Below are positions 1 through 64,000 of a DNA stretch of 64,000 bases, one piece after another. The stretch is from Candidatus Eiseniibacteriota bacterium (GTDB lineage: Bacteria > Eisenbacteria > RBG-16-71-46 > JABDJR01): positions 352,001 to 416,000 of the forward strand of contig CAVXKA010000003.1 of the NCBI GenBank assembly GCA_963762255.1, in the 5' to 3' direction. The position numbers and the translations under genes were made by a program. Position 1 is the first letter of the stretch; the number at the start of each line of letters is the position of its first letter. The notes beneath the pieces are model-generated. The model had not been told where the DNA came from. It did no database searches and saw nothing but the letters and a program-made list of their open reading frames with translations.

Positions 1-3000
1 TAGTTGAACGGCTCCGCCCGCTTCATCCACTTGGCGAGATCCGGCTCCTTCGAGTTGAGAGGAGCGCCGGGGTGGATGATGCGCGCCGAGCACCGCTCCG
101 CCGCCATCACGAGCTGCTTGAAGGTGCCCGCTTTCGCGTCCTTGATGTACGCCTGCTTGTCCGCGTTGTAGGCGAACATCTTCGGATTCAGATTCGTGCA
201 CTCGTTGCAGGTCGTGCAGAGCGCCGAGTCGATGTAGGGCTCCATCGCGCCCGCAACCTCCGCGGCGGCGACCGGCGCGGAGGCCGGGGCCGCGACGGAA
301 GCGGCAGCGGACACCGGAGCCGCCGGAGCGGCCTGGGCCGCAACCGCACGGGCCGGCGCCGCCATGGTCGCAGCAGCCGGGATCCCGAGATCGCCTCCGT
401 CCCCCTTCATCAGCCCTTCGGCAATGCGGCGCGCGATGAGCGCCGGGAAACGCTCCTTCAGGTCGGCGATCTGCGCCTCGTACTGCGCCTTGAGATCCGC
501 GAGCTTCCGCTCGTACTCCTCCTCGAGCGGGCCCGCCACCTTGTAGCGCGCGGTCTCGGAGACCTTCACCCCGGCCAGCTCGAGCAGCTCGCCCCAGAAC
601 GCCAGACGATCCTCGGCCAGGCTCACGATTTCCTCGGAAACCACGAGCCGGCTGAGCTTGCGCTTGCCGTCGACGACCATGATGTACGGGATCTTGCCCT
701 GACGATCGGCGGGCGCCATCGCCACCAGCTCGTGGAACGGAACCATCGCGTCGCTCCACTTCGCGCGCGCAATCGGCTTGAAGTGCCGGCCGAAGCGCGG
801 CTCGGTGGCGGCCCAGTCGGCCACGGTGAGCGGCAGCGACATCGTCTTCTCGCTCCCGTCCTCCTCGACGTAGGTCAGCTCGTAGGTCGGCCAGGTCTCT
901 TCGAGGTCCGGGTTCCCGTCGAGGTTCAACCGCTCGGCCAGCGTCTCGCCGGCGTCGGGATCGTAGACCAGGTAGGGATACGCGCGGCTCTCGAGCGCCA
1001 GCTTGGCCGCGTGCGCGGAGCCGGAGTCGGGGAGCCCGTGCTCCGCCTGGCACGGCGTGTAGATGTTGAACAACGCCGGCCGCCGCGAGTTGAGCCCTCG
1101 CAACACCCCGCCGATCAAGTGCGCGGGAAGCGCCTGCGAGGTCTGCAGCACGTAGCTATTGCGGTGGGCCATGGCGATGAGCGCCATTTCCTTCCGCTGC
1201 TCCTCCTTGCCGTGACTCGCGGCCCCGTAGGCGGCCATGTCCGAGATCTGACCGTGGAACCCGCTGGTGCAGGCCTGTCCGCCGGTGTTGGAGTACACCT
1301 GGGTATCGAGCACGACCACACGGATCGGCTTGCCCGAGGCGAGGAGCCGGGACACGTTCTGGAACCCGATGTCGAGCATGGCGCCGTCGCCGCCCACCGC
1401 GAGCATGGGCGGGCAGAGCCGGAACTCGTCGTCGGAGAACTGCCGCCAGTCGAACGCCTCGAAGAACTTCCCGTGCTTGGCGGCGTCAAACGAGTCGGCG
1501 ATCTCGATCTCCGCCTTGCGCACCGACGCGAACGCATCGGACATCTTCCGCATGAGCCCCTCGAAGATGCCGATGGCGATCGAGGGCGCATCCTGGAAGA
1601 GGTGGTTGGTCCAGGGATAGGGATACGGGTTGTAGGGATAGGTGCTGCCCCACACCGAGGAGCACCCGGTCGAGTTGGCGATGCCGAGGGAGGCGCGCCC
1701 GCGGCCGCTGGGCCCGGTCGTGTACCGCCAGCGCAGGTCGCGGATGTCGCGGATCAGCGCGTGCAGGCGCCCCAGGCGCTCGCGCTCGGGTCCCTGCACG
1801 TGCATGTCCACGTGCACGGTGCCCGTCGCCGCCACCTCGTTGAGATCGGTGGTGGCGACCAGGATCTCGCTCACCTTCTTCTCGAGCTGCTTCTCGAGAG
1901 CCTCGAGCTTGGCCACGAAGCCGGCCACGCGCGGCTGCATGTGCGCCTCGATGGCCGACACCACGAGGTGCATGCCGGTCTTCTCGCCGCAGCCCATGCA
2001 GGAGCCGTCGCCACCCACCATGGAGTGGAAGTTCTTCTTCGTGAGAAGGAGCGTGTTGAGCACCCCGATCCCCTCGTCGATGTCGCTGATCTGGATGAAA
2101 CGCGCCGGCGTGTCGGGAAGCTTCTCCCAGACCGCCCAGTTCCGCTTGAGCTTGGCCACGGTGGCGTCATCCTGCTTGATCGTGACCAGGGCGTTGTCGG
2201 GACAGACCTCCACGCAGAGGTTGCACCCCTTGCAGGCGTAGGGATTGATGGTGACGGAGAGGAGACCTCCCGAGCCTTCCTTGCGCTTCTCGGGGCCGGT
2301 GAAGAACGGCACCGTCTTGGCCAGCGGGAACTCGCGGATGCGCCGCGCCAAGGCGTCGAACTCCTCGTCCAACGACTTGCGCTCGGCATCGGCGAGCTGG
2401 GCCTCCTTCACGACCTTCTCGTAGGCGCGGGTCAGCGTCGCGGCGAAGGTGGTGAACGTCGGCTCGTCCTTGAGGAGGCGGCGCGACTCGCGGGCCAGCC
2501 CGGGGAAGAGGGTTTTCATGGCCGCGCTCGGCACCGAGTCGGTCCCGGCGTACGCCGCGGCGCGGATCACGTCCTCGATCTCGCTCACGAGTCCGGGAAT
2601 GGCCGCGTCCGGGCACTGGGTCCAGCACTGCCCGCAGCCGGTGCACTTGTCGGCGACGAACTCGGGCACCTCGAAGCGGATGCCGGTCATGTCGCGGAAG
2701 ATGCCGCTGGCGGCCGGGATCGCCGAGATCGCGGAGAACGGATCCGCGATGGGGTCATCGCCGGTGCCGTAGAGCGCGCAGACCTGACCCATGAAGCGAT
2801 ACGGGTCTGCGATCCCCTCGGCGGTGTCGGTGTCGCGCAGATACCATGGAGCCTCGAGGTCGGCCCTCGCCTTGTCCTCGCCGGCGTTCTCGCCGAGGCT
2901 CTTCCACTCGAGTTCCTTCACCTCTTCGAAACCGCGGCGGATGACCCGGAAGTTGTCCTCGACCACCTGCACGCCACGATGCCCGAACTTCTTCTCGAGC

Positions 3001-5006
3001 TGCTTGCGGATGGTGTCGAAGAGCTTCGTCTCGTCCAGCTTCTCCCGCTGCATGATCGGCGAGGACTTGAAGAACGCGCCCTGGAAGGCCGCGCCCTGCA
3101 TGCGGAACTGGAGGTCGGCCTCATCGGTCTCGGCCTTGGCGATGGCGAACGCGTCGAGGAAGAAGACCCGGATGTTCTTCTCGCGGATCGTGCGCTGCGC
3201 CCAGCGCGGGAGCGAAGACCAGAGTGCTCCCGGAGCTTGATCGTGCTGGATGATGAAGCAGCCACCCTCGCTCAGCCCGCTCAACGGGTTCGAATGCCGG
3301 AACACATTGGGGTCGGGCGAGAGCACCACGTCCACCAGCTTGAGTTCGCAGTTCGTGCGGATCGGAGCGTGCGCGAACACCCCGTAGAACGTGGTGGGCT
3401 GCCCCTTCTTCTCCGAACCGTACTTGGGGTTGGACTTCACGTTCATGCCCAGGAGTTCGAACAGGGTCATGGTGAGGTTCTTGCCCATGGTGATGGCACC
3501 CCACCCGCCGATGGAGTGGATGCGCACCGCGAGCGAGTCCTTGGGAAGCAGGCTGACGTTCTCCTTGGACTCGAGCGCGAGCTCGGCCACCTGCGGATAC
3601 GCCTGGACGATCTTCTCCTGCCAGTCCTTGAGCTTTCCGGTCACGGTTCCCTTGCGGACGAACTCGATGCCGAGGTAGAACTGCCGCTTCTTGGCCCCCT
3701 GCGGGAGCATGTTGTCCACAGCGGCGATGAGATCGCCGGCCTGCAGGTCGCGGCTTCCCATGCCGAAGCAGCCGGAGTAGAACTCGGGCATGTCCTCGGG
3801 GCGGATGGCCGGGATCCCGGCGTGCGGGACGGCCTGGCCGGCGGCGCGGCCGTTCTCCACCGCCTTGGACATGGCGGCCCGGATCTCGCGCATGAGCGGC
3901 GCGTCCACGGCGAGCGGCTGATCCACGCGCTCCAACACCACCGCCCCCTTCTTCCCCTTGAGAATCGACACCAAGAGGTCGCTCGGGAAGGGACGGAACA
4001 TCACGACGTTGACCACGCCGACCTTGACGCCCTTCGAGCGCAGGTAGTCGACCAGCGCCTCGGCGTTGGCCACCAAGGAGCCCTGCCCCACGATCACGTA
4101 CTCGGCATCGTCGGTGAGATAGCCCATCACGCGCGCGTAGCGGCGGCCGGTGAGGGCGCCGTACTCGGCGAAGGCCTGGTCGGCGAGGGCGGCCACGTGG
4201 TCGAAGAAGAAAGGCCGCTGGGAAGCCACACCCTGCGCGTAGCTGTCCTGGTTCTGAACGACGCCGATCATCGCCGGGTTGTCGAAGTCGAACATCTCGG
4301 GGATGCGGCGGCGCTTCTCTCCGAACACCAACTTCTGGGCCGGCGTCGGCGAGGTGATGATGTCGGACGGATCGCCGAGGTATTCCTTGATGAGCGCGCG
4401 CTCGGGCAGCATGAGCGACTCGATGGCGTGGCTGGTGAGGAAACCGTCCTGCGCGCAGATGCCGGGCGTCAACGCCAGCTCCGCGGTGCGGTGGGCGATC
4501 AGGTTGAAGTCGGCCCCGGTCTGGGCGTCCTTCGCGAAGATCTGGAAGAATCCGGTGTCGTCGACGGCGTGGTAGTCGTCATGGCCGGCATGCACGTTGA
4601 GCGCGTGCTTCGTCATCGCCCGGCATGCCATGTTGAGCACGTAGGTCAACCGCTTCCCCACCGCTGCGTAGAGCGACTCGTGCATGTACGCGATGCCCTG
4701 CCCGGAGGAGAAGTTCGCAGAGCGCAGGCCTGCCATCGACATGCCCGCGGTGACGCCGGCGGCGGCGTGCTCGCCCTCCGGCTCGAAGAAGAGAAGCCGG
4801 CGTCCATTCACGTTGAGCTTCCCTTGCGCCGCCGCGACCGCCCATCCCTCGCCCATCTGCGTGGACGGGGTGATGGGGTACGCGCCCGCAGCCTCGCTGG
4901 CCGCGGTCTCCATCTCGACCAGCGCCTGGGTGCCGTCCATGGCCTCCGGGGTGCCGGGATACTTCGGGGTCGAAACCTTCTGCTCGAGTTCCTGCGTGGC
5001 CTTCAT
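1..5006 (-). CDS. Large (~1668 aa) pyruvate/2-oxoacid:ferredoxin oxidoreductase (NifJ/PFOR type) with an extra C-terminal ferredoxin domain; stop codon probably clipped by the window edge
   Basis: Not in the ORF track; translated by hand from ATG 5006 (RBS AGGAG): MKATQELEQ...AGAYPITPSTQMGEGW, SIGGWGA, CTGCGQCWTQCPD, CKGCNLCVEVCPD, GGDGAMLDIGFQ...VYSNTGGQ (TPP motif), Ala/Pro linker, then CTTCNEC...C, ending KRAEPFN followed by TA at positions 2-1. Confidence 0.93.
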   Translation of the reverse strand, partial: MKATQELEQKVSTPKYPGTPEAMDGTQALVEMETAASEAAGAYPITPSTQMGEGWAVAAAQGKLNVNGRRLLFFEPEGEHAAAGVTAGMSMAGLRSANFSSGQGIAYMHESLYAAVGKRLTYVLNMACRAMTKHALNVHAGHDDYHAVDDTGFFQIFAKDAQTGADFNLIAHRTAELALTPGICAQDGFLTSHAIESLMLPERALIKEYLGDPSDIITSPTPAQKLVFGEKRRRIPEMFDFDNPAMIGVVQNQDSYAQGVASQRPFFFDHVAALADQAFAEYGALTGRRYARVMGYLTDDAEYVIVGQGSLVANAEALVDYLRSKGVKVGVVNVVMFRPFPSDLLVSILKGKKGAVVLERVDQPLAVDAPLMREIRAAMSKAVENGRAAGQAVPHAGIPAIRPEDMPEFYSGCFGMGSRDLQAGDLIAAVDNMLPQGAKKRQFYLGIEFVRKGTVTGKLKDWQEKIVQAYPQVAELALESKENVSLLPKDSLAVRIHSIGGWGAITMGKNLTMTLFELLGMNVKSNPKYGSEKKGQPTTFYGVFAHAPIRTNCELKLVDVVLSPDPNVFRHSNPLSGLSEGGCFIIQHDQAPGALWSSLPRWAQRTIREKNIRVFFLDAFAIAKAETDEADLQFRMQGAAFQGAFFKSSPIMQREKLDETKLFDTIRKQLEKKFGHRGVQVVEDNFRVIRRGFEEVKELEWKSLGENAGEDKARADLEAPWYLRDTDTAEGIADPYRFMGQVCALYGTGDDPIADPFSAISAIPAASGIFRDMTGIRFEVPEFVADKCTGCGQCWTQCPDAAIPGLVSEIEDVIRAAAYAGTDSVPSAAMKTLFPGLARESRRLLKDEPTFTTFAATLTRAYEKVVKEAQLADAERKSLDEEFDALARRIREFPLAKTVPFFTGPEKRKEGSGGLLSVTINPYACKGCNLCVEVCPDNALVTIKQDDATVAKLKRNWAVWEKLPDTPARFIQISDIDEGIGVLNTLLLTKKNFHSMVGGDGSCMGCGEKTGMHLVVSAIEAHMQPRVAGFVAKLEALEKQLEKKVSEILVATTDLNEVAATGTVHVDMHVQGPERERLGRLHALIRDIRDLRWRYTTGPSGRGRASLGIANSTGCSSVWGSTYPYNPYPYPWTNHLFQDAPSIAIGIFEGLMRKMSDAFASVRKAEIEIADSFDAAKHGKFFEAFDWRQFSDDEFRLCPPMLAVGGDGAMLDIGFQNVSRLLASGKPIRVVVLDTQVYSNTGGQACTSGFHGQISDMAAYGAASHGKEEQRKEMALIAMAHRNSYVLQTSQALPAHLIGGVLRGLNSRRPALFNIYTPCQAEHGLPDSGSAHAAKLALESRAYPYLVYDPDAGETLAERLNLDGNPDLEETWPTYELTYVEEDGSEKTMSLPLTVADWAATEPRFGRHFKPIARAKWSDAMVPFHELVAMAPADRQGKIPYIMVVDGKRKLSRLVVSEEIVSLAEDRLAFWGELLELAGVKVSETARYKVAGPLEEEYERKLADLKAQYEAQIADLKERFPALIARRIAEGLMKGDGGDLGIPAAATMAAPARAVAAQAAPAAPVSAAASVAAPASAPVAAAEVAGAMEPYIDSALCTTCNECTNLNPKMFAYNADKQAYIKDAKAGTFKQLVMAAERCSARIIHPGAPLNSKEPDLAKWMKRAEPFN

Positions 5007-5067
5007 CACACTTCGCTCCTTGACGGTGCCCGGCCGACGTTGACGGCGGCCGGAGCGGCAACTGACA

Positions 5068-7359
5068 CTACGAATCCGATTCGAGCGCGGAGGGATCGAT
5101 CAAACCCAGGAGGTCCCTGGTCATCTCCTCCACCTGCACTCCCGTCGGGGGGACGCCCCCCGCGGGGACTTCCTGCTCCAACTGCGCGGACTCCACGAGC
5201 CCGAGCAGCTTGGCCGCCACTTCATCCACACTCATCCCGCGCAACCCATCCAACCCGGCGGCCGGGGCGGCAAAGGCGGCGACGTCGATCTCCAAAAGCG
5301 CGGCGGTCATCCGATTGACCGCTTCTTCCCCCGCGCGCCGGCGAACCTGGTCCAGCTCGCGCGCGTGCTCCGTCGACAGCTTCTCGCGATCGTCGAGGGC
5401 CTTGACCTCGTACTCCTCGCGAGCCCGATCGGCGGCTTCCTGAACGTAGGCATTGCGCACACCGGCGAGTTCCTGAAGGGTGCGCCAGTATCCGAGACGG
5501 TCCCGAGTGGCGAGCGCGAGACGCCGGCTCACCGCCAGCCGCGCGAGCCGCCCATCCGGGCCGACGGCCCAGATCATCGGAATCTTCTGCGCCGCCGTCT
5601 CCACGGGGAGGCGCAGATACTCGTGAAGCGGCACCAGGTCCTCGGCGGCGACCCCGCCGGGGACGACCCGGAAGTGGTCTCTATAGGCCGGTTCGAGCAG
5701 CGCGAAGTCGGCGAAGGTGAACCGCAGGAGCATCGTCTCCTCGCCCCCCTCCTCCTTCTTCACCGCCAGCTCGTGCACCGGCCAGTCGTCATCGTTGGCC
5801 GGGTTCTCGTGGAACGTCATCCGACGCGACCACGTCTCCCCCGCCTCGGGGTCGTAGTGGAACACCGGATGCGCGCGACCTTCCAGGGCCGCGGTTAGAA
5901 AGAGCCAGGGGTCCGCCGACGCCGCGGCGCCCCGGGTGCCGTCCGCCACCGCCACCACGTGAAGCGCGGTGTGGGCGGCGTGCAACCCCTTGGCGAAGCC
6001 CTCGAGCATGTGCAGCGGCCGGGCGACTGTGGTCTGCTGCACGACCGCCTCGCGGTGGCTGATGCCGAGATAACCCGGTTCGAAACGGTGCCCGGACAGC
6101 GCGTCCTCCTCCTCGGCGCCGGGGTTCTCGGCGGGATGCCCCAGCAGAAGAACCTGCACCGGACGCCCGGAGAGCAGGAGACGCGACAAGGAGAGCAGTC
6201 CGTCCCCGGCCACCAGCGCCGCGGGCACCACCGCCACGATCGTCGGAATCAGATGAAGCTCGTCGCGCGAGAAGAGTTCCCAGCCAAGCTGGGCGAGCCA
6301 CGGGTCGTGCCGGGCGGGATCGTATCGCTCCGCCAGCTCGAGCCGCGCCATGTGTACCGCTCGCAAGACCTCGGCGACGTCGGTGGCCGCTTCGTCGAAG
6401 CGCTCGGCGGCGGCACGGCAGGGGTCCGCGCTCGGCACCACGTTCCAGCCCGAAAGTGCGAGCCGAAGTTCGGGGGGCGCGATCAGCGTGGGAGCAACAT
6501 GCGCCGAGGACTCGATGTAGCCGTCGAGCTGCTCCAGGGTCAGTTCGAGGCGATCGCGCCTCGCGGCGGGAAGCCCGGCGCCGCCGCGGCGCGTGCTGAG
6601 CATCCCCGAGAGGGCGTCTCCCTTGATGAACTGGCTGCCCACCCCGCCCATGGCGCCGGTGACCGCCTTCTCTTGCGTCCCCTCCGGTCCCTTTGACCGG
6701 TCCACTTCGAGCACGCCGCGGACCTTCTCGGCGAGCATGCTCACCTCGTCGGCGAAGGCGTGCCGGGCCGGGGTGAGGCGCGCGTCGGCGGCGTGGTGCA
6801 GCAGATGAAAGGGCGAGGCGGCGCTGAACGGGAGCAGAAGTCCCTGCGCGGGAACCGAGGCGATCAACGTCTCGATATCCTTCGCCAGTTGTTCGTTCTC
6901 CGCGTTGCCGAGTTTGAGCTCGGCAACCAAAGCCGTGCCGGCTTGCCGCATCGTCTCCGCCGCATCCGCCGGCTCGCTGCTCGCGGCGAGAGCCGCACGT
7001 ACCTGCTTCTCGAGTCGGGGCAGATTGTCGCGCAGCACGCGGGCGGCCTCGTCCTGGGGTACGGCGCGCTTCAGCAGATCAGCCAGGGGAAGGGCCAGGC
7101 GCTCCGGCTCCTCCGTACTCCACGGGGAGAGAAAGAGCGGATAGTCGACCCGCACCTCCTCGGAAGCCAGCAGCGCATGGAGAACCGCCGGCGACATCCC
7201 CGCCGTCGAACTCGGTTCCTTCCCGGCCAATCCGGCCAGGTGAAAGCGCCTCAACTCCGCCAGGAGATCCTGGTTCGTTGACCCGCCCCCTCGAGGAAGC
7301 ACCGGCTTCGAACCACCGGACATCGTCCCCTGCGTCGTGTTCGCCGTCTTGGTAGCCAT
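5068..7359 (-). CDS. Degenerate PFOR C-terminal-domain paralog (763 aa), no recognisable TPP or Fe-S motifs
   Basis: ALEGRAHPVFHYDPEAGETW...ENP...WP...TFADFALLEP aligns by eye with ALESRAYPYLVYDPDAGETL...GNP...WP...TVADWAATEP of the neighbouring PFOR; start re-assigned to MATKTAN (7359). Confidence 0.75.
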   Translation of the reverse strand: MATKTANTTQGTMSGGSKPVLPRGGGSTNQDLLAELRRFHLAGLAGKEPSSTAGMSPAVLHALLASEEVRVDYPLFLSPWSTEEPERLALPLADLLKRAVPQDEAARVLRDNLPRLEKQVRAALAASSEPADAAETMRQAGTALVAELKLGNAENEQLAKDIETLIASVPAQGLLLPFSAASPFHLLHHAADARLTPARHAFADEVSMLAEKVRGVLEVDRSKGPEGTQEKAVTGAMGGVGSQFIKGDALSGMLSTRRGGAGLPAARRDRLELTLEQLDGYIESSAHVAPTLIAPPELRLALSGWNVVPSADPCRAAAERFDEAATDVAEVLRAVHMARLELAERYDPARHDPWLAQLGWELFSRDELHLIPTIVAVVPAALVAGDGLLSLSRLLLSGRPVQVLLLGHPAENPGAEEEDALSGHRFEPGYLGISHREAVVQQTTVARPLHMLEGFAKGLHAAHTALHVVAVADGTRGAAASADPWLFLTAALEGRAHPVFHYDPEAGETWSRRMTFHENPANDDDWPVHELAVKKEEGGEETMLLRFTFADFALLEPAYRDHFRVVPGGVAAEDLVPLHEYLRLPVETAAQKIPMIWAVGPDGRLARLAVSRRLALATRDRLGYWRTLQELAGVRNAYVQEAADRAREEYEVKALDDREKLSTEHARELDQVRRRAGEEAVNRMTAALLEIDVAAFAAPAAGLDGLRGMSVDEVAAKLLGLVESAQLEQEVPAGGVPPTGVQVEEMTRDLLGLIDPSALESDS

Positions 7360-7376
7360 CGAAATCCCCCCGCCGA

Positions 7377-8330
7377 TCAAACGGCGAAGCGGTCCAGTTC
7401 CTTGCTGATCGCGACGAGTTTCTCGTCCGGGCTCATGTCCATGCCCTGGGCGGTGTACTCGTCGTAGCGCGGCGCGTCCGGGTTCCAATAGAAGAGCCCG
7501 ATCGCCATCCGCTCGCCGGGAGTCGCCAGCTCACGCGCGGCGTTGATGTTCGAAGGATCGTGAGAGAGTTGGTTCTTGTACATCCGGGCGACCGCGTTGT
7601 CCACCTGAATACCCTTTTCATGCGTCAGCAGGAGCATGAGATCCGGGTTGCGCTGAAGCTCCTGCCACACACCGGTGGTGTATTGCGGGCAACGTTGCAG
7701 GATATGGACGAAGCTCAGCCCCTTGTGCTCGTGCGCCGCCTTGAGCGTCGCGTAGAGATGAGGCGGATTCCAGTCCACCGTGCGGGCCACGAACGAGGCG
7801 TTGGTGAGCCCCAGCGTCGACTGGATGATGTTGATGGGGGGGAGCCATGCCCCCCTCGGGTGGGTGTTGGTCTTGAGCCCGATCGGGGTGGTGGGCGACG
7901 TCTGCATCTTGGTGAGCCCGTAGATGCTGTTGTCGAACACCATCACCGTCATGTCCATGTTGTAGCGGATGGCATGGACCCAGTGCCCGGCACCTATCGA
8001 GCAGCAGTCGCCGTCCCCCGTGGCCACCCACACATGCAGGTCCGGCCGGCGCGCCTTCACGCCGCAGGCCACCGGCAGCGCGCGCCCGTGGAGGCTGTGG
8101 AACCCGTACGCGTGCATGTAGTGCGGGAACCGGCTCGAGCAGCCGATGCCCGAGATGGACGCGATCTTCTCCGGGGGGATCTGCTTGTCGCGGCAGATCT
8201 TCTGAACCGCGCTCAGGACGGAGTGATCCCCGCAGGAGGGGCACCACCGCGCCGTCCCTCCCTCGTAGCTCTCGAGGGTGAAGTACCGATCGGGAACCTC
8301 GAGAGACCAGTCGAGTTTCACATCGAACAT
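7377..8330 (-). CDS. korB: 2-oxoacid:ferredoxin oxidoreductase beta subunit (KorB-like)
   Basis: WCPSCGD, SGIGCSSR, HGRALP, TGDGD, DNSIYGLTKMQTSPT motifs; start MFDVKL overlaps the alpha-subunit stop. Confidence 0.92.
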   Translation of the reverse strand: MFDVKLDWSLEVPDRYFTLESYEGGTARWCPSCGDHSVLSAVQKICRDKQIPPEKIASISGIGCSSRFPHYMHAYGFHSLHGRALPVACGVKARRPDLHVWVATGDGDCCSIGAGHWVHAIRYNMDMTVMVFDNSIYGLTKMQTSPTTPIGLKTNTHPRGAWLPPINIIQSTLGLTNASFVARTVDWNPPHLYATLKAAHEHKGLSFVHILQRCPQYTTGVWQELQRNPDLMLLLTHEKGIQVDNAVARMYKNQLSHDPSNINAARELATPGERMAIGLFYWNPDAPRYDEYTAQGMDMSPDEKLVAISKELDRFAV

Positions 8331-10240
8331 GCCGCAGCTCCTTTGGTGGCGTCGAGCCGGTGCTTGAGTTCCTTGTAGATGCGTCCGGGAGGCAGCGGCG
8401 CACCGGGAATGATGGACCAGCAATCCACGTCCACGAGCGTGGCCTGACGCAGGATCTGAGCGAGCTGAGCCCGCCGCCGGTTCTCCGGCGTAACGAACGG
8501 GTCATCCGCACGGTCGCTGTAGTTGATCTCCACGGTCATCACCCGCTTGAAGCCGGCGAACATCTCGGTCAGGCCCGGTTCCAGCGGCGAGAGGAAGTGA
8601 AGGTGGGTCGAGGAGACCTTGTGGCCCTCGGCGCGCAGCCGGCTCACCGCCTCTTCGATGCTCCCCTTCGTCGACCCCCAGCCCACCACCAGCAGATCGC
8701 CGGTGGGATCGCCGTGCAGCGGCGGCGGCACCAGCGTGCTCTGCAACGCCGCCAGTTTTCGGCTGCGCATGTCGCAGCCTTTCTGGTTCGACGTCGGGTC
8801 GTAGGCGACCTTGCTCCAGCGCGTGTGCGCGAGGCCGGTGAGCGTGTACTCCCCGCCGCGCTGACCCGGGATGGGCCGGCGGGAAAGCCCCGTCTTCTCG
8901 TCCCAGTCGTAGGGCGCGACCCCTTCCTCCCAGTTGGATTGGTCGATGGGAAGGGCCAGCCATTCCATGCGCGGCTCCGGCCGCGGGAAGGGTTGGACTC
9001 CGGTGGCGAGGTTGGCGTCGGTCAGGACCAGCACCGGCGTGCGGAAGTCCTCGGCGAGCTTGCGCGCGAGGATCACGAAGTGGAAGCACTCGGCGATGGT
9101 GGCAGGCGCGATCACGACCTTGGGTGCATCGCCGGCCGCCGCAAAGAGTGCCGCCAGCAGATCTCCCTGCTCCACCTTGGTCGGCAGCCCCGTGCTGGGC
9201 CCGCCGCGCTGCACGTCCACGATCACCAGCGGCACCTCGCACATGGCGGCAAGCCCGATGAACTCGGTCTTGAGCGCGAGGCCGGGACCCGAAGTGATCG
9301 TGCAGGCGGTCTTGCCCGCGTAGCTCGATCCGATGGCGAAGCCGATCGCGGCGATCTCGTCCTCCGCCTGATGCAGGCAGCCGCCCACCTTGTGGTAGAC
9401 GCTGGCGACGTAATGGGAGGCCGAGGTCGCGGGGGTGATCGGGTACATGGCCAGGACTTCCATGCCGGCGGCCATCACGCCCATTCCCACCGCCTGGTTC
9501 CCGTTCATGACCACGAGCGGCTCGTCGTGGGGCCACGGCGGAACCTCGTAGGCCAGCCCAATGTTACGCGCCGCAAACTCGTAGCCCGCGCGAAGGAGGT
9601 TCTTGTTGAGATCGACAACCTCCTTGCTCTTGCGGTGGAAGATGTACTCGACCTCTTCGTAGGCCCGGGCCAGATCGCGGTCATAGATCTGGCAGAGCAT
9701 CCCGAGCACGAACATGTTCTTGCCCAGCTTCGGGTTCGAGGTGACCTCCATGCAGGCCTGCTCGATGGCGATCTCGTGGACGGTGAAGCCCCGATCCCGG
9801 AACTCCTTGACCGCGGTCGCGTACTGGGCGCGGATCTCGTCCAGGGGGTCTTCCGCCCACTTGTTTTCCAGCAAGATCACCGTGCTCTTCCCGAACGCGC
9901 CCTCGGCGATGCGCCCGTAGAGCACCTGCTCGTTGAACGCCACCACGAGGTCGGCCTCGTCACCCATGTTGGTGACGTAGCTCGAGCCCAGGCGCACGCG
10001 GATGCCGCTCGCGCCCGCGGGCGAGCGCGCCGGCGGCTTGATCTCCGCCGGAATGATTTCCACCGTCCACACGCCGTTGCCCATCTTTGCGCAGACCGTG
10101 CCGAAGACCTGGCCCGCCTTCTGGGCGCCTTCTCCCGAGTCGCTCACGATCTCGACGATGTGCTCGTCGATCCGCTTGCGCGACGTGCCGGTCGGCGTCT
10201 GGCCTTTCGCCGTGGCTGTCTTCGCTTCATCCGGAGTCAT
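8318..10240 (-). CDS. korA: 2-oxoacid:ferredoxin oxidoreductase alpha subunit (gamma-alpha fused, KorA-like)
   Basis: DSGEGAQ, YPITPAT, QAEDEIAA, TSGPG, QRGGPSTGLPTKVEQGDL, GWGST motifs. Confidence 0.93.
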   Translation of the reverse strand: MTPDEAKTATAKGQTPTGTSRKRIDEHIVEIVSDSGEGAQKAGQVFGTVCAKMGNGVWTVEIIPAEIKPPARSPAGASGIRVRLGSSYVTNMGDEADLVVAFNEQVLYGRIAEGAFGKSTVILLENKWAEDPLDEIRAQYATAVKEFRDRGFTVHEIAIEQACMEVTSNPKLGKNMFVLGMLCQIYDRDLARAYEEVEYIFHRKSKEVVDLNKNLLRAGYEFAARNIGLAYEVPPWPHDEPLVVMNGNQAVGMGVMAAGMEVLAMYPITPATSASHYVASVYHKVGGCLHQAEDEIAAIGFAIGSSYAGKTACTITSGPGLALKTEFIGLAAMCEVPLVIVDVQRGGPSTGLPTKVEQGDLLAALFAAAGDAPKVVIAPATIAECFHFVILARKLAEDFRTPVLVLTDANLATGVQPFPRPEPRMEWLALPIDQSNWEEGVAPYDWDEKTGLSRRPIPGQRGGEYTLTGLAHTRWSKVAYDPTSNQKGCDMRSRKLAALQSTLVPPPLHGDPTGDLLVVGWGSTKGSIEEAVSRLRAEGHKVSSTHLHFLSPLEPGLTEMFAGFKRVMTVEINYSDRADDPFVTPENRRRAQLAQILRQATLVDVDCWSIIPGAPLPPGRIYKELKHRLDATKGAAACSM

Positions 10241-10339
10241 GAATTTCCCCTGTCGTTTGAGTCCATTCGATCGAATCGGCCCGGCGAAGAGGCGGGGACC
10301 GGTGCCGCGCCACAGACCCGCGCGGGATGGGTAGTACCG

Positions 10340-10780
10340 TTAGCTGCTTTCCCCCAGGTCGGTGTACATGGCATCGCCCAGGAGCGCAGTCTCCCGCGAT
10401 TCGTGCAGGCGCAATGCCTCGGAAAAAGTCGTCACATCGCGCAGGACAGCGGCCAGCGGTCCGTCCACGCACTGGCGGGCCCTCTCGGTCACGCCATCGA
10501 TGGCGGTCAGAAGTCTCTGATGATCGTCGAAAAGGCGCTGCATATAGGTCAGGAGATGGGGCGCGGAGTCCCCCACCACCTGATGGAGTCCAGCCGGACC
10601 TTCCTCGTGGGCGAAGTGGAGTTCGAGTCGGGCGCGCAACTCGTTCAGCATGGGGATCAGAATCTTGAGATCGCTCGTGCACTCGAGGCGGTCAAGGGTC
10701 TCCTTGAGCGCCTTGTGCTCCTGCTGGATCGACTGTCCACCCCCCGATCCCGATTCAAGACCGGTTTTGTGCGCTTTCAT
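10340..10780 (-). CDS. Hemerythrin-like (HHE) cation-binding protein, 146 aa
   Basis: H...HFAHEE...H...HESRE ligand pattern; ATG 10780 with RBS GAGGGAG. Confidence 0.8.
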   Translation of the reverse strand: MKAHKTGLESGSGGGQSIQQEHKALKETLDRLECTSDLKILIPMLNELRARLELHFAHEEGPAGLHQVVGDSAPHLLTYMQRLFDDHQRLLTAIDGVTERARQCVDGPLAAVLRDVTTFSEALRLHESRETALLGDAMYTDLGESS

Positions 10781-11129
10781 AACTCCCTCATCACCTTGGC
10801 GTTTGGCCGCCACAAGGCGGGGCCCGCCCCACGACTTGGGGACGAGTCTATCCGAATTCCGACAGATACTTGCACAGTTCGCCATACCCTCACCAATTCG
10901 TTTTCGCGAAGCGGCTGTTCTAGATAGCGTAAGGATGTAAAGCCGACCAAATTTGTAGGCAATGATCCAGTCGCCCCCTCTGGGTCGGATCCCCCACGTT
11001 CGATTTCGAGGTCGGCCTGCGCGCCGCACCACGGCTGGACCGGTCCAATCCTGGTAGAATTGTGGTCACCAACGAGATGGGATCGCAGGCAGCCCGCGCG
11101 GCTCGCCTGCCCGGCGGACATCACAGGGA

Positions 11130-14100
11130 GTGCACAGCATGCTTGCCAACGGGCTCGCTTCCTCGGCCTCCATCCCCTCTCGGGTCTGGATCCTCGGCGC
11201 CCTGATCGGCGCCTTGGCCGCCGCCGCCGTCCCCGCCGAGAGCGCCATCACCGTCGGCCCCGGTCCCGCCCTCGGAACCGACCGCGCGGGCGTGACATGG
11301 TATCAGGATTTCCAGGACTGGACCCACTCCGACCTGCGGGCGCTGGACGACGCCGGGCTCGGAGACGCCGTCTACGCCTTCTCGGACGGCTACGACGACT
11401 CGCGGGACATGATCGCGTTCTACTACCGTGCGGAGGGCGACTATCTCTACTTCCGCGCCGACCTCTACGACCTCGTCCTGGGAGCCGAGCAGAGCAACCT
11501 CAACCTCTACGTCGCCATCGATTGGCGCACCGGGGGCCAGGCCTGGCTCCCCGACTTTCTCGATGTCCAGACCGACACGCCGTGGGAGGCGTGTCTCGCG
11601 ATCTACCAGAGCGGGACGACGCTGGGCTCGAGCTACAACCTCTGGGACGAGAACTTCAACGTCCTTTCCGGCGGGTATACCGGCGCCTACTTCAACTCGC
11701 AGATCGACGCGGTCGAGTTCGGCCTCCAGCGCGCCAAGCTCACCGCTCTGGGGTGGGATGGAGTGAGCGTCCTTCGCTTCCAGGTCTTCACGACGAAGGA
11801 CAACACCGAGACCTCATGCAGTGGCGGCGGGCGCTCCAGCGACATCACCGACAGCATCGTGGACGACGACCGGGGATGCTCGGACGGCGTGCTCAACGGG
11901 AGCATCTCGTCCACCGACGTCGCCGGGCTCGTCACCTACGCCTCCATCGCCCACGGTAACCAGTCGGTGAACCGGGCCGGGGACATCGGGGCTCACATCT
12001 ACGATCCGCAGTCCAGTACCGGCATCTCCGGAGGCACCGGGTTCCTGCGCACGCTCGATACCCACGAGATCTTCAAGGTCCCGCTCAACATCCATCCCAG
12101 CGGAACCCTGACCATTGCCTGCAACTGGGCGACCCGGCCGACGGGGCCGGCGGATCCACAGGACGGCCCCGCGTTCCTCGCCCGAATCCGGGAATTCGTC
12201 GACAACGATCAATCACAGAGCCCGGGTTCGCTCCTCGGCGGGGTGCTTGCCGAGCACATCCTGCCCTACTTCGAGGGGGAGGTGAACGCGGCCTCGATCG
12301 CGGTGACCGACAGCCTCAACCGCGCGGTCTACGGCCGGACGGCGGCCGAGGTGCAGGTGATGCACACGCCGGAGCGCGTGATCCGCTCGCAGTCGACCGG
12401 CTACTCGCCGCTCGACGGGCACACGTTCGAGGACATCGTCGCGAGCCCCTATGTCGCGACCTATCTCGACGAGATCACCCACCTCCATGGGTGGTTCTAT
12501 CCCGGCGAGTCCTGCCAGCCCGACCAGGGCTACCGGCACAAGCTGCACAAGATCAACGGCGTCTACTGCTTCATGATCAACGACCGCGAGGACCAGGGGA
12601 AGTTCGGGAACCACGACGGCGGCATGGTCATGGACACGCGCTACAGCCTGCTCCAGAAGTCGCTCTACGGAAACTCGAGCGAGATCGTCGTCGTGTTCGA
12701 CGACTGGGAGGCGCTGGCCGGGAAGTCGTTCGATCCCAACGCGGGAACCCCGATCCCCAACAACAACCCGAACCAGTACCACAACACGATCCGCTGGGCG
12801 GCCAACCATCCCTGGATCCGCATCTCGAACCTGAAGGACATCCTGGCCACGGCCCTTGCCAGCCCCTCGGCGTTCGTGATCGATCACGGCTTCCGGTACG
12901 ACCTCGGCATCCAGACCTACGAATGGCTCAAGCACGCCTCCGAGAACTCGTACAACTACTGGTACTACAACCAGAATGCCGGGTTCACCGGCAACGAGCA
13001 GGATTTCTACAACCTGGTGCCGGTGATCACCGGCCCGCAGGGGGACTATCACTCGCGCGGCGCCACACCCGCCAACGATGGGCCGCCGCTTCCGGGTGGC
13101 ATGAAGCACGGCGATCTCAACTCGCCGGGAACGCTCATGTACGAGGCGTGGCATGCGGTGGACGACGCGCCGGCGGGCCGACTCAGGGATCTCGGCGTGT
13201 GGTCCTACCTCGCCATGATCTACGAAACCGCGTGGCACGAGGAAGACCAGGTCGACTACTCCGACACCGACTGCTATGGCAACTGGATCCATCCCGACAA
13301 CTCGTGGGACGGGGTGAACACGTGGGCGTTGCGGCTTCAGAACCACGTCCGCGGGGCGGGCTTCTATTCCGCGGCAGCCCAATGGGCGGAGGATGCCAAG
13401 AACGGGTTGGTCGGGCCGGCAACCGGCGCCACCACGGCCGATCTCGACTTCGACGGCGAGAACGAGTACGTGATCCGCAACAGCCGAGTGTGGCTGGCGT
13501 TCGAGAAGTACGGCGCCCGTTGCGTACTGGCCGCGGCTTACGATCCGGTGACGCACGATGCGCAGGTGCTGGTGGGCGCCCCTCTGACCAATCCCTCGGC
13601 CCCGGGAGAGGAAGAGTATGTGGGGACCGCCGCGTTCCGTTGCTCCGCGTTCAAGGAGATGAACGGGGGCAGCTATGCCGACGCGGTGTACTCGGCCACT
13701 ACGGTCGCAGGAGGGTGGCGGTTCACGAGTCCCGACGGCGCGGTGGTCAAGACGATTACGGTGCCCGACGGGGGCTACGACGTGATCGCGGCCTACGCCG
13801 AGACGGTTTCAGGAAGCCTCTACGTCCGCCTCGGGCTGAACCCCAATCCGGGCGATCTCTTCCTGAACGGAGATGCGCACCTGACCGGAATCTACGACGG
13901 GACGTACAACACGTACACGCTGGCCAATTCCGCCGGAGGCGCGGTGCATCTGCGGCTCGGCGCCGCGAGCTTCAACGCATCCCCCGCCGACGCCGGCGCC
14001 AACCGCCGCAACCTCGCGCTGACCGAGCAGGTCGAGGTTTACGGCGACGGAGCGTTCACGCTCATCATGACTTTGATCCCGGGCCGCACCGAGACGACCG

Positions 14101-14402
14101 GCGTGACCGAGGCGGTGCGGCTCCCGGGCTTCACCGTCTTCGGGCCGTCGCCGTCACCGTCGCCGGCGTCGTCGATCCTGAGCTTCCGGCTCGACGAGAC
14201 CGCGGACGTCCGCATCGCGGTCGCCGACGTCTCCGGACGCGTGGTCCTGGTGCAGGAGTTGGGGCGGCGCGAGCCGGGCGAGACCTCGGTGCGCCTCACC
14301 CCACGAGGCACCGACGGCCGCGAGCTGCCCGCCGGCATCTACTTCGTGCGTGTCGACGCGGGGATGCTCTCGGCCACGCGCAAGTGGGTGATCGTGCAGT
14401 AG
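11130..14402 (+). CDS. Secreted GH57-like (alpha-amylase/amylopullulanase fold) protein with C-terminal FlgD-Ig/T9SS-type sorting domain
   Basis: Signal peptide; HGNQ, LNIHPSGTL, HTPERV and FDDWE resemble GH57 conserved regions; C-terminus ...GRELPAGIYFVRVDAGMLSATRKWVIVQ; start uncertain (11130 or 11139). Confidence 0.6.
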   Translation: MHSMLANGLASSASIPSRVWILGALIGALAAAAVPAESAITVGPGPALGTDRAGVTWYQDFQDWTHSDLRALDDAGLGDAVYAFSDGYDDSRDMIAFYYRAEGDYLYFRADLYDLVLGAEQSNLNLYVAIDWRTGGQAWLPDFLDVQTDTPWEACLAIYQSGTTLGSSYNLWDENFNVLSGGYTGAYFNSQIDAVEFGLQRAKLTALGWDGVSVLRFQVFTTKDNTETSCSGGGRSSDITDSIVDDDRGCSDGVLNGSISSTDVAGLVTYASIAHGNQSVNRAGDIGAHIYDPQSSTGISGGTGFLRTLDTHEIFKVPLNIHPSGTLTIACNWATRPTGPADPQDGPAFLARIREFVDNDQSQSPGSLLGGVLAEHILPYFEGEVNAASIAVTDSLNRAVYGRTAAEVQVMHTPERVIRSQSTGYSPLDGHTFEDIVASPYVATYLDEITHLHGWFYPGESCQPDQGYRHKLHKINGVYCFMINDREDQGKFGNHDGGMVMDTRYSLLQKSLYGNSSEIVVVFDDWEALAGKSFDPNAGTPIPNNNPNQYHNTIRWAANHPWIRISNLKDILATALASPSAFVIDHGFRYDLGIQTYEWLKHASENSYNYWYYNQNAGFTGNEQDFYNLVPVITGPQGDYHSRGATPANDGPPLPGGMKHGDLNSPGTLMYEAWHAVDDAPAGRLRDLGVWSYLAMIYETAWHEEDQVDYSDTDCYGNWIHPDNSWDGVNTWALRLQNHVRGAGFYSAAAQWAEDAKNGLVGPATGATTADLDFDGENEYVIRNSRVWLAFEKYGARCVLAAAYDPVTHDAQVLVGAPLTNPSAPGEEEYVGTAAFRCSAFKEMNGGSYADAVYSATTVAGGWRFTSPDGAVVKTITVPDGGYDVIAAYAETVSGSLYVRLGLNPNPGDLFLNGDAHLTGIYDGTYNTYTLANSAGGAVHLRLGAASFNASPADAGANRRNLALTEQVEVYGDGAFTLIMTLIPGRTETTGVTEAVRLPGFTVFGPSPSPSPASSILSFRLDETADVRIAVADVSGRVVLVQELGRREPGETSVRLTPRGTDGRELPAGIYFVRVDAGMLSATRKWVIVQ

Positions 14403-14433
14403 GGATCCCGCTGTGGCGCTTGCGCGCCGCAGA

Positions 14434-16251
14434 TCAGGGGCGCGGGGCGAGGTAGAGATCGCCGACCACGGAGGGCTTCTCGCCCACCGGGCCCATGAAA
14501 CTGCGCACGACGAACATCGCCCGCAAGTGCTCGCTCTCGGCGGTGAGCCGCATCATGGGAGCGGGTAACGAAGGACCGCCCGACGTGTCGCGACGATACG
14601 CGCGCGCCGCCTCGATCATGCCGTCCACCGGAAGGGTGAGCACCGAGTCGCCGTCGGCGAGGACCACGAACGCGCGCCGATCTCCGTCGTAGTCGAACAG
14701 GAATCGCCGGCCATCGGCTGCGAACTCCGCAGGGAGCGACCGCTCCACGCGGCAGGCGTATGCGTAGCCAGTGATAGGAACCGCGGTCGAATCCGCCTCC
14801 GCGATGAGATTCACCGACGGGCCCGAAGCGCCCTCGGGCAGAACCTCCCACCGGCCCACGTACTCGAGGCCCAGCCGCCCCATGGCCACCGACGCGGCCC
14901 GCACCTGCGGGGGGCCGTCCTCCAGCCGCCCCTTCGTCTCGTCCCCCACCGCCGGCGCCGGCAAGTCGCCGAACCACGGCCGCAATGTCCCCGCCCCGTG
15001 CACGTCCACCAGGTACTCGAGAACCCCGCTCAACTCGCGCCGTGTCTCGAACGAGACCGAATCGGCGGCCGTGGCCGGACGGATCGCGGTTCCCGTCCAG
15101 AGCCCGTTCGCGGTGAGCAGGTGATCGAGCCGCGCCTCCTGGCTTCGGCGCGATACCGCGTACGCACCCCAAGGTCCGAGAGATGTGACGAGCGCAAGCA
15201 CCGCGAGCGTCGCCGGCACGACCTTGATGTTGCCGGGACGGCGCACGGTGAAGTAGACGGCGATTGCGGCGAGCCAGAGGGCGAGCACGATCAGGAAGTA
15301 GCGGTTCTCGGTGATGCCGTACTGATCGACCCGCTTCCAGATCGCCAGAAGGAGCATGGCGATCGACGGCAGGAGCGCGATGTAGAAACCGCGCGCGTAG
15401 GTTCGCACCCAGCGGTTCTCGGGCCGGTCCTGGATGGGGTGCACGAGCAGGAGCGAGAGCATGCCCACCACGGCCACGCACGACACGAGGTACCCGATCC
15501 AACCGCTCGGCCACACCCCGGTGGCGATGATGCGCATCATGTAAGCGGTGAGGATCACGATGTAGACCGCGACGATCGGAGTGAGGATGTACTGGCTGAA
15601 GAGCTTGAGCCCGGGCGGGTAGTCCTCGCGGCGGTCCAGGGCGGGAAGATCGGCGGGCACTCCTCCCAGGAAGAACCACGTGTTGAAGACGAACGCGATG
15701 ATGACGAAGAGCCTCGGATAGATGGTTTCCTCGAAGTCGACGCCCAGCAACTTGTCGAGGGCCAGCAGAGCGATCGCGAGCCCGGCGAAGAGCACCCCGG
15801 AGTAGAGGGCCGATGTGAGCGCGCGCATGAAGAGCGCCCGGTTGAATTGCCAGAAGCCGTTGCGCTCGCCGGGGACCATGAAGGGAAGGTAGGCGACAAG
15901 CAGGTGGAAACCGACCGCGAGCTGCACGGTGCGACGGAATCGGATCCCCTCGGACCAGTGAGGCCAGAGCAGAAAGAAGGCGATCAGCACCACCAGCGCG
16001 ATCAGGTGAGGCAGGATGACGAGGCGTCCCCGGAGGCGCCGGCGCTCGCAGGAGAGCGTGACGACGATGAGGAGAGAAATACCGAGGGCGGCGGTGACCA
16101 GGGTGCGGATGAGATCGTCGTGGGGCGGGTGGTCGTCCATCGCCGCGACACCGGCGACGGCCGCGACGGCAGCCGAGACCAGCGCCGCCGGAAATCTCCA
16201 CAGCGTGGCCCGGGCACCGACGAGGATCAACTGCAGGGACGGGAAGCGCAT
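14434..16251 (-). CDS. DUF4153-family polytopic membrane protein
   Basis: About 11 hydrophobic segments; FWQFN, YILTPIVAVY, RVDQYGITENRY, SRRSQ motifs. Confidence 0.8.
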   Translation of the reverse strand: MRFPSLQLILVGARATLWRFPAALVSAAVAAVAGVAAMDDHPPHDDLIRTLVTAALGISLLIVVTLSCERRRLRGRLVILPHLIALVVLIAFFLLWPHWSEGIRFRRTVQLAVGFHLLVAYLPFMVPGERNGFWQFNRALFMRALTSALYSGVLFAGLAIALLALDKLLGVDFEETIYPRLFVIIAFVFNTWFFLGGVPADLPALDRREDYPPGLKLFSQYILTPIVAVYIVILTAYMMRIIATGVWPSGWIGYLVSCVAVVGMLSLLLVHPIQDRPENRWVRTYARGFYIALLPSIAMLLLAIWKRVDQYGITENRYFLIVLALWLAAIAVYFTVRRPGNIKVVPATLAVLALVTSLGPWGAYAVSRRSQEARLDHLLTANGLWTGTAIRPATAADSVSFETRRELSGVLEYLVDVHGAGTLRPWFGDLPAPAVGDETKGRLEDGPPQVRAASVAMGRLGLEYVGRWEVLPEGASGPSVNLIAEADSTAVPITGYAYACRVERSLPAEFAADGRRFLFDYDGDRRAFVVLADGDSVLTLPVDGMIEAARAYRRDTSGGPSLPAPMMRLTAESEHLRAMFVVRSFMGPVGEKPSVVGDLYLAPRP

Positions 16252-16272
16252 CGCACCCCCATCGCGTTCAAG

Positions 16273-16363
<91 letters not shown>

Positions 16364-16403
16364 GCAAGAACGCGCCGTTGGCTGAACCAAAAATGGGCAC
16401 GGA

Positions 16404-16433
16404 AAACTACCATACCCTTGTCCGGATTGGCAA
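16404..16433 (-). promoter_or_regulatory. Probable sigma70 promoter of tRNA-Ser(GCT)
   Basis: TTGCCA-18 nt-TAGTTT with extended -10 TG, ~40 nt upstream of the tRNA. Confidence 0.5.
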
Positions 16434-16461
16434 CCGAGGGGCAGGGCACTGCCGGGATCGA

Positions 16462-16809
16462 TCAGGCGGGGATCGGTTCGTGCATCTCGCCGTTGGGGTA
16501 GTACGTGCGGTCGAAGACGATCACATGCTTCGTCTCGTCCTCGACCATCATGCGCACCCAGTGCTTGGCGTCGGGCGCGATCACGTAGAGCCGCTCGCTC
16601 AGCCGCTCCGCGGCATCGTAATTATCGATAGGGACCCAGGCCCCCCAGAGGGCGTCCGTGCTGTGAACATGGGCGGTGTAATCGGATTCTTCCATCAGAG
16701 ACCGCAGCCCCGCGAACACGGTCTGGCAGTCCTCGGACTGAATGCAGATCGTGTAGTTGCCGCGGAGCGCGCAGGCCCGGTAGTCGCAAGGCTTCTGGCT
16801 CTTTCCCAT
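16462..16809 (-). CDS. Hypothetical protein (115 aa) between the two tRNA-Ser genes
   Basis: ORF MGKSQKPCDY... with GGAGG RBS; normal globular composition. Confidence 0.55.
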   Translation of the reverse strand: MGKSQKPCDYRACALRGNYTICIQSEDCQTVFAGLRSLMEESDYTAHVHSTDALWGAWVPIDNYDAAERLSERLYVIAPDAKHWVRMMVEDETKHVIVFDRTYYPNGEMHEPIPA

Positions 16810-16918
16810 GTCGCATCCCCCTCCCACAATTCCACCTTCCAGCAAATATTCTGCCGTTTCTTCGGGGGGGATCTCTAGAACCTAATGTCGATACGAGTTA
16901 TCTACAATCGACAATGAC

Positions 16919-17075
16919 CTGGGATGCTCCCGCTCGGCGCTCCGCGCCTCGCAGGAGATCCCGCAACCGCAATGCAAGACCTTGGCGGAGGGACTGGGAT
17001 GCTCCCGCTCGGCGCTCCGCGCCTCGCAGGAGATCCCGCAACCGCAATGCAAGAACTTGGCGGAGGGACTGGGAT
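16919..17075. repeat. 75-bp tandem repeat (2 units plus 7 bp) that re-copies the tRNA-Ser(TGA) 3' end
   Basis: CTGGGAT at 16919, 16994 and 17069; the units differ at one base and carry ATCCCAGTCCCTCCGCCA (minus strand). Confidence 0.92.
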
Positions 17076-17145
17076 TCGAACCCAGGGAGCCTTTCGGCTC
17101 ATCGGTTTTCAAGACCGACGCCTTCGACCGCTCGGCCATCCCTCC
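17058..17145 (-). tRNA. tRNA-Ser(TGA)
   Basis: GGAGGGA/TCCCTCC acceptor stem, TCGGT-CT-TGA-AA-ACCGA anticodon arm, variable arm, GGTTCGAATCC, CCA. Confidence 0.97.
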
Positions 17146-17342
17146 CGCAGGGGCCTTCGCCCACGAGGAACCGAAGCTTACCCCAGGGCGACCTCTCACG
17201 TCCCCGGGTCCGCGCCGCACTCGATCTGGTCGACGGTCGGGAACGCCTCTCCCCCCGCAACTTCCCGCGACGCGCTGCCCCCCCCCGCTAAACCGAAGTC
17301 CGGCGCGGAACTCCCCCTGCAGGTGTGATAGCCTCATCCGTC

Positions 17343-18089
17343 ATGAGCCCGCTGTATGACTGGGATGAGGGCGAGTTTCTCTCGCCCGAGGAGGAGAGGA
17401 TGATCGACGAACTCGAGGCCATGCTGCGCCCGCCCGTACTTCCGATGGCGCCCTACCCCGCCAAAGCCATCACGCTGGCCAGCGGCGAGATCATGGTCGT
17501 GCGCCAGGCTTCGGTGGACGAGGTCGACGCCATGCTGAGGTACATTCAGCCGCTTTCGTGGCTGAAACGTGACTTCTACGACATCGTGTCGGCAAGGCTC
17601 TTCGCAGAACTGCTCGGCTGGAAGACCTATCGTGTCCGCAACGAATACTGCCTGGTCGGCGTCATCGACGGCGTCTTGGCCGGCATCGTCAACGGCCGCA
17701 TGTTCGACGAACAGCACGGCATCAGCTACCACACGCTCGCGCTCAAGCGCGGGCTGCGCGTGGGCGCGCATCTCTTTGCGGCGAAGATGGAGCACCACAT
17801 CGAGTACCTCGGCCAGGATGAGGTGTGGATCGTCGCCGAGAGCCCGATCGGCCACCGGCGCTGGATGATCGAGTACCCGCTCGACACCAAGTTCGAGATC
17901 CAGCACGAGCTGGGCGGCGCACCGTCCTGGATGCTCTCCCGCGAGACCTACTTCAAGGCCAAGTCGCGATTGGTGAGCGGCACTCGCCCGGTGTCCGACG
18001 AACTCCTCGCCAAGTCCTATCCGCTCAAGGAGCCCGACCTGCGCACGATGCTCGTGCAGATCGACGACACGCTGGAGGCGCGGCTATGA
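17343..18089 (+). CDS. GNAT-fold acetyltransferase-like protein
   Basis: Motif-A-like RGLRVGAHL; ATGA overlap with the thiolase gene; start uncertain (17343 or 17400). Confidence 0.6.
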   Translation: MSPLYDWDEGEFLSPEEERMIDELEAMLRPPVLPMAPYPAKAITLASGEIMVVRQASVDEVDAMLRYIQPLSWLKRDFYDIVSARLFAELLGWKTYRVRNEYCLVGVIDGVLAGIVNGRMFDEQHGISYHTLALKRGLRVGAHLFAAKMEHHIEYLGQDEVWIVAESPIGHRRWMIEYPLDTKFEIQHELGGAPSWMLSRETYFKAKSRLVSGTRPVSDELLAKSYPLKEPDLRTMLVQIDDTLEARL

Positions 18090-19270
18090 GAGACGTCGCC
18101 ATCGTCGGAGTCGGATCGACGCAGTTCGGGCGGGCGCAGTGGAGCCTGCTCAAGATGATGGCCGAGGCGTCGAACGACGCGGTCAAGGACGCCGGCCTAG
18201 GCAAGAAGAAGATCGACGCGGTCTATGTGGCCAACATGGGCTCGGCGCGGAACAACCGGCAGGCCGGTCTCGCCAGCGCGCTGGTGGACCGCCTGAACCT
18301 CTACCCCGCCGCCGCCGACACCGTCGAGAACGGTCCGGCCTCCGGGGCATCTGCGGTCAAGAACGGGTTCTACGCGATCGCCTCCGGCATGTGCGATCTG
18401 GTGTTGGTCTGCGGCGGCGAGCGCATGCGCGAGGTGAACAATTTCGAGGCGACCGAGTTCGTCTCGTTCCTGTCCCACCGCTACGCCGAGTACGTCTACG
18501 GCATCACGCTGCCGTCGCTGGCCGGCATGTTCGCGCGGCTCTACATGCATCGTTACGGGGTCACCGCGGAGCATCTCGCGATGGTGGCGATCAAGAACCA
18601 CGCGAACGGGGTCCTCAACCCCAAGGCGCACCTGCGCGCCCCGATCACCATGGAGGGGATCCTCACCGGCCCCGACGCCATGATGAACAACCCGTGGGTG
18701 GCGGATCCGCTTCGCTTCTACGACTGCTGCCCGGTGAGCGACGGAGCCTCGGCGCTGTTGCTCGCACCTGCCGCGATGGCCAAGGAATTCGGCAAAGCCC
18801 CGGTCAAGATCGCCGGCATGGGCCAGGCCACCGACACCCAGACCGTCCACGAGCGGCCCGATCCGACCGAACTCACCGCGGTGCGGCTCGCCGCGGAGAA
18901 GGCGTTCAAGATGGCGGGGCTCGCGCCCAAGGACATCGGCGTGGCCGAGCTGCACGACGCCTTCACGATCCTCGAGATCGCGGAGAGCGAAGAGGCCGGA
19001 TTCTTCAAGAAGGGCCAGGGCCACAAGGCGCTGGAGCGCGGCGAGACCAAGATCGGCGGGAAGCTGCCGATCAACCCGTCCGGCGGGCTCAAGGCGCGTG
19101 GACATCCCGTCGGCAACACCGGCGTGTCGCAGATCGTGGAGCTGGTGCTGCAACTGCGCGGCGAGGCCGGCGACTATCAGGTTCCGAACAAGCCGAAGAA
19201 CGGTTTCGCGGTCAACTTCGGCGGGTTCGGCAATAACGTGCTCGCCACCGTGCTGCAAGGGGGGATGTGA
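18086..19270 (+). CDS. SCP2/archaeal-type thiolase-fold protein lacking the catalytic Cys
   Basis: VAIVGVG, DCCPVSDGA, ELHDAF, NPSGGLKARGHPVG; the usual E-x-A-C-A-S-G site reads ENGPASG. Confidence 0.9.
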   Translation: MRDVAIVGVGSTQFGRAQWSLLKMMAEASNDAVKDAGLGKKKIDAVYVANMGSARNNRQAGLASALVDRLNLYPAAADTVENGPASGASAVKNGFYAIASGMCDLVLVCGGERMREVNNFEATEFVSFLSHRYAEYVYGITLPSLAGMFARLYMHRYGVTAEHLAMVAIKNHANGVLNPKAHLRAPITMEGILTGPDAMMNNPWVADPLRFYDCCPVSDGASALLLAPAAMAKEFGKAPVKIAGMGQATDTQTVHERPDPTELTAVRLAAEKAFKMAGLAPKDIGVAELHDAFTILEIAESEEAGFFKKGQGHKALERGETKIGGKLPINPSGGLKARGHPVGNTGVSQIVELVLQLRGEAGDYQVPNKPKNGFAVNFGGFGNNVLATVLQGGM

Positions 19271-19271
19271 G

Positions 19272-19610
19272 ATGGCCCGCACCGTGGATGCCGCCAAGTG
19301 CAAGGGTTGCGGCAAGGTCTCCTATCCGATGCACTTCTACTGCCCCGCCTGCGGGGCCACGAAGTTCGAGCCGGTACCGGTGGAGGGAGAGGGGAAGCTC
19401 CTGACCTGGACGCGGGTGTATACCCTGCCCCTCGACTACTCCGATCTCTACATCACGCTCGGGATCGTGGAGCTGGACATGGGCGTGCGCGCCACCGGCC
19501 GCCTGGATATCGCCGAGCCCGAGATCGGTGCGCGGGTACGCGCGCGGGTCGGCAAGGTGCGCGAGATCAACGGCAACGATGTGACGGGTCTGATCTTCAG
19601 CACGGTGTGA
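19272..19610 (+). CDS. DUF35 Zn-ribbon/OB-fold thiolase partner
   Basis: CKGC...CPAC, GKLLTWT, then OB-fold; directly after the thiolase. Confidence 0.9.
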   Translation: MARTVDAAKCKGCGKVSYPMHFYCPACGATKFEPVPVEGEGKLLTWTRVYTLPLDYSDLYITLGIVELDMGVRATGRLDIAEPEIGARVRARVGKVREINGNDVTGLIFSTV

Positions 19611-19638
19611 CCGTCGGGCGCCGCGCGGGAGGGATACG

Positions 19639-20496
19639 ATGAGCAGCTTCCGCTATGAGCGGCCCGGGAGTGTCGCGCAAGCCACGGCGCTTCTGGCCGA
19701 AGCGCCCGGTCGGGCGCGCGTGCTGGCCGGGGGGACCGATCTCATGGTCGCCCTTCGCTCCGGCGCCGCGCGTCCCGAGCTGGTGGTGGACGTGAAGCGG
19801 ATCCCCGAGCTCTCGGAGATCCGCTGGACTCCTGAAGGCGCGCTTGTCTTGGGCGCGTGCGTGCTGGTGCAGGACGTCGCCATGGATCCGCGGATCCGTG
19901 AGACGTTTCCCGCGCTCTCCGAAGGCGCGCTCGCCATCGGATCGCTCCAGATCCGCTCGCGAGCGACGATCGGCGGCAATCTGGCCAATGCGTCGCCGTG
20001 CATGGACACCGCTCCCCCGCTGCTCATCCTGAACGCGCGGATCCGCGCGGCGGGCCCGCAGGGCGAACGCGAGATCCCGCTCGCCGAGTTCTTCCGCGGC
20101 GTGAAGCAGACGGCGCTCGCCGCCGACGAGATGCTCACGGCGGTGCTGGTGCCCAAGCCGCCTGCCGGGTTCCGCGCGGCATTCGACAAGATCAAGCGCG
20201 TCTACGGCCACGACCTGGCGCTGGTGAACGCGGCGGCGGGCTTCGACCCGGGCGCGGGCACGTTGCGCGCCGCCATCGGAAGCTGCGGCATCACCCCCGT
20301 GCTCACTCCCCTCCTCACCGGCATCGACCCGGCCGGCGACGCCCGGGAGGCAGGAACGCGCCTGGGGGCGCTGGCGCTCGAACACATCTGCCCCATCGAC
20401 GACGTGCGCTCCTCCGCCGAGTACCGGCGCGACATGACCGTCGCCCTCTGCCGGCGGATGGTGGCGCGGCTCCTCGGCGGGTCGAGGAAACGATGA
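19639..20496 (+). CDS. Xanthine-dehydrogenase-family FAD-binding subunit (CoxM/XdhB-like)
   Basis: LAGGTDL, IGSLQIRSRATIGGNLANASP, PIDDVRSSAEYR. Confidence 0.93.
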   Translation: MSSFRYERPGSVAQATALLAEAPGRARVLAGGTDLMVALRSGAARPELVVDVKRIPELSEIRWTPEGALVLGACVLVQDVAMDPRIRETFPALSEGALAIGSLQIRSRATIGGNLANASPCMDTAPPLLILNARIRAAGPQGEREIPLAEFFRGVKQTALAADEMLTAVLVPKPPAGFRAAFDKIKRVYGHDLALVNAAAGFDPGAGTLRAAIGSCGITPVLTPLLTGIDPAGDAREAGTRLGALALEHICPIDDVRSSAEYRRDMTVALCRRMVARLLGGSRKR

Positions 20497-23369
20497 TGAA
20501 GACCCACGCAATCACGCTCACCGTCAACGGTGCGACGTCCACGCTGGAAGTGCCGGCGGAGCGAACGCTGCTCGAGCTGCTCAAGGGCGGCTTCCACCTG
20601 CAAAGCGTCAAGGGGGGCTGCGGCATCGGCGAGTGCGGCGTATGCACCGTCGTCATGAACGGCCGCCCGGTGAACGCGTGCCTCGTGCTCGCGGTGGAGG
20701 CGGACGGCGCGGTCATCGAGACCGCGGAAGGCATGACCGAGGACCTCGGCGTGCTCTCCGACCTCCAGCAGGCCTTCATCGACTTCGGCGCCGTTCAATG
20801 CGGCTTCTGCACGCCGGGGATGCTCAACTCCGCGCGCGCGCTGCTCGCGGCAAACCCGCATCCGTCGCGTGAGGAGATCGTCGAGGCGCTCTCCGGCAAC
20901 CTGTGTCGATGCACCGGCTACGAGCCGATCATCCAGGCGGTGGAGGCTGTGGCGTCGGGAACGTACCGCGCCGCCGAGCCGCTGTCGGGCCCGTTCGTCG
21001 GCGGCGGGGCCCCGCGCTTGGACGCGGCGGCCAAGGTCACCGGCTCCGCGGTTTTCGTGCACGACATGACGCTTTCGGGGATGCTTCACGCACGCATTCT
21101 CACCTCTCCGCATCCCGCCGCGCGCATCAAGCGCATCGACACCTCCAAGGCCCGCGCGATGCCGGGGGTCCGCGCCGTGCTGACCGGCGCCGATCTCCCT
21201 TACAAGCTCGGCCTCTACATGGAGGACAAGGACATCCTCGCCCGCGGGGTGGTGCGCCATCAGGGCGAAGCGGTGGCCGCGGTCGCCGCCGAGACGGTCG
21301 CGCAGGCGCGCGCCGCGTGTCGCGCGATCGAGGTGGAGTACGAGCCGATCGAAGCGGTGCTCGACGTCGAGGAAGCGCTCCGCGAAGACGCGCCGCAGGT
21401 GCACCCCGATCTCGCGAACTACTCCTGGATGAAGGGGGTCTTCTTCCCGCAACCCGGCAAGAACATCGCCCACCAGCAGAAGATTCGCAAAGGGGACATC
21501 GCGAAGGGCTTCGCCGAGGCTGACCGCGTGTTCGAGTTCAGCTTCCGCAACCCGCCGGTGCAGCACGTGCCGCTCGAGACGCATACCGCTATCGCCACAG
21601 CGCGCGCGGACGGCGAGGTCGAGATCATCACCTCGGCGCAGTCCCCCTTCACCGTGCGGCACCTCTTCTGCCACACCTTCGCCATGCCGCTCCAGAAGGT
21701 GCGGGTGAAGGTGCCCTATGTCGGTGGCGGCTTCGGCGGCAAGGCCGGCATCCATCTGGAGCCGTTGGTGTACTGCTTGTCCAAGGCCGCGGGCGGCCGA
21801 CCGGTGAAGATCACGGCCACGCGCGAGGAGGAGTTCAACACGCTTCCCTCGCGGCAGGGGCTGCGCAGCCGCATCAAGACCGGGGTGAGCAAGGACGGAC
21901 GCATCGTCGCGCTCGAGATCGCGTATCACTGGGACGCCGGCGCCTATGCGGACTACGGCGTGAATATCGGGCGCGCTGCCGCCTACTCGGGCGCGGGGCC
22001 GTACGTGGTGCCCAACTGCAAGCTCGATTCGTACGTGGTCTATACGAACAAGATTCATGGCACGGCCTACCGAGGCTTCGGCCATCTCGAAGTGCTCTGG
22101 GGCATCGAGCGCAACATGGACCTCGTGGCGCGGGCGCTGGGGATGGACTCCTTCGAGTTCCGCATGAAGAACCTGCTCCGTCCCGGCGAGACCACCATCA
22201 CCGGCGAACTCGTGACCGAGAGCCACGGCAGGCCAGATGAGTGCCTGCGTCTGGTGGCCGAGGCAATCGGCTGGGATCCCAAGGCCCGCGCCTCCGCGCC
22301 GGTTGCGCCGGGTTCGGGCGTGGTGCGCGCGAAGGGGCTGGCCATGGTCCACAAGGCGCCGGCCATGCCTACTTTCACCTCGTGCTCGGCCACCATCCTC
22401 ATGAACGGCGACGGCTCGGCCAACGTGCTGGTGAGCGGCGTGGATTACGGTCAGGGCACCTATACCACGCTGGCGCAGATCGCCGCTGACGAGCTCAAGT
22501 TGCCGCTCAACAAGATCCGGGTCCCGTGGGACAGCGACACCGATTTCACACCCTACGATTGGCAGACCGTGGCGAGCCGCTTCGCGGTGATGGGCGGAAA
22601 CGCGGTCATCGAAGCCGCGCGCGACTGCCTGCGCCAGATCAAGGAGGTCGCCGCGCAGGCGCTCCAGGCACCGGTCGATCAGATCGAATGCGGGGACGGC
22701 AAGGTCTGGACGCGGGGAGCGCCTGATCACGCCCTCGACTACAGCAAGATCGTACTCGGTTACACCTATCCGAACGGCAACAGCATCGGCGGGCCGGTGA
22801 TCGGACGCGGGCGCTACATCGCGACCGGGCTCACCAACCTGGACCCGGAGACCGGGCAGGGGCTCCCCGCTCTCAACTGGACCTACGGCGCGCATGCGGT
22901 GGATCTCGAGGTGGACACCGATACCGGACACGTCCGCGTGCACACCTTCGCTTCCGCGTTCGACGTCGGGAAGGTGCTCAACCTCCAGCAGTGCAAGACG
23001 CAGGTCATCGGGGGTGTGATTCAGGGGCTGGGATCGGCGGTCATCGAGAAGTTCGTGTTCGACAAGGGGCGGCTCGTCAACAACTCCTTCGTGGACTACA
23101 AGATTCCCACCGCGAAGGACATCCCGACGGAGATGAAGCAGTTCTTCGTGGAGACGCCGCATCCGCAGGGGCCGTACGGGGCGCGCGGCGTCGCCGAGCA
23201 CCCGATGATCTCGGTGCCGAGCGCGGTCGGCAACGCGGTCGCCAACGCCACCGGGGTCGAGTTCTTCGAGCTGCCGTTGGATCCGGAGCGGATCTACCTG
23301 ACGCTCAAACGCGCCACGGAGGGGAAGCCGCAGCCTGCGACGGACGCGGCCCGGGTGGCCAGGAAGTAG
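20493..23369 (+). CDS. Xanthine-dehydrogenase-family molybdoenzyme, fused 2x[2Fe-2S] and molybdopterin domains (958 aa)
   Basis: GCGIGECGVC, QCGFCTPG, NLCRCTGY, GGGFGGK, AYRGFG, GQG, GARGVAE; ATGA overlap at 20493. Confidence 0.93.
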   Translation: MMKTHAITLTVNGATSTLEVPAERTLLELLKGGFHLQSVKGGCGIGECGVCTVVMNGRPVNACLVLAVEADGAVIETAEGMTEDLGVLSDLQQAFIDFGAVQCGFCTPGMLNSARALLAANPHPSREEIVEALSGNLCRCTGYEPIIQAVEAVASGTYRAAEPLSGPFVGGGAPRLDAAAKVTGSAVFVHDMTLSGMLHARILTSPHPAARIKRIDTSKARAMPGVRAVLTGADLPYKLGLYMEDKDILARGVVRHQGEAVAAVAAETVAQARAACRAIEVEYEPIEAVLDVEEALREDAPQVHPDLANYSWMKGVFFPQPGKNIAHQQKIRKGDIAKGFAEADRVFEFSFRNPPVQHVPLETHTAIATARADGEVEIITSAQSPFTVRHLFCHTFAMPLQKVRVKVPYVGGGFGGKAGIHLEPLVYCLSKAAGGRPVKITATREEEFNTLPSRQGLRSRIKTGVSKDGRIVALEIAYHWDAGAYADYGVNIGRAAAYSGAGPYVVPNCKLDSYVVYTNKIHGTAYRGFGHLEVLWGIERNMDLVARALGMDSFEFRMKNLLRPGETTITGELVTESHGRPDECLRLVAEAIGWDPKARASAPVAPGSGVVRAKGLAMVHKAPAMPTFTSCSATILMNGDGSANVLVSGVDYGQGTYTTLAQIAADELKLPLNKIRVPWDSDTDFTPYDWQTVASRFAVMGGNAVIEAARDCLRQIKEVAAQALQAPVDQIECGDGKVWTRGAPDHALDYSKIVLGYTYPNGNSIGGPVIGRGRYIATGLTNLDPETGQGLPALNWTYGAHAVDLEVDTDTGHVRVHTFASAFDVGKVLNLQQCKTQVIGGVIQGLGSAVIEKFVFDKGRLVNNSFVDYKIPTAKDIPTEMKQFFVETPHPQGPYGARGVAEHPMISVPSAVGNAVANATGVEFFELPLDPERIYLTLKRATEGKPQPATDAARVARK

Positions 23370-23378
23370 GAGGCGCGC

Positions 23379-24957
23379 GTGTCCGGCTTCGTGCTGGTTC
23401 GCAAGGATTCGTACCACGACTCGGTGCTCCTCATGCGCCTCTCCCAGGCGCTGAAGGGCTTGGCCGGCGTCGAGGACGCGACGGTCGCGATGGGCACCCC
23501 GCAGAACCGCGCGCTCCTCGAAGCGCAGGGGTACGGCGGGGACGCGCTCGCCGCGGCCGGTCCCAACGATCTCGTGATCGCGGTGACGGGGAGGCGCGGA
23601 CACCCCGCGCGCGGTGGAGGAAGAGTTCGAGAAGCTCCTCCACGCGGAGCGACCGGCAGGCGTGGAGGACGTTCGCCCCACGTCGCTCGCCGCGGCGGTG
23701 AAGGCGCATCCCGAGTCCAACCTCGTTCTCATCTCGGTGCCCGGTGAGCACGCCGCGCGGGAAGCGCGCCGAGCGCTCCATCTGGGCCGGCACGTCATGC
23801 TCTTTTCCGACAACGTCACCGTGGCGGACGAAGTCGCGCTGAAGAAGGAAGCGGTCGAGCGCGGGCTCCTCATGATGGGGCCCGACTGCGGCACGGCGAT
23901 CGTCAACGGCCTGCCGCTCGGCTTCGCCAACGCGGTGCGCCGCGGCGCGATCGGCATCGTGGGCGCGGCCGGCACCGGCATCCAGGAAGTGTCGTGCTGC
24001 ATCCATCGCATGGGTGGAGGCGTCTCGCAGGCCATCGGTACCGGCGGGCGCGATCTCTCCGAAGCGGTGGACGGCGCGATGATGCGTCTCGGCATCGAGG
24101 CGCTCGCCGCCGATCCCGCCACGCGCGTGATCGTGGTCGTCTCGAAACCCCCGGCGGCGTCGGTCGCGAATTCCGTCATCGCCGCGCTCGCGGCCACGGC
24201 GAAACCCTGTGTGGCGCACTTCATCGGCGACGAGCCGCGTGTCGACGACACGGCTCACGGCGTCTTCTTCGCCGAATCGCTCTCCGGCGCCGCCGAGAGC
24301 GCGTGCCGCCTGGCCGGGCTGGACATCGCCACGACGACCTCCGCGCCAGACGCGGCACAGGTCGCCGCGCTTGCCGCGCGCCTCTCACCGGGCGCCGCCT
24401 TGCGCGCACTCTTCTGCGGCGGCACCACCGGCCAGGAGGCGCTCGTGCTGCTCTCACGGGCGGGCATGGAGGTGCGCTCGAATCTTCACAAGCACGGCGC
24501 GCTGCGCGTCGACGGCACCGAATCCGTGCGCGGGCATGTACTGCTCGACCTGGGCGACGACGTGTTCACGCGAGGCCGGCCGCATCCCATGATCGAGCCC
24601 GAGCTACGAAACGAGCGCCTCGCGGTGGAGATGGGCGACCCCGACGTAGGCCTCCTTCTCTTCGACTGCGTGTTGGGCTACGGCGCGCATCCCGATCCCG
24701 CCGGGGTCCTTGCCGAGGGCGTGAACCGCGCCCGCGATACAGCGCGCACCCGCGGGCGCGATCTCGTTGCGGTGGCCTCAGTGACGGGGACGCCGGACGA
24801 TCCGCAGGATTCCCGCGCGCAGACGCTCGCGCTGGAGGCGGCGGGCATCGTGGTCGCGGCCGACAACCGCGCGGCCGCGGCGCTGGTCGCCGCAGCGCTC
24901 ACCGCGGCGTCCACAGCACCGGGCTCCACAAAGGCGACCCCGAAAGGGCGGGCGTGA
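23379..24957 (+). CDS. fdrA: FdrA/AllF-family acyl-CoA synthetase-like protein, frameshifted near 23590-23615
   Basis: YHDSVLLM...AMGT in one frame; ISVPG, FSDNV, GPDCGTA, GTGGRDL, DLGDD.FT.GRPHPMI in the next frame. Confidence 0.85.
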
Positions 24958-26399
24958 TGGATACGCGCAAGCTCGAGTCGCTCTTCGGTGAAGAACTCAA
25001 CGTCATCAACGTCGGGCTCCCCTCCTTCGCGGCCGAGCTGCGGCGCGCCGGCGGGAACGCGGTGGACGTCGACTGGCGCCCGTCCGCGGGAGGCGATCCG
25101 CGGGTGCAGGACGCGCTCGACGTTTGTCTCACCCCCGACGGGGCCGTGCGCGACGACATCGCGGTGGCCACGCGGCGTTCCGTAGATCGCCTCCTCGAAG
25201 CGAAGCCCACGATCACCGGCATCGGGCGCGCGCTCGACGTGATCCCCGGCATGCGCAAGGAGTTGATCCTGCACGCCGGACCTCCGGTGACATGGGATCG
25301 CATGAGTGGGCCCACCCGAGGCGCGGTCATGGGAGGGCTCGTCTACGAGGGCCTGGCCAAGACCCCTGAAGAGGCGGAGCGACTCGCCGCGTCCGGCGCG
25401 GTGACCTTCGAGCCATGCCACCACCATGCAACGGTGGGACCGATGGCGGGGATCGTCACCGCATCGATGCCGGTGTGGATTCTCGAGAACACCGCGTTCG
25501 GCAACTGCTCCTACGCGACACTGAACGAAGGTCTCGGCAAGGTGCTCCGCTACGGCGCCTACAGCGACGAAGTGATCGACCGCCTGCGCTGGATGGAGCG
25601 CGTGCTGGCCCCGGCGCTCGCGGAGACACTCGCGAGTCACGGGCCGCTCGACCTGCGCAGCCTCATCGCCCAGGCCTTGCAGATGGGCGACGAGGTACAC
25701 AACCGCAACCGTGCGGCAACATCCCTGCTCATCCGCGCGCTCGCGCCGCATCTGGTGCGCACGCGGTTCGCGGCCGACGACATCGCCCAGGTCCTGCGGT
25801 TCCTGGACGGCAACGACCACTTTTTCCTCAACCTCTCGATGGCGGCTGCCAAGTCCGCGTTGGACCCGGCGGCGGGGATCGCGGGCTCGAGCATGATCAC
25901 CGTCATGGCGCGCAACGGCACCGACTTCGGAATCCAGGTGTCCGCGCTTCCTGGACGCTGGTTCACCGCGCCGGCGCCGATGGTGGAGGGTCTCTATCTC
26001 CCCGGCTTCACCGCCGCCGACGCCGCACCCGACATCGGCGACTCCGTCATCACCGAGACCGCCGGCCTCGGTGGGATGGCCATGGCCGCCGCTCCCGCCA
26101 TCGTGCAGTTCGTGGGTGGAAGCGCCTCGCAGGCGCTCGCCTTCACCCGCCGCATGTACGGGATCACGCTCGCCGAGCACCCGACGTACAAGATCCCTGC
26201 GCTCGATTTTCGCGGCACCGCCACCGGCATCGATCTTCTCAAGGTGGTCGAGACCGGTGTGGTGCCGGTCGTGAACACCGGCATCGCTCACAAGCGGCCC
26301 GGCGTCGGCATGGTCGGCGCGGGCCTCGTCAAGCCGCCTTTCTCATGTTTCGCGCAGGCACTTCTCGCCTTCGCGGAATCGCTCGAGCCTTCCGCGTAG
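24957..26399 (+). CDS. DUF1116 protein (YlbE/YahG, AllG-like)
   Basis: ILHAGPP, VGPMAG, NEGLGKVLRYGA, MGDEVHNRN, NDHFFLN, ARNG, DIGDS, NTGIAHK. Confidence 0.9.
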   Translation: MDTRKLESLFGEELNVINVGLPSFAAELRRAGGNAVDVDWRPSAGGDPRVQDALDVCLTPDGAVRDDIAVATRRSVDRLLEAKPTITGIGRALDVIPGMRKELILHAGPPVTWDRMSGPTRGAVMGGLVYEGLAKTPEEAERLAASGAVTFEPCHHHATVGPMAGIVTASMPVWILENTAFGNCSYATLNEGLGKVLRYGAYSDEVIDRLRWMERVLAPALAETLASHGPLDLRSLIAQALQMGDEVHNRNRAATSLLIRALAPHLVRTRFAADDIAQVLRFLDGNDHFFLNLSMAAAKSALDPAAGIAGSSMITVMARNGTDFGIQVSALPGRWFTAPAPMVEGLYLPGFTAADAAPDIGDSVITETAGLGGMAMAAAPAIVQFVGGSASQALAFTRRMYGITLAEHPTYKIPALDFRGTATGIDLLKVVETGVVPVVNTGIAHKRPGVGMVGAGLVKPPFSCFAQALLAFAESLEPSA

Positions 26400-26432
26400 A
26401 GACCTGCGCGGAAAAGGCACAACGGAGGACCC

Positions 26433-27425
26433 ATGAAGCTCATCGACCTGACCGTTCCCCTCGGCATCGGCACCCCCGCGTGGCCCACCTACGAACCGCT
26501 GCAGATGAAGTACTTCAAGCGGCTCGCACCCAACGGCGCCAACGGGCAGATCATCACCCACTCCAACCACGTGGGCACCCATCTCGACGGCGAGATCCAC
26601 TTCTACACACCCGGCAAGGACATCGCCGCCCTGAAGCTCGACTACCTCGTCGGCGAAGGCGTGGTCGTGGATCTCTCCGATTGCTGCGGCGATTACGACG
26701 TCTACACGTCAAAGATGGTGGAGGATCGCGCCGAGGTGCACGACGGCGACATCCTCATCGTTCACACCGGCTACCATCACTTCGGTTGGGACCAGCCCAC
26801 CGCGGACGAGATCAGTTACATGGTCAAGCACCCCGGCCCCGACCGCGAGTTCGCCGATTGGGCAAAGCGTCGCAAGATCCGCTGGATCGGCGTGGACTGC
26901 GGAAGCGCGGACCATCCGATGAACACGATCATCCGCGATTGGATGCCCCGCCAGGCGCGTCAGGCCGATGCCCACTTCCGCAAGAAGTACGGCAAGCCCT
27001 TGGCCGAGTACTACGACGACTCCAAGTACCAACTCATGCACCTCGAGATGTTCAACCACGGGATCATTCACGCCGAATGCCTGGGCGGAGACATCGACCT
27101 GCTACTGAACCAGCGGGCCACGATCGGCTGCTTCCCGTGGCGGTTGGTGGACGGCGAGTCGTGCATCTCTCGGATCGTCGCGTTCGTCGACGACAAGCGC
27201 TACGACGAGCTGATGAAGGTGAAGGCGCAGTACACGCTCACCAAGTGGGGCGACATCGCGGGATCGCTGGCGCCGCAGCTCCACGGCAAGAAGCGCCCGG
27301 GACCGGCGGCGGCGAAGAAGGCCGCACCCAAGCGCATCATTGCCTCCAAGAGCAGTGCCGCCCCCAAGGCCAAGGCCGTCCCCAGGCGCGAGGCCGCGCC
27401 CAAGGCCAAGAAGTCCGGACGCTGA
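26433..27425 (+). CDS. Cyclase-family metal hydrolase (kynurenine formamidase/isatin hydrolase fold) with Lys/Ala-rich tail
   Basis: DLTVPL, HVGTHLD (HxGTHxD), GVDCGSAD, HAECLGG; RBS GGAGG. Confidence 0.88.
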   Translation: MKLIDLTVPLGIGTPAWPTYEPLQMKYFKRLAPNGANGQIITHSNHVGTHLDGEIHFYTPGKDIAALKLDYLVGEGVVVDLSDCCGDYDVYTSKMVEDRAEVHDGDILIVHTGYHHFGWDQPTADEISYMVKHPGPDREFADWAKRRKIRWIGVDCGSADHPMNTIIRDWMPRQARQADAHFRKKYGKPLAEYYDDSKYQLMHLEMFNHGIIHAECLGGDIDLLLNQRATIGCFPWRLVDGESCISRIVAFVDDKRYDELMKVKAQYTLTKWGDIAGSLAPQLHGKKRPGPAAAKKAAPKRIIASKSSAAPKAKAVPRREAAPKAKKSGR

Positions 27426-27433
27426 GACACGCG

Positions 27434-28228
27434 GTGCGCGTCGGCCCGCTCGCGGCCGGCGCGCTCACCCTCGGCGCGCGGGGACGCGTGGTGTCCGTGC
27501 ACCGGCAGGCCGTGAACCTCCGCCTTGAGGACGGGCCGCTGGTAGCCCTCCTCCCCGAGGGGACGGCGCTTCACCCCTGGGCGCTCGCCGCTCCGCTCGA
27601 CTGTTCGCGCCTCGCACCGGGCGATCCGTTCGATGTCTCGAACGACGCTCTCGAAGTCGGTTCGCTTCGCGTCACGCTGGAAGGAGCGGAGACCGTAGAG
27701 CTTCGACTTCGCGCGCGGCCGATGGTCTGGCCCGCGGGCGCGATGATGACGATCACCGCGTTGCTCGTGCGGCGCCCGCACGACAGCCCCTTCGATGCGG
27801 TGCTCTCCGAGACACTGGCTCGTTTCAGCGCCGGTGGCGATACGCGCGATCTCCTCGATCTCGTCGGCCTCGGCGAGGGCCTCACCCCATCCGGAGACGA
27901 CATCTTGGTGGGAGTCCTGGCCGGACTGGACGCGCTCGCGGAGATTCCCGGCGGCGCGAGCGTGGAACGCAGCGCGCTCTGCGCCACGCTCACGCCCGAA
28001 CACCTCGCACGCACGAACGCGCTCTCCGCGCAGATGCTCGCGGCGGCCTCGGCGGGCCTCTACGCGGAACCTGTCCTTTGGATGGCCCAAGCACTCTCAG
28101 CGGAGCCAGGGGCGATCGATCAAGCGGCGAAGGCGCTCCTCGCCGTGGGCCACCGCTCCGGCGAAGATACGCTGCGCGGCATGGCCATGGCGCTCGGAAG
28201 GGCGCGAAGCCGCGCCGCCTACCTATAG
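27434..28228 (+). CDS. DUF2877 protein (YlbF/YahE, AllH-like)
   Basis: GLGEGLTPSGDDILVG and VGHRSGED motifs; start approximate (GTG 27434). Confidence 0.82.
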   Translation: MRVGPLAAGALTLGARGRVVSVHRQAVNLRLEDGPLVALLPEGTALHPWALAAPLDCSRLAPGDPFDVSNDALEVGSLRVTLEGAETVELRLRARPMVWPAGAMMTITALLVRRPHDSPFDAVLSETLARFSAGGDTRDLLDLVGLGEGLTPSGDDILVGVLAGLDALAEIPGGASVERSALCATLTPEHLARTNALSAQMLAAASAGLYAEPVLWMAQALSAEPGAIDQAAKALLAVGHRSGEDTLRGMAMALGRARSRAAYL

Positions 28229-28235
28229 AAAGTCC

Positions 28236-28787
28236 TCAGCCACGGCCACCGTTGCTCTTCGGGAGCTTAGCGGTGCCCTCGGACGCTACGCGGCTCGCCC
28301 CGGCGAGCGCCTCGGCGCCCTCCTGCGATTCATCCGCGCGCGCCACCTTCTTCTGGGCCGCGCCGAGGAGCTGCGCCACTCCGTGGAGGATAGCCTCGGG
28401 GCGGGCCGGACAACCCGGGATGTACATGTCCACCGGGATGACCTTGTCCACGCCGCCGACCACGTTGTAGGTATCGAACCACGGTCCGCCCCCCACCGCG
28501 CACGCACCGATGGCGATCACGATCTTGGGATCGGGGACGGCAGCGTAGAGCCGCTTCAAGGGCTCGCGCATCGGCCGGGTCACAGGCCCGCACACGAGAA
28601 GGACGTCGGCATGTCGAGGCGATCCGACCAACCGCATGCCCAGACGCTCCACGTCGAAGTACGGGGTGAGCGCGTCGAGCACTTCGATGTCGCAGCCGTT
28701 ACACCCACCGACGTTCGTGTGAAACACCCAGAGCGATCCGGTGAATGCCTTCGGGAAGGCACGTTGCAGAAGTCCGTCCATCGGCAT
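28236..28787 (-). CDS. hyfI: Group 4 [NiFe] hydrogenase small subunit (HyfI/HycG, NuoB-like)
   Basis: GGCNGCDIE, SPRHAD, IGACA, IPGCPARP. Confidence 0.9.
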   Translation of the reverse strand: MPMDGLLQRAFPKAFTGSLWVFHTNVGGCNGCDIEVLDALTPYFDVERLGMRLVGSPRHADVLLVCGPVTRPMREPLKRLYAAVPDPKIVIAIGACAVGGGPWFDTYNVVGGVDKVIPVDMYIPGCPARPEAILHGVAQLLGAAQKKVARADESQEGAEALAGASRVASEGTAKLPKSNGGRG

Positions 28788-28807
28788 TCAGTTCGCCTCC
28801 TTCCCCG

Positions 28808-30286
28808 TCACATCCGCGCCACGAGATCGAGCAGCGGGTCCAGGATCTGCGGGCGCAGGCCCAGCGCCAGGATCGCGGCGACCAGCATCGCCATCGCCCA
28901 CCGCATCGACGCCGGCACCTCGTGGATCTCCTCCAGCACCAGCTCGGAGGAATGCGGCCGCCCGCGGAACACCCGCTGCACCATCGCGGTCATATACGCC
29001 ATGGTGAGGAGCCCCACCGCGGTCGCGATCCCCATCGCCCACCAAGAGCGCGCGTCGGCGGCGGCAAGAACGACATGCGTCTTGGCCATGAACCCGCTGA
29101 ACGGCGGCATCCCGGCCAGCGACAGAGCGCCCACCAGCGCGCACGCCGCGGTCACCGGCATCCGCCGCTGCAAGCCGCCGAGAGCGGTGAGGCTGCGGAT
29201 TCCGTGCGCCGCGTAGATCACCGCCCCGGTGGATAGGAAGAGCAACCCCTTGGTCAGCGCATGGCTCACCAAGAAGAACACTGCGGCGTAGTAGCCGAGC
29301 GGCGGACCGACGCCGAGCGCCACCGCGATGTAGCCCACCTGCGACACGCTCGAGTACGCGTGCAGGCGCTTCAGGTCGTCCTGCACGATGGCCAGCGCAC
29401 CGCCCACCACCATCGTGAACACACCCAACCAGAGCAGCGTCTCGTTGAGAGCCGGGTACTTCGATCCGTAGACGCTCCACACCCGCAGGATCCCCACGAA
29501 GGGCACCTTGATGATGACGCTGGAGAGAAACGCGCTCATCACCGCGGGGGCCTCGGCGTGCGCATCCGCCACCCAGGGGTGGAACGGGGCAAGACCCGCC
29601 TTCGTGCCGAAGCCGATCAGGAGCAGAACCGTGGCGATGAGCACGATGTGCGACGGGATCTGGTCGGAGACACGCTGGAGGTTGCTGATGAGGAGCGCGG
29701 AATCGTTGCCCAGATGCGGCGCCGCCGCCGCGTAGAGCAGCACGCAGCCCAGGAACGCGGAGGTGATTCCCACCGTGAGCAGGAGCAGGTACTTGTAGCC
29801 CGCCTCCAGCGCGCGTTTGTCCCAATAGAAGGAGACGAGGAGCGCCGAAGCGACCGTGGTGGCCTCGAGCGCGACCCACAGGAGCACGATGTTGTTGGTC
29901 ATCACGACCCACAACAGCGTGAACTCGAGCACGAGGAAGAGCGCGGTGAACATGGGCAGGCGCCGTTCAAGGCGCATCCGGCGCTCGGCCTCCCGCAGGT
30001 GCACGCCGGGAAGATAGGCCAGCGAGTACACCGAGCACACCAAGGCGAGGAAGGTGATCAAGAGCGCCATGATCGCGGCCAGGCCGTCCACGAGGATCTC
30101 GCCGTGCAGTGCCTCGATGGGTCCCACCGAAGCCACCTGCCCCGCCTGGATCGCGGCCAGCCCCAGCGCCAGCGCGCTCGCCGCCACCCAGACCGGCTTG
30201 CGCGCGCGCCCCCTGCCTACGAACGCCAGGGCCGCCGCGGCCAGCGGAACCGCCAGGAGTGCGATCGGGATCCAGGCCGTCACCAT
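28808..30286 (-). CDS. hyfF: Antiporter-like membrane subunit (HyfF-like)
   Basis: LWVALEATT, ALEAGYKY, GFGTKAGLAPFHPWVADAHAEAP, LKRLHAYSS; start MVTAWIP. Confidence 0.85.
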   Translation of the reverse strand: MVTAWIPIALLAVPLAAAALAFVGRGRARKPVWVAASALALGLAAIQAGQVASVGPIEALHGEILVDGLAAIMALLITFLALVCSVYSLAYLPGVHLREAERRMRLERRLPMFTALFLVLEFTLLWVVMTNNIVLLWVALEATTVASALLVSFYWDKRALEAGYKYLLLLTVGITSAFLGCVLLYAAAAPHLGNDSALLISNLQRVSDQIPSHIVLIATVLLLIGFGTKAGLAPFHPWVADAHAEAPAVMSAFLSSVIIKVPFVGILRVWSVYGSKYPALNETLLWLGVFTMVVGGALAIVQDDLKRLHAYSSVSQVGYIAVALGVGPPLGYYAAVFFLVSHALTKGLLFLSTGAVIYAAHGIRSLTALGGLQRRMPVTAACALVGALSLAGMPPFSGFMAKTHVVLAAADARSWWAMGIATAVGLLTMAYMTAMVQRVFRGRPHSSELVLEEIHEVPASMRWAMAMLVAAILALGLRPQILDPLLDLVARM

Positions 30287-30936
30287 TTCAGAGCCCTCAG
30301 GCGTGCGGTATCGCGCGTGCCCAACTGCGTCTGTATTCCGTCGATCAGGTGCAGGAGCAGGTACACAGCCACCACCACGTCGGTGATCACCCCGATCAGA
30401 ACCGTCTCGCGCATCGCGGTGGCCAGCGACACGAGCGAAAGATGCGCGCCGTTCTCCATCAGGCAAACGCCGATCACGACCTTGATCGCATCGCGTCGGG
30501 TGAGCACGGCGTAGAGACCCATGAAGAGGAGCGTGAGCGCGACCGCCACGTTGGTGCGGTAAGGCTCCTGCTCCGCAAGCGGCGTCGGTGCCAGGAACGA
30601 GACGTGATGATGGATGAGCTGATAGCTGACCAGCGCCAGCGTTGCGATGATCAGCGCCGACGGGATCATGCCGACGAAGGGGTCTACCTCGCGATCGCTC
30701 CCCTTCTGAATTGCCCGCCGGAGCATCCACGAGATGAGCCCCAACTTGGTGACGGCCGCGGTGGCTGCCCAGACCCAGAGGCCGGGATGTACGACGGCGA
30801 AGCAGGCGATGATCGCCACCATGAGGCCCGCCTGCCCCATGTAGGCAAGCTGCGCCCGCCGCAGGCTTCTCGACTCGATGGCCAGGAACGAGGTAATGAT
30901 GAGGGCCAGCGAGAGCGTGCGAATGAGATCGACCAT
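30280..30936 (-). CDS. hyfE: HyfE-like membrane subunit
   Basis: YMGQA, TKLGLI, CLMENGAHL, TD motifs; 218 aa, hydrophobic. Confidence 0.85.
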   Translation of the reverse strand: MVDLIRTLSLALIITSFLAIESRSLRRAQLAYMGQAGLMVAIIACFAVVHPGLWVWAATAAVTKLGLISWMLRRAIQKGSDREVDPFVGMIPSALIIATLALVSYQLIHHHVSFLAPTPLAEQEPYRTNVAVALTLLFMGLYAVLTRRDAIKVVIGVCLMENGAHLSLVSLATAMRETVLIGVITDVVVAVYLLLHLIDGIQTQLGTRDTARLRALKW

Positions 30937-31418
30937 CACCCCTCCCGCCCGGGGGCGCCGTTGCCGGGGGCCAGAAGCTCCGGTTCGTCGACGCGCGGCC
31001 CCACGCAACTCAAGTGATCCAGGGGATGCGCGGGGACGTAGCACCTCCCGCACCGGTCGCAGACCGCCATGAACAGCCGTTGCTCGATGAAGAGATCGCG
31101 CCGGTCGGACGTGCCCAGCTCCCAGTCCGCAACAAGTCGCACCGCGCCGTACGCGCAGGCGTCTTCGCAGCGGCCGCAGTGCAGACAACGGTCGAGGTAG
31201 CGGCGGATCACCCGGGTGACGGCGTCGATGTCGGTGATCCGGATGCAGCGCGAGGCGCAGACATCGGCGCAGCCGCCGCACCCGACGCACTTCTCGGTGT
31301 CGACCGTCACACGCCCGCGAAACTCCGGCGCAGGCGCGAGCGGGGCCAGGGGATAGCCCACCGTCGCCCGCGGGTTGCGCAGGCCGAAGGCCAGTTGCTT
31401 GAGCTTCGATCCGATCAC
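30936..31418 (-). CDS. hyfH: 2x[4Fe-4S] subunit (HyfH/HycF, NuoI-like)
   Basis: T.GYP...FRG, CVGCGGCADVC, CLHCGRCEDAC, CDRCG; GTG start with GGAGG. Confidence 0.85.
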   Translation of the reverse strand: MIGSKLKQLAFGLRNPRATVGYPLAPLAPAPEFRGRVTVDTEKCVGCGGCADVCASRCIRITDIDAVTRVIRRYLDRCLHCGRCEDACAYGAVRLVADWELGTSDRRDLFIEQRLFMAVCDRCGRCYVPAHPLDHLSCVGPRVDEPELLAPGNGAPGREG

Positions 31419-31428
31419 GACCGCCTCC

Positions 31429-32340
31429 CTACGACCCGATGAGCGCGAACACCACTGCGAAGAGCATGAGGAGTCCGACTTGCAGGAGGAAAACCCGAAC
31501 ATGGTCGACGCGCAGCCGCGCCACGAGGGCACTTAGGACCGACGACGCGGCGAAGAGCACGAAGACCTTGAGCGCGGTGACCGGCACCCCGAGGAGCGGA
31601 GTGAGCGAGGTCGGCACGAACAGCTCGGCGATCAGCCACGCCACCACCACCCAGCGCACGAACAGCGCCCAGCGAAACAGGGCGAGCCGCCTCCCCCCGA
31701 ATTCGATGAGCGATCCACCCATGAGTTCCTGCTCCGCCTCGGTGATGTCGAACGGGATCCGCCCCATGTACGCGAGCAAGGCGAGCAACACCCCCACCCC
31801 GGCCAGCACCACCGACACGCTCAGGCCGTGCGATGCCTGCCAGACCACGATCTCGTCGAGACGGAAGGTGCCCGCGCGCAGGGCGAGCACGAAGAGCGCG
31901 CAAGCCACCACCGGCTCCACGAAGAGGAGGAGGAGCATTTCGCGGCTCAGGCCGAGGAAACTGAACGGGCTTCCGGTGGCGCTCCCCCCCAGAACCAGCG
32001 CCACGCTGGAGAGCCCGAGCAGGTAGAGGAGCACGATGGCGTCGCCGGCGAAGCTGAAGGGCGCGTGGCCGGCCACGGGAAGGAGCAGCCCCGCCGCCAC
32101 CGCGGAGCCAAGCGCCAGGTAGGGCGCCATCGACGCCAGATGGTTCGCTCCGGCGCTCACTTCGTGCTTGCAGGCCAGCTTGGCCATGTCGATGTAGCCC
32201 TGCCGCAACGGGGGTCCTGCGCGCGATTCGAGCCGGGCCCGAATCTGCCGACTCACGCCGTCGAAGAGAGGCGCCGCACCCAACAACACGATCGGCCCCA
32301 CCAGGGCCCACACCAGCGCGGTCCAGCCGGGGCTCAACAT
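31429..32340 (-). CDS. hyfC: NuoH-like membrane subunit (HyfC/HycD)
   Basis: SRAGPPLRQGYIDMAKL, GRIPFDITEAEQEL. Confidence 0.88.
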   Translation of the reverse strand: MLSPGWTALVWALVGPIVLLGAAPLFDGVSRQIRARLESRAGPPLRQGYIDMAKLACKHEVSAGANHLASMAPYLALGSAVAAGLLLPVAGHAPFSFAGDAIVLLYLLGLSSVALVLGGSATGSPFSFLGLSREMLLLLFVEPVVACALFVLALRAGTFRLDEIVVWQASHGLSVSVVLAGVGVLLALLAYMGRIPFDITEAEQELMGGSLIEFGGRRLALFRWALFVRWVVVAWLIAELFVPTSLTPLLGVPVTALKVFVLFAASSVLSALVARLRVDHVRVFLLQVGLLMLFAVVFALIGS

Positions 32341-34085
32341 GCGCCCTCCTCGGGCCGTCCGGCCTTCTCGCGGCGCCTCGCCATGTCCTCGCGCGAGAGC
32401 GCCTCCAGCTCGGTGCGCTTCCACACCCGCCGCGTGCCGCTGCCGCGGTCGACGATCTCCATGCGCTCGGTGCACGAGAAGCAGGGATCCACGCTCCCCA
32501 GCGTGATCGGCACGTCCGCCACCTGGGTGCCCGGCTTGAACATGAGCGGCACCGCCTGAATGTTCTGATAGCTCGGCGCGCGCACCCGCCAGCGGTCGGG
32601 GCCGTTGCGCTCGCCGGTGCGCACGTAGTGGAACACCTCGCCTCGCGGCGCCTCCACCGCGCTCATCCCGTCGCGCCCGGCCGGGAGACGCTCGGGCACG
32701 TCGGCCATGATGCCCCCCTCGGGAAGCTCATCGAGATGCTTCACGCACTGGCGGAAAATCTTCACCGATTCGAAGATCTCCAGCGCTCGCACGAGCGTAC
32801 GCCCGAGCACGTCCCCCCCGGGATGGGTCACCACATCGAAGGTCATGAGATCGTAGGCGGCATAGGGATGATCGCGCCGAGCGTCCAGCGGGACGCCGCT
32901 CCCTCGTGCCGTCGGTCCCACCGCACCCATCGACCGCACTTCGGCGGCGGTGAGCACCCCGACGCCCTTCAGCCGCCCGATCAGCGCGTCGTCCGACTGG
33001 ATCGCTTTGACCAGGGTGAGGGTCTCGCGCTCCACCGTGCTCAACGCGTCGAGAATGCGCGCGTGTTTCTCGCGCGGGATATCGAAGGAAGTTCCCCCCA
33101 CCAGGTTGCTGGCGAAATGCTTCCGGCTTCCGGTCAAGTGCTCGGCCAACGCCATGAGCGGCTCGCGCAGTCGCCACGACTGCATGAACACGAAATCGAA
33201 GCCGACGATGTGGCAGGCGAGACCTAGCCAGAGAAGGTGGCTCTGCAGTCGCTCCAGCTCGAGGATGGCGGTGCGGATCACGCGCGCGCGGAGCGGCACC
33301 TCGAGGCCCACCGCCTCCTCCACCGCCTGGCAGTAGGTGGTGGAGTGGACGCAGCCGCAGATGCCGCAGATGCGCTCGGCCAGTGAGATGACCTGGTTAT
33401 AGTTGAGCACGCTGTCGGCAAGCTTCTCGATCGCGCGGTGGCAGTAGAAACCGCGGTAATCGGAGCCGACCACCGTCTCGCCGTCCACGAAGAGCCGCCA
33501 CTGCGAGGGCTCTTCGAGCACGGGGAAGAACGGCCCCATCTGCACGACCGTGGTCCCCTCGGGGGGCTTGCGATACGGAAAGGGCTTGCCGCTCCCCTCG
33601 GGGGGTTGAACGTTGTAGGGGACGTCCTTGCGAAGCGGGTGCAGGTCATCGGGAAACTCGTCGGGAAGGATGAGCCGCCGCGGCTCGGGGTGACGTTCGG
33701 GTTGGATGCCGAGCAAGTCGCGCATCTCGAGTTCCGCCCACGAGGCGCCGGGCACGATCGAGGTGATGGACGGAATCGACGGGCGCTCGGCATCGAGGCG
33801 CGCCCGCAGCGCCAGGCGCAGATGCGGCGCGTCGAGGGCGAAACAGTGCAGCACTTCGAAGCCTTCGCCGTCGGCCCGCCGGTCGAGGCCCACGCTGATC
33901 ACGTAGCGCGCGCCGAGATCGTCGTAGAGCGTGCGCACCGCGGTGCGAATCGCCCCCGGAGCTACGGTCATGTAGAGCCGTTCCGGCGTCGGTGTCGCGA
34001 TCTCGGTCAGGTGCCGGCCGAGGAGCCCGCGCACGCGAGCGGTCACCTCTTCGATGCGCGTGTCGCCGGTTTCAATTGTGGTCAT
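32334..34085 (-). CDS. hyfG: Group 4 [NiFe] hydrogenase large subunit (HyfG/HycE, NuoC+D fused) with cleavable C-terminal extension
   Basis: HRAIEK, ERICGICGCVH, EAPRGE, DPCFSCTER followed by a ~40-aa tail. Confidence 0.94.
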   Translation of the reverse strand: MTTIETGDTRIEEVTARVRGLLGRHLTEIATPTPERLYMTVAPGAIRTAVRTLYDDLGARYVISVGLDRRADGEGFEVLHCFALDAPHLRLALRARLDAERPSIPSITSIVPGASWAELEMRDLLGIQPERHPEPRRLILPDEFPDDLHPLRKDVPYNVQPPEGSGKPFPYRKPPEGTTVVQMGPFFPVLEEPSQWRLFVDGETVVGSDYRGFYCHRAIEKLADSVLNYNQVISLAERICGICGCVHSTTYCQAVEEAVGLEVPLRARVIRTAILELERLQSHLLWLGLACHIVGFDFVFMQSWRLREPLMALAEHLTGSRKHFASNLVGGTSFDIPREKHARILDALSTVERETLTLVKAIQSDDALIGRLKGVGVLTAAEVRSMGAVGPTARGSGVPLDARRDHPYAAYDLMTFDVVTHPGGDVLGRTLVRALEIFESVKIFRQCVKHLDELPEGGIMADVPERLPAGRDGMSAVEAPRGEVFHYVRTGERNGPDRWRVRAPSYQNIQAVPLMFKPGTQVADVPITLGSVDPCFSCTERMEIVDRGSGTRRVWKRTELEALSREDMARRREKAGRPEEGAC

Positions 34086-34094
34086 GGTCGCACC

Positions 34095-35908
34095 TCACCG
34101 ATGCAGGAGCACGAAGAGAAGGAAGACCAGCCCCGCGGCGCCCGCGACCTGCCAGGCCAGATAGACCTGGGGAAGGCCGGTATGGGCGCGGCGCAGCACG
34201 TGGCCCATGCGCCGCCCGACGTTGAGGGTCGGGTGATAGACCCAGCGGTCCGGGTCGACTGCGTGCGGCACCCAGGTCGGCCGCCACGTGAACGGCCAGT
34301 GCAGCCGCGGATAGGCGCGGCGCATCGCCTCGCGCAGCGGCGAGTAGAACCCGAGAGGGTGCGGCGTCGGGCCTCCCCCGCCGCCGGTGACGCCCCCCGT
34401 CCAGACCTCGCGGCGGACGGTCTTGGGGCCGGTGCCGAGTGCGGAGCGGGCAAGCACGAAGACCCACACGCCCAGGAAGATGAGCGGCGCCGGGGAGAAC
34501 GCTCCGGTAAGGGGCCAGACAGCGATCAGGCTCCCCTCTGGAATCGGTGACGAGGCCAGCGTAGGGAGATCCGCCAGCAGCCTGGCGATCCCCAGAAGTA
34601 CCGGGCCGGGGGCCAAGCTCATTGCCACCACAATCAACCCCAGCGCCGCTTCGGCCGCCCACATCGTCGCCGGCACCTCGAGGCGCCCTGACCGCATGGG
34701 CCGATTGGCGAACGATGCGGCAAAGAATTTCACCGAGTACAGAATGGAAAACAGGCTTGCCATGAGCAGCGCCAGGCCGGCCACGCTCACCGCGGGGACG
34801 CCGGAGAGCACGGTGGCCTGCAACATCAACCACTTCGCGGTGAACGCGGTGAGCGGCGGGAACCCGGCGATGGCCAGCGAGGCGAGGAGCGCAGTCCAGC
34901 CCGTCACCGGCATCGCGGTGAAGAGCCCGCCCAGATCGATGAGGCGGCGGCTTCCGGTGCGCCATTGCAGAGCGCCCGCGTTGAGAAAGAGGAGCGCCTT
35001 CACCACCGCGTCCCCCACCACGTGGAACGAGGCGCCGAGCAAGCGCGAGCGCGGCCAGCGGCGGGTTCACCGGGGCCAGCACCAGCGACACGCCGAACCC
35101 CAGCGCGATGAGCCCGCTCTGCGCGATCGACGAGTAGGCCAAGCAGCACCTTGATGTCGTTCGCTGCGCTCGCGGCGAATCCCCCGACCAGGGCGGAGAG
35201 AAGGCCGAAGACCGCGAGGATCCCCCCCCACACCACCGCGTCGCCGGGGCTGGCCGCGGCGAGGGCGGCCACGAAGAAGCGCAGGAAGCCGTAGAGCCCG
35301 AGCTTGACCATCGCTCCGGAGAGCACGGCCGAGACCGGAGCGGGCGCCGCGGGGTGCGCGTCGGGAAGCCAGTCCCCGAAGGGATAGAGCCCCGCCTTCG
35401 TGGCGAAGCCGAGGAAGAGGAGCGCGAGGATGACGTGGAGACGAACCGGGTGGCTCTCGGCGAGTGAGGCGAAGGCCGAGGTGAGTCCGTCCAAGGACCA
35501 CGAGCCCCCGGAGTCGCGCAAGAGCACCACCGCCAGGAGCAGGCAGGCGCTCCCCACGTGGGTCATGAAGAAGTACTTGAACGCGGCGCGGACGCACTCG
35601 CGCTCGCGTGTCTCGTAGGCCACCAAGACGTAGGAGGCCAGCGTCATGATCTCCCAGCAGACCAGGAAGAGGATCAGGTTCGCCGCGAGGAGCGTCCCCG
35701 TCATCCCCGCCACGAAGAGGGCGAAGAAGAGCCCGAAGCGGAGCCCGCTCTCCTCACGATAGCGCTCCTGGGCGAGGTAGCGCGGCGCGTAGAGGGCGGC
35801 GGCGGCGGACACGACGAGCGTCGGGATCAGGAACATGAGCGAGAGCCCGTCGAGGCGCCACTCCAGGAACGAGAACGGCGCGGTCCAGACGGCCGGGAAG
35901 GGTGTCAT
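34095..35908 (-). CDS. hyfB: HyfB/HycC-like antiporter subunit, apparent frameshifts near 35140 and 35040
   Basis: WEIMTLASY, KAGLYPFGDWLPDAHPAAP.PVSA; AYSS; KALLFL, AGFPPL..F..KW spread over three frames. Confidence 0.8.
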
Positions 35909-35912
35909 CGCG

Positions 35913-37449
35913 TCATCCTCCGATCCCTGCCGGCGCCACAGCCTGAGCCAGCGGGAGCGCTACCAGGGTAATGGCGAGGCAGAGCACCATGAGGATGACG
36001 AGCGCGATCTCCATGACGGGGGCGCGCGCACTCATGGCCGCCACCGCAGGGGACGGGTTTCCCAGGAACGCGCGCTGACCCACCCAGAGGAACCATGCGA
36101 ACGCCACCACGCTCTCGAGCACGACCACCGCCGCGGCGGCGATCCCGATGCCGCCCAGTTGCACCGCTCCGGTCACGATGAAGAGCTTGCTCCAGAACCC
36201 GGCAAAGGGAGGCACGCCGGTCACGGTCAAGGCCCCGATCAAGAACCCCATCGACGCGATGGGCGCGGAGCGCAGCACACCGGAGAGGTTGCGCAGGCGT
36301 CGCGTACCCATGGTGTAGCTCAGCGCGCCGACGGAGAGGAAGAGCAGCGCCTTCCCCACGCCATGCGCGAGGATGTGAAGGGTCGCTCCCTGCGCGGCCC
36401 GCAGCGATCCAGCCATACCCAGCGCCGCTCCGAGAAGAATGAGCGCGAGATGGCTGATGGTGGAGAGCGCGAGCAACCGCTTGAGATCGTCCTGATAGAA
36501 GAACTGCGCCACCGCGACCACCAGTGTGAGCACCGCCATCCCGCCGACGACGGGAGCGATCCCGCCGGGGAGCGCGGAGGGCATCGCGCCGGTCTCCGAC
36601 ACCCGGCCCGCGTTGGCCAGCGTGATTCGGAGAACCAGGTAGACCCCCGCGTTCACCATCGAGGCCGCATGCAGATACGCGCTCACCGGACTCGGGGCGA
36701 CCATCGCCGAGGGGAGCCACGTGTGGAAGGGCACCTGCGCCGATTTCGCCCACGCGCCCACGCAGATCAGCATCACCAGGAGCGTGGCCCCGCCCATGGA
36801 GACCACGGCGGGAAGGCGGCCGAGCGCGGCAAAGTCCGCCGAACCGGTCAGGGAGAGGACGGCCAGGAGCGCGGCGAAAAGACAGAGCCCGCCCCCCGCA
36901 GTCATGAGGAACGCCTTCTGCGCCGCCCGCTGCGCGTCGGGTTCCTCGTCGTAGAAGCCGATGAGCGCCCACGAACACACCGTGGTGATCTCCCAGAACA
37001 CGAACATCTGGAAGAGCGTCGTCGAGGTGGCCAACCCCGACATGGCGGCGATGAAGAGGAGCATCCAGAACGAGTACACGCGCCGGTCGTCGGGTACCGG
37101 CGCCTCGCGGTTTCGCGGCCCCACGTAGGCGATGGAGTAGAGCACGCACACGAAGCCGATGATCGTGGAGCCGAGCACGACCGTGCTCGATAGCGGATCG
37201 AGCGTGAACCCGAAGAGCGGTACCGGCCGGCCGGCGATGCGGTCGAAGATGGGTATCCCGCCGAGGCGCACTGTCACTCCGGTCAGGCCGTGGGCCGCGA
37301 CCATCGCGCCCGCGACGAGCGCTCCCGCGCCGGAAGCGACGACAGCGACCCGGTCGCTCCAGCGCCCGCGCAGAAGACCGGCGGCGATCGCGCCGACCAG
37401 GGGAACGCCGAGCAAGAAGGAGGAATCCCACGGGCGACGGCTCAGACAT
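35913..37449 (-). CDS. hyfD: HyfD-like (NuoL/MrpA) antiporter subunit, apparent frameshift near 37412
   Basis: FWEITTVCSWALI, KSAQVPFHTWLPSAMVAPSPVSAYLHAASMV, GVPPFAGFWSK; ATG 37449 overlaps the protease stop. Confidence 0.82.
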
Positions 37450-37927
37450 GGGCGCTCTCCATCGGCGCAAGCGCCTCGGCGAGGATCACCTCGAGCGCGT
37501 CGGCCGCCTCGCGCACCGCGTCACTGAGCGGCGCGGCGATCTCGATGGCCTGGGGTTGGATCCCCAGGAGCCACACTTCCTTCCCGCGCCCCTCCAGCAT
37601 GCGGGCGAGGAGAAGCAGAGACGGCGCGTGGGTCGAGGAGCATCGCTCGGCCAGGATGCGGGCCGGCCCGAGGCAGCACGCGCCCGGGGCCTCACCGTGG
37701 TCCACGGCGTCCACGAAGAGGACGAGATCTGAGGGAGCGTCGAGCAGCAAGCCCAGGTAGTTTTCGGGCACCGTCTCGGCATCGATGGCGGCGAGGCCGC
37801 GCTTCGCCAGGCGCCCGGCCAGCAGGGATCCGACGGCATCGTCGCCGCGCAGGGGATTGCCAACCCCCACCAGCACGGTACACCGCCCGCGCAGGAGATC
37901 CCCGATCCGCTCCACGACCTCTCTCAT
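37442..37927 (-). CDS. hycI: Hydrogenase maturation endopeptidase (HycI-like)
   Basis: GVGNPLRGDDAVG, PEN, VDA, STH, GIQP. Confidence 0.9.
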   Translation of the reverse strand: MREVVERIGDLLRGRCTVLVGVGNPLRGDDAVGSLLAGRLAKRGLAAIDAETVPENYLGLLLDAPSDLVLFVDAVDHGEAPGACCLGPARILAERCSSTHAPSLLLLARMLEGRGKEVWLLGIQPQAIEIAAPLSDAVREAADALEVILAEALAPMESAHV

Positions 37928-37936
37928 GTCCCCTTC

Positions 37937-38833
37937 CTACCAGGGCGGCTCGATGCGATCGAGCGCCAGGAGTTCGTCGTATCGAAACACCGGTCCGTCC
38001 ATGCACACGTAACGATCCACTACAACGCAGTGACCGCACTTGCCGACGCCGCACTTCATGTGGCGTTCGAGAGTCGCCACCAGCCGCGACGGCGCGTACC
38101 CGTAGTTCTTCACGAGGTCTTCGCACGCCACGCGGATCATGATCGGCGGACCGCAGAGGAACGACACCGTGCGGGCGGGATCGAGGGTGAGGCGCGGGAA
38201 GAGGCTCGGAATGAATCCCACCTGCCGCGGCGGGTCGGTGCCCTTCTCCCACTCCCCGTCGCCCCGGTCGGCCGCGAGGACCACTTCGATGTCCGCCGCC
38301 TTCCACTCCGCGTACTGCCAGGGATAGAGCAGGTCGTGCGGCGTGCGCGCTCCGTGCAGGACGACGATGCGCCCGTACATGGAACGCCGTAGCTGCATCT
38401 CCCACAGGAGCCCGCGAAGCGGAGCCAGGCCGATCCCGCCGGCCACGAAAAGGGCGTCGCGCCCGTAGTGCTCCTCCACGGGGAAGCTGTTCCCCGCCGG
38501 ACCGCGCAGGCTCACGATGTCGCCCGGGCGCATCCGCGTGAGCAGGTTCGACACCACGCCCGCGGAGCGCACCGTGATGCAGATGCGGTCGGCGAGTCCC
38601 GGCGCCGAGGAGACCGAGATGGGTACCTCCCCCGCTCCGAACACGCCGACTTCGAAGAACTGCCCGGGGCGGAAATCGATCCCATCGCGTTCGAGCTCCA
38701 GCGTCACCACCGGGCGCGAGCTCTTCGTGGGCGCGATCTCCTCGCGCACGTTCATCACGCGGACGAGCCGGGGCCGGTAGGGATCCTCGCTGGGCCGCAC
38801 GGACGGGGTGTGGGGCATGGTGATCCCGGCCAT
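37937..38833 (-). CDS. FAD/NAD(P)-binding [2Fe-2S] subunit (AsrB / sulfhydrogenase gamma-like)
   Basis: FRPGQF, GEVPIS, RGPAGN, AGGIGLAPLR, CGPPIM, ERHMKCGVGKCGHC...C.DGPVF. Confidence 0.9.
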   Translation of the reverse strand: MAGITMPHTPSVRPSEDPYRPRLVRVMNVREEIAPTKSSRPVVTLELERDGIDFRPGQFFEVGVFGAGEVPISVSSAPGLADRICITVRSAGVVSNLLTRMRPGDIVSLRGPAGNSFPVEEHYGRDALFVAGGIGLAPLRGLLWEMQLRRSMYGRIVVLHGARTPHDLLYPWQYAEWKAADIEVVLAADRGDGEWEKGTDPPRQVGFIPSLFPRLTLDPARTVSFLCGPPIMIRVACEDLVKNYGYAPSRLVATLERHMKCGVGKCGHCVVVDRYVCMDGPVFRYDELLALDRIEPPW

Positions 38834-40014
38834 CAGTGTTCGGCCTTTCTCCGGGAGGGTGAGCCGGTCATCGCTTCGACCATCAACTCGCTCACCCGGT
38901 CGATGCCGCGATCGCCGAGGCAGGTCACGAGGCAGCGACCGCAGCCCGTGCATCCCGGCGCGTCCATGCGGACGCTGAACTGCTGCGAGAGCTTGTGGAA
39001 GAAGCGCGTAACGCACCGCTCGCCGCAGCTCTCGCGTGGATATCCGCCCCCCGCCTGGCGTATGAAGCCGGGGAGAATGCAGCAGTCGCGAAGACGCACA
39101 CGATCCCAGGTGCCGTCGCGCACGGATCCCGTCACCCCACCGGGAACCGCGGGCGAAAATTCTCCGTCGGGCGCGTCGAACCCCGCCGCACCCGGGGCGT
39201 TCAGATCGGCGACGTTGAAGCACGAGCAGGTCGGACAGACGAACGCGCATCCGCCGCATTCGAAGCATCGCTCGCCGAGCGCTTCCCAGAACGCGTGGTC
39301 GAGCTTGCCGGTGGAGACCATGCGGCCGGCCACCATCGTGCGCACCCGGTGCCCGCTGGTTTCGGTCAGCCGCTGCACCGCGTCCCGGACGCGCGCGTCT
39401 TTCTGTGCGAGTGCATCGGCCGGCGCGTCGACAAGCGCGGGGGCGCAGCGCGCGGCCAACCGCTCTCCACGCGCGCTACCGATTTCCACGAGCCAGCCCT
39501 CGGCAAGCTCGGTGAGCTGCCAGTCGTAGCCCTTGGTGAGTGCGGGGCCCCCCTGGCAGCAGACGCACATGCAAGTCTCGCCCGGCTCCGAACAGACGAC
39601 GGAGATGAGCGTAGCCGCCTCGCGCCGCCGGAAGAAGGGACGGTCGGCGGTGTCGGGACGTTCGAAGATTTCGCCGGAGAGGAACCGCTCGAGATAGGCC
39701 AGACCCGCCACGTCGCAGCTTCGGATGCCGAAGATCACCGTGTCGGGCAGCGGTCCATCGGCGTCTTCGAGAAGCTCGGGCACGCCGTCCTTCACGCGGT
39801 AGGACGCCAGCCGCTCGGGCGAGGGCAGGAAGTGTTCCTTGGGGGGAACCAGCGAATTCACGTAGTTGCGGGCGATCTGCTCGGCGCTCGCCACGTGGCG
39901 AAAGAGGATTTCGCCCTCGATGCGCACCGGAGCCACCAGCGCGCCCTCACGAGCGAAACGATCGAGCAGGTCGTCAAGCGAAGCGCGGGTCAGCCACCGA
40001 TGCGCACTACCCAT
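38833..40014 (-). CDS. Fe-S subunit (AsrA / sulfhydrogenase beta-like)
   Basis: FGIRSCD, C...CMC, CFECGGCAFVCPTCSCF, CTGCGRCLVTC. Confidence 0.88.
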   Translation of the reverse strand: MGSAHRWLTRASLDDLLDRFAREGALVAPVRIEGEILFRHVASAEQIARNYVNSLVPPKEHFLPSPERLASYRVKDGVPELLEDADGPLPDTVIFGIRSCDVAGLAYLERFLSGEIFERPDTADRPFFRRREAATLISVVCSEPGETCMCVCCQGGPALTKGYDWQLTELAEGWLVEIGSARGERLAARCAPALVDAPADALAQKDARVRDAVQRLTETSGHRVRTMVAGRMVSTGKLDHAFWEALGERCFECGGCAFVCPTCSCFNVADLNAPGAAGFDAPDGEFSPAVPGGVTGSVRDGTWDRVRLRDCCILPGFIRQAGGGYPRESCGERCVTRFFHKLSQQFSVRMDAPGCTGCGRCLVTCLGDRGIDRVSELMVEAMTGSPSRRKAEH

Positions 40015-40025
40015 CACCCCTCCCC

Positions 40026-41609
40026 TCAGCTCCCTTCGGCGCGTGACACGCGCACCGCACGAGGACGGAACACCGGAATTCGCAGACCGGGATCGAAGTC
40101 GAGCGCCCCCAGTGCGGACCCGGCGCGCTCCCAGCACGACATGGGGATCCATACCGCTCCGCGCTGCGCACGCACGTCGTACCGCACGGGCAGGGCGATC
40201 GAACCATCCGCGCTCTCGATCCTGACTCGCGCCCCCTGAGAGACGCGCAGCTCCCGGGCGTCCTCGCGATGGAGGCTCACGTATCCCTCGGGGAAGTCGG
40301 CGGCGAGGTTCCGCTCTTCGCGCCAGGCGCTCACCGTGGCCGCAGCCAACGCGTGGCCGCCCCAGAACGAGGCCGCGTCCAGCGCGGCGATGAACGGCCG
40401 GTCCTCGGTGGGGCGCTCCGCCTCGGCTCCCGCCGCACCGAGGCTCCGCGGACCCGCAAAGCCCATCTCATCGTCCGAGGCTGCGCGATCCAGGAGGAAC
40501 GTGGCGATCGCGCCCTCCGTCCACACGTCGCGCCGGTCGGCGATCGGTGCGATCTCCTGCGCGCGCCCTTCCATGTTCACCACCGTGCCGTGCTTCTCGG
40601 CGAGCAGCCCTCCGGGGAGCACAACGTCGGCATGGCGGCCGCTCGCGGTCTTGATCGCATCGACGACGACGGTGAACTCGGCGCCGGCGAACGCGCGGGC
40701 GGCGAGATCGGGGAAGAACTCGAAGGGGTCGTCGGAGAAGACGAGGAGCGCCTTCAGGCGGCCTTCGGCGGCAGCCCCGAGCATCTCCCACGCGGACAAA
40801 CCGTCCGGCGACGGATAGAGTCCTGCCTCCACCGCGCCTCGCTGGTTCACGTAATCGGAGAGGTAGATCGTCCGCCTGCCGGCTAGCCGCGCCGCCGCGG
40901 CTCTCCCCTGGCCAGCCAGGGCGAGTTCCGAAGAGACGAGAGTCAGTTCGTTCGCTTCCGCGCCCTCCAGCGCATCCAACTCGTGACCGGGAAGCACGGC
41001 GCGGTGAAGCGCTCCCGCGCCCACCGGCGGTACCCGGCGCGCATGCACAACCCGCACGTCCGAACCGCGATCCATCGCGCGCAGCACACGCCGCCCCACT
41101 TGCGGATGGCGCTCGTGGAGGTTCGCGCCGAGCACGGTCAGCCGGGGCGCGCTCTCGATATCGCGCAGATCGACGGGAGGGAAGGACACGTAGCCGAGGC
41201 GCTGCAGGGAATCCAGGTGGGGCGTGCCGAGGGCCCGCGCCAGGCGGCGCAGCAAGAGGACTTCCTCAACGGTGATGCGGGCGGAGCCGAGGATGCCGAT
41301 GCTCGCCCCGCCGTAGGCGTCACGAATGCCCAGGAGTCGATCCGCGGCGGCGGCAAGCGCTTCCTCGACGCGTCCCGGACGCAACGGCTCGCCGCGGCGG
41401 CGCTGGTAGGCCGTTTCCACCCGGAGCGGAGAGCCTCCGAGTTCGCCGGTGCTCCATCCGCGCAGGCAGAGCGCGCCCTGGGTGACGGGGTGGTGGAGTC
41501 GGGGGTAGGCCGTGGAATCGACAAGTAGCATCGAGCAACCCGTCCCGCAGAACGGGCAAACCGTGGTCGCGGCGCGGTCTTGTGCGGATCCCAAACTCAC
41601 GTCCAGCAT
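40026..41609 (-). CDS. Truncated FdhF/molybdopterin-oxidoreductase-like protein (527 aa) keeping the N-terminal [4Fe-4S] motif but lacking the Mo/W-ligand Cys/Sec-His
   Basis: TVCPFCGTGC...LCLRG, GSAR.T.EE, GAN..E.HP, N.RGA, ADVVLP...EKHGT.VN.EGR.Q; the active-site loop reads HLDSLQRLGY. Confidence 0.8.
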   Translation of the reverse strand: MLDVSLGSAQDRAATTVCPFCGTGCSMLLVDSTAYPRLHHPVTQGALCLRGWSTGELGGSPLRVETAYQRRRGEPLRPGRVEEALAAAADRLLGIRDAYGGASIGILGSARITVEEVLLLRRLARALGTPHLDSLQRLGYVSFPPVDLRDIESAPRLTVLGANLHERHPQVGRRVLRAMDRGSDVRVVHARRVPPVGAGALHRAVLPGHELDALEGAEANELTLVSSELALAGQGRAAAARLAGRRTIYLSDYVNQRGAVEAGLYPSPDGLSAWEMLGAAAEGRLKALLVFSDDPFEFFPDLAARAFAGAEFTVVVDAIKTASGRHADVVLPGGLLAEKHGTVVNMEGRAQEIAPIADRRDVWTEGAIATFLLDRAASDDEMGFAGPRSLGAAGAEAERPTEDRPFIAALDAASFWGGHALAAATVSAWREERNLAADFPEGYVSLHREDARELRVSQGARVRIESADGSIALPVRYDVRAQRGAVWIPMSCWERAGSALGALDFDPGLRIPVFRPRAVRVSRAEGS

Positions 41610-41626
41610 CCAAGAACCCCCAAGGC

Positions 41627-41700
41627 ATGCTATCCGTCTCAATCATATTGATCAATTTCTTTCTCATAATTTCTCAATGTTTTTTTTACGTCATAGTCAG
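41627..41700 (-). promoter_or_regulatory. AT-rich promoter/operator region of the hydrogenase operon
   Basis: TTGATC(41655-41650)-17 nt-TAGCAT(41632-41627); palindrome ATTGATCAAT; TTTCTCA direct repeats 10 bp apart. Confidence 0.45.
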
Positions 41701-41835
41701 TGTGCGACGTGCCGCATCTCATGCGTGCCGCGAATCTCGCCCGAAGGGGCGTCGTACTGCATAATCACGACGACGGGGATGAACTTTGCTGCTCATCCCC
41801 GCCGATCCGACCGATCTCTTGAATTTGACTAGTCG

Positions 41836-43578
41836 CTAATCGTCCTCGAGCGTGGAGAGGTCCCCGGTCTCCTCGCCCCATTCCAGCGCGCGCAGGTAGC
41901 GGCGCAGGATCTTGCCGGAGCGGGTCTTCGGGAGCTTCGCCTGGAACTCGATTTCCTGGGGCATGGCCAGCGGCGAGAGCTTCTTGCGGATGAAGTTCAT
42001 GATGGCCAGCTCGAGGTCCTCGGAGGGCTCGTACCCGGGGTTGAGGGTCACGAACGCCTTCACCACCTCCATGTTGACCTCGTCGGGCTTGCCGACCACG
42101 GCTGCTTCCGCCACCGCCTCGTGCTCGATCAGCGCCGACTCGATCTCGAACGGGCCGACCAGATGGCCGCCGGTATTGATGACGTCGTCGTCGCGCCCCA
42201 CGAACCAGTAGTAGCCGTCGCGGTCGATGCTGGCGCGATCGCCAGAGACGTACCAGAGGTCGGGATTGGCGCGAAGCTCGTCGGGCGTGGCCTTGGCAGG
42301 CGCGCCCACGAACTTGCTCCGGTAGGTGTCCACCATCTTCCAGTAGGTGCGGAACATGGACGGCCACCCCGGCCGGAACGCGATGAGGCCGACCTTGCCG
42401 GGATCGACGATCGGCTCGCGGCTCTTGAGATCCAGCACGGAGGCGGTGATACCGGGAAACGGTTTCCCCATCGAGCCCGGCTTGATCTTCATGCCGGGGA
42501 AGTTCGCGATCATGATGGAGCCGGTCTCGGTCTGCCAGAACGTGTCGTGGAACGGTATGCCGAACACCTTCTCGCTCCAGATCACCGCTTCCGCGTTGAG
42601 CGGTTCGCCCACCGAGGCCAGGTGGCGCAACGACGAGAGGTCGTGCTGCTTCACCACCGCGTCCCCTTCACGCATGAGCGAACGGATGGCGGTGGGCGCC
42701 GAGTACCACACGGTCACCTTGTTGTCTTGAATGAAACGGTACCAGCGGGCGGCCGTGAACCCGGAGTCGAGCACGCACTGGGTGATCCCCAGCACCCACG
42801 GGCCGATGATGCCGTAGCTCGTGCCGGTCACCCAACCCGGGTCGGCGGTGCACCAGTAGATGTCGTCGGGCTTCAAGTCCAGCACCCAGGAAGTCGTGAG
42901 CGCCTGCGACCAGATCGAGCCGTGCACGTGGACCGCGCCCTTGGGCTGGCCGGTGGTGCCGGAGGTGTAGTGGAGCACCGACGGCGTCTCGGGCCCGGTG
43001 CGCGCGGCATCGAAGCTCTCCACCGGCGACGACTCCATGTCGAAGTAGATCTCGTCGTCGCCCACCTTCGCCGGCTCGCCGTCCACCACGATCACGTGTT
43101 TGAGCGCGGGGAGCTTCTCGCGAAGCCGCCGCACCTTCTTCACGTGCTTCTGCGTGGTGAGAATCGCCGAGGTCTCGGCGTCCTTCAGCCGCACCTCCAG
43201 CGACTCCTCGCCGAACGCGGAGAACAGCGGCTGAACGACCGCGCCGAACTTGAGCACCCCGAGGAACGAGATGTAGAGGCTCGGGATGCGGTCCATGAAG
43301 ATGCAGACGCGCTCGCCGGGCTTGAGGCCCAGATCCGCGAGCAGCTTCGCGAACCCGTTCGAGTAGCGACGCAGGTCGTCGAAGGTGTAGACCTTGCGAA
43401 CGTCGCCGAACCCCTCCCAGACAAGCGCGGTCTTCTCGGCCAGCCCCCGCGCACATTGCCGGTCGGTGCACATGGCGCCGATGTTGAGGAGTTCGCCCTC
43501 CTTCCAATCCAGCACCTCGCGGGCGATCTCCCAGTTGAATCCCTTCAGCCGCTCTTCGTAGGATCTGATGTTGCTCAT
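41836..43578 (-). CDS. acsA: Acetate--CoA ligase-like adenylate-forming enzyme
   Basis: HYTSGTTGQPKG, WCTADPGWVTG, SVGEPLN, DTFWQTETG, GRDDD, LPKTRSGKILRR. Confidence 0.88.
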   Translation of the reverse strand: MSNIRSYEERLKGFNWEIAREVLDWKEGELLNIGAMCTDRQCARGLAEKTALVWEGFGDVRKVYTFDDLRRYSNGFAKLLADLGLKPGERVCIFMDRIPSLYISFLGVLKFGAVVQPLFSAFGEESLEVRLKDAETSAILTTQKHVKKVRRLREKLPALKHVIVVDGEPAKVGDDEIYFDMESSPVESFDAARTGPETPSVLHYTSGTTGQPKGAVHVHGSIWSQALTTSWVLDLKPDDIYWCTADPGWVTGTSYGIIGPWVLGITQCVLDSGFTAARWYRFIQDNKVTVWYSAPTAIRSLMREGDAVVKQHDLSSLRHLASVGEPLNAEAVIWSEKVFGIPFHDTFWQTETGSIMIANFPGMKIKPGSMGKPFPGITASVLDLKSREPIVDPGKVGLIAFRPGWPSMFRTYWKMVDTYRSKFVGAPAKATPDELRANPDLWYVSGDRASIDRDGYYWFVGRDDDVINTGGHLVGPFEIESALIEHEAVAEAAVVGKPDEVNMEVVKAFVTLNPGYEPSEDLELAIMNFIRKKLSPLAMPQEIEFQAKLPKTRSGKILRRYLRALEWGEETGDLSTLEDD

Positions 43579-43611
43579 GTCGATTTTCTCCCAGCGCGCC
43601 GAGCCTTCACC

Positions 43612-45903
43612 TCACCACCGCGACGGAGGCACGTCGGCGCGCTTCACGCCAGCTCCCCGTCCAATCACGTCCAGAATAGGAACGCCCTGCGCCGCGGGAA
43701 GGCCGGTCCGTTCCGGCCTTCCGTCGCGCAGCACCAGCCACTGCCCGAACACGGGCGCGGCCACCGCGGTCTCCGCCGCCGGGTACCATCCGGTCCAACT
43801 GTGCGAAGGGTCGAACACACCGATCAAGTCGTTGAGCACGGCGGTGGCCACCGGAAGGTCCCCCGCGCCCGTGCCCAGATACACCATCTCCCCGCCGTCC
43901 GGGGTATGGATCACCACCACGTTGTTATCGCCGCGCACGAGTCCCAAGTGGGCGTCGCGCGGCACCGCGACCGGACGGACGGTCGCGGTCATCGATCCCG
44001 GCGCTCGCGACGCCAGCGCCACGAGCTTCACGCGCAAGTCCAGAACGAGAGCGGCGCGCACGAGCCGCGGATCGAGGCCATCGATCCCCACGGTCTCGAT
44101 GTGCTGCCCGCCGTAGCGGCGCCCGGTGGCCCGCGCGAGGAGGATCGTGAGCTTCTGCGCGCTGTCCCACCCGGAGAGATCGAGTTCCGGGTCGGGTTCG
44201 GTCAGGTCGCGCGCGACGGCCTCGGCGAGCGCGTCCGCCAGGGTCGCCCCCTCCTCCATGTGCTCCAGCATCACGTTGCACGCGCTCGAGAGCATCGCGT
44301 GCAGATCCGAGACACCGCTCTGCGCCCGCGGCCGATCCAGCGCGTGGATGAGCGGCCAGCCGGCAGCGATGGAATCATGGTACGCGAGACGGGCCCCGTG
44401 GTCATAGGCCACGCGGTCGAGCGTTTCGCCGTAGTCGCGGAGCATGACCTTGTTCGGCGTGACGACATGCCTGCCGAGGCTCAGTGCCTTCTCCACCAGG
44501 GACCGTGCTCCGGAGCCCCGCGTGAGATCCACCAGGACGTCCAAGTCGGAGCGCGTCACGAGCGCGTCCGGATCGCCAGTCACCATCGTCCGCGCGAAGG
44601 CGGGATCGAGAGACTTCTCACGGTCGATCTCGGCTACGGCCACGATGTCGAGCTTGAGGCCGTTGCGCGCCGCGACCTGCGCTCTCCGCTCGTCCACCAA
44701 CTTGACGAACGACGCCGCCACGCGGCCCGCGCCCAGGATGCCGATCCGCACCGGGCGCGTCTCCCGGTCGAGCGGCGTCGGCACGGAGGGCGCTGCCTCC
44801 ATGGCCATGTCGCGCAGAATGACGTCGATCTGATCGGTGTCGATGAGGAACGCGTCGTGGCCGTTGGGCGAGCGCACCTCGGCATAGCCGACGTCGCGAC
44901 CCAGGTGGTTCAGAATGTCGGCACCCTGATGCACCTCGGCGGGCGGATAGAGATAGTCCGAGCTGATCCCGATCACGCGCACCGAACAGGTGGCGCGATT
45001 CAGAGCGCTCACCAGATCCCCGCGGCCCCGGCTCACGTCGTGCAGATCCATGGCGCGGCTTAAGAGGATGTAGGTGAAGGGATCGAAGCGCGTCGTGATG
45101 CGCTTGCCGTGCATGCGCAGCCACGACTCGACGTTGAACATGCCGCGGTCGCGGAGCAGCGGGCCGGGTTCCTGGAACCACTCGCGCCCGAACTTCTCCT
45201 CCAACCCCACCGGCGAGCGATAGCTCAGCATGCCCACGCCGCGCGCGACCATCTGCCCCACCGCGGCCACCACTTCGTTCCCGGTGATGTCGAGTTCGAT
45301 GCCGCGCCGCTGGAGCCAGTTCAATCCGATCTGGTGGGGCGTGGTGCGCAACGGCGCCGCCACGACCACCGCCCGGCCGACCATCTCCGGGGCCTCGATC
45401 GCCCACTCCCAGACGATCATGCCGCCCAGGCTCGGTCCGATCACCATCGCGAGGCGGCGGATGCCGAGCGCTTCCACGAAGAGCCGCTGCGCCCGCATCA
45501 AGTCGCGCGGCGTGAGGAGCGGGAAGCGATCCAGGTACGGCTCTCCATCGGGAGCGGGGAACCGAGGCCCCGTCGTGCCGTAGCAGCCGCCCAGCAAGTT
45601 GGGGCAGACGACGTAGTGCGTGTCGGTATCGATGGCGCGGCCGGGGCCGACGAGCTTCTCCCACCATCCCCGCGGCTGCCCGGCGAACTCGCCGGTGACA
45701 TGGCAGTCGGCGGTAAGGGGATGCACGATCAGCACGGCGTTGTCGCGCGCCGCGTTCAGCGTGCCCCATGCCTCGTAGCTCACCTGGATTTCCGGCAGCA
45801 TGCCGCCGTAGGCCGCGGTGAAAGGCTGGGGGAGCTGTACATGGAGGACCTCGCCCAGTTCGACCGTGGGCGAGGCCCACCACAGATCACGGTGATCGTT
45901 CAT
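43612..45903 (-). CDS. Homoserine O-acetyltransferase (MetX) fused to homoserine dehydrogenase
   Basis: MetX: YEAWG.LN, GPSLGG, GHDAFL; Hom: IGILGAG, VVTPNK, EPDP.LDLSGWDSAQKL, GTGAG. Confidence 0.88.
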   Translation of the reverse strand: MNDHRDLWWASPTVELGEVLHVQLPQPFTAAYGGMLPEIQVSYEAWGTLNAARDNAVLIVHPLTADCHVTGEFAGQPRGWWEKLVGPGRAIDTDTHYVVCPNLLGGCYGTTGPRFPAPDGEPYLDRFPLLTPRDLMRAQRLFVEALGIRRLAMVIGPSLGGMIVWEWAIEAPEMVGRAVVVAAPLRTTPHQIGLNWLQRRGIELDITGNEVVAAVGQMVARGVGMLSYRSPVGLEEKFGREWFQEPGPLLRDRGMFNVESWLRMHGKRITTRFDPFTYILLSRAMDLHDVSRGRGDLVSALNRATCSVRVIGISSDYLYPPAEVHQGADILNHLGRDVGYAEVRSPNGHDAFLIDTDQIDVILRDMAMEAAPSVPTPLDRETRPVRIGILGAGRVAASFVKLVDERRAQVAARNGLKLDIVAVAEIDREKSLDPAFARTMVTGDPDALVTRSDLDVLVDLTRGSGARSLVEKALSLGRHVVTPNKVMLRDYGETLDRVAYDHGARLAYHDSIAAGWPLIHALDRPRAQSGVSDLHAMLSSACNVMLEHMEEGATLADALAEAVARDLTEPDPELDLSGWDSAQKLTILLARATGRRYGGQHIETVGIDGLDPRLVRAALVLDLRVKLVALASRAPGSMTATVRPVAVPRDAHLGLVRGDNNVVVIHTPDGGEMVYLGTGAGDLPVATAVLNDLIGVFDPSHSWTGWYPAAETAVAAPVFGQWLVLRDGRPERTGLPAAQGVPILDVIGRGAGVKRADVPPSRW

Positions 45904-45921
45904 GCGGTACCGCGGGACGCG

Positions 45922-47169
45922 CTACGTCCCGAACTTCTCGATGATCCCCTTCTTGTCCAGACCCAGGATGCCGTGCTTGGCCCCCACCTTCTTGAACGCC
46001 TCGAGGGCGGTCTTGAGGATGGGGATGTCATGGCCGGCGGAGAGCTGGGTGCGGATACGCGCCTGTCCCTGGGGGACGACCGGGAAGAAGAAGCCGACGG
46101 CGTAGACCCCTTCCGCGTAGAGATCGCGGGAGACGTCCTGGCTCAACTTCGCGTTGAAGAGCATGACCGGCACGATGGGGGTCTCCCCTTCGCGGATCAC
46201 GAAGCCGGCCTCGGTGAGGCCCTTGCGCCAGAACTGCGTGTTCTCTTCCAGGCGGTCGCGCCGTTCCGTGCTCGCCGAAAGGATCTCCAACACCTTCAGG
46301 GTGCCGGCGACGATGGGCGGCGCGATGCTGTTGCTGAAGAGGTAGGGACGGCCGCGCTGGCGGCAAAGCTCGACGATCTCCTTACGGCCGGAGACGCAGC
46401 CGCCGGATGCCCCGCCGAGGCCCTTGCCGAAGGTCGTCGTGATGACGTCCACCTTGCCCATGACCCCGAAGTGCTCGGCGGTGCCGCGGCCGGTCTTGCC
46501 GATGAAGCCGCTGGAGTGCGCTTCGTCGACGAGAACCATGGCGTTGTATTTCTCGCCCAGCGCGACAATTTCATCCATGGGCGAGAGATCGCCGTCCATG
46601 CTGAAGACGCCGTCCGTGACGATGAGCCGCGCCCGCTTGTCCTGATGCTCTTCGAGCTTCTGCTCCAGGTGGGCCATGTCGAGGTGCTTGTACGTGTCGG
46701 TCATCGCCTTGCAGAGGCGGATGCCGTCGACCAAGCTCGCGTGTACGAGGCGGTCGGAAATGATCACGTCCTCAGGGCTCAGGATGGCTTCGAAGACGCC
46801 GCCGTTGGCGTCGAAGCAGCTCGGGAAGAGGATGGTGTCTTCCGTGCCGAGGAACTTGGTGACCGCGTGCTCGAGTTCGCGGTGGATGTCCTGGGTGCCG
46901 CAGATGAAGCGGACGCTGGAGAGGCCGTAGCCGCGGGCGTCGAGGGCGGCGTGGGCGGCCTTGATGACCTCGGGGTGGCTCGAGAGCCCGAGGTAGTTGT
47001 TGGCGCAGAGGTTGATGACCGGCTTGACGCTGGCGCCGGCCGGGTACTCAACCTCGATGTGCGCCGCCTGCGGCGAGTGGATGTAGCGCTCTTCTTTGAG
47101 AAGGCCCTTCTCCTTCATGCCGGCTAGATCGGCCCGGTAGGCCTCCTTGATGTTGGTCGGGTAGGCCAT
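45922..47169 (-). CDS. kbl: Glycine C-acetyltransferase (2-amino-3-ketobutyrate CoA ligase)
   Basis: CANNYLGL, SVRFICGTQ, VFSMDG, DEAH, TFGK, RPYLFSNS, ARIRTQ. Confidence 0.93.
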   Translation of the reverse strand: MAYPTNIKEAYRADLAGMKEKGLLKEERYIHSPQAAHIEVEYPAGASVKPVINLCANNYLGLSSHPEVIKAAHAALDARGYGLSSVRFICGTQDIHRELEHAVTKFLGTEDTILFPSCFDANGGVFEAILSPEDVIISDRLVHASLVDGIRLCKAMTDTYKHLDMAHLEQKLEEHQDKRARLIVTDGVFSMDGDLSPMDEIVALGEKYNAMVLVDEAHSSGFIGKTGRGTAEHFGVMGKVDVITTTFGKGLGGASGGCVSGRKEIVELCRQRGRPYLFSNSIAPPIVAGTLKVLEILSASTERRDRLEENTQFWRKGLTEAGFVIREGETPIVPVMLFNAKLSQDVSRDLYAEGVYAVGFFFPVVPQGQARIRTQLSAGHDIPILKTALEAFKKVGAKHGILGLDKKGIIEKFGT

Positions 47170-47170
47170 C

Positions 47171-47416
47171 TCACTTCCCCCCCTGGATCCTCTTCACGAG
47201 GGTCACGATCTTGGTCACGGTGTCGAAGGCCTCCGGGGAGGCATCCGCGTCGGGGATGGAGATGGAGTACTTCTTCTCGAGAAAGCGCTTCAGGCTCACC
47301 ATGCTGAAGCTGTCCACAATCCCGCTCGAGATGAGCGGGGTGTCCACGTCGAGCTCGATGTCGTCATCCTCATCCAGATACTCGTTGCGCACGTACGCAA
47401 GAACCACCTCTTCCAT
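47171..47416 (-). CDS. Acyl carrier protein (81 aa)
   Basis: Acidic; GIVDSFS phosphopantetheine-Ser motif; RBS AGGAG; 1 nt upstream of kbl. Confidence 0.88.
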   Translation of the reverse strand: MEEVVLAYVRNEYLDEDDDIELDVDTPLISSGIVDSFSMVSLKRFLEKKYSISIPDADASPEAFDTVTKIVTLVKRIQGGK

Positions 47417-47531
47417 CGACTCGCTCCTTGTGATGATGTGCGGAAAGGCAAGGGGGCGGGAAAGCCGAGGGAGTATAGCGCATCCCTGCCGAGGCCTGTG
47501 CTTGGGCAGACGGGGGTCACCCGCGGATGGG

Positions 47532-47858
47532 CTATCCCGATTCCAGGGGCCAGGTCCGGTCATTGGTCGCGTCCGGTGATGGCGATTCGGACGATGTCGG
47601 GGAGTCAAGATACGCCTTGTAGGCGGTCAGGACATGCGCCTGGACACACGACCAGAACTCAGGCGTCACCGGATGAGCCGGATCGATAAAGCGGCCATCG
47701 GGAGGGGGAGGGCGCAATCGCGGGACGAAGAGCACACCGTCCGGTTTCTCGACGATCTTCACATTCCTAACCACGAAGACACCGTCGAACACCAGGGTCG
47801 CCAGGGCCCGCACCGGACCCATCGTGACAGGCGTGAACTTGGTTTCGGTAATCTCCAC
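47532..47858 (-). CDS. SpoVG-like nucleic-acid-binding protein
   Basis: MEITE...ALATLVFDGVFVVRNVKIVE...LFV...DPAHPVT.E...VL.AY; GTG start, RBS GGGAG. Confidence 0.75.
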   Translation of the reverse strand: MEITETKFTPVTMGPVRALATLVFDGVFVVRNVKIVEKPDGVLFVPRLRPPPPDGRFIDPAHPVTPEFWSCVQAHVLTAYKAYLDSPTSSESPSPDATNDRTWPLESG

Positions 47859-48002
47859 GGGCTTCTCCCTATTGGATCTTCGCTTCGAACAACTCAGGTG
47901 GACAGAACCCTGAGGATCTCCATGACTCGAGCGAGGTCATGGTCATCATGATTTGCAGCAACGCCGGCACGAGGTCCACCGGAATATGGGGACACGATGA
48001 GA

Positions 48003-48293
48003 CTATCGGGTTTCATGGGTCTGGGTTCCATCTTCGGTCGTTACCCGCAACTGCGAATCAGACGAAGCTCGGGAGTCCACGAACGCATTGTACGCGGCCA
48101 GTACACGGGCCGTCATGATCTCCCCGAATCCAGGCGCCATGGGATACTCGGGCAAGCGCACCTCGAACTCACCGTCTGCATGCTCCAGAATCTTAACGCC
48201 CCGCCACACAAGAACGTCATCGAAAACCACGGTGGCCAAAGCTTTGAGCGGGCCATTCGCTGCGGGAATGATCTTGACGACTGTTGTCTCCAC
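48003..48293 (-). CDS. Second, more diverged SpoVG-like protein
   Basis: GPLKALATVVFDDVLV.RGVKILE...VLAAY; RBS GGAGG. Confidence 0.65.
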   Translation of the reverse strand: METTVVKIIPAANGPLKALATVVFDDVLVWRGVKILEHADGEFEVRLPEYPMAPGFGEIMTARVLAAYNAFVDSRASSDSQLRVTTEDGTQTHETR

Positions 48294-48352
48294 ACTTCCC
48301 TCCGATGAACATCACCAGGGATCCAGGAGCCGCGGCTTTGTGCCGCCAGGAT

Positions 48353-48595
48353 CTACGTGATGCGCGCCAGGTGATGGTCGTCGTGTTCGGCGACGAAGAA
48401 GGCCAGGTCCACCGCGGACATCGGTTGTTGAAGGCGCGGATGGAGCGTATTGGTCGCGAGCTGGCCCGGCGTGAAGCGCTCCGGCTTGGTGACGATACCC
48501 ATGCGCGCGGCGCGCAAGTCGGCGAGGATGGCCGGGAAGGCTTCGGCCGGGATGCCCAATTCGAACTGCCGACCGAACCGGTGGCGACGCAACAT
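48353..48595 (-). pseudogene. C-terminal fragment of a DinB/YfiT-family protein
   Basis: HPRLQQPMSAVDLAFFVAEHDDHHLARI; N-terminal half absent. Confidence 0.6.
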
Positions 48596-48680
48596 CGTTT
48601 CCCAACCTCCTCGCTAGCCGTTGCCGGAGGGTGCCCCTTACGGCACACGATTAGATGGAGACATCGACACGATCGACGCG

Positions 48681-50798
48681 TCACCCTGGATACTGCACCG
48701 GCACGAACTTCATGAGCATCAACCAGTCCTGCGTCTCCCCCAGCATCATCTCCTCCGCTTCGGTCAGTATTCGGCGGATCTCAGCAATACTCTCGGCATC
48801 ACCCAGTCGCTCCTGGAGCTTGCGGAGTTCGATGGCCATGTTGCGGCTCCGCTTGCCGAGCCGGGAGTACTCACGGTGACTGCGGAACCCACCGAGCGCC
48901 GCGCCGACCGCAGGCAGGATGATGGCGGCAAGCGTCAGGGCGCTGCTGAGCAGGGTTTCATGGTGCCCCTGGCGAGACACGGCCACATGAGCGGCCGCCG
49001 CCACCATCGCGAGAAGGAACACCGCGGTCCCCCATCGCTCAAGGCGCATCCCCATCCGCTCGCAATCTCTGGCCTTGCCCTCGTGATACTTGATCTGGTC
49101 GCCCACCCAGGCCTTCCCGGCGAAGTCGCGGATGGTCTCGCACGAGCCGCCGATGTGGGTTTGCCGCCGTGAAAGTCGGGTCCAGATCTCGTTGAAGGCG
49201 AGCACCATCCATTGATCGCGCTGCTCGACATCCCCCATGTACGGCGGCACGCGGAGCGTCGACACTTCGCATCCGCAGGCGGCCAGGAAGGCAGCGCACC
49301 TTATGCGCTCGGTCAGGAATCGGGTCTCGATCCAGCTCCGAAGGCTGCGACGCCGATCCGCATGGATCACGACGCCGGCGATGATCGTCAAGAGCAGGAA
49401 CTCGATCCCGAACGCCGCCATCGACAACGAGGGCATGTGGATTCCGACGGCGACCGCGGCGATCGCGAGCGGGAACAGCAGCCAGACGAGGCTGCCCGCC
49501 CTGCGGTACAGTCGCTGGCTCTTCTTGGCGAGGTACGAGGCCTTAGCGTAGTAAGGGAGGAGGTCCTTGCGGACGAGTTCCCTGTTCTCTTCCGGGAGCG
49601 TGTTCCCCTCCGCCGAGCTGAAGATATCTTTGCGGACATTCTCGACGTAGCTTTCCACCTGCTTCCGTCCCGGCGAGTATCCGTTGAAGGTGTCGAGGCG
49701 GGTGATGGACTTGGCGTTCAGGCCGTTGCCGCGCGTCACCCGGATCAGGGAGGGCGATCCGGGTTGAATGTGGATGATGGGCCGCTGCTTGCGCTCCGCG
49801 AAGGCGCGGACTGAGTCGGCGGCCATGCCGAGTGTGCCCGGAGGTTCGACGAGAACGAGCACGTCGCAGTGGTTCACGATGAAGCGACCGGCGCGTCCCG
49901 GCGGTTCTTGCGGGATCTCGCTCTCGACCTTGGCGCCAAGGACCTGATGGAGCCCATCGGCAAGCTTACGTTCCACCTCGGCGTCCGGCCTCGCGAGGAC
50001 GCTGTATACGATCGGCGTGTAGCGAGCTTCAGCGAGCTGCTTTCTCGATGGGGGGTCGAAAAGGCCCAGGATCGCGCCGGGCAGGAACGAGTCTAGCGTT
50101 TCACGCATGCCGTCCGTGGATTCGACGCCTCCTGCGGCCACGACTCCGATCCGAATCCGATAAGGCAAGGCAGGCATGAGATCCGAGTCCGGCGCGTCCG
50201 ATTTGGCGGCGAGTGCGTCCCCACCGAGAACCTCGAAGTTCTCGAAGGTCACCTTCCCCTGCTTCTCGCCGAGAGAAGTAGGCTCGTTGGTGTGGGGATT
50301 TCGATTCCCGGCATGGACCCACGCGATCGGAACGCCTCGCTCGCGCGCGAGTCGGACGATCGCTGCCGTTCCGCCTCGCCCCTGCCCCTTCTTTCCGTCC
50401 CAAACCGCAATGAGGATGTCGGATTGATCGAGGACCGCTGCGCCGGCGGCTTTGTAGGACTCCCCGCGTGTCGGCGCAGTTGGGAGCTCGATGCAGCAGG
50501 TGGCGCGGCCCAAGAGCTGCTCGAACTCCGCCCTTGATTGTGGAGAGGCGAAGTCCTTGGCGTATACGTCAGCGGGCATCGGGAGGATGGCGAGAAGCCG
50601 CGCTTCGGGGTGACGGTCGAGCACATGGGCGGCGACGACGCGATCCGCGCCTTCGGCGAGGGGCGAGACCACGACAACGGAGCTGCCGGGGGACGCGGCC
50701 TCGATACGGCGGAGAGCTTCCTCGATCCCGGCCTTGATCCTGCTCGCGTCCGCAAGAACACGGTGTCCGGTGACGCCGATGCGGACGAGGGACGCCAT
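48681..50798 (-). CDS. SLOG domain, degenerate second SLOG and two SLATT-like 2TM modules (705 aa)
   Basis: RIGVTGHR, SPLAEGADR, SDILIAVWDG...GRGGTA; second RIGV...FIVNHCDVL; two TM pairs followed by W...R...E.IR and helical tails. Confidence 0.75.
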   Translation of the reverse strand: MASLVRIGVTGHRVLADASRIKAGIEEALRRIEAASPGSSVVVVSPLAEGADRVVAAHVLDRHPEARLLAILPMPADVYAKDFASPQSRAEFEQLLGRATCCIELPTAPTRGESYKAAGAAVLDQSDILIAVWDGKKGQGRGGTAAIVRLARERGVPIAWVHAGNRNPHTNEPTSLGEKQGKVTFENFEVLGGDALAAKSDAPDSDLMPALPYRIRIGVVAAGGVESTDGMRETLDSFLPGAILGLFDPPSRKQLAEARYTPIVYSVLARPDAEVERKLADGLHQVLGAKVESEIPQEPPGRAGRFIVNHCDVLVLVEPPGTLGMAADSVRAFAERKQRPIIHIQPGSPSLIRVTRGNGLNAKSITRLDTFNGYSPGRKQVESYVENVRKDIFSSAEGNTLPEENRELVRKDLLPYYAKASYLAKKSQRLYRRAGSLVWLLFPLAIAAVAVGIHMPSLSMAAFGIEFLLLTIIAGVVIHADRRRSLRSWIETRFLTERIRCAAFLAACGCEVSTLRVPPYMGDVEQRDQWMVLAFNEIWTRLSRRQTHIGGSCETIRDFAGKAWVGDQIKYHEGKARDCERMGMRLERWGTAVFLLAMVAAAAHVAVSRQGHHETLLSSALTLAAIILPAVGAALGGFRSHREYSRLGKRSRNMAIELRKLQERLGDAESIAEIRRILTEAEEMMLGETQDWLMLMKFVPVQYPG

Positions 50799-50968
50799 TA
50801 CGCCCACGTGATCCGGTAGCCGGCCCGCTTGACCATGTCTGGGAAGTGCACTACGGAGTTTCGGTCCTTCTTCTGGTCTGTTTCGGACAGCTCTGCGTAG
50901 GGCACCAGCGCCGGATGCAACTTGTTCGCATCATCGCGTTCGTCCACCCAACTGTCCTCCTTTTCCAC
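50798..50968 (-). CDS. Mini RyR-domain ORF (49-56 aa), absent from the ORF track
   Basis: (VEKEDSW)VDERDDANKLHPALVPYAELSETDQKKDRNSVVHFPDMVKRAGYRITWA*; GTG at 50968 or 50947 (AAGGAGG 8 nt upstream); TAATG overlap with the SLOG gene. Confidence 0.65.
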   Translation of the reverse strand: MEKEDSWVDERDDANKLHPALVPYAELSETDQKKDRNSVVHFPDMVKRAGYRITWA

Positions 50969-50973
50969 GTGAT

Positions 50974-53900
50974 CTACGTGCCCTGATCATCGGTACCGAC
51001 GCCATCGGTCGGCGGTTCAGACCCAGCAAGGACTTCGATCGCGAACGGATTCAGTCGGACCGCCTTCGTGCAATGGGGGCAACATCCAAGGAGCCGGGCA
51101 TCCGAGAAAGCGGAATCCGGCAGGTCCAAGCATGGTGATTGACCCGGTCGGAGGGCGTCCATGTTGGATACGATGAGGGCCACCGCGGGGCTGGAGATTG
51201 CGGATTCTTGGTTACACCAGGGACAGTGGATGGAGAGTGAGCCCGTGCGCGCCGAGACCCGGGAAGCGGTGCAGATTCCGGGGCCAAGGGGGACACCCAC
51301 AAGGTCGTAAGTCGACACCTCACCGACTCTAGTCCCGCCAACTGCGCGGTTGAGACGGGCAGAGAAGGCAAGGGCCTCCCACGGCGCAGTCCCCTTCACA
51401 ACGGTCCGGGGCTGTCCGCTCTCCACGTCCCACACTCGCAGAGTCTCGTCGTCACTCCCCGACACCGCGCGGCGACCGTCCGGCGTCACGCTCACGCTCC
51501 TGACCCCCGAGCTGTGGCCTTCCAGCGTGCGCAGGCAGCGTCCGCTCTCCAGATCCCACACCCGCAGCGTCTCGTCGTCACTCCCCGACACCGCGCGCCG
51601 ACCGTCCGGCGTCACGCTCACGCTCCCGACCCCGAGCTGTGGCCTTCCAGCGTGCGCAGGCAGCGTCCGCTCTCCAGATCCCACACCCGCAGCGTCTTGT
51701 CCCAACTCCCCGATACCGCGCGCCGACCGTCCGGCGTCACGCTCACGCTCCCGACCCCGACGCTGTGGCCTTCCAGCGTGCGCAGACACCGCCCGCTCTC
51801 CAGATCCCACACCCGCAGAGTCCGTCGTCACTCCCCGACACCGCGCGGCGACCGTCCGGCGTCACGCTCACGCTCCAGACCGTCGACGCTGTGGCCTTCC
51901 AGCGTGCGCAGGCAGCGCCCGCTCTCCAGATCCCACACCCGCAGCGTCCCGTCGATCACTCCCCGACACCGCGCGGCGACCGTCCGGCGTCACGCTCACG
52001 CTCCCGACCCGCCAGCTGTGGCCTTCCAGCGTGCGCAGGCACGCGCCGCTCTCCAGGTCCCACACCCGCAGCGTCTTGTCCCAACTCCCCGACACCGCGC
52101 GGCGACCGTCCGGCGTCACGCTCACGCTCTCGACCCGCCGAGCTGTGGCCTTCCAGCGTGCGCAGGCACGCGCCCGCTCTCCAGATCCCACACCCGCAGC
52201 GTCTTGTCCCAACTCCCCGACACCGCGCGCCGACCGTCCGGCGTCACGCTCACGCTCCAGACCGTCGACGCTGTGGCCTTCCAGCGTGCGCAGGCACGCG
52301 TCCGCTCTCCAGATCCCACACCCGCAGCGTCTTGTCCCCACTCCCCGACACCGCGCGGCGACCGTCCGGCGTCACGCTCACGCTCCTGACCCCCGAGCTG
52401 TGGCCTTCCAGCGTGCGCAGGCAGCGCCCGCTCTCCAGATCCCACACCCGCAGCGTCCCGTCGTCACTCCCCGACACCGCGCGGCGACCGTCCGGCGTCA
52501 CGCTCACGCTCCCGACCCCCGAGCTGTGGCCTTCCAGCGTGCGCAGGCAGCGCCCGCTCTCCAGATCCCACACCCGCAGCGTCTTGTCCCAACTCCCCGA
52601 TACCGCGCGGCGACCGTCCGGCGTCACGCTCACGCTCCCGACCCGACCGAGCTGTGGCCTTCCAGCGTGCGCAGGCAGCGTCCGCTCTCCAGATCCCACA
52701 CCCGCAGAGTCCCGTCGTCACTCCCCGACACCGCGCGGCGACCGTCCGGCGTCACGCTCACGCTCCAGACCGTCGACGCTGTGGCCTTCCAGCGTGCGCA
52801 GGCAGCGTCCGCTCTCCAGGTCCCACACCCGCAGCGTCCCGTCGATACTCCCCGACACCGCGCGGCGACCGTCCGGCGTCACGCTCACGCTCCTGACCCG
52901 CCGAGCTGTGGCCTTCCAGCGTGCGCAGGCAGCGTCCGCTCTCCAGATCCCACACCCGCAGCGTCCCCTCGTCACTCCCCGACACCACGCGGCGACCGTC
53001 CGGCGTCACGCTCACGCTCCCGACCGTCGAGCTGTGGCCTTCCAGCGTGCGCAGCAACGCGGGCTTCGGGTTGTAGTGGATCTCAGAGGACCAGTGCTGC
53101 AGGAGCATGGGCACACCTAGGGAATAAATGGACTCAGCGACCACCGACCTCACGGGATCGCCAGGTGGACGGTTGAAGGCGTGCTGGGCCACGAACCCCG
53201 GCCACCCGCCGAACTCCAGTAGGGGGTAGCACTCCGATTCGACGAAGGACCCGAAGGCTCGCAATCGGTCGAGTCGCGTCGGGTTCTCGACGATCCGCCG
53301 GCACTCTTCCTCCAGCCGTTCATCGCTCCACGGCTCGACCGAAGGGATGATCTCCGGAAGCGGAGGCGTCTCCTCGCCCCCGTTCCACTTGCGAGCGTAG
53401 TCCACAATCTCTTGCGTCCATCGCGCTGCCCGCGCCTCATGGCGCTCCAGCTCCAGCACCTCCGCTTGCGCCTCGGGCAATGCGGCCAGGACTTGGTGAT
53501 AGTCGCGAATCAGATCGAAGATCTGGCCCGTCCGGATTCGGTCTTCGATGTAGCTCAGATCGGTCAGGAGCGTCTCCAGCTTGTCCCACTGGTGAGTCGC
53601 GATCAGGTGGGCCGGCAAGTGGGCCAGTGTGTAGGCGGATAAGTGCCTTGGCTGCGCCTCGAATTCCCGCCAGCATTGCCTGGCGAGCCGGTTCTGCCCC
53701 TCTTCCATCGACGTGGCGAAGTCGGCGCTGGCCTCGGGATCGGTCAGCCAATCGGCCAGGCTCTGGTGAAACAAGCGCCTCCCCCCGGCGTCGCCGCCCA
53801 AGAACTGCGATAGCGCGGTGAGGCCACGTTTCGTCGGGTGAGGGGCCATACCTGACGCCGCACGCAAGAAGTCGTCCGGCAGTGGCCCCGATGCCGCGAC

Positions 53901-55259
53901 CAGGCAATCCAGCAGCGGTAGCACCTCACTGTCGTAGGCGACACGGTCCTTGAATCGTTTGCGAAACATCGCATGATAGAGGCCGCCTAGTTTTCGGGGT
54001 AAGGCCCCTAGGTCGTCCAGGTCCATCCGCGTCCATGGGTCGCCTTCACCGAGTGCGTCAAGCGTCAGCCTGGCGAACAGGAAGTTGCCGTCCGCCAGTT
54101 CGGCCAACTTCGACGTCGTGCCCGCCTGGCGGGGAACCCTGCCGGACTCATAGAGTCCATCGAGCCGCCGTTTGATGTAGGCAGAAACATCGCGACGGTT
54201 CGGCTCGCCGCCGGCATCGAGATGGCGGCATTGAATGCCGTCCACTTCGAATCTCGCGAGGATGCTCCGGTCGGGCCGGCTTGTGACCACGATGCGCAAG
54301 AAGTCCGGCACGCGGGCCGCCGAATCGGCCAATAGATCCGCCAAGCCGAAGCCAATTTCGGCGACTGATTCATCCAGACCATCCACGATGAAGGTCCAGG
54401 GCTGATCCACCTGGAGCCGGTCGCGGATCTTGCGGAGCGGATCGGCAACCAATGTCCGGAAGAGCGACTCGGGGGGATCCGCCCAGTCGGGAGAGACGGG
54501 CAAGGCCTCCATCACCTCACGATAGGCCGAGAACTGGGCAGCCAGTTGATAGACCAGACCGCGAAGCCAAGAGTCAGGTCGACAAGACTCGATGATCGAG
54601 CGCGAGCAGAAATGGACGCCGCGCACATTGAGCCGCACGCTCATCTGCGCCGCCGCCGCGCTCTTGCCGAACCCTGGTTCAGCGGTAACCAGCAGCAAGC
54701 GAGAACCCGGGGCCTCCACCCACTCCTGAACTTGCTCGAAAAGCCATTCGCGGCCCGTGAAGCTGCCCCCGTGACGGGCGAGTTCTTCTTCGAAGTACCG
54801 TTGCTGCAGGTCGGCCCACCACACCTTGGATGGCCGCGCTGATCCCCAGTCTCGAAAGCCCATGCCTTTGCCGGCCGCAACTTGATCGATGGCGGCCGGA
54901 AGCTCTTTGAACGCCGTGTCGGGATCCGTGGCGGCGTCGATGTAGTTAAGGGACACCACCTGGATGGGAGGAGTCACGTCCGCGATGCGTACGGGGATGA
55001 TCAGCTTCTTGTAGGACTGCGCGAACAGGATCTCGTTTCGACAGAACCCTTCGGGGCGAAGGCTCCAGGGCGACAGTACGGCGATCAGCGCGTCGCTGTC
55101 CGTGATGCCCATCTCGATGCGGAGGTCAAACGGAGCACCGACGGGAATACCGTTCTCGACGTCGAGCCACGGTTCGTGGTTCTGCTGCCGCAGCCACTTA
55201 GCAAGCTGTCCTGCAAACGCCGTTGCGTCGTTGCGGCCGTAGCTGATGAAGATGCGCAT
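50974..55259 (-). CDS. TIR-NACHT/STAND-WD40 NLR-like protein with C-terminal Zn ribbon; frameshifts inside the repeat array
   Basis: IFISYGR...FCRNEI (TIR, catalytic Glu kept), FTGREW, AEPGFGKS, IVDGLDE, VVTSRP; WD40 repeats; CPWC...CPHC. Confidence 0.88.
51415..53055 (-). repeat. 13 near-identical ~126-bp WD40-coding repeats
   Basis: CCTTCCAGCGTGCGCAG recurs 13 times at ~126-bp spacing (about 51518 to 53038); unit LRTLEGHSxxVxSVSVTPDGRRAVSGSxDxTLRVWDLESGRC. Confidence 0.93.
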
Positions 55260-55302
55260 CGCAGAGAGCCTCGCTTCGTGGGTCCTTCAGTCAGGCAATC
55301 TA

Positions 55303-58203
55303 CTACGACCTTGCGGAATGGGTACTGAGAGACGAACTCATGCGCGCCCACGTGATCCGGTAGCCGGCGAGCCCGACCACGTCCGGGAAGTGCAATACGG
55401 AGTCCCTGTCCTTGTCCTGGTCGGCGTCGGGCAACTCGGCGTAGGGGACAAGCGCCGGATGCCGCCTCGCGGGGTCATCGCGCTTCTTCCCGTGGCGCCA
55501 GCCGCTCCGGAGCCGCTGATCCATCCAACCGTCGTGCTCGGCCTCGGCCAGGCGCTCCAAGTGGTACTCGAGATGCTTGCGGATGGCGGCAACCGACTCA
55601 CTCGATGCCTCCTCACTAGATGCCTCGCCCCCCTCCAGACGCAGTCCCGCAAGCGCGAGGGCCGCTGGAATGCGCCGAGCAGCCGCGCGGTTGTCTTCTT
55701 TGTCTACAGAGTCGAGATCCGCGTACGGCTTGTCAAAACGGCGTGCGACCTTCTGCTGCTTGTCTCCGGACAAGATGAGGTAGTTCTTGTGGATCGCCGC
55801 CGCGAGAGCTTCTATGACATCGTCCTGGCCGAAAGGCGCGTGCTCGTCAAGGATCTTGTCGAAAGGCGGCAGGTTGACGTGCATCCCGAGCTGTGGCCGA
55901 GGCGGCAGGGATGAGCGCCGGATGGCCTGCCCTTCGTATGAAGGCTTGAGCGACTGCACAAGCTTCTCGACGGACCGTGCGCCGTGAGTGTACTTGGGCA
56001 CTCGCAGAAGCGCCGCGAGCAGCTCGGGGTCGAAATCGAGCCGAGCATCCTTCGGGACACCCAAGTGCGCTCGAATCAGCAGCGCACGACGAAGGGGCGC
56101 ACAAACGTCGTTCTTTTCGGACATCGGGTCGTCACTACCATCCACGTCAGCAAGACCTTCGCTTCTTGGGTTGGGACCGAGTACGTTGAGATAGGCATCC
56201 AGGCGACTGTGGAAGTCAGGACCCTTCTTGAGTTCGAACTTTCGCCACGCGTCCATGTCGAATCGGGTTGTACCGGGCTTTGGCGGTCCAAACTCCTCGA
56301 ATGTGTGGCTTGTGGCGCCGGCGAAAATGAAGACGCACTTCCCGACGGCGTGACTGATCTGCCCTTCCTGGAAACGCCCGTCCTGCATAGGGGCGAGGAG
56401 AAACTGCAGCCAGTCATACTCACGCGAATCGAATTCGTCCCAGAATACGACCGGAGTGGCTCCACCCAACACAGCGTCGCGGACTTGGTGGAATGCCCCA
56501 ATCAGGTCTCCCACATCCTTGAACTGCGACAGATTGAACTCCCGCCACGCTTCCTTGCCGAAGACGCTGTTGGCGAGTTGGTGCACCCCAAAGGACTTCC
56601 CCGCACCTGGCGGGCCAAAAACACCGATAGAGAGCGGCCTCTTCGCCCCACTGTCCTTCTGGTACTGAATCATCAGCCGTTCGATGCTGCGAAGCGCCTC
56701 GATCTCGAATCGGTCGGCGGTAAGGAGTTTCCCGAACCGTGCATGCGGCAATCGCGCGATGGCGGCTTCACCCCAGAGCACCGTCTGAGTTGCCAATCCC
56801 AGCAAGGACGGCAAATCAGTGGAGCCGAACCGTGATTGAGACATCTCGACGATCTGCCAGACTCTCCTCTGGTCGGGGTCCTTCGGACTCCCGGCATACG
56901 GAGCCCGTTCTTTGTCAGTCCACGGCACCGGTGTCTCCGCGAACTCGTTGCTGCCGGCCACAATGACCTCGGCCAGGCGCTTCGCTGGAAACCCCACCGG
57001 CAATTCCTCGGCAATGGGATGCGGATGCTCTGAAACGAGACCGTGACCCAGTTTCCGAAGATCTCTCATGCCACAGAGTCCGGCCTTGACGGCCGCGCTG
57101 ATCTTGGGCTTCTCCGGCCCGCGCATGATGGCTCGGACCAAGGCCGCGACCATGCAGGACATGTAGCCAAAGGCTTCACCGGGGATCGAACGAGCCCACG
57201 CACCCTCCGCGCCATCGGCATCGAAGACCAAAGTCGCATGTGGCTCCGGTCCGGTGTTGTCAAGCCAGAGAGCGCCATCAGCAGAGAATGTGACAATGAG
57301 GTGCTGGGGCCTTGATGCCATCTCCCGCAAGTTGCGGTCGGATCCCAGCGCCTTATGCAACTCCATGACCGTCCGTTCCCAGGAAAGCCCCGAACCCAAC
57401 TGAGCATGCTCCTGCCTCAGCTCATGCGCGGAGAGGACGACAATCAACTTCTTCGAGTGTTCTTCCTTCAATCGGTGCCACAGATCTCCCTGGCACACCG
57501 GGGCGCTCATCTTCAGGATAATCCACTCGGGCTGCTTCCCCGCTCCCGGGGGAAGCAACCAGCACTCCTCGGCGGCCTGATGACGAAACATGAAGCCTGC
57601 ATCGTCCAGCACAAGCACCCTTGGAGTCGCGGGTGACGGGTCATCAAGCTCCGGCGTGCAATCGGTACAGGGGCCAGTTCCGTCATCGGGGGAGGATTCG
57701 TCATGACCGTAGCCCATCAGGAGGTCCGCACGCCAGACCTGCTTCGGATTCCGGGGACTTGTCGGATCCAGAGGAAACGGCTTCCAGACCGCAAGTGCGT
57801 GATGGCCGCAGGGAGTCTTGTCCGCAGGGGGCATCTTGAGCGGGCACTCCACTTCCCACTGAGCCTCCGGTGCCGGTTTGTGGTTTGCCAGTTCGCCTCT
57901 CGCCTTTACCAGCGCCGTCTCTGCCTCGCTAATCTCCAGTTCCACTCCTCCGTTGCACCGGAGTTCCTCGAGCTTCGCCTCGGCATCCTGGACGGCCTTC
58001 TCTCTTTCCTCCTTCTCATTCCCCGCCACTTTCTTCGCACGTGCAATCGCGGCGTCGATGAGACGAGTCAGCGCCATCGCGCCCCCGGGCTCTCGGACTA
58101 CCCTCACCCCCTGCCGTTCAACGGCAGAAGCAGTGTGGCGCTTGCCTTCATAGATATGGTGATCCACTACCACGTCGCCAGTGACGAGAATCTTGTCTGT
58201 CAT
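55303..58203 (-). CDS. PfkB/HldE-like N-domain, AAA+-type P-loop ATPase and C-terminal RyR domain (966 aa)
   Basis: ILVTGDVVVDHHIY.G...PGGA; GVFGPPGAGKS, VVFWDEFD; LAAAIH..Y...LAEAEHDGW...GWRHG..RDD..R.HPALVPY.EL; RBS GGAGGTG before ATG 58203. Confidence 0.82.
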   Translation of the reverse strand: MTDKILVTGDVVVDHHIYEGKRHTASAVERQGVRVVREPGGAMALTRLIDAAIARAKKVAGNEKEEREKAVQDAEAKLEELRCNGGVELEISEAETALVKARGELANHKPAPEAQWEVECPLKMPPADKTPCGHHALAVWKPFPLDPTSPRNPKQVWRADLLMGYGHDESSPDDGTGPCTDCTPELDDPSPATPRVLVLDDAGFMFRHQAAEECWLLPPGAGKQPEWIILKMSAPVCQGDLWHRLKEEHSKKLIVVLSAHELRQEHAQLGSGLSWERTVMELHKALGSDRNLREMASRPQHLIVTFSADGALWLDNTGPEPHATLVFDADGAEGAWARSIPGEAFGYMSCMVAALVRAIMRGPEKPKISAAVKAGLCGMRDLRKLGHGLVSEHPHPIAEELPVGFPAKRLAEVIVAGSNEFAETPVPWTDKERAPYAGSPKDPDQRRVWQIVEMSQSRFGSTDLPSLLGLATQTVLWGEAAIARLPHARFGKLLTADRFEIEALRSIERLMIQYQKDSGAKRPLSIGVFGPPGAGKSFGVHQLANSVFGKEAWREFNLSQFKDVGDLIGAFHQVRDAVLGGATPVVFWDEFDSREYDWLQFLLAPMQDGRFQEGQISHAVGKCVFIFAGATSHTFEEFGPPKPGTTRFDMDAWRKFELKKGPDFHSRLDAYLNVLGPNPRSEGLADVDGSDDPMSEKNDVCAPLRRALLIRAHLGVPKDARLDFDPELLAALLRVPKYTHGARSVEKLVQSLKPSYEGQAIRRSSLPPRPQLGMHVNLPPFDKILDEHAPFGQDDVIEALAAAIHKNYLILSGDKQQKVARRFDKPYADLDSVDKEDNRAAARRIPAALALAGLRLEGGEASSEEASSESVAAIRKHLEYHLERLAEAEHDGWMDQRLRSGWRHGKKRDDPARRHPALVPYAELPDADQDKDRDSVLHFPDVVGLAGYRITWARMSSSLSTHSARS

Positions 58204-58290
58204 GCGGTCACCTCCGGGGGGAATGATACCAACGCCCACCCAGCCTGTCGTGAGTCGGATTTTGAGGAATGCCGGGGCCGGAGAATCGGC

Positions 58291-59001
58291 TTACTTGGTA
58301 CCGGGCCCGGTGGAGCCCCCACCCACCACCATCCCCACCCTCTCCCCCACATCCATCATCACCATCTCGGGAAAGTCAGCATCCCGTAGGTACGCCATGA
58401 CCGATGCGACGCCAATAGACACCCCCGCCATCGCCACATGCGGGTCGGGCGAATCCGCACAGGTTCCTCCCCAGGACTCGTCATCGCCGTAGAGGGTCGA
58501 CAAGTACTCCTTCAATCCCTCCCGTCCCCGCACCGTGTGACAGCGCACCACGGTCCCCCCGATCCGAACGTCCACCAGCAGACCCAGACTGCGATCCTGC
58601 AATAGCGCCTCGGCAGCCCGCCGCCGCGATTCCATCGTATCCATCCCGAACAGCACGATCGGTCCTGAAGGCCCAACCGCGCCGTCGGGGTACTTCGCGG
58701 GGATCCCCTCGATGGCCACGCCGGGGCACACCTCGTGGATCAACCGCGGCAGCGCCTCCACCTTCAACCGCCGGCGACGCACGTCCGCAGCGCGATAGAA
58801 CTGCACCCCAAGATTTCGCGCGGGATCCAGACGGTCATGGTCGTAGACGCGAATCGACCGGATGCCGGCCATGGCAAGCGCAAGGCACGCGAATGAACCG
58901 GTGCGCCCCGCCCCGATCACACTGACACGCGCCATTTCGAGCCTGCGCTCGAACTGCGACGGTCGCTGGCGGCTCATGTCCCACTCCCCTGTTTTTCGCA
59001 T
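58291..59001 (-). CDS. ThiF/E1-family adenylating enzyme (236 aa)
   Basis: VIGAGRTGS, VYDHD, NLGVQFY, KVEAL, GMDT..SRR, VDVRIG, Cys in GGTC; RBS GGAGG. Confidence 0.85.
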   Translation of the reverse strand: MRKTGEWDMSRQRPSQFERRLEMARVSVIGAGRTGSFACLALAMAGIRSIRVYDHDRLDPARNLGVQFYRAADVRRRRLKVEALPRLIHEVCPGVAIEGIPAKYPDGAVGPSGPIVLFGMDTMESRRRAAEALLQDRSLGLLVDVRIGGTVVRCHTVRGREGLKEYLSTLYGDDESWGGTCADSPDPHVAMAGVSIGVASVMAYLRDADFPEMVMMDVGERVGMVVGGGSTGPGTK

Positions 59002-59711
59002 GGCTCCTCCGGAATCGCCTGGTATCGCACAATGCGGATGTGTCGCCGCACATGCGGCGGGATCTCGCCGAGGCGTCGCCGCACGATCGTGCACCCCACC
59101 CGCTGCGCTGCGCGCAAGACGAGCGGATGACACGGCCATGTGCCGTCGTCTGAGAACGCCACGGCGGGGCGTCCCACCGCCGCAAGCACCGCCGCCAGTG
59201 CGATCCTCTCGTCGGGCATGATGTACTCGAGCTGCCGTCGCTCTCGTTGGGATAACGCGCCGTAGATTCCCCCACCGACGCCCAGTCCGAAGGATTCAAT
59301 GCGCATCGGGTGACCAGATGCCGTCAGGAACTCGGCTCGAGAGGCAATCTCCGTGAGGCGGGCAGGCGGTGCGAGGTACGCGCGCACGCAGACGCGCTGG
59401 ACGCGCACGCCCGGATACTGTCGCTCGCGATCTAGGATCTTGAGGCCGGTCACGAACCGCGCTGGGTTCGAGCCATCCACGTCGGGCCTCTCGCACCACG
59501 TTTCGTCACCCGGCGGTGATACGAGTCGGATGGCGGTTGGCACGAATTCTTCCCAGGCCGGCCGCGCGTTCGCGTGATCCTGCAACGCGAATGCTAAAGC
59601 CGCCGCATTCCCGCCATCGGACTCCGGCTCCACCCGCACCGACGCCGCCACGAACGCCAGAAACTGCCGAAGCGCGAATACGCCGCGGTCGCCGGGAAAG
59701 TCGTTGGCCAT
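58974..59711 (-). CDS. Hypothetical protein (245 aa) inside the Ubl-E1 operon
   Basis: TGATG overlap with the upstream gene and overlap with the E1 start; no JAB HxH motif seen. Confidence 0.65.
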   Translation of the reverse strand: MANDFPGDRGVFALRQFLAFVAASVRVEPESDGGNAAALAFALQDHANARPAWEEFVPTAIRLVSPPGDETWCERPDVDGSNPARFVTGLKILDRERQYPGVRVQRVCVRAYLAPPARLTEIASRAEFLTASGHPMRIESFGLGVGGGIYGALSQRERRQLEYIMPDERIALAAVLAAVGRPAVAFSDDGTWPCHPLVLRAAQRVGCTIVRRRLGEIPPHVRRHIRIVRYQAIPEEPCEKQGSGT

Positions 59712-60313
59712 CAGAGATTCCTCCGAGCCCAGGCAAGGGCCACTAGAACAAGACCGCACAGGTCGAGACGCTCGACGGCAGTTTCGAGGAGAGGGGTGGC
59801 CTCGCCTCGGCATGCGCCGTGACGGCCCGGCTGGATGAACATCGACTCCTGCCCCGCCGCAGTGGACCTGCGAATGAAGACCGGGAAGTGAGGAGCCGGT
59901 GGAAGCGGAAGACAGATCTCGAAAGCGTTTCCAGGGGCTGAGGCGCCTTCGGCCACAAGCGGGCGCACGGTCGCGGTCACCGCGGCCTCGGCCACCACCA
60001 ACCGCTCGAACGGGACTCCATCAAGCAGGACCATCAACCGATTCAGCTCCCGCCTGGCGCGAGGGAGAGGAAACCGGCGCGCGCGCTCGACGCGGCGCAT
60101 CGCGAGCGTCACATCCGCCATGTCGAGATCCCATACCTCGGGCTTCGGACCTATCTCACCGAGCAGAGGCTTGCAGCACGTGAGGAACTCGCGTTGCGCC
60201 TGAAGACCGCGAGCCGCCGCGCCGCAGAACTCCTGCAGGAACGCCGCCAGAACCTCGCGCGCTTGCTCAATCGACTCCCGGGGAGACCCCGGTTGAAGAA
60301 CCACTTCTTCCAT
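59711..60313 (-). CDS. Hypothetical protein with a possible divergent prokaryotic E2-like C-terminal domain (200 aa)
   Basis: Helical N-terminus, beta-rich middle, then GRHGACRGEATPLLETAVERLDLCGLV, resembling the C-x-G plus helix end of Prok-E2 domains; start uncertain. Confidence 0.5.
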   Translation of the reverse strand: MEEVVLQPGSPRESIEQAREVLAAFLQEFCGAAARGLQAQREFLTCCKPLLGEIGPKPEVWDLDMADVTLAMRRVERARRFPLPRARRELNRLMVLLDGVPFERLVVAEAAVTATVRPLVAEGASAPGNAFEICLPLPPAPHFPVFIRRSTAAGQESMFIQPGRHGACRGEATPLLETAVERLDLCGLVLVALAWARRNL

Positions 60314-60407
60314 GGCGTGTCGTGCGCTGGATGGACCGGCGCCGGCGGCAGCGGAAACCGCCACCGGCGCCGGTGCGCATTCCTCCCTTGTTTGTTGTGC
60401 TCGCCGA

Positions 60408-60659
60408 TCAGCCGCCGCGGATCCGCGGGACGTAGGCGAGCGTGACGTCGTGGGTGTGGTCCACCGGCTTGTCGAGCTCGGTGGGCGCACCATCCAGGAA
60501 CAGATCCCAACCCTTGTCGCGCGGCGTCGTACCGGCTGCGCGGATCAGGTCGGCCGCGGTGACCCCTTCGAGCAGATCAACGCTGGCCTCGACACCTTCA
60601 CCGAGCACCCGGACCGTCGCACGATGCGGTCGGGCACCTCGTTCGGGAAACGTCCCCAT
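60408..60659 (-). CDS. Ubiquitin-like beta-grasp protein ending in di-glycine (83 aa)
   Basis: ...TAADLI...LFLDG...LAYVPRIRGG*; strong RBS AGGAGG/AAGGAG. Confidence 0.85.
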   Translation of the reverse strand: MGTFPERGARPHRATVRVLGEGVEASVDLLEGVTAADLIRAAGTTPRDKGWDLFLDGAPTELDKPVDHTHDVTLAYVPRIRGG

Positions 60660-60747
60660 ACTCCACTCCTTCCTCCTGAACGATCGGGCTCCGCGCCTTC
60701 GCGGGCGCGAAGGGCTACGGCAATGCCCGCTTGCGAGGTATGGATCC

Positions 60748-60762
60748 GCAAGAGCGATGCCA
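60748..60762 (-). promoter_or_regulatory. Sigma54 (-24/-12) promoter
   Basis: TGGCAT-CGCTC-TTGC fits TGGCAC-N5-TTGC with GG-N10-GC spacing, ~90 nt upstream of the Ubl ATG and next to a sigma54 activator gene. Confidence 0.85.
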
Positions 60763-60785
60763 TCGGTCGGCCGAGCGCGTGATGT

Positions 60786-60886
60786 GTGCGCAACACGATG
60801 CTGCGCACGTGACTCAGGCGGAGGGTGGAGGGACGGTCAGAGCTGCCGGGTTGCCTTGATCTACCCGATCTTCGGGTGAACAAGGC
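60786..60886. promoter_or_regulatory. Two inverted repeats, candidate activator-binding sites
   Basis: GTGCGCA-N9-TGCGCAC (60786-60808); GCCTTG..ACCCGA-TCT-TCGGGT..CAAGGC (60853-60886). Confidence 0.5.
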
Positions 60887-60892
60887 CGACGA

Positions 60893-61942
60893 TCAGGCGG
60901 GCTGCTTGGGGGGGCGCTTGAGTCCCGCGCGACGCATGCGGTCGCGCACGGTGTCCGGCTTGACCTTGAGCAGGCGCGCGGTTTCGGAGACGTTCCAGTG
61001 GCAGAGTCGCAGGACGGATTCCAGATAGCAGCTCTCGAATCTCTCGGCCGAGAGATCGTGTCCCCCGCCGTCGATTCGCGAGTCGGACGCGGCGCGGGGC
61101 CTTCCGAACGCCGCCGGAGGCAGATCGCCGATCTGGATTACTTCGCGCCGGCCGGCATGGTAGAAGGCCCAGATGACGACCTTCTCCAGCTCCCGGATAT
61201 TGCCCGGCCAATCGTACGCGAGAAGAGATTTCAACGCCGCCCGCGAGAAACGTCGAGCGCGATACGTCTTTCCTGCCTCGCAGGCGAGGCGGGAGAGGAA
61301 CGTCTCTGCGAGGCCGGGGATGTCCTCCCGCCGTTCGTTCAGGCCCGGCATCTCGATCGTGAACGTGCTGATCCGGAAGAAGAGGTCATCGCGGAACTCG
61401 CCGCGATCGACCCGTTCGGTAAGGTCGCGGTTCGTCGCCACAAGCACGCGCACGTCGCTCTTCACTTCGCGGTTCCCGCCGAGGCGCCGAAACCGCCGGT
61501 CCTGGAGAAAGCGCAACAACATCACTTGAGTTAGCGGATGGATGTCGCCGATCTCATCCAGAAAGACGGTGCCGCCGTCGCTTCCCTCGATGAGCCCGAC
61601 GCGACGCTGCCGGCCGGCATCGGTGAAGGCATGGGCCTCGTGCCCGAAAAGCTCGCTGTGGACGAGGGTCTGGGAAAGCCCTGCGACCGGGATGACGCAA
61701 AACGGCGCGTCCTTGCGTCGGCTGAGCCGATGGATCACTTCGGCCAGGAAGGACTTGCCTGTACCGCTGCTGCCGGTGATCAGGACGGTCTCTTCCGTCG
61801 GAGCCATCCATGCCACCGCGCGTAGCACCTTGCGCGCCGCTTCGCTCTTCCATACCGGTGGTAAGAGGCTAAGGTCCGCGCAGGCGAGTGCCTCCACGGT
61901 GCGGGTGACGATCTCGGACTTGGGTTCGAGGTTGGGGGCCAT
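60893..61942 (-). CDS. Sigma54-dependent activator (AAA+ and Fis HTH) lacking an N-terminal sensory domain
   Basis: ITGSSGTGKS, ELFGHEAHAFTDA (GAFTGA variant), GGTVFLDEIGD, FRDDLFFR, WPGNIREL, WNVSETARLL. Confidence 0.92.
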   Translation of the reverse strand: MAPNLEPKSEIVTRTVEALACADLSLLPPVWKSEAARKVLRAVAWMAPTEETVLITGSSGTGKSFLAEVIHRLSRRKDAPFCVIPVAGLSQTLVHSELFGHEAHAFTDAGRQRRVGLIEGSDGGTVFLDEIGDIHPLTQVMLLRFLQDRRFRRLGGNREVKSDVRVLVATNRDLTERVDRGEFRDDLFFRISTFTIEMPGLNERREDIPGLAETFLSRLACEAGKTYRARRFSRAALKSLLAYDWPGNIRELEKVVIWAFYHAGRREVIQIGDLPPAAFGRPRAASDSRIDGGGHDLSAERFESCYLESVLRLCHWNVSETARLLKVKPDTVRDRMRRAGLKRPPKQPA

Positions 61943-62017
61943 GGTGAGGGGGATGTTCCATGTTTCGGGGATGAGGTGTCAACCTGAGGGGGGACTGCGC
62001 AGTGCCGCCTGTCTGGC

Positions 62018-64000
62018 TCAGAGTCCTCCTGTCGATTGACGGAAGATCGAGACGACCTCAGGGCCGAGTTCCTGAAGCCTATCGAGGATTTCGGAGCGCG
62101 ACATGTCCATTTGCCTCAAGAGCGCCGCGTAGTTCATGACGGCTGCCTGCAGGTTCGGGTGCGGATGACCCGTGGCACGGGTGAACTGGAGAAGGATGCT
62201 CACGTGGCGACGACTCAGCGGTTCGGCCTCCACCAGCCGGTTCGTGTCCTGGAGCAACTGAGCTAGGTTGTTGAGGGCGCTCGCGACATTCGGGTGATCC
62301 CGTCCGAGCCTGTTCTCAAAGATCGCCAGTGCGCGGCGCACGAGGGGTTCGGCCTCTCCCTGACGCCTTGCGCCCTTGAGCAAGCCCACCAGGTTGTTAA
62401 GGCGGATGGCGACCTTGGGGTGGTCGTTCCCGTACCTCTGTTCGTCGATCACCAGCGCGCGGCGCATGAGGTCTTCAGCCTCCGCCGGCCGGTTCGTGAC
62501 TTGGAGCAAGAGAGCCAAGTTGCTGAGAGCGGTCGCGACGTTTGGATGGTCCCGTCCACGGATTCTCTCAAAGATTGCAAGCGAGCGGCGGTAGAGAGGC
62601 TCAGCCTCTCCCAGCCGGCCCGTGGCCTTGAGCAATTGGGCCAGGCTGTTGAGAGCCATCGCGACCTGGTGTTGATCACCGCCACAGCCCTGCTCGCGAA
62701 TCGCCAGCGCGCGGCGCATGAGCGGTTCGGCCTCCGCCAATCGGTTTGTGGCGTAGAGCAAGCCCGCCAAGTTATTGAGGCGGATGGCGACACTTGGGTG
62801 GTCGCTCCCGGAGCTCCGCTCGTCGATCGCCAGCGCGCGGCGCATGAGCGGTTCGGCCTCCGCCAGCCGGTTCGTCGCCTGGAGCAATTGAGCCAGGTTG
62901 CTGATAGCTGTCGCGACCACTGGTTGATCCTCTCCGAGGTCGCTCTCCGAGATTGCCAACGCACGGCGCAAGAGCGGTTCGGCCCGTGTCCACTCAGCTA
63001 GGGTGTACCACCATAGCCCCACTTGACTGAGCAGCCATGCCGCCCATGGATAGGCCCCCTCTGCCCATGCCTCGGCCAAGGCATCCAGCGGCTCCAACTC
63101 CCAGCGCGCCTCCTGCCACCGCGTCGTCGTCTCGAGAACGACGACCCGGTCGCGCACGAAATTGAGTACGCGCTCTCGCCTGGCGGCCAGATGATCAGCC
63201 GACAGGCTCTGCTGCATCAAATCCTGCACCAACCGATGCACGCGCACGACGCGCGCCTCGCCTTCTTCGCCCTCTCCGCGGGTGATGAGCGCCAGCCGCC
63301 AGAGCATGCGGCAGATCCGATCCCACGGCTCCTCGTACCCGGGGGACACGGACACGCCGATCTCGGGGAAGTCACTCGCCACCAACTCCCGCAGCCACGG
63401 CAGCGGCACCGCATCAGGGGCCAGAAGTGCCGCGTACTCCATCGCCCGGCGCCCCGCCGGTTCCAGTCCCTCAATGGAAGGCCCGAGGACGGCGTCCAAC
63501 CGGCGCTCATGATCGTGCTGGCGAAGGGTTACCTCGCGATCCGCGGCCAAATCATCCAGCGCTTCGAGGTCTTCCAGCCCGAGCCGCTCCAGGAAGGCCG
63601 GGTACGTCACGCCGGCATGCACCTCCAGCCACGCCGCCACCAACTCCACCGCCAATACGAACCCGCCCAGCCGTCTCACGATGCGGTGCGCCGCATCACG
63701 TTCGGCGTCGTCCGCGAATGGTCGGTGCTTCTCCAGCAGATCCACCGCGTCCACTTCCGGAAGCTCGCCCAATGTGACCCAGTTGCCATGCGCCCCGGCG
63801 GGAGGCGCGAGGCGCGTGGTCGCCAGCAGGTGAAGGCTTGGCCCCAAACTGGTGAGGGCATCTGTCTGCCTGGGGGACAGCAGGTCGAGGCCGGTCACGT
63901 TGTCCAGCACTAGGAGGATGCGTCCATGGCTATCAAGTCGTTGGCGGAGACAGTCGTAGATCGCCGCGAAGTGCCGATCTGGGCTCTTGCGCTCCTCATC
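62018..64000 (-). CDS. NB-ARC/STAND-TPR protein, 5'-partial (continues beyond the window)
   Basis: Frame open to 64000; ILLVLDNV Walker B, LATTR, LGGFVLAV, VHRLVQ; about seven 42-aa TPRs (EAEPLMRRALAI...HP.VA..LNNLA.LL). Confidence 0.88.
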   Translation of the reverse strand, partial: DEERKSPDRHFAAIYDCLRQRLDSHGRILLVLDNVTGLDLLSPRQTDALTSLGPSLHLLATTRLAPPAGAHGNWVTLGELPEVDAVDLLEKHRPFADDAERDAAHRIVRRLGGFVLAVELVAAWLEVHAGVTYPAFLERLGLEDLEALDDLAADREVTLRQHDHERRLDAVLGPSIEGLEPAGRRAMEYAALLAPDAVPLPWLRELVASDFPEIGVSVSPGYEEPWDRICRMLWRLALITRGEGEEGEARVVRVHRLVQDLMQQSLSADHLAARRERVLNFVRDRVVVLETTTRWQEARWELEPLDALAEAWAEGAYPWAAWLLSQVGLWWYTLAEWTRAEPLLRRALAISESDLGEDQPVVATAISNLAQLLQATNRLAEAEPLMRRALAIDERSSGSDHPSVAIRLNNLAGLLYATNRLAEAEPLMRRALAIREQGCGGDQHQVAMALNSLAQLLKATGRLGEAEPLYRRSLAIFERIRGRDHPNVATALSNLALLLQVTNRPAEAEDLMRRALVIDEQRYGNDHPKVAIRLNNLVGLLKGARRQGEAEPLVRRALAIFENRLGRDHPNVASALNNLAQLLQDTNRLVEAEPLSRRHVSILLQFTRATGHPHPNLQAAVMNYAALLRQMDMSRSEILDRLQELGPEVVSIFRQSTGGL

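Follow-up and report, generated by a model that had tools for sequence, protein, structure and literature searches.

We found that nine co-oriented genes in a Candidatus Eiseniibacteriota contig belong to a gene set that recurs at 80 loci spread over roughly a dozen phyla, far beyond what chance could produce. We tentatively propose that this cluster breaks down a pyrimidine-like cyclic ureide, most likely uracil or thymine via barbiturate; on the same tentative reading, the set would be catabolic and horizontally spread. No published description of the gene cluster was found in print.

Composition and recurrence of the gene cluster

Open reading frames, the GC3 frame plot and gene calls placed nine genes on the + strand, together filling positions 17343-28228 of the window (the whole 64,000-nucleotide stretch of DNA that was analysed):

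g1, 17343..18089, +: 248 aa, uncharacterised compact family; fold probably that of a divergent GNAT
g2, 18086..19270, +: thiolase fold without catalytic cysteines (Thiolase_N/C_1; NF004720 at 426 bits)
g3, 19272..19610, +: DUF35 protein, ChsH2-type zinc ribbon and OB fold (PF01796, PF12172)
g4, 19639..20496, +: FAD subunit of an XDH-family molybdoenzyme (FAD_binding_5, CO_deh_flav_C)
g5, 20493..23369, +: fused 2x[2Fe-2S] and molybdopterin subunit, 958 aa (Fer2, Fer2_2, Ald_Xan_dh_C, MoCoBD_1/2)
g6, 23379..24957, +: fdrA/allF homologue, frame broken near 23592 (FdrA model NF004760)
g7, 24954..26399, +: allG (DUF1116) homologue (PF06545 at 333 bits)
g8, 26433..27425, +: cyclase-family metal hydrolase 'cyclase-1', 330 aa (PF04199 over residues 4-161)
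g9, 27434..28228, +: allH (DUF2877) homologue (PF11392)

This layout confirmed the original prediction of nine co-oriented genes with overlapping start and stop codons: 4-nt overlaps join g1/g2, g4/g5 and g6/g7, and the remaining intergenic gaps are 1, 28, 9, 33 and 8 nt. It had also noted the lack of allantoinase and carbamate kinase; indeed, the window contains no carbamate kinase, the only copy in the genome lying on contig C1, and no match in the genome reached the allantoinase cut-off. The label 'anaerobic' is not established, because the genome encodes a cbb3 oxidase.

Among the 80 loci, g1 was present in all, g2 in 79 and g3 in 77, while g1 to g8 were complete in 18. In the 22 loci of at least 20 kb, we found the cyclase in 19, FdrA in 18, AllG in 16 and the molybdenum subunit in 16. 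Gene order differs between phyla, with the cyclase, the XDH-type molybdoenzyme and FdrA/AllG/AllH being shuffled. When g1 loci lacked cyclase-1 and AllG, both were encoded elsewhere in four of five genomes. In a sample of 121 genomes of the same phylum as the window, g1 was found in 13, AllG in 12 and both in 12, and none of the 108 g1-negative genomes encoded AllG. The expectation that the genes form one functional unit and co-occur elsewhere was thus borne out, both over the 80 loci and within the phylum. A g2 gene without g1 was seen in one genome, and Longilinea arvoryzae is a cultured carrier of the cluster. Carbamate kinase was present in 90 of the 121 genomes, including all 13 g1-positive ones; it is common in the phylum regardless of g1, an observation that counts against our preferred model.

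The FdrA trio, the cyclase and the molybdoenzyme

The fdrA homologue is interrupted by a 1-base insertion near 23592, leaving two frames (23379-~23594 and 23614-24957). The N-terminal part matches positions 4-69 of NF004760 and the remainder, in the other frame, positions 103-496. The offset is 234 nt in relatives versus 235 nt in the window, and the extra base is absent from related contigs. The start of allG here encodes what in E. coli are the final ~50 residues of FdrA, with residues 8-55 of g7 matching positions 504-551 of the FdrA model. Identities to the E. coli proteins were 41% for FdrA to AllF (measured with the intact relative L007), 46% for g7 to YlbE (AllG) and 31% for g9 to YlbF (AllH). 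For purified E. coli AllFGH, PMC11326118 gives the reaction oxalurate + Pi = oxamate + carbamoyl phosphate. For the trio, to which the original prediction ascribed a different reaction, the identities would fit the same reaction class, in which a carbamoyl group is transferred from an N-acylurea to phosphate, giving carbamoyl phosphate and an amide; the substrate could be identical or homologous. The 46% identity of AllG would equally be expected under true oxalurate specificity. All three subunits of the E. coli system are present here. In contrast to E. coli AllFGH and AllK, however, the trio has none of the allB/allC/allD/allE genes around it and no linked carbamate kinase (0 of 80 g1 loci). 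It instead shares its surroundings with an XDH-type enzyme and g1-g3, and a cyclase gene is found within or next to it.

Cyclase genes follow AllG in many genomes, which supports the earlier suggestion that the cyclase acts with the FdrA trio. With isatin hydrolase, kynurenine formamidase and dihydrophloroglucinol cyclohydrolase, g8 shares the PF04199 domain and the His/Asp metal motif, retained as H-x-G-T-H-x-D-x-x-x-H. It differs from these ring openers in its low similarity to solved family members (E 8e-07), in a C-terminal extension of ~170 residues, and in belonging to a separate, very conserved orthologue group that is always near allG and 68-87% identical across phyla. According to PMC10470551, the family opens C-N bonds (isatin hydrolase) as well as a C-C bond of a cyclic 1,3-dione.

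Both g4 and g5 scored below every NCBIfam equivalog cut-off. The closest solved structures to g5 are D. gigas aldehyde oxidoreductase and the alpha subunit of 4-hydroxybenzoyl-CoA reductase; the Glu in '...GVAEHP' of g5 aligns with a Glu in both, which we take to be the catalytic residue. That the molybdenum subunit is not nearest to a purine or pyrimidine enzyme counts against the pyrimidine model. Like E. coli XdhD-YgfM, the enzyme combines a separate FAD subunit with a fused Fe-S/Mo subunit (about 956-958 aa), but its scores are well under the cut-offs of the Se-dependent models and the cluster has no ygeW/X/Y, ssnA or ygfK partners. PMC12507026 places XdhD-YgfM in a reductive uric acid pathway of anaerobic nucleobase catabolism and indicates that XDH homologues are also able to act reductively, which is a further point against the pyrimidine model.

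The g1-g3 genes and linked functions

No Pfam, NCBIfam or PDB sequence matched g1 at threshold. The name 'GNAT' given to it in the original prediction corresponds to no more than a sub-threshold Acetyltransf_1 match (E 0.059; of the 17 members scanned, four gave E 0.01-0.06), and its neighbours in the Atlas carry N-acetyltransferase names; the fold itself is not established (hhalign probability 9%), and we regard g1 as a probable divergent GNAT. Its 2874 homologues are all called 'hypothetical' where the source supplies a name, with only 221 matches among 1.84 billion representatives. An alignment of 38 g1 sequences has 60 invariant columns, and identity between phyla is 58-88%. For g2, the thiolase assignment holds for the fold (Thiolase_N/C), but both catalytic cysteines are missing: ENGPASG replaces the nucleophile motif (A)ACASG in 74 of 75 homologues and HDAF replaces HDCF, placing Pro and Ala at the two Cys positions, whereas the GHP His is retained. 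The proposed C-C cleavage by a thiolase is therefore not supported. In g3, four Cys are invariant across 25 sequences.

Structures matched by g2 (6esq/6et9, 7pxp, 6ok1, 5m3k) presumably represent thiolase/DUF35 assemblies. Such assemblies include the archaeal thiolase-HMG-CoA synthase-DUF35 complex, BbsAB, the Ltp2-ChsH2 aldolase and PhlACB. In g1-g3, too, an SCP2/archaeal-type thiolase fold would pair with a zinc-ribbon/OB DUF35 protein and one further partner; unlike in those assemblies, the thiolase-fold subunit has Pro and Ala instead of the catalytic Cys, and a new GNAT-like family takes the place of a thiolase-superfamily enzyme as the third member.

The commonest linked transporter was a UraA-like NCS2 permease, found in 11 of the 80 g1 loci and in 6 of 20 g1-negative cyclase-1 loci. 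It carries a G-E-N...T-R motif, and its best NCBIfam scores were to uracil permease (232 bits), RutG (193) and xanthine permease (147). Bmp-type ABC systems occur in 3 of the 80 loci, and in one locus (L013) a TRZ/ATZ deaminase and a dihydropyrimidinase-like amidohydrolase occur together with GntR. This gene context points to a pyrimidine-like substrate. It supports the N-heterocycle of the original prediction; indole, pterin or pyridine are not supported, given the linked UraA-like and Bmp-type transporters. The genome of the window has no NCS2 permease, which counts against our preferred model.

Ten of the 11 permease-bearing loci have the order cyclase-1 - g1 - g2 - g3 - permease - FAD - FeS - Mo. 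In L109, L120 and L127 we found cyclase-1 - CN_hydrolase - permease - FAD - FeS - Mo; an omega-amidase-like hydrolase, whose nearest relatives are yeast YLR351C and mouse Nit2, thus occupies the exact g1-g3 position in otherwise syntenic operons. The hydrolase and g1-g3 occur together in 5 of 80 loci, and in L112 and L121 this slot contains no query gene at all; both observations count against our preferred model. A 733-bit match to an mmdA-like carboxyltransferase adjoins fdrA in L104/L105 and is also found in L045, L051, L108 and L125, corresponding to only 2 of the 80 and 1 of the 20 loci, plus 3 of 5 loci chosen by hand. Family III CoA-transferases lie within clusters, L040 has a methylmalonyl-CoA mutase, and the Longilinea cluster is flanked by ackA and an ADP-forming acyl-CoA synthetase. 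Together, these neighbours would argue for a malonyl-type C3 intermediate. At E<=1e-15, the genome of the window itself has neither such a CN_hydrolase nor a family III CoA-transferase.

Proposed pathway and alternative readings

From family membership and gene context we infer four steps, as well as the substrate and the g1-g3 chemistry. The XDH-family enzyme (g4, g5) would hydroxylate the ring with water as oxygen donor, and g8 would open it, yielding ureidomalonate or the corresponding methyl form as the N-acylurea. Because FdrA and AllG are 41-46% identical to AllF and AllG, the trio (g6, g7, g9) would then move the carbamoyl group onto phosphate, as AllFGH does with oxalurate, yielding carbamoyl phosphate, convertible to ATP by the unlinked carbamate kinase, and a dicarboxylate monoamide (malonamate). 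In the fourth and weakest step, GNAT-like g1, cysteine-less g2 and the DUF35 scaffold g3 would process this monoamide, standing in for the omega-amidase-like hydrolase of other lineages, with or without CoA-transferase and mmdA-like decarboxylase; possibly the acyl group is transferred to CoA and the malonyl-thioester decarboxylated to acetyl-CoA on the thiolase fold.

The oxidative pyrimidine pathway consists of uracil/thymine dehydrogenase, barbiturase and ureidomalonase. The proposed route would share its intermediates barbiturate and ureidomalonate and its first step, in which a Mo-Fe-S flavoprotein hydroxylates the substrate using water. It would differ in that a cyclase-family hydrolase replaces barbiturase (a search without positive control found no AtzD/TrzD-type barbiturase in the genome), that ureide cleavage is phosphorolytic and energy-conserving instead of hydrolytic, and that the C3 amide goes to g1-g3 or the omega-amidase-like enzyme.

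It is fairly unlikely that the same logic of hydroxylation, ring opening and N-acylurea phosphorolysis serves a different N-heterocycle or cyclic ureide, such as a modified base, a derivative of triazine or hydantoin, or a heteroaromatic acid bound to CoA. This would suit the molybdenum subunit, whose closest match, 4-hydroxybenzoyl-CoA reductase, has a CoA ester as its substrate, and likewise the TRZ/ATZ-type deaminases near the clusters of L013, L029 and L031, the EamA transporters rather than nucleobase permeases upstream of g1 in six Eisenbacteria loci, and the allFGH genes adjoining biuret/triuret genes in nitrifiers (PMC12625717). However, the commonest linked transporter is UraA-like, and a universal metabolite is suggested because cyclase-1 and g1 are so highly conserved across phyla.

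Quite unlikely is a plain oxalurate branch. Here the trio would act as a genuine oxamate carbamoyltransferase and the cyclase would cleave a five-membered cyclic ureide (parabanate, for example) that the molybdenum enzyme makes from a purine- or hydantoin-derived precursor, leaving oxamate to an amidase or g1-g3. Besides the identities of FdrA and AllG, isatin hydrolase offers a precedent, as it opens a five-membered alpha-keto lactam (PMC10470551), and the reference list of PMC11326118 contains a 1965 paper titled on enzyme induction by parabanic acid. Family III CoA-transferases also score, though under the cut-off, with the models for formyl-CoA transferase and CoA:oxalate transferase. On the other hand, the mmdA-like and mutase neighbours suit a malonyl-type rather than an oxalyl unit, the annotated loci have no TPP-type oxalyl-CoA decarboxylase, oxalyl-CoA decarboxylation on a thiolase fold seems chemically unlikely, and the permease is nearer to uracil than to xanthine models. 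Regarding purine genes elsewhere in the genome, raised in the original prediction as a counter-argument, we found other XDH/amidohydrolase loci and the unlinked carbamate kinase, but the lack of an allantoinase above cut-off speaks against this branch.

Finally, g1-g3 could be an unrelated travelling CoA-ester module, for instance an Ltp2/ChsH2-like aldolase-type lyase with an acetyltransferase: most Anaerolineae bearing the trio or cyclase lack g1-g3, Bipolaricaulota loci have them separated from the other genes, and cysteine-less thiolase/DUF35 pairs are known as aldolases (compare 6ok1), but AllG accompanies g1 in 12/13, 5/5 and 4/5 genomes of three samples, and g1-g3 separate fdrA from allG in L069 and L078 and the cyclase from the permease in 10 loci, making this improbable. 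Since the trio and cyclase-1 are far commoner than g1 among 151 Anaerolineae genomes (51, 37 and 5, respectively), g1-g3 are an optional add-on to the trio/cyclase set, with a tentative place in the proposed pathway, which counts against our preferred model.

Returning to the pyrimidine-like ureide, the nine-gene set, common to many unrelated bacteria, may obtain energy by degrading a uracil-like ring compound; within it, g1-g3 constitute a highly conserved, uncharacterised three-gene enzyme set.

Gene organization and surroundings of the cluster

The G+C content of the window (~67%) gives crowded raw ORF lists, and the gene set was defined by a third-position G+C frame plot together with a simple gene caller. 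Nine genes on the + strand, here named g1 to g9, were called between 17343 and 28228, in agreement with the original prediction of nine co-oriented genes with some start/stop overlaps. Overlaps of 4 nt occur at g1/g2, g4/g5 and g6/g7, and the remaining junctions are gaps of 1-33 nt.

Genes of the cluster, with coordinates, strand, assignment and source of the assignment
17343-18089, + strand: g1, no family match at threshold (frame plot, gene caller)
18086-19270, + strand: g2, thiolase fold (Pfam, NCBIfam)
19272-19610, + strand: g3, DUF35 (Pfam, NCBIfam)
19639-20496, + strand: g4, XDH-type FAD subunit (Pfam, NCBIfam)
20493-23369, + strand: g5, fused 2Fe-2S/Mo subunit, 958 aa (Pfam, NCBIfam)
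23379-24957, + strand: g6, FdrA (Pfam, NCBIfam)
24954-26399, + strand: g7, AllG (Pfam, NCBIfam)
26433-27425, + strand: g8, cyclase-family protein (Pfam, NCBIfam)
27434-28228, + strand: g9, AllH (Pfam, NCBIfam)

Directly downstream of the cluster lies a formate-hydrogenlyase-like set on the - strand (28236-41384), encoding the large and small subunits of a group-4 NiFe hydrogenase, antiporter-like subunits, a HycI protease, a Mo-bisPGD oxidoreductase and an FAD/NAD Fe-S protein. Upstream, an ORF on the - strand (3-5009; open at the window edge, 1668 aa within the window) carries POR_N, POR, PFOR_II, several 4Fe-4S and TPP-binding domains and resembles a fused 2-oxoacid:ferredoxin oxidoreductase; the 728-aa ORF that follows it has no family match. 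The cluster had been described as an anaerobic operon, but strict anaerobiosis is not established, because the same genome encodes cbb3 oxidase subunits. Just upstream of g1, tRNA-Ser(GCT) (16273-16363) and tRNA-Ser(TGA) (17058-17145) are located on the - strand, and many foreign contigs from the sequencing runs pile up at this pair; as the cluster is patchily distributed, the site may mark the edge of an island. An Rfam scan of 14000-29000 found these two tRNAs only and no riboswitch, and the riboswitch search of seven loci gave no match at the gathering score. The promoter and terminator scan gave a signal no higher than that of shuffled sequences.

Distribution of the cluster and its core

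Scanning one genome per species for g1 yielded 109 loci, from which 80 were kept. By record title, they come from Eisenbacteria, Acidobacteriota, Riflebacteria, Actinomycetota, Sumerlaeota, Fibrobacteraceae, Phycisphaerales, Chloroflexota (many Anaerolineae, including the cultured Longilinea arvoryzae KOME-1, which carries the whole gene set), Bipolaricaulota, Thermotogota, Spirochaetota, Armatimonadota and one bin labelled archaeon. The predicted association of the genes was borne out by tblastn with the window proteins: g1, g2 and g3 were found in 80, 79 and 77 of the 80 loci, with the cyclase (47), the FAD subunit (45), the Mo subunit (38), FdrA (34) and AllG (33) alongside, and 18 loci contained the complete g1-g8 set. 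When only the 22 loci of at least 20 kb are considered, the cyclase was present in 19, FdrA in 18, and AllG and the Mo subunit in 16 each. Four of five genomes whose g1 locus lacked both the cyclase and AllG carried a cyclase of 73-85% identity and AllG side by side elsewhere. Gene order varies between phyla, g1-g3 being placed, for example, between fdrA and allG in loci L069 and L078, and this shuffling argues for selection on co-location.

When sampling 121 genomes of the own phylum, we found g1 in 13, AllG in 12 and both in 12, and AllG in none of the 108 g1-negative genomes. This profile and the recurrence in 80 loci reject a chance co-location. In 151 genomes of Anaerolineae, g1 was found in 5, AllG in 51 and an orthologue of the cyclase (at least 73% identity) in 37; all five g1-positive genomes contained AllG and the cyclase, and 35 of the 37 cyclase-positive genomes contained AllG. 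Searching five of the g1-negative Anaerolineae genomes again retrieved no g1; one of them contained a g2 orthologue with the ENGPASG motif directly after the cyclase. The sampled profiles indicate that FdrA/AllG/AllH (the trio) and the cyclase form the core pair and that g1-g3 are an add-on, one never seen apart from the core in these samples. We conclude that the cluster is real, conserved, horizontally spread and catabolic.

A second type of trio cluster, with two tandem paralogous cyclases (40-48% identity to g8) directly after allG, was seen in loci L107, L108, L045 and L047 and in many genomes of the Anaerolineae sample. XDH genes separate from those of the first type often accompany it, as do an NmrA-like and a DinB-like protein, and its substrate is probably another, related ring compound.

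No sequencing run contains more than 0.34 of the window words; the runs represent relatives, and do not speak to the habitat or expression of the organism itself. In the metatranscriptome run X10, a contig of 7243 nt covers 17277-23530 at ~92% identity. The g1-g5 stretch of a relative is present in an RNA library, which in itself does not prove a transcript.

Enzymes encoded by the cluster

The g4 and g5 proteins belong to the XDH/aldehyde oxidase family, with two [2Fe-2S] domains and the FAD and Mo-cofactor domains all present. The Glu in GARGVAEHP of g5, which we take to be the catalytic residue, aligns with the Glu of solved enzymes of this family. In g8, HVGTHLDGEIH corresponds to the metal-binding motif H-x-G-T-H-x-D-x-x-x-H of the cyclase family PF04199 and aligns with the motif of kynurenine formamidase. 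PMC10470551 describes ring opening by this family for cyclic amides as well as for cyclic 1,3-diones. The cyclase of Bellilinea caldifistulae falls into the same 90% cluster as that of Longilinea arvoryzae. No PF09663 match for an AtzD/TrzD-type barbiturase was found in the genome, in a search whose control likewise matched nowhere. By this search, the gene content is not that of the oxidative pyrimidine pathway with an AtzD/TrzD barbiturase and an amidase-type ureidomalonase; a pathway of this type would use non-homologous enzymes.

All three subunits of an AllFGH-type carbamoyltransferase are encoded together (NF004760, PF06545, PF11392), with 41-46% identity to E. coli AllF and AllG and 31% to AllH. 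In the window, allG begins with the coding sequence of a segment (model positions 504-551) that in E. coli forms the end of FdrA. From its family, the trio is predicted to catalyse a reaction of the class oxalurate + phosphate = oxamate + carbamoyl phosphate. No allantoin-pathway context was found. For the E. coli trio, PMC11326118 states that it leaves the monoamide oxamate, which is not used further by E. coli; Table S3 of that paper, on the distribution of allFGH, might bear on the range of the trio.

The fdrA gene is read in two frames, its N-terminal part corresponding to positions 4-69 of the FdrA model and the remainder to 103-496. The offset is 235 nt in the window vs 234 nt in relatives, and a DNA alignment places one extra base of the window in 'ACGGGGAGG'. 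Contigs from runs X4 and X10 omit one base at 23592. Runs X1 and X2 have a tabulated count of 0 omitted letters at 23592, yet their contigs spanning the site each have one gap, that of X1 with 4 differences in 349 positions. Judging from these alignments, the frameshift near 23592 is likely an assembly error. Two adjacent ORFs on the - strand match a single Proton_antipo_M subunit of the membrane complex linked to the hydrogenase, 34095-35042 its second half and 35000-35908 its first; this split looks like a second frameshift and fits indel errors in the assembly.

The only carbamate kinase of the genome is unlinked to the cluster. It lies on contig C1 (641858-645778; loci L081/L082) and shares an operon with genes for two carbamoyltransferases, of which one exceeds the cut-off for aspartate carbamoyltransferase and the other is ornithine-carbamoyltransferase-like and below cut-off. 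As a pathway marker the kinase is uninformative, since 90 of the 121 genomes of the phylum have one.

The g2 protein contains both the N- and C-terminal thiolase domains (PF00108, PF22691; NF004720 at 426 bits, cut-off 420). At the position of the (A)ACASG motif of solved thiolases it has ENGPASG, with Pro in 74 of 75 homologues, and it has HDAF where SCP2 and archaeal thiolases have HDCF, the four columns being invariant in 22 aligned homologues. Both the nucleophilic (CASG) and the acid/base Cys (HDCF) are missing, so g2 cannot form the thiolase acyl-enzyme, and classing it with the active thiolases (acetyl-CoA C-acyltransferase) is unwarranted; the His of its GHP motif is present. Ketosynthases with a replaced active Cys are known decarboxylases. 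The g3 protein has a four-Cys zinc ribbon and an OB fold (PF12172, PF01796) with C10, C13, C24 and C27 invariant; DUF35 is the linker in the archaeal thiolase/HMG-CoA synthase complex.

For g1, no match at threshold was found in Pfam, NCBIfam or the PDB sequences, nor did the g1 alignment, used as a profile against the PDB, match anything at E<=10. Three signs weakly suggest the label GNAT: of 17 family members scanned, 4 matched Acetyltransf_1 at E 0.01-0.06, which is below the cut-off; the language-model feature neighbours in the Atlas, taken for the Longilinea homologue, are named N-acetyltransferase and include PF00583 clusters; and the Longilinea copy is named 'N-acetylglutamate synthase' in GenBank (hypothetical in RefSeq). 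Against the label, an hhalign comparison of g1 with nine GNAT domains of the same genome matched only 19 columns at a probability of 9%. Residues H130, E150, H152 and E166 are among the invariant ones of g1. There are 2874 homologues at E<=0.001; the 120 matches listed are 72-97% identical, and those named by their source are all called 'hypothetical'. When the profile was run against 1.84 billion representatives, only 221 proteins were retrieved, all of the same family and mostly fragments. By its sequence relationships, the g1 family is compact and isolated. Searching for natural fusions gave three longer proteins, each a singleton (g1 with thiolase, EamA with g1, and one other), which are probably miscalls.

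Substrate, proposed route and significance

The most common linked transporter is an NCS2 permease, present in 11 of the 80 g1 loci and in 6 of 20 cyclase loci that lack g1. Its NCBIfam scores are 232 bits for uracil permease, 193 for RutG and 147 for xanthine permease, all below cut-off, and in its motifs PESTAH and G-E-N-N-S-L-M-A-I-T-R it is reminiscent of UraA with its uracil-binding Glu/His/Glu. Bmp-type ABC systems occur in 3 and EamA carriers in 6 of the 80 loci. One actinobacterial locus contains a GntR regulator, a TRZ/ATZ-type deaminase and a dihydropyrimidinase/dihydroorotase-like amidohydrolase. We hypothesize that the substrate of the cluster is probably a pyrimidine. Two more XDH-family loci of the own genome (C1:667393-675113 and, on a second contig, C2:642588-646834) adjoin amidohydrolases, one dihydroorotase/hydantoinase-like and one TRZ/ATZ-like, and the organism seems to have several N-heterocycle pathways.

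Other neighbours bear on the products. In Longilinea, acetate kinase and an ADP-forming acyl-CoA synthetase lie at the flanks of the cluster. L104 and L105 have an mmdA-like carboxyltransferase (733 bits) adjoining fdrA, which is also found in L045, L051, L108 and L125; family III CoA-transferases occur in 4 of 80, 1 of 5 and 3 of 20 loci, and methylmalonyl-CoA mutase in L040. These neighbours fit a malonyl or methylmalonyl unit, and fit an oxalyl unit poorly. After hydroxylation at C6, the C4-C5-C6 part of uracil or thymine yields a malonyl or methylmalonyl unit.

The order cyclase-g1-g2-g3-permease-FAD-FeS-Mo is found in 10 of the 11 g1 loci with a permease. The g1-negative loci L109, L120 and L127 have cyclase-CN_hydrolase-permease-FAD-FeS-Mo, and L112 and L121, also g1-negative, have cyclase-permease-FAD. 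Of the first 5 g1-negative loci, 4 contain the CN_hydrolase, and in 3 of these it directly adjoins the cyclase; of the next 20, 7 contain it, 6 of them in that position. Among solved structures, its nearest relatives are yeast YLR351C and mouse Nit2, which are omega-amidases acting on dicarboxylate monoamides. Because the CN_hydrolase is omega-amidase-like and the E. coli trio leaves a monoamide, we would place g1-g3 behind the trio in the route, with the monoamide as their substrate. A clean replacement is argued against by 5 of the 80 g1 loci, which have both g1-g3 and the CN_hydrolase. At the thresholds used, the own genome has no such CN_hydrolase, family III CoA-transferase or NCS2 permease.

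In the route that we propose, the Mo enzyme would, from its family and context, hydroxylate the ring, the cyclase would open it to an N-acylurea, and the trio would move the carbamoyl group to phosphate, from which the unlinked carbamate kinase could form ATP. More speculatively, g1 might shift the acyl group of the monoamide to CoA, g2 might decarboxylate the malonyl-thioester, and g3 might tether the two. We consider it unlikely, though worth stating, that g1-g2-g3 form a new enzyme complex in which the GNAT-like g1 catalyses a reverse N-acyl transfer from a dicarboxylate monoamide (malonamate) to CoA, the cysteine-less thiolase fold of g2 immediately decarboxylates the resulting malonyl-CoA and so pulls the unfavourable step, and the DUF35 protein channels the intermediate, which with the trio would amount to an O2-independent 'oxidative' pyrimidine fermentation to carbamoyl phosphate and acetyl-CoA.

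The enzyme logic is known in kind, namely a Mo hydroxylase, a ring hydrolase and an AllFGH-type carbamoyltransferase. We know of no prior description of the gene combination, of its probable pyrimidine substrate or of the g1-g2-g3 module, substrate and g1-g3 chemistry being put forward as hypotheses; full-text literature searches retrieved no publication that deals with the gene set or with g1. The presence of the whole set in Longilinea arvoryzae KOME-1 makes the proposal directly testable. If true, it would provide the first function of an FdrA/DUF1116/DUF2877 enzyme outside allantoin breakdown, account for the cyclase genes that accompany this enzyme, and give a role to the very conserved g1 family, which has no Pfam model. 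Oxygen-free catabolism of pyrimidines and ureides is known mainly in its reductive form. A route that starts with hydroxylation, conserves energy and is shared by soil, sediment and bioreactor bacteria of about a dozen phyla would then be a major pathway of nitrogen and carbon recycling.

Follow-up and report, generated by a model that had tools for sequence, protein, structure and literature searches.

A ribokinase-like/AAA+/RyR protein encoded with TIR-NACHT-WD40 and SLOG-SLATT proteins in a Candidatus Eiseniibacteriota genome: a possible variant of a widespread immune signalling system

Results

The window analysed here is a stretch of 64,000 nucleotides from a Candidatus Eiseniibacteriota bacterium (assembly GCA_963762255.1, contig CAVXKA010000003.1, positions 352,001 to 416,000). 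Its positions 48681..58203 carry four genes, here called g1 to g4, which according to the ORF list of the window are all co-oriented on the minus strand. The first gene, g1 (55303..58203), encodes a protein composed of a ribokinase-like domain, an AAA+ module and two RyR repeats of the R12 type, as delineated by its ORF, Pfam and a full-length alignment. It is followed by the TIR-NACHT-WD40 gene g2, which starts at 55259, meets its first stop at 52758 and has the end of its last frame at 50974; by g3 (50798..50968), encoding a mini-RyR protein of 56 aa that represents half a RyR repeat, as seen from Pfam RyR and from nucleotide identity to g1; and by g4 (48681..50798), which codes for a SLOG-SLATT membrane protein according to its SLATT_1 Pfam match and SLOG fold. 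The spacing of 43 nt between g1 and g2 and of 5 nt between g2 and g3, and the 1-nt TAATG overlap (-1) of g3 and g4, agree with the preliminary description of this locus; the domain make-up proposed there (RyR-ATPase, TIR-NACHT-WD40, mini-RyR, SLOG-SLATT) was confirmed by Pfam, PDB and fold matches. The SLOG and SLATT protein g4 is located 176 nt downstream of g2. Starting at ATG, g1 and g4 comprise 966 and 705 aa, respectively; GTG codons at 58239 (upstream of g1) and 50807 would yield 978 and 708 aa. PADLOC, for which no full match had been expected, has no model for g1, g3 or g4.

For g1, Pfam reported RyR (E 9.8e-16) and weak AAA/bpMoxR matches, and nine homologs could be aligned over its full length (alignment A2). 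The N-terminal domain (aa 1-495; 56719..58203), to which a Pfam search gave no match, was assigned by AlphaFold2 (pLDDT 85.9, pTM 0.88) and Foldseek to a ribokinase/PfkB-like fold with a coiled-coil insert at aa 42-106. The 281 PDB matches at E<=1e-3 identify the ribokinase fold, the best of them being fructose-1-phosphate kinase 2abq, LacC, HldA and ribokinases with a probability of 1.00. The canonical PfkB/ribokinase motif is a GAGD-type anion hole with an Asp base. Without exception, g1 and its homologs keep GD and GG motifs at the N-terminal side, and the C-terminal motif reads FDPxxxEGEW, the classic GAGD not being seen there. The AAA+ ATPase module (aa 496-790; 55834..56718), defined by motif conservation, contains Walker A (GPPGAGKS) and Walker B (FWDEFD) motifs without variation across alignments A2 and A6. 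Its sequence matches in the PDB are weak (ClpC, RFC, Rpt3; E 0.009-0.05), and the Pfam matches to bpMoxR (E 0.0017-0.006) and AAA are both under the cut-off.

The RyR repeats a (aa ~795-870) and b (aa ~880-955) at 55339..55821 were delimited by PDB matches to Repeat12 of RyR1-3 and to a Bacteroides RyR-like protein with E down to 1e-28, and PF02026 scored 58-61 bits at a gathering cut-off of 27.4. Among 16 homologs, H890 and D932 of repeat b are conserved in all 16, W893 and K931 in 14 each and H915 in 12, and the spacing of these residues (+3, +25, +41/42) equals that of the reported ligand residues of RyDEP and RyR Tad. These are phage RyR-domain proteins that, according to the accessible parts of two reports published in 2026 by different groups, bind Thoeris signals of the cyclic-ADPR type or cleave them, and both groups remarked on their puzzling resemblance to the animal ryanodine receptor (PMC13232231; 10.64898/2026.06.04.730250). 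Repeat b could be aligned with gp68 of phage CB1, a RyR Tad, at 36% identity (E 2e-11). The phage proteins and g1 belong to the same R12-type fold family PF02026 and have the His/Trp/His/basic-Asp ligand residues in common; as far as the accessible parts of these reports go, the former are small viral proteins that counteract defence, either sequestering the signal or hydrolysing it, whereas the RyR domain of g1 is host-encoded, fused to an AAA+ module and situated inside a TIR system. No host RyR proteins were described within TIR systems in the literature searchable for this analysis. Retaining the ligand residues of phage cADPR-binding RyR proteins, repeat b is, besides SLOG, a strong candidate for the role of TIR-signal receptor, and the RyR domain of g1 would probably read the alarm molecule of the TIR enzyme.

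The membrane protein g4 begins with SLOG1 (aa 1-190; 50229..50798), which was recognised by fold match and conservation and carries the motifs GVTGHR, LAEGADR, WDG and GGT. Foldseek assigned YpsA 2nx2 (probability 1.00, TM(target) 0.72) and DprA (probability 1.00) to this domain and listed N-terminal regions of TRPM as well; Pfam gave only a YAcAr match under the cut-off (E 0.01), so that the SLOG identity rests on the fold. SLOG1 is 41-58% identical to SLOG1 genes or modules adjoining g1 homologs, most of which are standalone (alignment A7). Model secondary structure revealed a second, degenerate Rossmann-like domain, SLOG2 (aa ~210-360; 49719..50171), which has lost the SLOG1-type motifs and shares 25-28% identity with the SLOG domain of the common SLOG-SLATT proteins of 550 aa, which have only one. 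The membrane part (48684..49559) consists of two 2-TM SLATT-like units as judged from SLATT_1 in Pfam (E 4e-10) and NCBIfam, a weak SLATT_3 match and a hydropathy scan, the latter placing four TM helices at aa 435-453, 460-478, 590-608 and 616-634. SLOG and SLATT were reportedly defined by Burroughs et al. in NAR in 2015. PDB sequence searches with g4 alone and with the TIR domain of g2 alone gave no useful match, and a complex prediction of the AAA+ and RyR part of g1 with SLOG1 scored 0.01 (mark 0.32), a value that speaks for neither side.

The g1 family comprises at least 1,822 clusters (50% identity, E<=1e-30) ranging from Acidobacteriota to Actinomycetota, plus one archaeal MAG. Its distribution among relatives is patchy, with full-length g1 found in one of 40. 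In 28 of the 37 informative metagenome loci, that is those with at least 1.8 kb of upstream sequence, g1 lies directly upstream of SLOG1, and three more have it elsewhere in the locus. Counted from stop to stop, 11 of 52 g1-to-SLOG1 pairs found in 160 loci are fused in one open frame, and the other gaps are mostly below 50 nt. Long SLOG1 ORFs in L022, L045, L061, L074 and L079 were discarded as fusions since the tblastn matches had crossed a stop codon; SLOG1 is standalone in these loci and is followed by a TIR gene in L061, L074 and L079. Within 5 kb of g1, 59 of 80 genome loci from many phyla encode at least one of TIR (38), SLOG1 (19), SLATT (17) and TM-TrkA_N-RyR (11). The TIR matches peak just downstream of g1: the bin from 0 to 2 kb (147 kb of sequence) contains 29 of them, and the remaining 2-kb bins (92-149 kb apiece) contain 1-10. 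Of the TIR ORFs detected by the custom HMM, 53 were submitted to Pfam, and all 53 proved to be TIR_2, with fusions to NB-ARC, WD40, TPR, LRR, Kelch, FGE-sulfatase and further domains that resemble sensors. Two to five TIR paralogs are present in related loci. One of the g1 loci, L142 of the cultured Humibacillus xanthopallidus DSM 21776, contains TIR, g1 and SLOG1.

No TIR was seen in the available sequence of several loci with g1, SLOG1 and TrkA/RyR, for example L122, L133 and L151, which means that the core can do without a TIR. The conserved core is the RyR-ATPase together with SLOG1, adjacent or fused, and not the set of four genes. The expectation that the components co-occur elsewhere was borne out: homologs of the RyR-ATPase and the SLOG module are found together with TIR genes and with genes for SLATT or other membrane proteins in many phyla. 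Non-recurrence in other genomes had been named beforehand as a refuting outcome; recurrence was found.

The TIR domain of g2 (54885..55259; Pfam TIR_2 1e-20) contains E76, which we take to be the catalytic Glu of the TIR family. This residue is unchanged in 16 of 16 aligned TIR domains of related loci, and the alignment profile matches NADase TIRs such as SARM1, Cat1, AbTir and TIR-APAZ; the earlier statement of a retained catalytic Glu stands. The adjoining NACHT module (53160..54842), identified by Pfam and translation, consists of NPHP3_N (9e-17), HTH_TANC1 and APAF1_C-like helices with Walker A (GFGKS) and Walker B (DGLDE), and Pfam additionally reported WD40. The TIR-NACHT part is homologous (E 8e-48) to a TIR-NACHT-RyR protein of locus L125 that adjoins a g1 homolog; P0261 is a further TIR-NACHT-RyR fusion, and a TIR and RyR fusion is encoded at another site of the same genome.

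According to repeat and frame analysis, the WD40 array of g2 (51416..53054) comprises 13 units of ~126 nt; the repeat of 126 nt is present in 12.9 copies that are 92% identical. In this assembly it is not one ORF, with ~11 frame switches within 1.6 kb and a length other than 126 nt in 8 of the 13 units. It is followed by a C-terminal tail (50974..51415) with CxxC...CxxC motifs in its translation and weak matches in L013 and L104. Relatives of g2 with an unbroken frame measure 1327-1455 aa. The sensor may be dead because of the frame switches, and one could extend this to a decayed remnant, with a real pseudogene in g2, a mere fragment in g3 and no functioning unit left. We consider such a decay distinctly improbable. 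It would account for the 11 switches in 1.6 kb as well as for g3 being only half a RyR repeat, whose dN/dS against g1 (0.32-0.50 on 39-55 codons) does not show constraint on g3 itself. However, open frames with all motifs retained are found in g1 (2.9 kb), in g4 (2.1 kb) and in the TIR-NACHT part of g2 (2.2 kb). Moreover, the indels in g2 are confined to two spots of the unit, one in the variable codons that follow EGHS and the other in a GC-rich run, and each in-frame stretch is a perfect WD40 consensus free of stops. Random decay would explain this pattern less well than consensus errors in tandem repeats that are nearly identical.

The mini-RyR gene g3 (Pfam RyR E 4.8e-8, 33.6 bits) covers only positions 38-90 of the 91 of the profile and has no H-x-x-W helix. 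It is a partial duplicate of the 3' end of g1: both are 83% identical over 117 nt and terminate in ..AGYRITWA. The notion that g3 is the split-off second RyR repeat of g1 was rejected, as g1 retains both repeats and g3 copies only the end of repeat b. Regarding the mini-RyR as a component, the RyR sequence proposed in the preliminary description is real, but rather than being a designed part, g3 is more likely the scar of a rearrangement, probably of the event that placed g2 between g1 and g4.

The closest relatives of g1 and g4 appear to share contigs, on which no g2 homolog was seen among the 80 matches listed. For this reason g2 may be a recent insertion, and the presence of an NLR-type TIR gene between g1 and g4 may be specific to the lineage. 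TIR domains borne by STAND proteins are usually regarded as NAD+-depleting effectors. In an alternative reading, two independent systems are neighbours here. One would be a RyR-ATPase/SLOG-SLATT system (g1 and g4) with another input, and the other a self-contained, NAD+-depleting TIR-NACHT-WD40 NLR in the style of Avs/bNACHT, whose insertion into the former duplicated the 3' end of g1 and left the mini-RyR behind. This is unlikely in our opinion, though it finds points in its favour in the duplication scar with the ancestral stop/start overlap of g3 and g4 kept, in g1 directly abutting SLOG1 in most loci, in the contigs of the closest relatives just mentioned, and in the wide occurrence of g2 relatives bearing WD40 or TPR sensors. 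A survey of Thoeris systems, in its accessible part, likewise discarded STAND-borne TIRs because they were treated as NAD+-depleting effectors (10.64898/2025.12.03.692087). Against independence, TIR genes including TIR-STANDs are strongly concentrated beside g1 homologs, the TIR-NACHT-RyR fusions tie the NACHT clade of g2 to the RyR module, and no TIR gene other than g2 was found in the cluster.

Discussion

The locus looks like a variant of a widespread, so far undescribed immune signalling system. That the four genes are the local version of a modular Thoeris-like abortive-infection system of wide distribution, with an ATPase-coupled RyR/SLOG signal receiver, is in our estimate about evenly balanced, and the same balance applies to the view that the pairing of a ribokinase-like/AAA+/RyR protein with the small SLOG module SLOG1 is its hallmark. 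In such a system, the WD40 array of g2 would recognise a phage product and the NACHT module would oligomerise, as known from STAND proteins. The clustered TIR domains, in which the catalytic Glu is seen, could then turn NAD+ into a signal of the cyclic-ADPR type. The receiver of this signal may be the pocket of RyR repeat b in g1, SLOG1 in g4 or the two together, a step suggested by the conservation of ligand residues and the homology to a phage cADPR sponge. Given that they are adjacent and fused in other genomes, g1 and SLOG1 would form one unit, in which the AAA+ ATPase might set a threshold or license the effector. Finally, the 4-TM SLATT part of g4 would breach or depolarise the membrane and abort the infection, by analogy with the SLATT effectors of CBASS and type VII Thoeris.

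Type VII Thoeris consists of a TIR and the SLATT effector ThsH and uses canonical cADPR as the signal, as stated in the accessible part of the survey (10.64898/2025.12.03.692087). It resembles the present locus in having a catalytic-Glu TIR gene beside a SLATT membrane protein and in the expected logic of a TIR signal opening a membrane effector; g4 carries SLATT_1 and gave no NCBIfam equivalog match. In contrast to type VII, the TIR here is part of a NACHT-WD40 NLR, a class dropped by the survey under its rule that the TIR is not part of STAND/Avs, g4 bears two N-terminal SLOG domains, and the core includes a ribokinase-like/AAA+/RyR protein, no ATPase or RyR component being mentioned in the accessible part of that source (10.64898/2025.12.03.692087). 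In type I Thoeris the SLOG domain binds 3'cADPR according to the same part (10.64898/2025.12.03.692087). Types I and III are alike in that SLOG is the presumed receiver of the TIR product and in that several TIR genes (type III) compare with the two to five paralogs of related loci. They differ in that SLOG1 of g4 is nearest in fold to YpsA and DprA. No SIR2 of the ThsA type (SIR2-SLOG) was detected by Pfam in any of the four proteins; in PADLOC, ThsB1 matched the TIR of g2 only and ThsA gave no match. For ThcB of type III, NCBIfam ThcB4 NF058526 reached 36.7 bits at a cut-off of 220 and covered only the TIR.

The NTPase-regulated conflict systems of multicellular bacteria (MoxR-vWA ternary systems and iSTAND) also combine an AAA+ thresholding NTPase with TIR/STAND, beta-propellers and SLATT effectors, and the RyR domain has 0 occurrences in the accessible text (Kaur et al. 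2020, PMC7159879). With the MoxR-vWA ternary systems g1 shares its weak bpMoxR match under the cut-off; no vWA partner was found, the sole vWA-like match being VWA_CoxE (20.8 bits vs 26.4) in the SLOG-fold region. In its architecture g2 resembles bNACHT/Avs proteins: a domain of the effector type at the N-terminus is followed by a NACHT containing Walker A and B and by a repeat sensor at the C-terminus. Those act alone, whereas g2 is located between signal-receiver genes and is interrupted in its frame in this assembly.

A function outside immunity would be that g1 and SLOG1 sense an NAD-derived metabolite in normal physiology and control SLATT or TM-TrkA_N-RyR proteins for stress response or dormancy, the TIRs being metabolic inputs. 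Some core loci have no TIR, metabolism and the control of ion transport are where ribokinase-like domains and TrkA_N domains (NAD-binding type) typically occur, and neither g1 nor g4 has a PADLOC model. Nevertheless, we judge this explanation very improbable, given the conflict-system hallmarks of variable sensor-like TIR C-termini, multiple TIR paralogs, NLR-type STANDs and SLATT effectors, the patchy distribution among relatives, and the targeting of TIR signals by phage-encoded RyR-domain sponges.

Returning to the immune reading, in g1 and its relatives it is the host that encodes the RyR domain, as a fusion with an ATPase and in genetic association with TIR, SLOG, SLATT and channel-like proteins. 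A modulation of the animal ryanodine receptor by cADPR has long been claimed. A broader and rather doubtful proposal would be that the RyR domain of the Repeat12 type is the ancestral host receptor for TIR-made cyclic-ADPR signals, that the g1 family defines a widespread multi-tier Thoeris-like pathway in which an ATP-driven RyR/SLOG receiver gates membrane effectors, that TM-TrkA_N-RyR proteins are bacterial counterparts of cADPR-modulated ryanodine receptor channels, and that phages captured the host sensor, with RyDEP and RyR Tad as the resulting copies. Should the RyR repeat be the receiver, the origin of the phage sponges would be explained, TIR signalling would gain an ATP-dependent regulatory tier, and a tractable bacterial model of the interaction between cADPR and the RyR domain would be at hand. 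It would also mean, if the proposed signalling is true, that NLR-borne TIRs can be signal generators and not mere NAD+ depleters.

Regarding the surroundings of the four genes, an upstream E1-like gene and two hypothetical genes were excluded as parts because they are without counterparts in the other loci searched, and sigma-54 activator homologs occurred in only seven searched loci, by our estimate not above chance. A search of sequencing runs listed no RNA run and one soil-metagenome run with 5% of the sampled words. A possible extra part is the co-oriented upstream NB-ARC-TPR STAND gene identified by Pfam (62018..64000, minus strand; 803 aa, continuing beyond the end of the window), whose homologs adjoin g1 homologs with 55% (L157) and 48% (L091) identity.

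Operon organization and the RyR-ATPase

The operon comprises four co-oriented genes on the minus strand, namely a RyR-ATPase gene (g1, 55303..58203; 966 aa from ATG; with the GTG at 58239 as start, 978 aa), an NLR-type TIR-NACHT-WD40 gene (g2, from 55259 down to 50974, with a first stop at 52758 and the end at 50974 reached after several frame changes), a mini-RyR gene (g3, 50798..50968, 56 aa) and a SLOG-SLATT gene (g4, 48681..50798, 705 aa). The first two gaps measure 43 nt (g1/g2) and 5 nt (g2/g3), and g3 and g4 share one base in a TAATG overlap. Pfam assigned RyR and a weak AAA/bpMoxR signal to g1, TIR_2, NPHP3_N (NACHT), HTH_TANC1 and WD40 to g2, the second half of one RyR repeat to g3, and SLATT_1 to g4. 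PADLOC had no model for g1, g3 or g4 and matched g2 through its TIR only, and NCBIfam gave no additional match above cut-offs for any of the four. The preliminary description had reported four such ORFs with gaps of 43, 5 and -1 nt and the composition RyR-ATPase, TIR-NACHT-WD40, mini-RyR and SLOG-SLATT, and had expected no full PADLOC match; in view of these results it stands on both points.

The first 495 residues of g1 had no Pfam match and were modelled as a ribokinase/PfkB-like domain (pLDDT 85.9), for which Foldseek returned 281 PDB matches (E<=1e-3), with a probability of 1.00 for the best of them. A long predicted coiled-coil insert in this domain (aa 42-106, window 57886-58080) is missing in all nine homologs aligned with g1. 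The domain, which may bind or phosphorylate the ribose of a signal or of ADPR, is followed by an AAA+ module (Walker A GPPGAGKS, Walker B FWDEFD) and, at the C-terminal end, by two RyR repeats. Within the second repeat, RyR-b, H890 and D932 are kept in 16/16 homologs, W893 and K931 in 14/16 and H915 in 12/16. The g1 family counts 1,822 cluster representatives at E<=1e-30, annotated at source only as 'hypothetical', 'RyR domain-containing' or 'ATP-binding'.

Linkage of the genes in other genomes

The gene association is real and conserved. Metagenomes were scanned with an alignment built from g4 relatives (best 80 loci of 179 relatives); the SLOG1 module, i.e. the first SLOG-type domain of g4, was present alone and 50-60% identical in 75 of these 80, in most cases as a ~190-aa protein. 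Where at least 1.8 kb of upstream sequence was available, a g1 homolog lay directly upstream on the same strand in 28 of 37 loci, and elsewhere in the locus in 3 more. Searching a single genome of each species with the g1 alignment (best 80 loci of at least 328 relatives) recovered loci from Acidobacteriota, Planctomycetota, Chloroflexota, Bacteroidota, Chlorobi-type bacteria, Actinomycetota (Humibacillus xanthopallidus DSM 21776) and one euryarchaeal MAG. Custom HMMs placed a TIR within 5 kb of g1 in 38, SLOG1 in 19, SLATT in 17 and a ~590-aa TM-TrkA_N-RyR protein in 11 of these best 80 loci, and any of the four in 59, with less than 1.5 kb of downstream sequence in 8 of the 80. The TIR matches peaked directly downstream of g1, with 29 in the first 2 kb versus 1-10 in each other 2-kb bin of similar sequence content. 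Pfam confirmed TIR_2 in 53/53 ORFs near g1, the check covering 53 of the 59 ORFs with a custom TIR match and excluding six short or edge ORFs. Fusion partners of these TIRs were NB-ARC, WD40, TPR, LRR, Kelch, FGE-sulfatase, lectin-like or solute-binding domains, and a locus often held 2-5 such genes. Across all 160 loci there were 52 g1-to-SLOG1 pairs, 11 of them fused in one open frame. All these counts come from the best 80 loci of each scan, selected by similarity to the queries and not mutually independent where related. A simple greedy rule was used for ORF calling, the HMMs for TIR, SLOG1, SLATT and TrkA-RyR derive from a few sequences of these very loci, and the Pfam check applies to the TIR calls only.

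The co-occurrence survey proposed in the preliminary description found homologs of g1, SLOG1, TIR genes and membrane proteins recurring together; domain content, conserved catalytic and ligand residues and the linkage of g1 with SLOG1, TIR genes and membrane proteins are direct observations. Among 40 relatives of the window's genome the distribution is patchy, with full-length g1 in one, partial matches in four and g4-like genes in five. We judge it very improbable that the core senses NAD metabolites for physiological purposes instead of serving in immunity.

The SLOG-SLATT protein, the mini-RyR and the interrupted WD40 array

The N-terminal domain of g4 (model pLDDT 80.5) has the fold of the SLOG proteins YpsA (probability 1.00, TM 0.72) and DprA, with TRPM channels also among the matches, and carries the motifs GVTGHR, LAEGADR, WDG and GGT. 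SLOG2 is a second Rossmann-like domain without these motifs, and the membrane part consists of four TM helices forming two SLATT-like units.

Over 117 nt, the mini-RyR g3 shares 83% nucleotide identity with the g1 3' end, and the two have the ending ..AGYRITWA in common. Of the pocket residues only the second His and the Lys-Asp are kept, while the H-x-x-W helix is gone; dN/dS relative to g1, 0.32-0.50 over 39-55 codons, is compatible with constraint on g3 or with its absence. Because the g3/g4 stop/start overlap resembles the usual g1/SLOG1 junction of other loci, g3 is probably the scar of an event that placed g2 between g1 and g4. At a comparable position in locus L068 (2803-3123), a separate 106-aa RyR ORF, a split gene or frameshift, lies between a RyR-less g1 homolog and SLOG1.

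Decay of the locus was considered in view of g2, whose WD40 region (51416-53054; 12.9 copies of a 126-nt unit, 92% identity) needs 11 frame switches to be read through. The 13 units measure, in order, 126, 127, 127, 128, 126, 127, 128, 127, 127, 126, 126, 125 and 126 nt. Their indels are confined to two spots, one in the variable codons that follow EGHS and one in a GC-rich run, and each in-frame stretch gives a clean WD40 consensus. The rest of the operon holds open frames of 2.9 kb (g1), 2.1 kb (g4) and 2.2 kb (TIR-NACHT), and relatives of g2 with an intact frame have 1327-1455 aa, consistent with its 4.3-kb span. Among public sequencing runs, just one contained even 5% of the sampled words. 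On this pattern, the switches more probably reflect consensus errors in a tandem array of nearly identical units than decay, and we consider a decayed locus clearly unlikely.

Comparison with published systems and proposed mechanism

The available text of the Thoeris survey (10.64898/2025.12.03.692087) defines types I-XI, among them type I with 3'cADPR bound by a SLOG domain, type III with multiple TIRs plus a SLOG effector, type VII with a TIR, a SLATT effector and canonical cADPR, and type X with an ion-channel effector; Avs/STAND-borne TIRs were discarded. In contrast to our operon, that text contains no ATPase and names ryanodine receptors only as animal cADPR targets. The NTPase 'thresholding' conflict systems of Kaur et al. 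2020 (PMC7159879) have TIR, STAND and SLATT parts, whereas RyR is not among the parts described in the available text. Our literature search retrieved no account of host-encoded RyR-domain proteins as part of TIR systems; Burroughs et al. 2015 and the supplements of the Thoeris survey, outside its scope, might bear on priority, and RyR is unmentioned in Iyer et al. 2022 and the 2026 STAND survey.

On the phage side, two preprints describe RyDEP, an R12/RyR-domain glycosidase, together with sponges for 2'cADPR and 3'cADPR, the key residues being H75, W78, H100 and D117 (PMC13232231), and RyR Tad, phage CB1 gp68, which binds 3'cADPR, 2'cADPR and cADPR via H129/W132, K147/H154 and K170/D171 (10.64898/2026.06.04.730250). 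The residue spacing of RyR-b (+3, +25, +41/42) is exactly that of the ligand residues given there, and RyR-b aligns directly with gp68 by BLAST (36% identity, E 2e-11). This alignment places the basic-Asp pair at R933-D934, not K931-D932; such a pair is present either way. Since H890 and D932 correspond to the RyDEP catalytic dyad, g1 could equally act like RyDEP, as a sink for the signal by buffering or cleaving it.

We hypothesize that a phage product would be detected by the WD40 sensor of g2, whose NACHT module would oligomerise so that the TIR domains convert NAD+ to a cADPR-type signal. This signal would be read by RyR-b, by SLOG1 or by both; the AAA+ ATPase of g1, as one working unit with SLOG1, may set a threshold or license the effector, and the four-TM SLATT part of g4 would depolarise the membrane. 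We regard this integrated model as about evenly balanced, the functional link of g1 with SLOG1 being much firmer and g2 as signal source the weakest link. An independent NAD+-depleting NLR inserted into a g1/g4 system, with g3 as the probable scar, is a rather unlikely reading of g2; the TIR-NACHT module of g2 has a homolog (E 8e-48) in the TIR-NACHT-RyR protein adjoining a g1 homolog in locus L125. Judged from sequence, the operon represents a new form of signalling immunity of the TIR/Thoeris type, marked by a host RyR-ATPase. Its interest is high because the link between RyR domain and cADPR becomes testable in bacteria.

Further partners and neighbouring genes

In L125 (13545-15983) and in the g2-related protein P0261, TIR-NACHT of the NACHT subtype of g2 carries RyR repeats where g2 has its WD40 sensor, a hint that the signal itself may trigger such NLRs in a feed-forward manner. 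The window's own genome encodes, far from the window, a 368-aa TIR_2 and RyR fusion (L172:607-1713, contig C1 ~838.3-839.4 kb; Pfam E 2.2e-6 and 4.5e-8). In L091, a Blastocatellia MAG locus and the closest genomic relative of g1 among the matches listed, SLOG1 is fused to a 7-TM protein without Pfam match instead of SLATT (4726-7197). The TM-TrkA_N-RyR protein, with two N-terminal TM helices, an RCK-type TrkA_N domain and a C-terminal RyR repeat, often directly follows g1 and SLOG1 (L044:10833-12617; also L066, L068, L073, L118, L122, L133, L151, L159 and L163) and is a candidate RyR-gated membrane effector.

Upstream of the operon and co-oriented with it, an NB-ARC-TPR STAND gene of 803 aa, in which no TIR was found, runs on the minus strand from 62018 to past the window end (62018-64000; L174:18-2429). 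Its relatives adjoin g1 homologs with 55% identity in L157 and 48% in L091, and the gene may supply this system with a second sensor. Between it and g1, window 58291-60493 holds a ThiF/E1-like gene (weak PADLOC E1-E2 matches, E 1.7e-8) and two hypothetical genes, all co-oriented, which had no counterparts in the other loci searched and could form a separate ubiquitin-like conjugation defence module. A 349-aa sigma-54-type AAA+ activator without N-terminal sensor domain (60893-61942) best matched, in PADLOC, the AAA-HTH part of the CARF-bearing RtcR_PspF2 (E 7.9e-85). Just past the window end, two genes on the same strand encode a protein of 290 aa that weakly matches nucleoside 2-deoxyribosyltransferase (L174:2975-3847) and a DUF499 protein (L174:4188-6044), and this region resembles a larger conflict-gene island.

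Follow-up and report, generated by a model that had tools for sequence, protein, structure and literature searches.

Four tightly packed minus-strand genes, at positions 58291-60659 of the window (the whole 64,000-nucleotide stretch of DNA analyzed here), encode a ubiquitin-like modifier (Ubl), an E1 and two further conserved proteins, P0001 and P0002, and may be a new bacterial way to tag proteins. We tentatively read this operon, with a confidence somewhat short of even, as a sigma-54-induced module for Ubl activation and cysteine-relay conjugation. The initial annotation had described a compact operon at this place, and this observation holds, as all four open reading frames were found on the minus strand. 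Listed from the upstream end, and together with the gene that follows them, they are:

60408..60659, minus strand: Ubl, 83 aa (open reading frame and SAMP2-type profile matches)
59711..60313, minus strand: P0001, 200 aa, candidate E2-like Cys carrier (open reading frame, alignment and AF2 model)
58974..59711, minus strand: P0002, 245 aa, family-less conserved protein; candidate adaptor, regulator or target (open reading frame and AF2 model)
58291..58977, minus strand: E1, 228 aa, single-domain ThiF-family adenylyltransferase (Pfam ThiF)
55303..58203, minus strand: protein of 966 aa in which a P-loop/AAA-like region is followed by a C-terminal RyR domain, candidate member of the system

The stop codon of P0001 and the start codon of P0002 have one base in common (TGATG), and the stop of P0002 overlaps the start of the E1 gene as ATGA. 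P0002, described initially as a coupled protein of no recognized kind, is thus translationally coupled on both sides, and it matches no known family. Since the Ubl, P0001 and P0002 have conserved relatives and the E1 scores above its Pfam cut-off, the four genes are more than chance open reading frames. Equal longest-contig sizes were found among the relatives of different operon members (45,865 for P0005 and P0011; 7,772 for P0006 and P0044). A scan of 58-61 kb detected no intrinsic terminator, and a scan of 55-64 kb gave no Rfam match.

The first gene, preceded by the Shine-Dalgarno sequence AGGAGGAAGGAG, encodes the modifier. The Ubl of the window matched Pfam SAMP2 with an E-value of 1e-4 (23.1 bits, under the cut-off of 27), and five of the six family members matched it at E ≤ 0.01, the best at 9.6e-6. 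Searched against the PDB, the family profile found SAMP2 4hrs_A first (E 1.1e-3) and 2l32_A second (2e-3), and a weaker likeness to ThiS was seen in NCBIfam (ThiS, E 0.023) and in PDB 1rws (0.019). The window copy and its five relatives all end in exactly YVPRIRGG, with the GG directly before the stop codon, so that in all six the Gly-Gly end is available for adenylation without processing. The 83-aa modifier ending in RIRGG that had been proposed is therefore borne out, its beta-grasp type being suggested by the SAMP2 profile matches, and its assignment as a SAMP2/ThiS-like modifier is, at the level of sequence profiles, probable.

The last gene encodes an E1 that matched Pfam ThiF (PF00899) with an E-value of 5.8e-15 (55.5 bits against a cut-off of 28.1). 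PADLOC E1-E2 models also matched it, down to 1.7e-8. The best NCBIfam models were those of ThiF (1.6e-13), with 50.7 bits against a cut-off of 159, and the protein stayed far under every cut-off of the ThiF and MoeB models; the NCBIfam model of the SAMP-activating E1 UbaA gave a weak match (4.5e-4). Among PDB sequences, the best match was PaaA 5ff5_A (E 9.4e-6), over residues 3-74 only. The motifs GAGRTGS, K72, D113, R118 and Cys173, the latter within TCAD, are present. When aligned with one MoeB and one Cap2, the E1 was found to share G22, G24, G27, D46, D48, N55, K72, D113 and R118 with them, while Val58 replaces the Arg of the NLxRQ/NLGRH motif found in both references. We take these residues to serve in nucleotide binding and adenylation, and Cys173 presumably occupies the position where E1 catalytic cysteines lie. 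Both CxxC pairs of the aligned MoeB are absent, and the TCAD Cys is kept. There is neither a separate Cys domain nor a UFD, and 228 aa leave no room for an extra domain. The Pfam match and the MoeB alignment thus agree with the earlier description of a minimal ThiF/E1 with no zinc CxxC motifs and a Cys past the adenylation core, and the ThiF family assignment, judged by profile, is solid.

P0001 was predicted by AF2 (pLDDT 83.4, pTM 0.80) to have a three-helix bundle at its N terminus and, at its C terminus, an alpha/beta domain with an H165-G-x-C168-R-G loop. Its five relatives share 39-92% identity, and all six sequences, the window copy included, have H165, G166, C168, R169, G170 and the C-terminal WARRNL without variation. 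The most conserved stretch is 161-200, with a mean top-residue frequency of 0.81-0.85 against ~0.6 elsewhere. In the model, a helix (82-98) is followed by five strands within 102-159, the loop with H165 and C168, and two helices (172-181 and 185-199), which as modeled is the order of a UBC core; the Cys loop itself (162-169) is the least confident part, with pLDDT < 50.

The E2-like protein with a HGACRG motif that had been proposed here was only partly recovered. The motif is present in the window copy, with its Cys as the invariant Cys168, but the E2 identity found neither profile nor significant fold support. A UBC fold in 59711-60313 was not substantiated by Foldseek, which returned only sub-threshold E2 matches: no PDB match was found at E ≤ 0.001, and all the matches listed had E ≥ 0.25 and a probability ≤ 0.63. 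E2 chains (4mdk_B, 7m2k_G, 8oif_L and 8hsb_B, probability ≤ 0.33) made up four of the 43 weak matches listed, a raw count that takes no account of the E2 share of the library, and the bacterial CdnG-associated E2 superposed, again below threshold, with an rmsd of 3.0 over 64 columns. No family was found for P0001 in Pfam, PADLOC, NCBIfam or PHROGs; no member out of six had a relevant E2 match in Pfam even at E ≤ 10, nor was there an E2 match in NCBIfam or PADLOC. Compared by hhalign with nine Cap2 E2 domains, the C-terminal half gave an E-value of 0.29, the same level as the negative controls (0.5-0.7), and with only two residues between them (HxxC), its His and Cys lie much closer together than those of the aligned Cap2 domains. 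On the model and the alignment, we regard P0001 as a candidate E2-like Cys carrier, its E2 assignment not being solid. A language-model resemblance to an integrase SAM-like domain (0.91) shared few features and was read as reflecting a helical bundle only.

P0002 has 30 matches at E ≤ 0.001 among 1.84 billion cluster representatives. Foldseek had been suggested as a means of placing it; its AF2 model is confident (pLDDT 87.3, pTM 0.85), but no match to the PDB or BFVD was found at E ≤ 0.001. Nothing of relevance appeared in Pfam at E ≤ 10. D79, E121, E157 and S187 are the sole acidic or nucleophilic residues kept in at least 80% of 28 sequences, among which there is no conserved Cys, His or Lys. 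One of the 28 relatives had a marginal ThcOx match (E 0.049).

Several identities were tried for P0002 and rejected. It did not appear as a paralogue of P0001 (an hhalign comparison of the two alignments gave nothing), as a second E2/RWD-like domain (E 0.9 with Cap2 E2 domains), as a degenerate E1 partner (E 0.29 with P0003) or as a JAB protein (E 0.17 with eight Cap3 JAB proteins). An "AcrVA2-like" label given by a language model (0.86; in 12-16% of the cluster members) found no support in Pfam or BFVD. Weak RNase H-like and reverse-transcriptase matches recur in both Foldseek lists of P0002 with TM-scores of 0.1-0.2, which we note as a lead only. A predicted complex of P0001 and P0002 scored 0.30 against a mark of 0.32, with controls absent, and counts neither for nor against binding.

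The P0001 and P0002 families are very rare. A tblastn search with both proteins against 72,556 plasmids and 50,697 phages gave no match, and the E1 had three weak MoeB/ThiF/Cap2 matches in the plasmids. A profile search of genome contigs with the P0001 alignment produced 156 pattern matches, none of which was confirmed. With the six-sequence alignment of P0002, one of 40 pattern matches was confirmed, over just 43 residues (L001), and is probably spurious. A full-text literature search found no description of this gene set; papers on the E1-like and RING/treble-clef families could describe related operons.

The region upstream of the Ubl gene yielded an observation that is new to this follow-up, a predicted sigma-54 promoter between that gene and an activator that lacks a sensor:

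60748..60762, minus strand: -24/-12 sigma-54 type promoter element TGGCATCGCTCTTGC, its end 88 nt upstream of the Ubl ATG
60786..60808, no strand assigned: palindrome GTGCGCAACA / TGCTGCGCAC, close to the -24 element on its upstream side
60893..61942, minus strand: sigma-54-dependent activator with AAA+ and Fis-type HTH domains, directly upstream of the operon

The pattern TGGCAYNNNNNTTGC, which we take to be the sigma-54 promoter consensus (-24 GG / -12 GC), was found only once on both strands of the 64 kb, at 60748-60762, where 0.18 matches would be expected; the expectation for the minus strand of the 233-nt gap between the Ubl and activator genes is ~3e-4. The activator matched Pfam Sigma54_activat (6.9e-56) and HTH_8 (9.3e-8). 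It also matched the PADLOC RtcR_PspF2 CARF_AAA_HTH model (7.9e-85) over profile positions 171-480 only, and the CARF part is therefore missing, leaving the protein without an N-terminal sensor domain. Its loop reads HAFTDA in translation; the consensus loop of sigma-54 activators is GAFTGA. The palindrome is a possible binding site for the activator.

On the other side of the operon, 87 nt separate the E1 stop from the RyR-domain gene, whose ATG is at 58203; this is exactly the distance given initially. This gap holds no terminator-like site and one sigma-70-like match (58251-58223). The 966-aa product matched Pfam RyR (9.8e-16), had weak AAA matches and resembled ryanodine-receptor repeats of the PDB (down to 1e-28). 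The operon has SLATT, TIR-NACHT-WD40, RyR/AAA and TPR-STAND genes as neighbors, of which the adjacent TIR-NACHT-WD40 gene looks frame-broken, and the GC3 of the operon stretch is 0.72-0.81, lower than the 0.82-0.92 of five genes of housekeeping type in the window. By the Pfam domains of its neighbors, the setting looks like a conflict island, in line with the defence-like context that had been suggested, and these neighbors, in this one window, would be consistent with an anti-phage role.

The seven main genes were scanned for domains, and so were 113 of the 137 stop-to-stop frames of at least 75 aa at 47-64 kb, the other 24 being genes scanned already or frames within the array of WD40 repeats. 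Neither set contained a JAB/MPN domain, and the scanned frames contained no rhodanese, thi/moa, RING or UBC domain, nor any cysteine desulfurase, ThiG/H, MoaE, PP-loop ATPase or radical-SAM domain. The absence of a JAB peptidase and of nearby thi, moa or sulfurtransferase genes, both claimed at the outset, was thus confirmed for this region.

In the conjugation reading, the sensor-less activator would switch on the promoter at 60748-60762, from which the Ubl, P0001, P0002 and the E1 would be expressed as a single translationally coupled unit. The ThiF-type E1 would then adenylate the exposed C-terminal Gly83 of the SAMP2-like Ubl, and the activated Ubl would form a thioester on Cys168 of P0001, either via Cys173 of the E1 or directly, with P0001 acting as the E2. 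P0002, which has no catalytic-looking residues, would select the protein target or be the target itself. There is no peptidase; therefore, the Ubl would need no processing and the operon itself would not remove the mark. In favor of this reading are the SAMP2-type Ubl with its invariant GG, the homology of the E1 to Cap2 E1 parts, the invariant His165 and Cys168 of P0001, the coupled genes, the promoter with its activator, the defence-type neighbors and the lack of sulfur-pathway or JAB domains in the scanned frames at 47-64 kb. Against it are the failure to find a sequence relation between P0001 and any E2, the low model confidence of the Cys loop, its short HxxC spacing, Val58 of the E1, the ThiF models as best NCBIfam matches of the E1, and an association with defence-type genes seen at a single locus.

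Known conjugation systems resemble this arrangement in part. Like Bil, the operon has separate genes for a Ubl, a small Cys-bearing protein and an E1, with tagging as the proposed output and a defence-like setting, and its order (Ubl, E2-like protein, P0002, E1) presumably recalls the Bil components with P0002 replacing the peptidase. Bil is defined by a JAB peptidase (BilC) and a multidomain IAD-AAD-CYS E1 (BilD) (PMC11601596), whereas here there is no JAB, the E1 is one 228-aa adenylation domain, the protein in the E2 position matches no E2 profile, and an extra 245-aa family-less protein is present.

Bub (6E / DUF6527) is also a diverged Ubl/E1/E2 set accompanied by a protein whose family was initially recorded as unknown, and type II Bub is usually devoid of a JAB (PMC11601596). 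The same paper describes an oxyester chemistry, an E1 and an E2 that lack catalytic cysteines, and DUF6527 as a serine protease. The present operon differs in having Cys168 and Cys173 and in its unfused E1 and candidate E2, and DUF6527 matched none of the operon genes or scanned frames at 47-64 kb.

The E1 is homologous over nearly its whole length to the E1 parts of Cap2 from type II CBASS, a proven conjugation system, for which loci L003-L011 served as references (nine Cap2 E1 parts; hhalign probability 95.8, E 7.5e-9, residues 10-225). However, the operon has no CD-NTase, E2-E1 fusion, Cap3 or cyclic-nucleotide effector, and its substrate is a beta-grasp-type Ubl. The initial claim of a system distinct from known ones thus stands, the defining composition of Bil, Bub and type II CBASS being absent in each case.

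Among the other explanations, a sulfur-carrier function is unlikely. The Ubl, once adenylated by the E1, would be thiocarboxylated, Cys168 would relay a persulfide, and P0002 would use the sulfur to form a thio-metabolite or a modified nucleoside. SAMP2/ThiS-type proteins and ThiF-type E1s also serve as sulfur carriers, and the operon has, like ThiS/ThiF and MoaD/MoeB, a small GG-ended carrier and a ThiF-family adenylyltransferase. The Ubl resembles SAMP2 and ThiS (NCBIfam and PDB 1rws), the top NCBIfam matches of the E1 are ThiF and MoeB, Cys173 lies within a MoeB-type TCAD motif, and there is no recognizable E2 or DUB. The CRGEAT loop of P0001, placed after a strand and before a helix, also recalls what we take to be rhodanese-type active-site loops. 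However, the P0001 sheet is modeled as consecutive strands with no helices between them, unlike the rhodanese fold. The NCBIfam equivalog cut-offs for ThiF/MoeB are missed widely (50.7 bits against 159), the E1 lacks the zinc CxxC pairs of MoeB, no Cys, His or Lys is conserved in P0002, and the scanned frames at 47-64 kb contain no sulfur-pathway domain. Two unrelated conserved partners stand in place of thi/moa partners; their families are very rare, and the genes are part of an island whose GC3 is lower.

It is fairly improbable that the E1 alone attaches the Ubl, as in SAMP/UbaA-type conjugation, with P0001 and P0002 as targets, regulators or effectors. Archaeal SAMPs are conjugated without any E2, and both the SAMP2/UbaA and the bacterial TtuB/TtuC systems work without one and double as sulfur carriers. 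Here too, the Ubl has SAMP2 proteins as its nearest sequence relatives, and the E1 consists of one adenylation domain whose crossover region carries a Cys, presumably as in UbaA, whose NCBIfam model it matches weakly (4.5e-4); P0001 is not demonstrably an E2. Against this, conservation in P0001 is highest at the invariant His-x-x-Cys-Arg-Gly loop, which looks like an active site, and all the downstream genes are tightly coupled in translation, as would fit a stoichiometric machine. The operon also differs from these systems by its two additional coupled conserved proteins, one of them carrying this loop, its bacterial host and its predicted sigma-54 promoter.

A peptide modification of the MccB/PaaA type, where an E1-like enzyme adenylates a small protein for chemical change and not for protein attachment, is very improbable. 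PaaA is the best PDB match of the E1 and one P0002 relative has the marginal ThcOx match, but the former is limited to the nucleotide-binding part common to all E1-like enzymes, a SAMP2-like domain of 83 aa with a GG end, not a short leader-core peptide, is the substrate, and no exporter, peptidase or immunity gene was found in the scanned frames at 47-64 kb. Finally, a decayed Bil, Bub or CBASS remnant, with the peptidase gone and the E2 drifted, is hardly credible, in spite of the Bil-like gene order with P0002 in the peptidase place and the frame-broken TIR-NACHT-WD40 neighbor, as the four open reading frames are intact and coupled, P0002 showed no relation to JAB by hhalign, and proteins of the same 200 aa and 245 aa, with invariant motifs, are found again at identities of 39-92% and 24-81%, respectively, a recurrence that indicates purifying selection on a distinct architecture.

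The conjugation reading also has a bolder form, which we consider doubtful: P0001 would be a Cys-dependent Ubl carrier that does not descend from the UBC family (or has diverged far enough to start a lineage of its own), P0002 a specificity factor of a new kind, and the operon, with its bare ThiF-type E1 and SAMP2-like Ubl, a further, independent, sigma-54-induced and eraserless tagging lineage housed in a STAND/TIR island.

The biochemistry of three bacterial ubiquitin-like conjugation lineages, type II CBASS, Bil and Bub, has been worked out, and each changed views on the origin of eukaryotic ubiquitination and on bacterial phage defence. Of the parts that are universal, the operon described here keeps both, with the Ubl as well as the E1 reduced to the simplest form; in place of the rest it has two conserved proteins for which neither family libraries nor solved structures offer an explanation. 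If Cys168 carries the Ubl, this would be a very small conjugation machine, a test case for the rise of E2 function and an example of Ubl tagging under sigma-54 control. If it takes part in a sulfur relay instead, the operon would point to a thio-compound pathway that is new. In both cases, structural and biochemical studies have well-defined targets in the P0001 and P0002 families.

The four genes of the operon are arranged head to tail, all on the minus strand, and the initial annotation's account of them held when ORFs, motifs and spacing were re-derived: coordinates, lengths, the RIRGG end of the ubiquitin-like protein (Ubl) and the HGACRG motif of P0001, the protein encoded after it, were all correct on re-reading the sequence.

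60408-60659, minus strand, Ubl gene (83 aa)
59711-60313, minus strand, gene of P0001, the HGxCRG protein (200 aa)
58974-59711, minus strand, gene of P0002 (245 aa)
58291-58977, minus strand, E1 gene (228 aa)

A strong ribosome-binding site, AGGAGGAAGGAG, precedes the Ubl gene, and a 94-nt gap separates this gene from P0001. One base is common to the stop of P0001 and the start of P0002 (TGATG), the P0002 stop overlaps the E1 start as ATGA, and 87 nt lie between E1 and the next gene, whose 966-aa product carries an RyR domain at its C-terminus. Within the Ubl/P0001 gap (60314-60407, minus strand), AAGGGAGGA is immediately followed by an ATG at 60380, which opens a 37-codon ORF out of frame with P0001 and spanning its start; it may serve as a coupling ORF or have no role at all. 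No clear ribosome-binding site was seen ahead of the ATG of P0001 itself.

SAMP2 was the only family signal of the Ubl, with the window copy at E 1e-4 (below the Pfam cut-off) and five of the six family members at E <= 0.01; the top PDB matches of the family profile were SAMP2 structures (1.1e-3 and 2e-3). The E1 scored above the ThiF cut-off and missed all ThiF/MoeB equivalog cut-offs by a wide margin, and in an hhalign comparison with nine CBASS Cap2 proteins it proved homologous to their E1 parts over residues 10-225 (probability 95.8, E 7.5e-9). Aligned with one MoeB and one Cap2, the window copy has kept its glycine-rich loop, and Asp, Asn, Lys, Asp and Arg are retained at the aligned positions; Val58 replaces an Arg of both references. 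Both MoeB CxxC pairs are absent, and a TCAD motif is common to E1 and the MoeB; its cysteine, Cys173, is placed where catalytic cysteines of E1 enzymes are found. This alignment confirmed the earlier description of a minimal E1 without CxxC motifs but with a cysteine.

The E2-like character first proposed for P0001 was examined in sequence and in model. No relevant Pfam family was matched at E <= 10 by any of six members, NCBIfam, PADLOC and PHROGs gave no match, and nothing relevant was found among PDB sequences. Against a reference profile built from the E2 domains of nine Cap2 proteins in annotated plasmid CBASS loci, the C-terminal half reached an hhalign E of 0.29, with negative controls at 0.5-0.7 and E1, the positive control, at 7.5e-9. 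By sequence, P0001 has no demonstrable relation to any E2. The AF2 model, confident overall (pLDDT 83.4, pTM 0.80) with a poorly modelled Cys loop, predicts a bundle of three helices (12-98) and, after it, one helix, five strands, the His165/Cys168 loop and two helices; the modelled order after the bundle is that of a UBC core. In a Foldseek search with the whole model there was no match with E <= 0.001, and 4 of the 43 rows listed were E2 enzymes (Cdc34 twice, UBE2L6 and a bacterial CdnG-associated E2, the last with rmsd 3.0 over 64 columns and probability 0.33), most of the remaining listed rows being helical bundles aligned to the N-terminal part. These sub-threshold matches are at most suggestive of an E2-like fold.

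P0002 was also modelled confidently (pLDDT 87.3, pTM 0.85), and its model had no match at E <= 0.001 in PDB or BFVD. The protein matches no family in Pfam, NCBIfam, PADLOC or PHROGs, and appeared unrelated to P0001, E1, Cap2 E2 domains and Cap3 JAB peptidases when compared with them. Across 28 sequences no Cys, His or Lys is conserved, and conservation among acidic and nucleophilic residues is confined to D79, E121, E157 and S187. This pattern favours a role in binding or scaffolding over that of a hydrolase or a lysine acceptor. Complex prediction for P0001 with P0002 gave no verdict either way.

The operon consists of genuine, conserved genes of rare occurrence. Among 5.8 billion protein clusters, a word-seeded search returned five relatives each for the Ubl (59-96% identity) and P0001 (39-92%). 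HMMER, run in full over 1.84 billion representatives, matched P0002 30 times with E <= 0.001, 22 of these at E <= 1e-10; every match to the operon proteins is named only "hypothetical protein". All six Ubl sequences end in an identical YVPRIRGG with nothing beyond. In P0001, H165, G166, C168, R169 and G170 are invariant (6/6), as are the last six residues, WARRNL, and residues 161-200 form the most conserved stretch. Relatives of different operon members have the same longest contig size (45,865 for P0005 and P0011; 7,772 for P0006 and P0044), which fits, without proving, their co-location elsewhere. No tblastn match to P0001 or P0002 was found in 72,556 plasmids and 50,697 phage records, and pattern-based scanning, done twice over a set with one genome for each GTDB species, yielded no convincing relative. 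The sole confirmed match of the P0002-based genome scan, 43 residues at 40% identity on a Cyclobacteriaceae MAG contig (L001, 8001-8141), is probably spurious.

Upstream of the operon lie the elements of a candidate sigma-54 control.

60893-61942, minus strand, sigma-54-dependent activator with AAA+ and HTH domains only, without a sensor domain
60786-60808, palindrome of 10+10 nt, GTGCGCAACA / TGCTGCGCAC, 24 nt upstream of the -24 element
60748-60762, minus strand, -24/-12 pattern match TGGCATCGCTCTTGC in the activator-Ubl gap

The activator sits 233 nt upstream of the Ubl operon on the same strand, only 75 nt from its own upstream gene. Its best PADLOC match is the RtcR/PspF-like CARF family, the CARF part being missing, and its sigma-54 contact loop reads HAFTDA, against the consensus GAFTGA. 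TGGCATCGCTCTTGC is the sole match to the -24/-12 pattern on either strand of the whole window, where 0.18 would be expected (~3e-4 in the gap in this orientation). The palindrome is a candidate activator site, nearer the promoter than usual. Between E1 and the RyR-domain gene, no terminator-like site was found and a sigma-70-like match is present.

The operon belongs to a series of minus-strand genes running from ~48.6 kb to the window end (SLATT_1, TIR-NACHT-WD40, RyR/AAA, Ubl operon, activator, TPR-STAND), with a GC3 of 0.72-0.81 in these island genes vs 0.82-0.92 in five metabolic genes further left. A six-frame Pfam scan of 47-64 kb, covering 113 of the 137 frames of at least 75 aa (the other 24 being genes already scanned or WD40-array frames), detected no JAB, rhodanese, ThiG/H, MoaE, desulfurase, UBC or RING domain, in agreement with the reported lack of JAB, thi, moa and sulfurtransferase genes.

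Several neighbours merit description. The 966-aa protein (55303-58203, minus strand) combines a P-loop/AAA-like region at about residues 520-640 with a RyR domain matching PDB ryanodine-receptor repeats down to 1e-28, a part it has in common with PHROGs families of unknown function; for its first 520 residues there is no match in Pfam or among PDB sequences. In the TIR-NACHT-WD40 gene (51416-53054 and 52758-55259, minus strand) the WD40 part is a 126-bp tandem array of 12.9 copies (92% matches, 1% indels), whose minus-strand frame is broken several times and whose repeats are spread over at least five ORFs; either the gene is a pseudogene or the near-identical repeats were misassembled. Another conflict-type gene (48681-50807, minus strand) marks the left edge of the lower-GC3 stretch; its 708-aa product carries a C-terminal SLATT_1 two-TM effector domain (E 8e-9), and its N-terminal part gives weak SLOG/vWA-like signals. 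Between the aminotransferase and SLATT genes (47174-48311, minus strand) are two SpoVG-like frames (47535-47936, 8.2e-13; 48006-48311, 2e-6) and a phosphopantetheine-attachment frame (47174-47626). Numerous TPR_10/TPR_12 repeats (NPHP3-like) characterise the STAND-type protein that makes up the island's right flank (62018-64000, minus strand) and continues past the window end.

By the reading of its genes the operon works most like Bil, without Bil's defining JAB and multidomain E1. It has neither the DUF6527 nor the want of catalytic cysteines that define Bub, and lacks the CD-NTase, Cap2 fusion and Cap3 of CBASS, for which annotated reference loci were also used (definitions from sections 3 and 5 of PMC11601596). 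The operon is distinct from Bil and type II CBASS, as initially proposed. In the part of Iyer et al. 2006 (PMC1779556) used here, operon types 6a-6e are all listed with a JAB or a fused E1, and none has the present gene set; the gene set also differs from the JAB, E1, RING E3 and Ubl-E2 described, in the part drawn on, for conflict systems of multicellular bacteria (Kaur et al. 2020, PMC7159879). Parts of PMC10557695, PMC11601603 and PMC12355090 entered the same comparison. Full-text literature searches, supplements aside, gave no description of an operon of Ubl, HGxCRG protein, 245-aa protein and minimal E1; "not in print" is therefore provisional.

We lean, at slightly less than even confidence, towards a sigma-54-induced module of Ubl activation and cysteine relay, in which the sigma-54 route would switch the module on, P0001 would take the E2 role in the relay and P0002 would be a specificity factor or target. 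Two other readings draw on the SAMP2/ThiS-ThiF flavour of the Ubl and E1, the two recognisable proteins, and on P0001 not being a proven E2: a sulfur-carrier relay, which we consider unlikely, and E2-independent SAMP-like conjugation with P0001 and P0002 not being relay enzymes, which is a shade more doubtful. Both are weakened by the absence of any sulfur-pathway gene, by the invariant loop of P0001 that looks like an active site, by the coupled genes and by the position in a conflict island. MccB/PaaA-like chemistry is very improbable, and decay of a known system still more so.

The initial interpretation is supported in part, in the Ubl and E1 families and the missing JAB, and not in the E2 identity of P0001. 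The operon belongs to the prokaryotic Ubl/E1 systems, and its P0001 and P0002 families are new to the libraries searched. It is rare and compact, and its key claim would be a putative E2-like thioester carrier.
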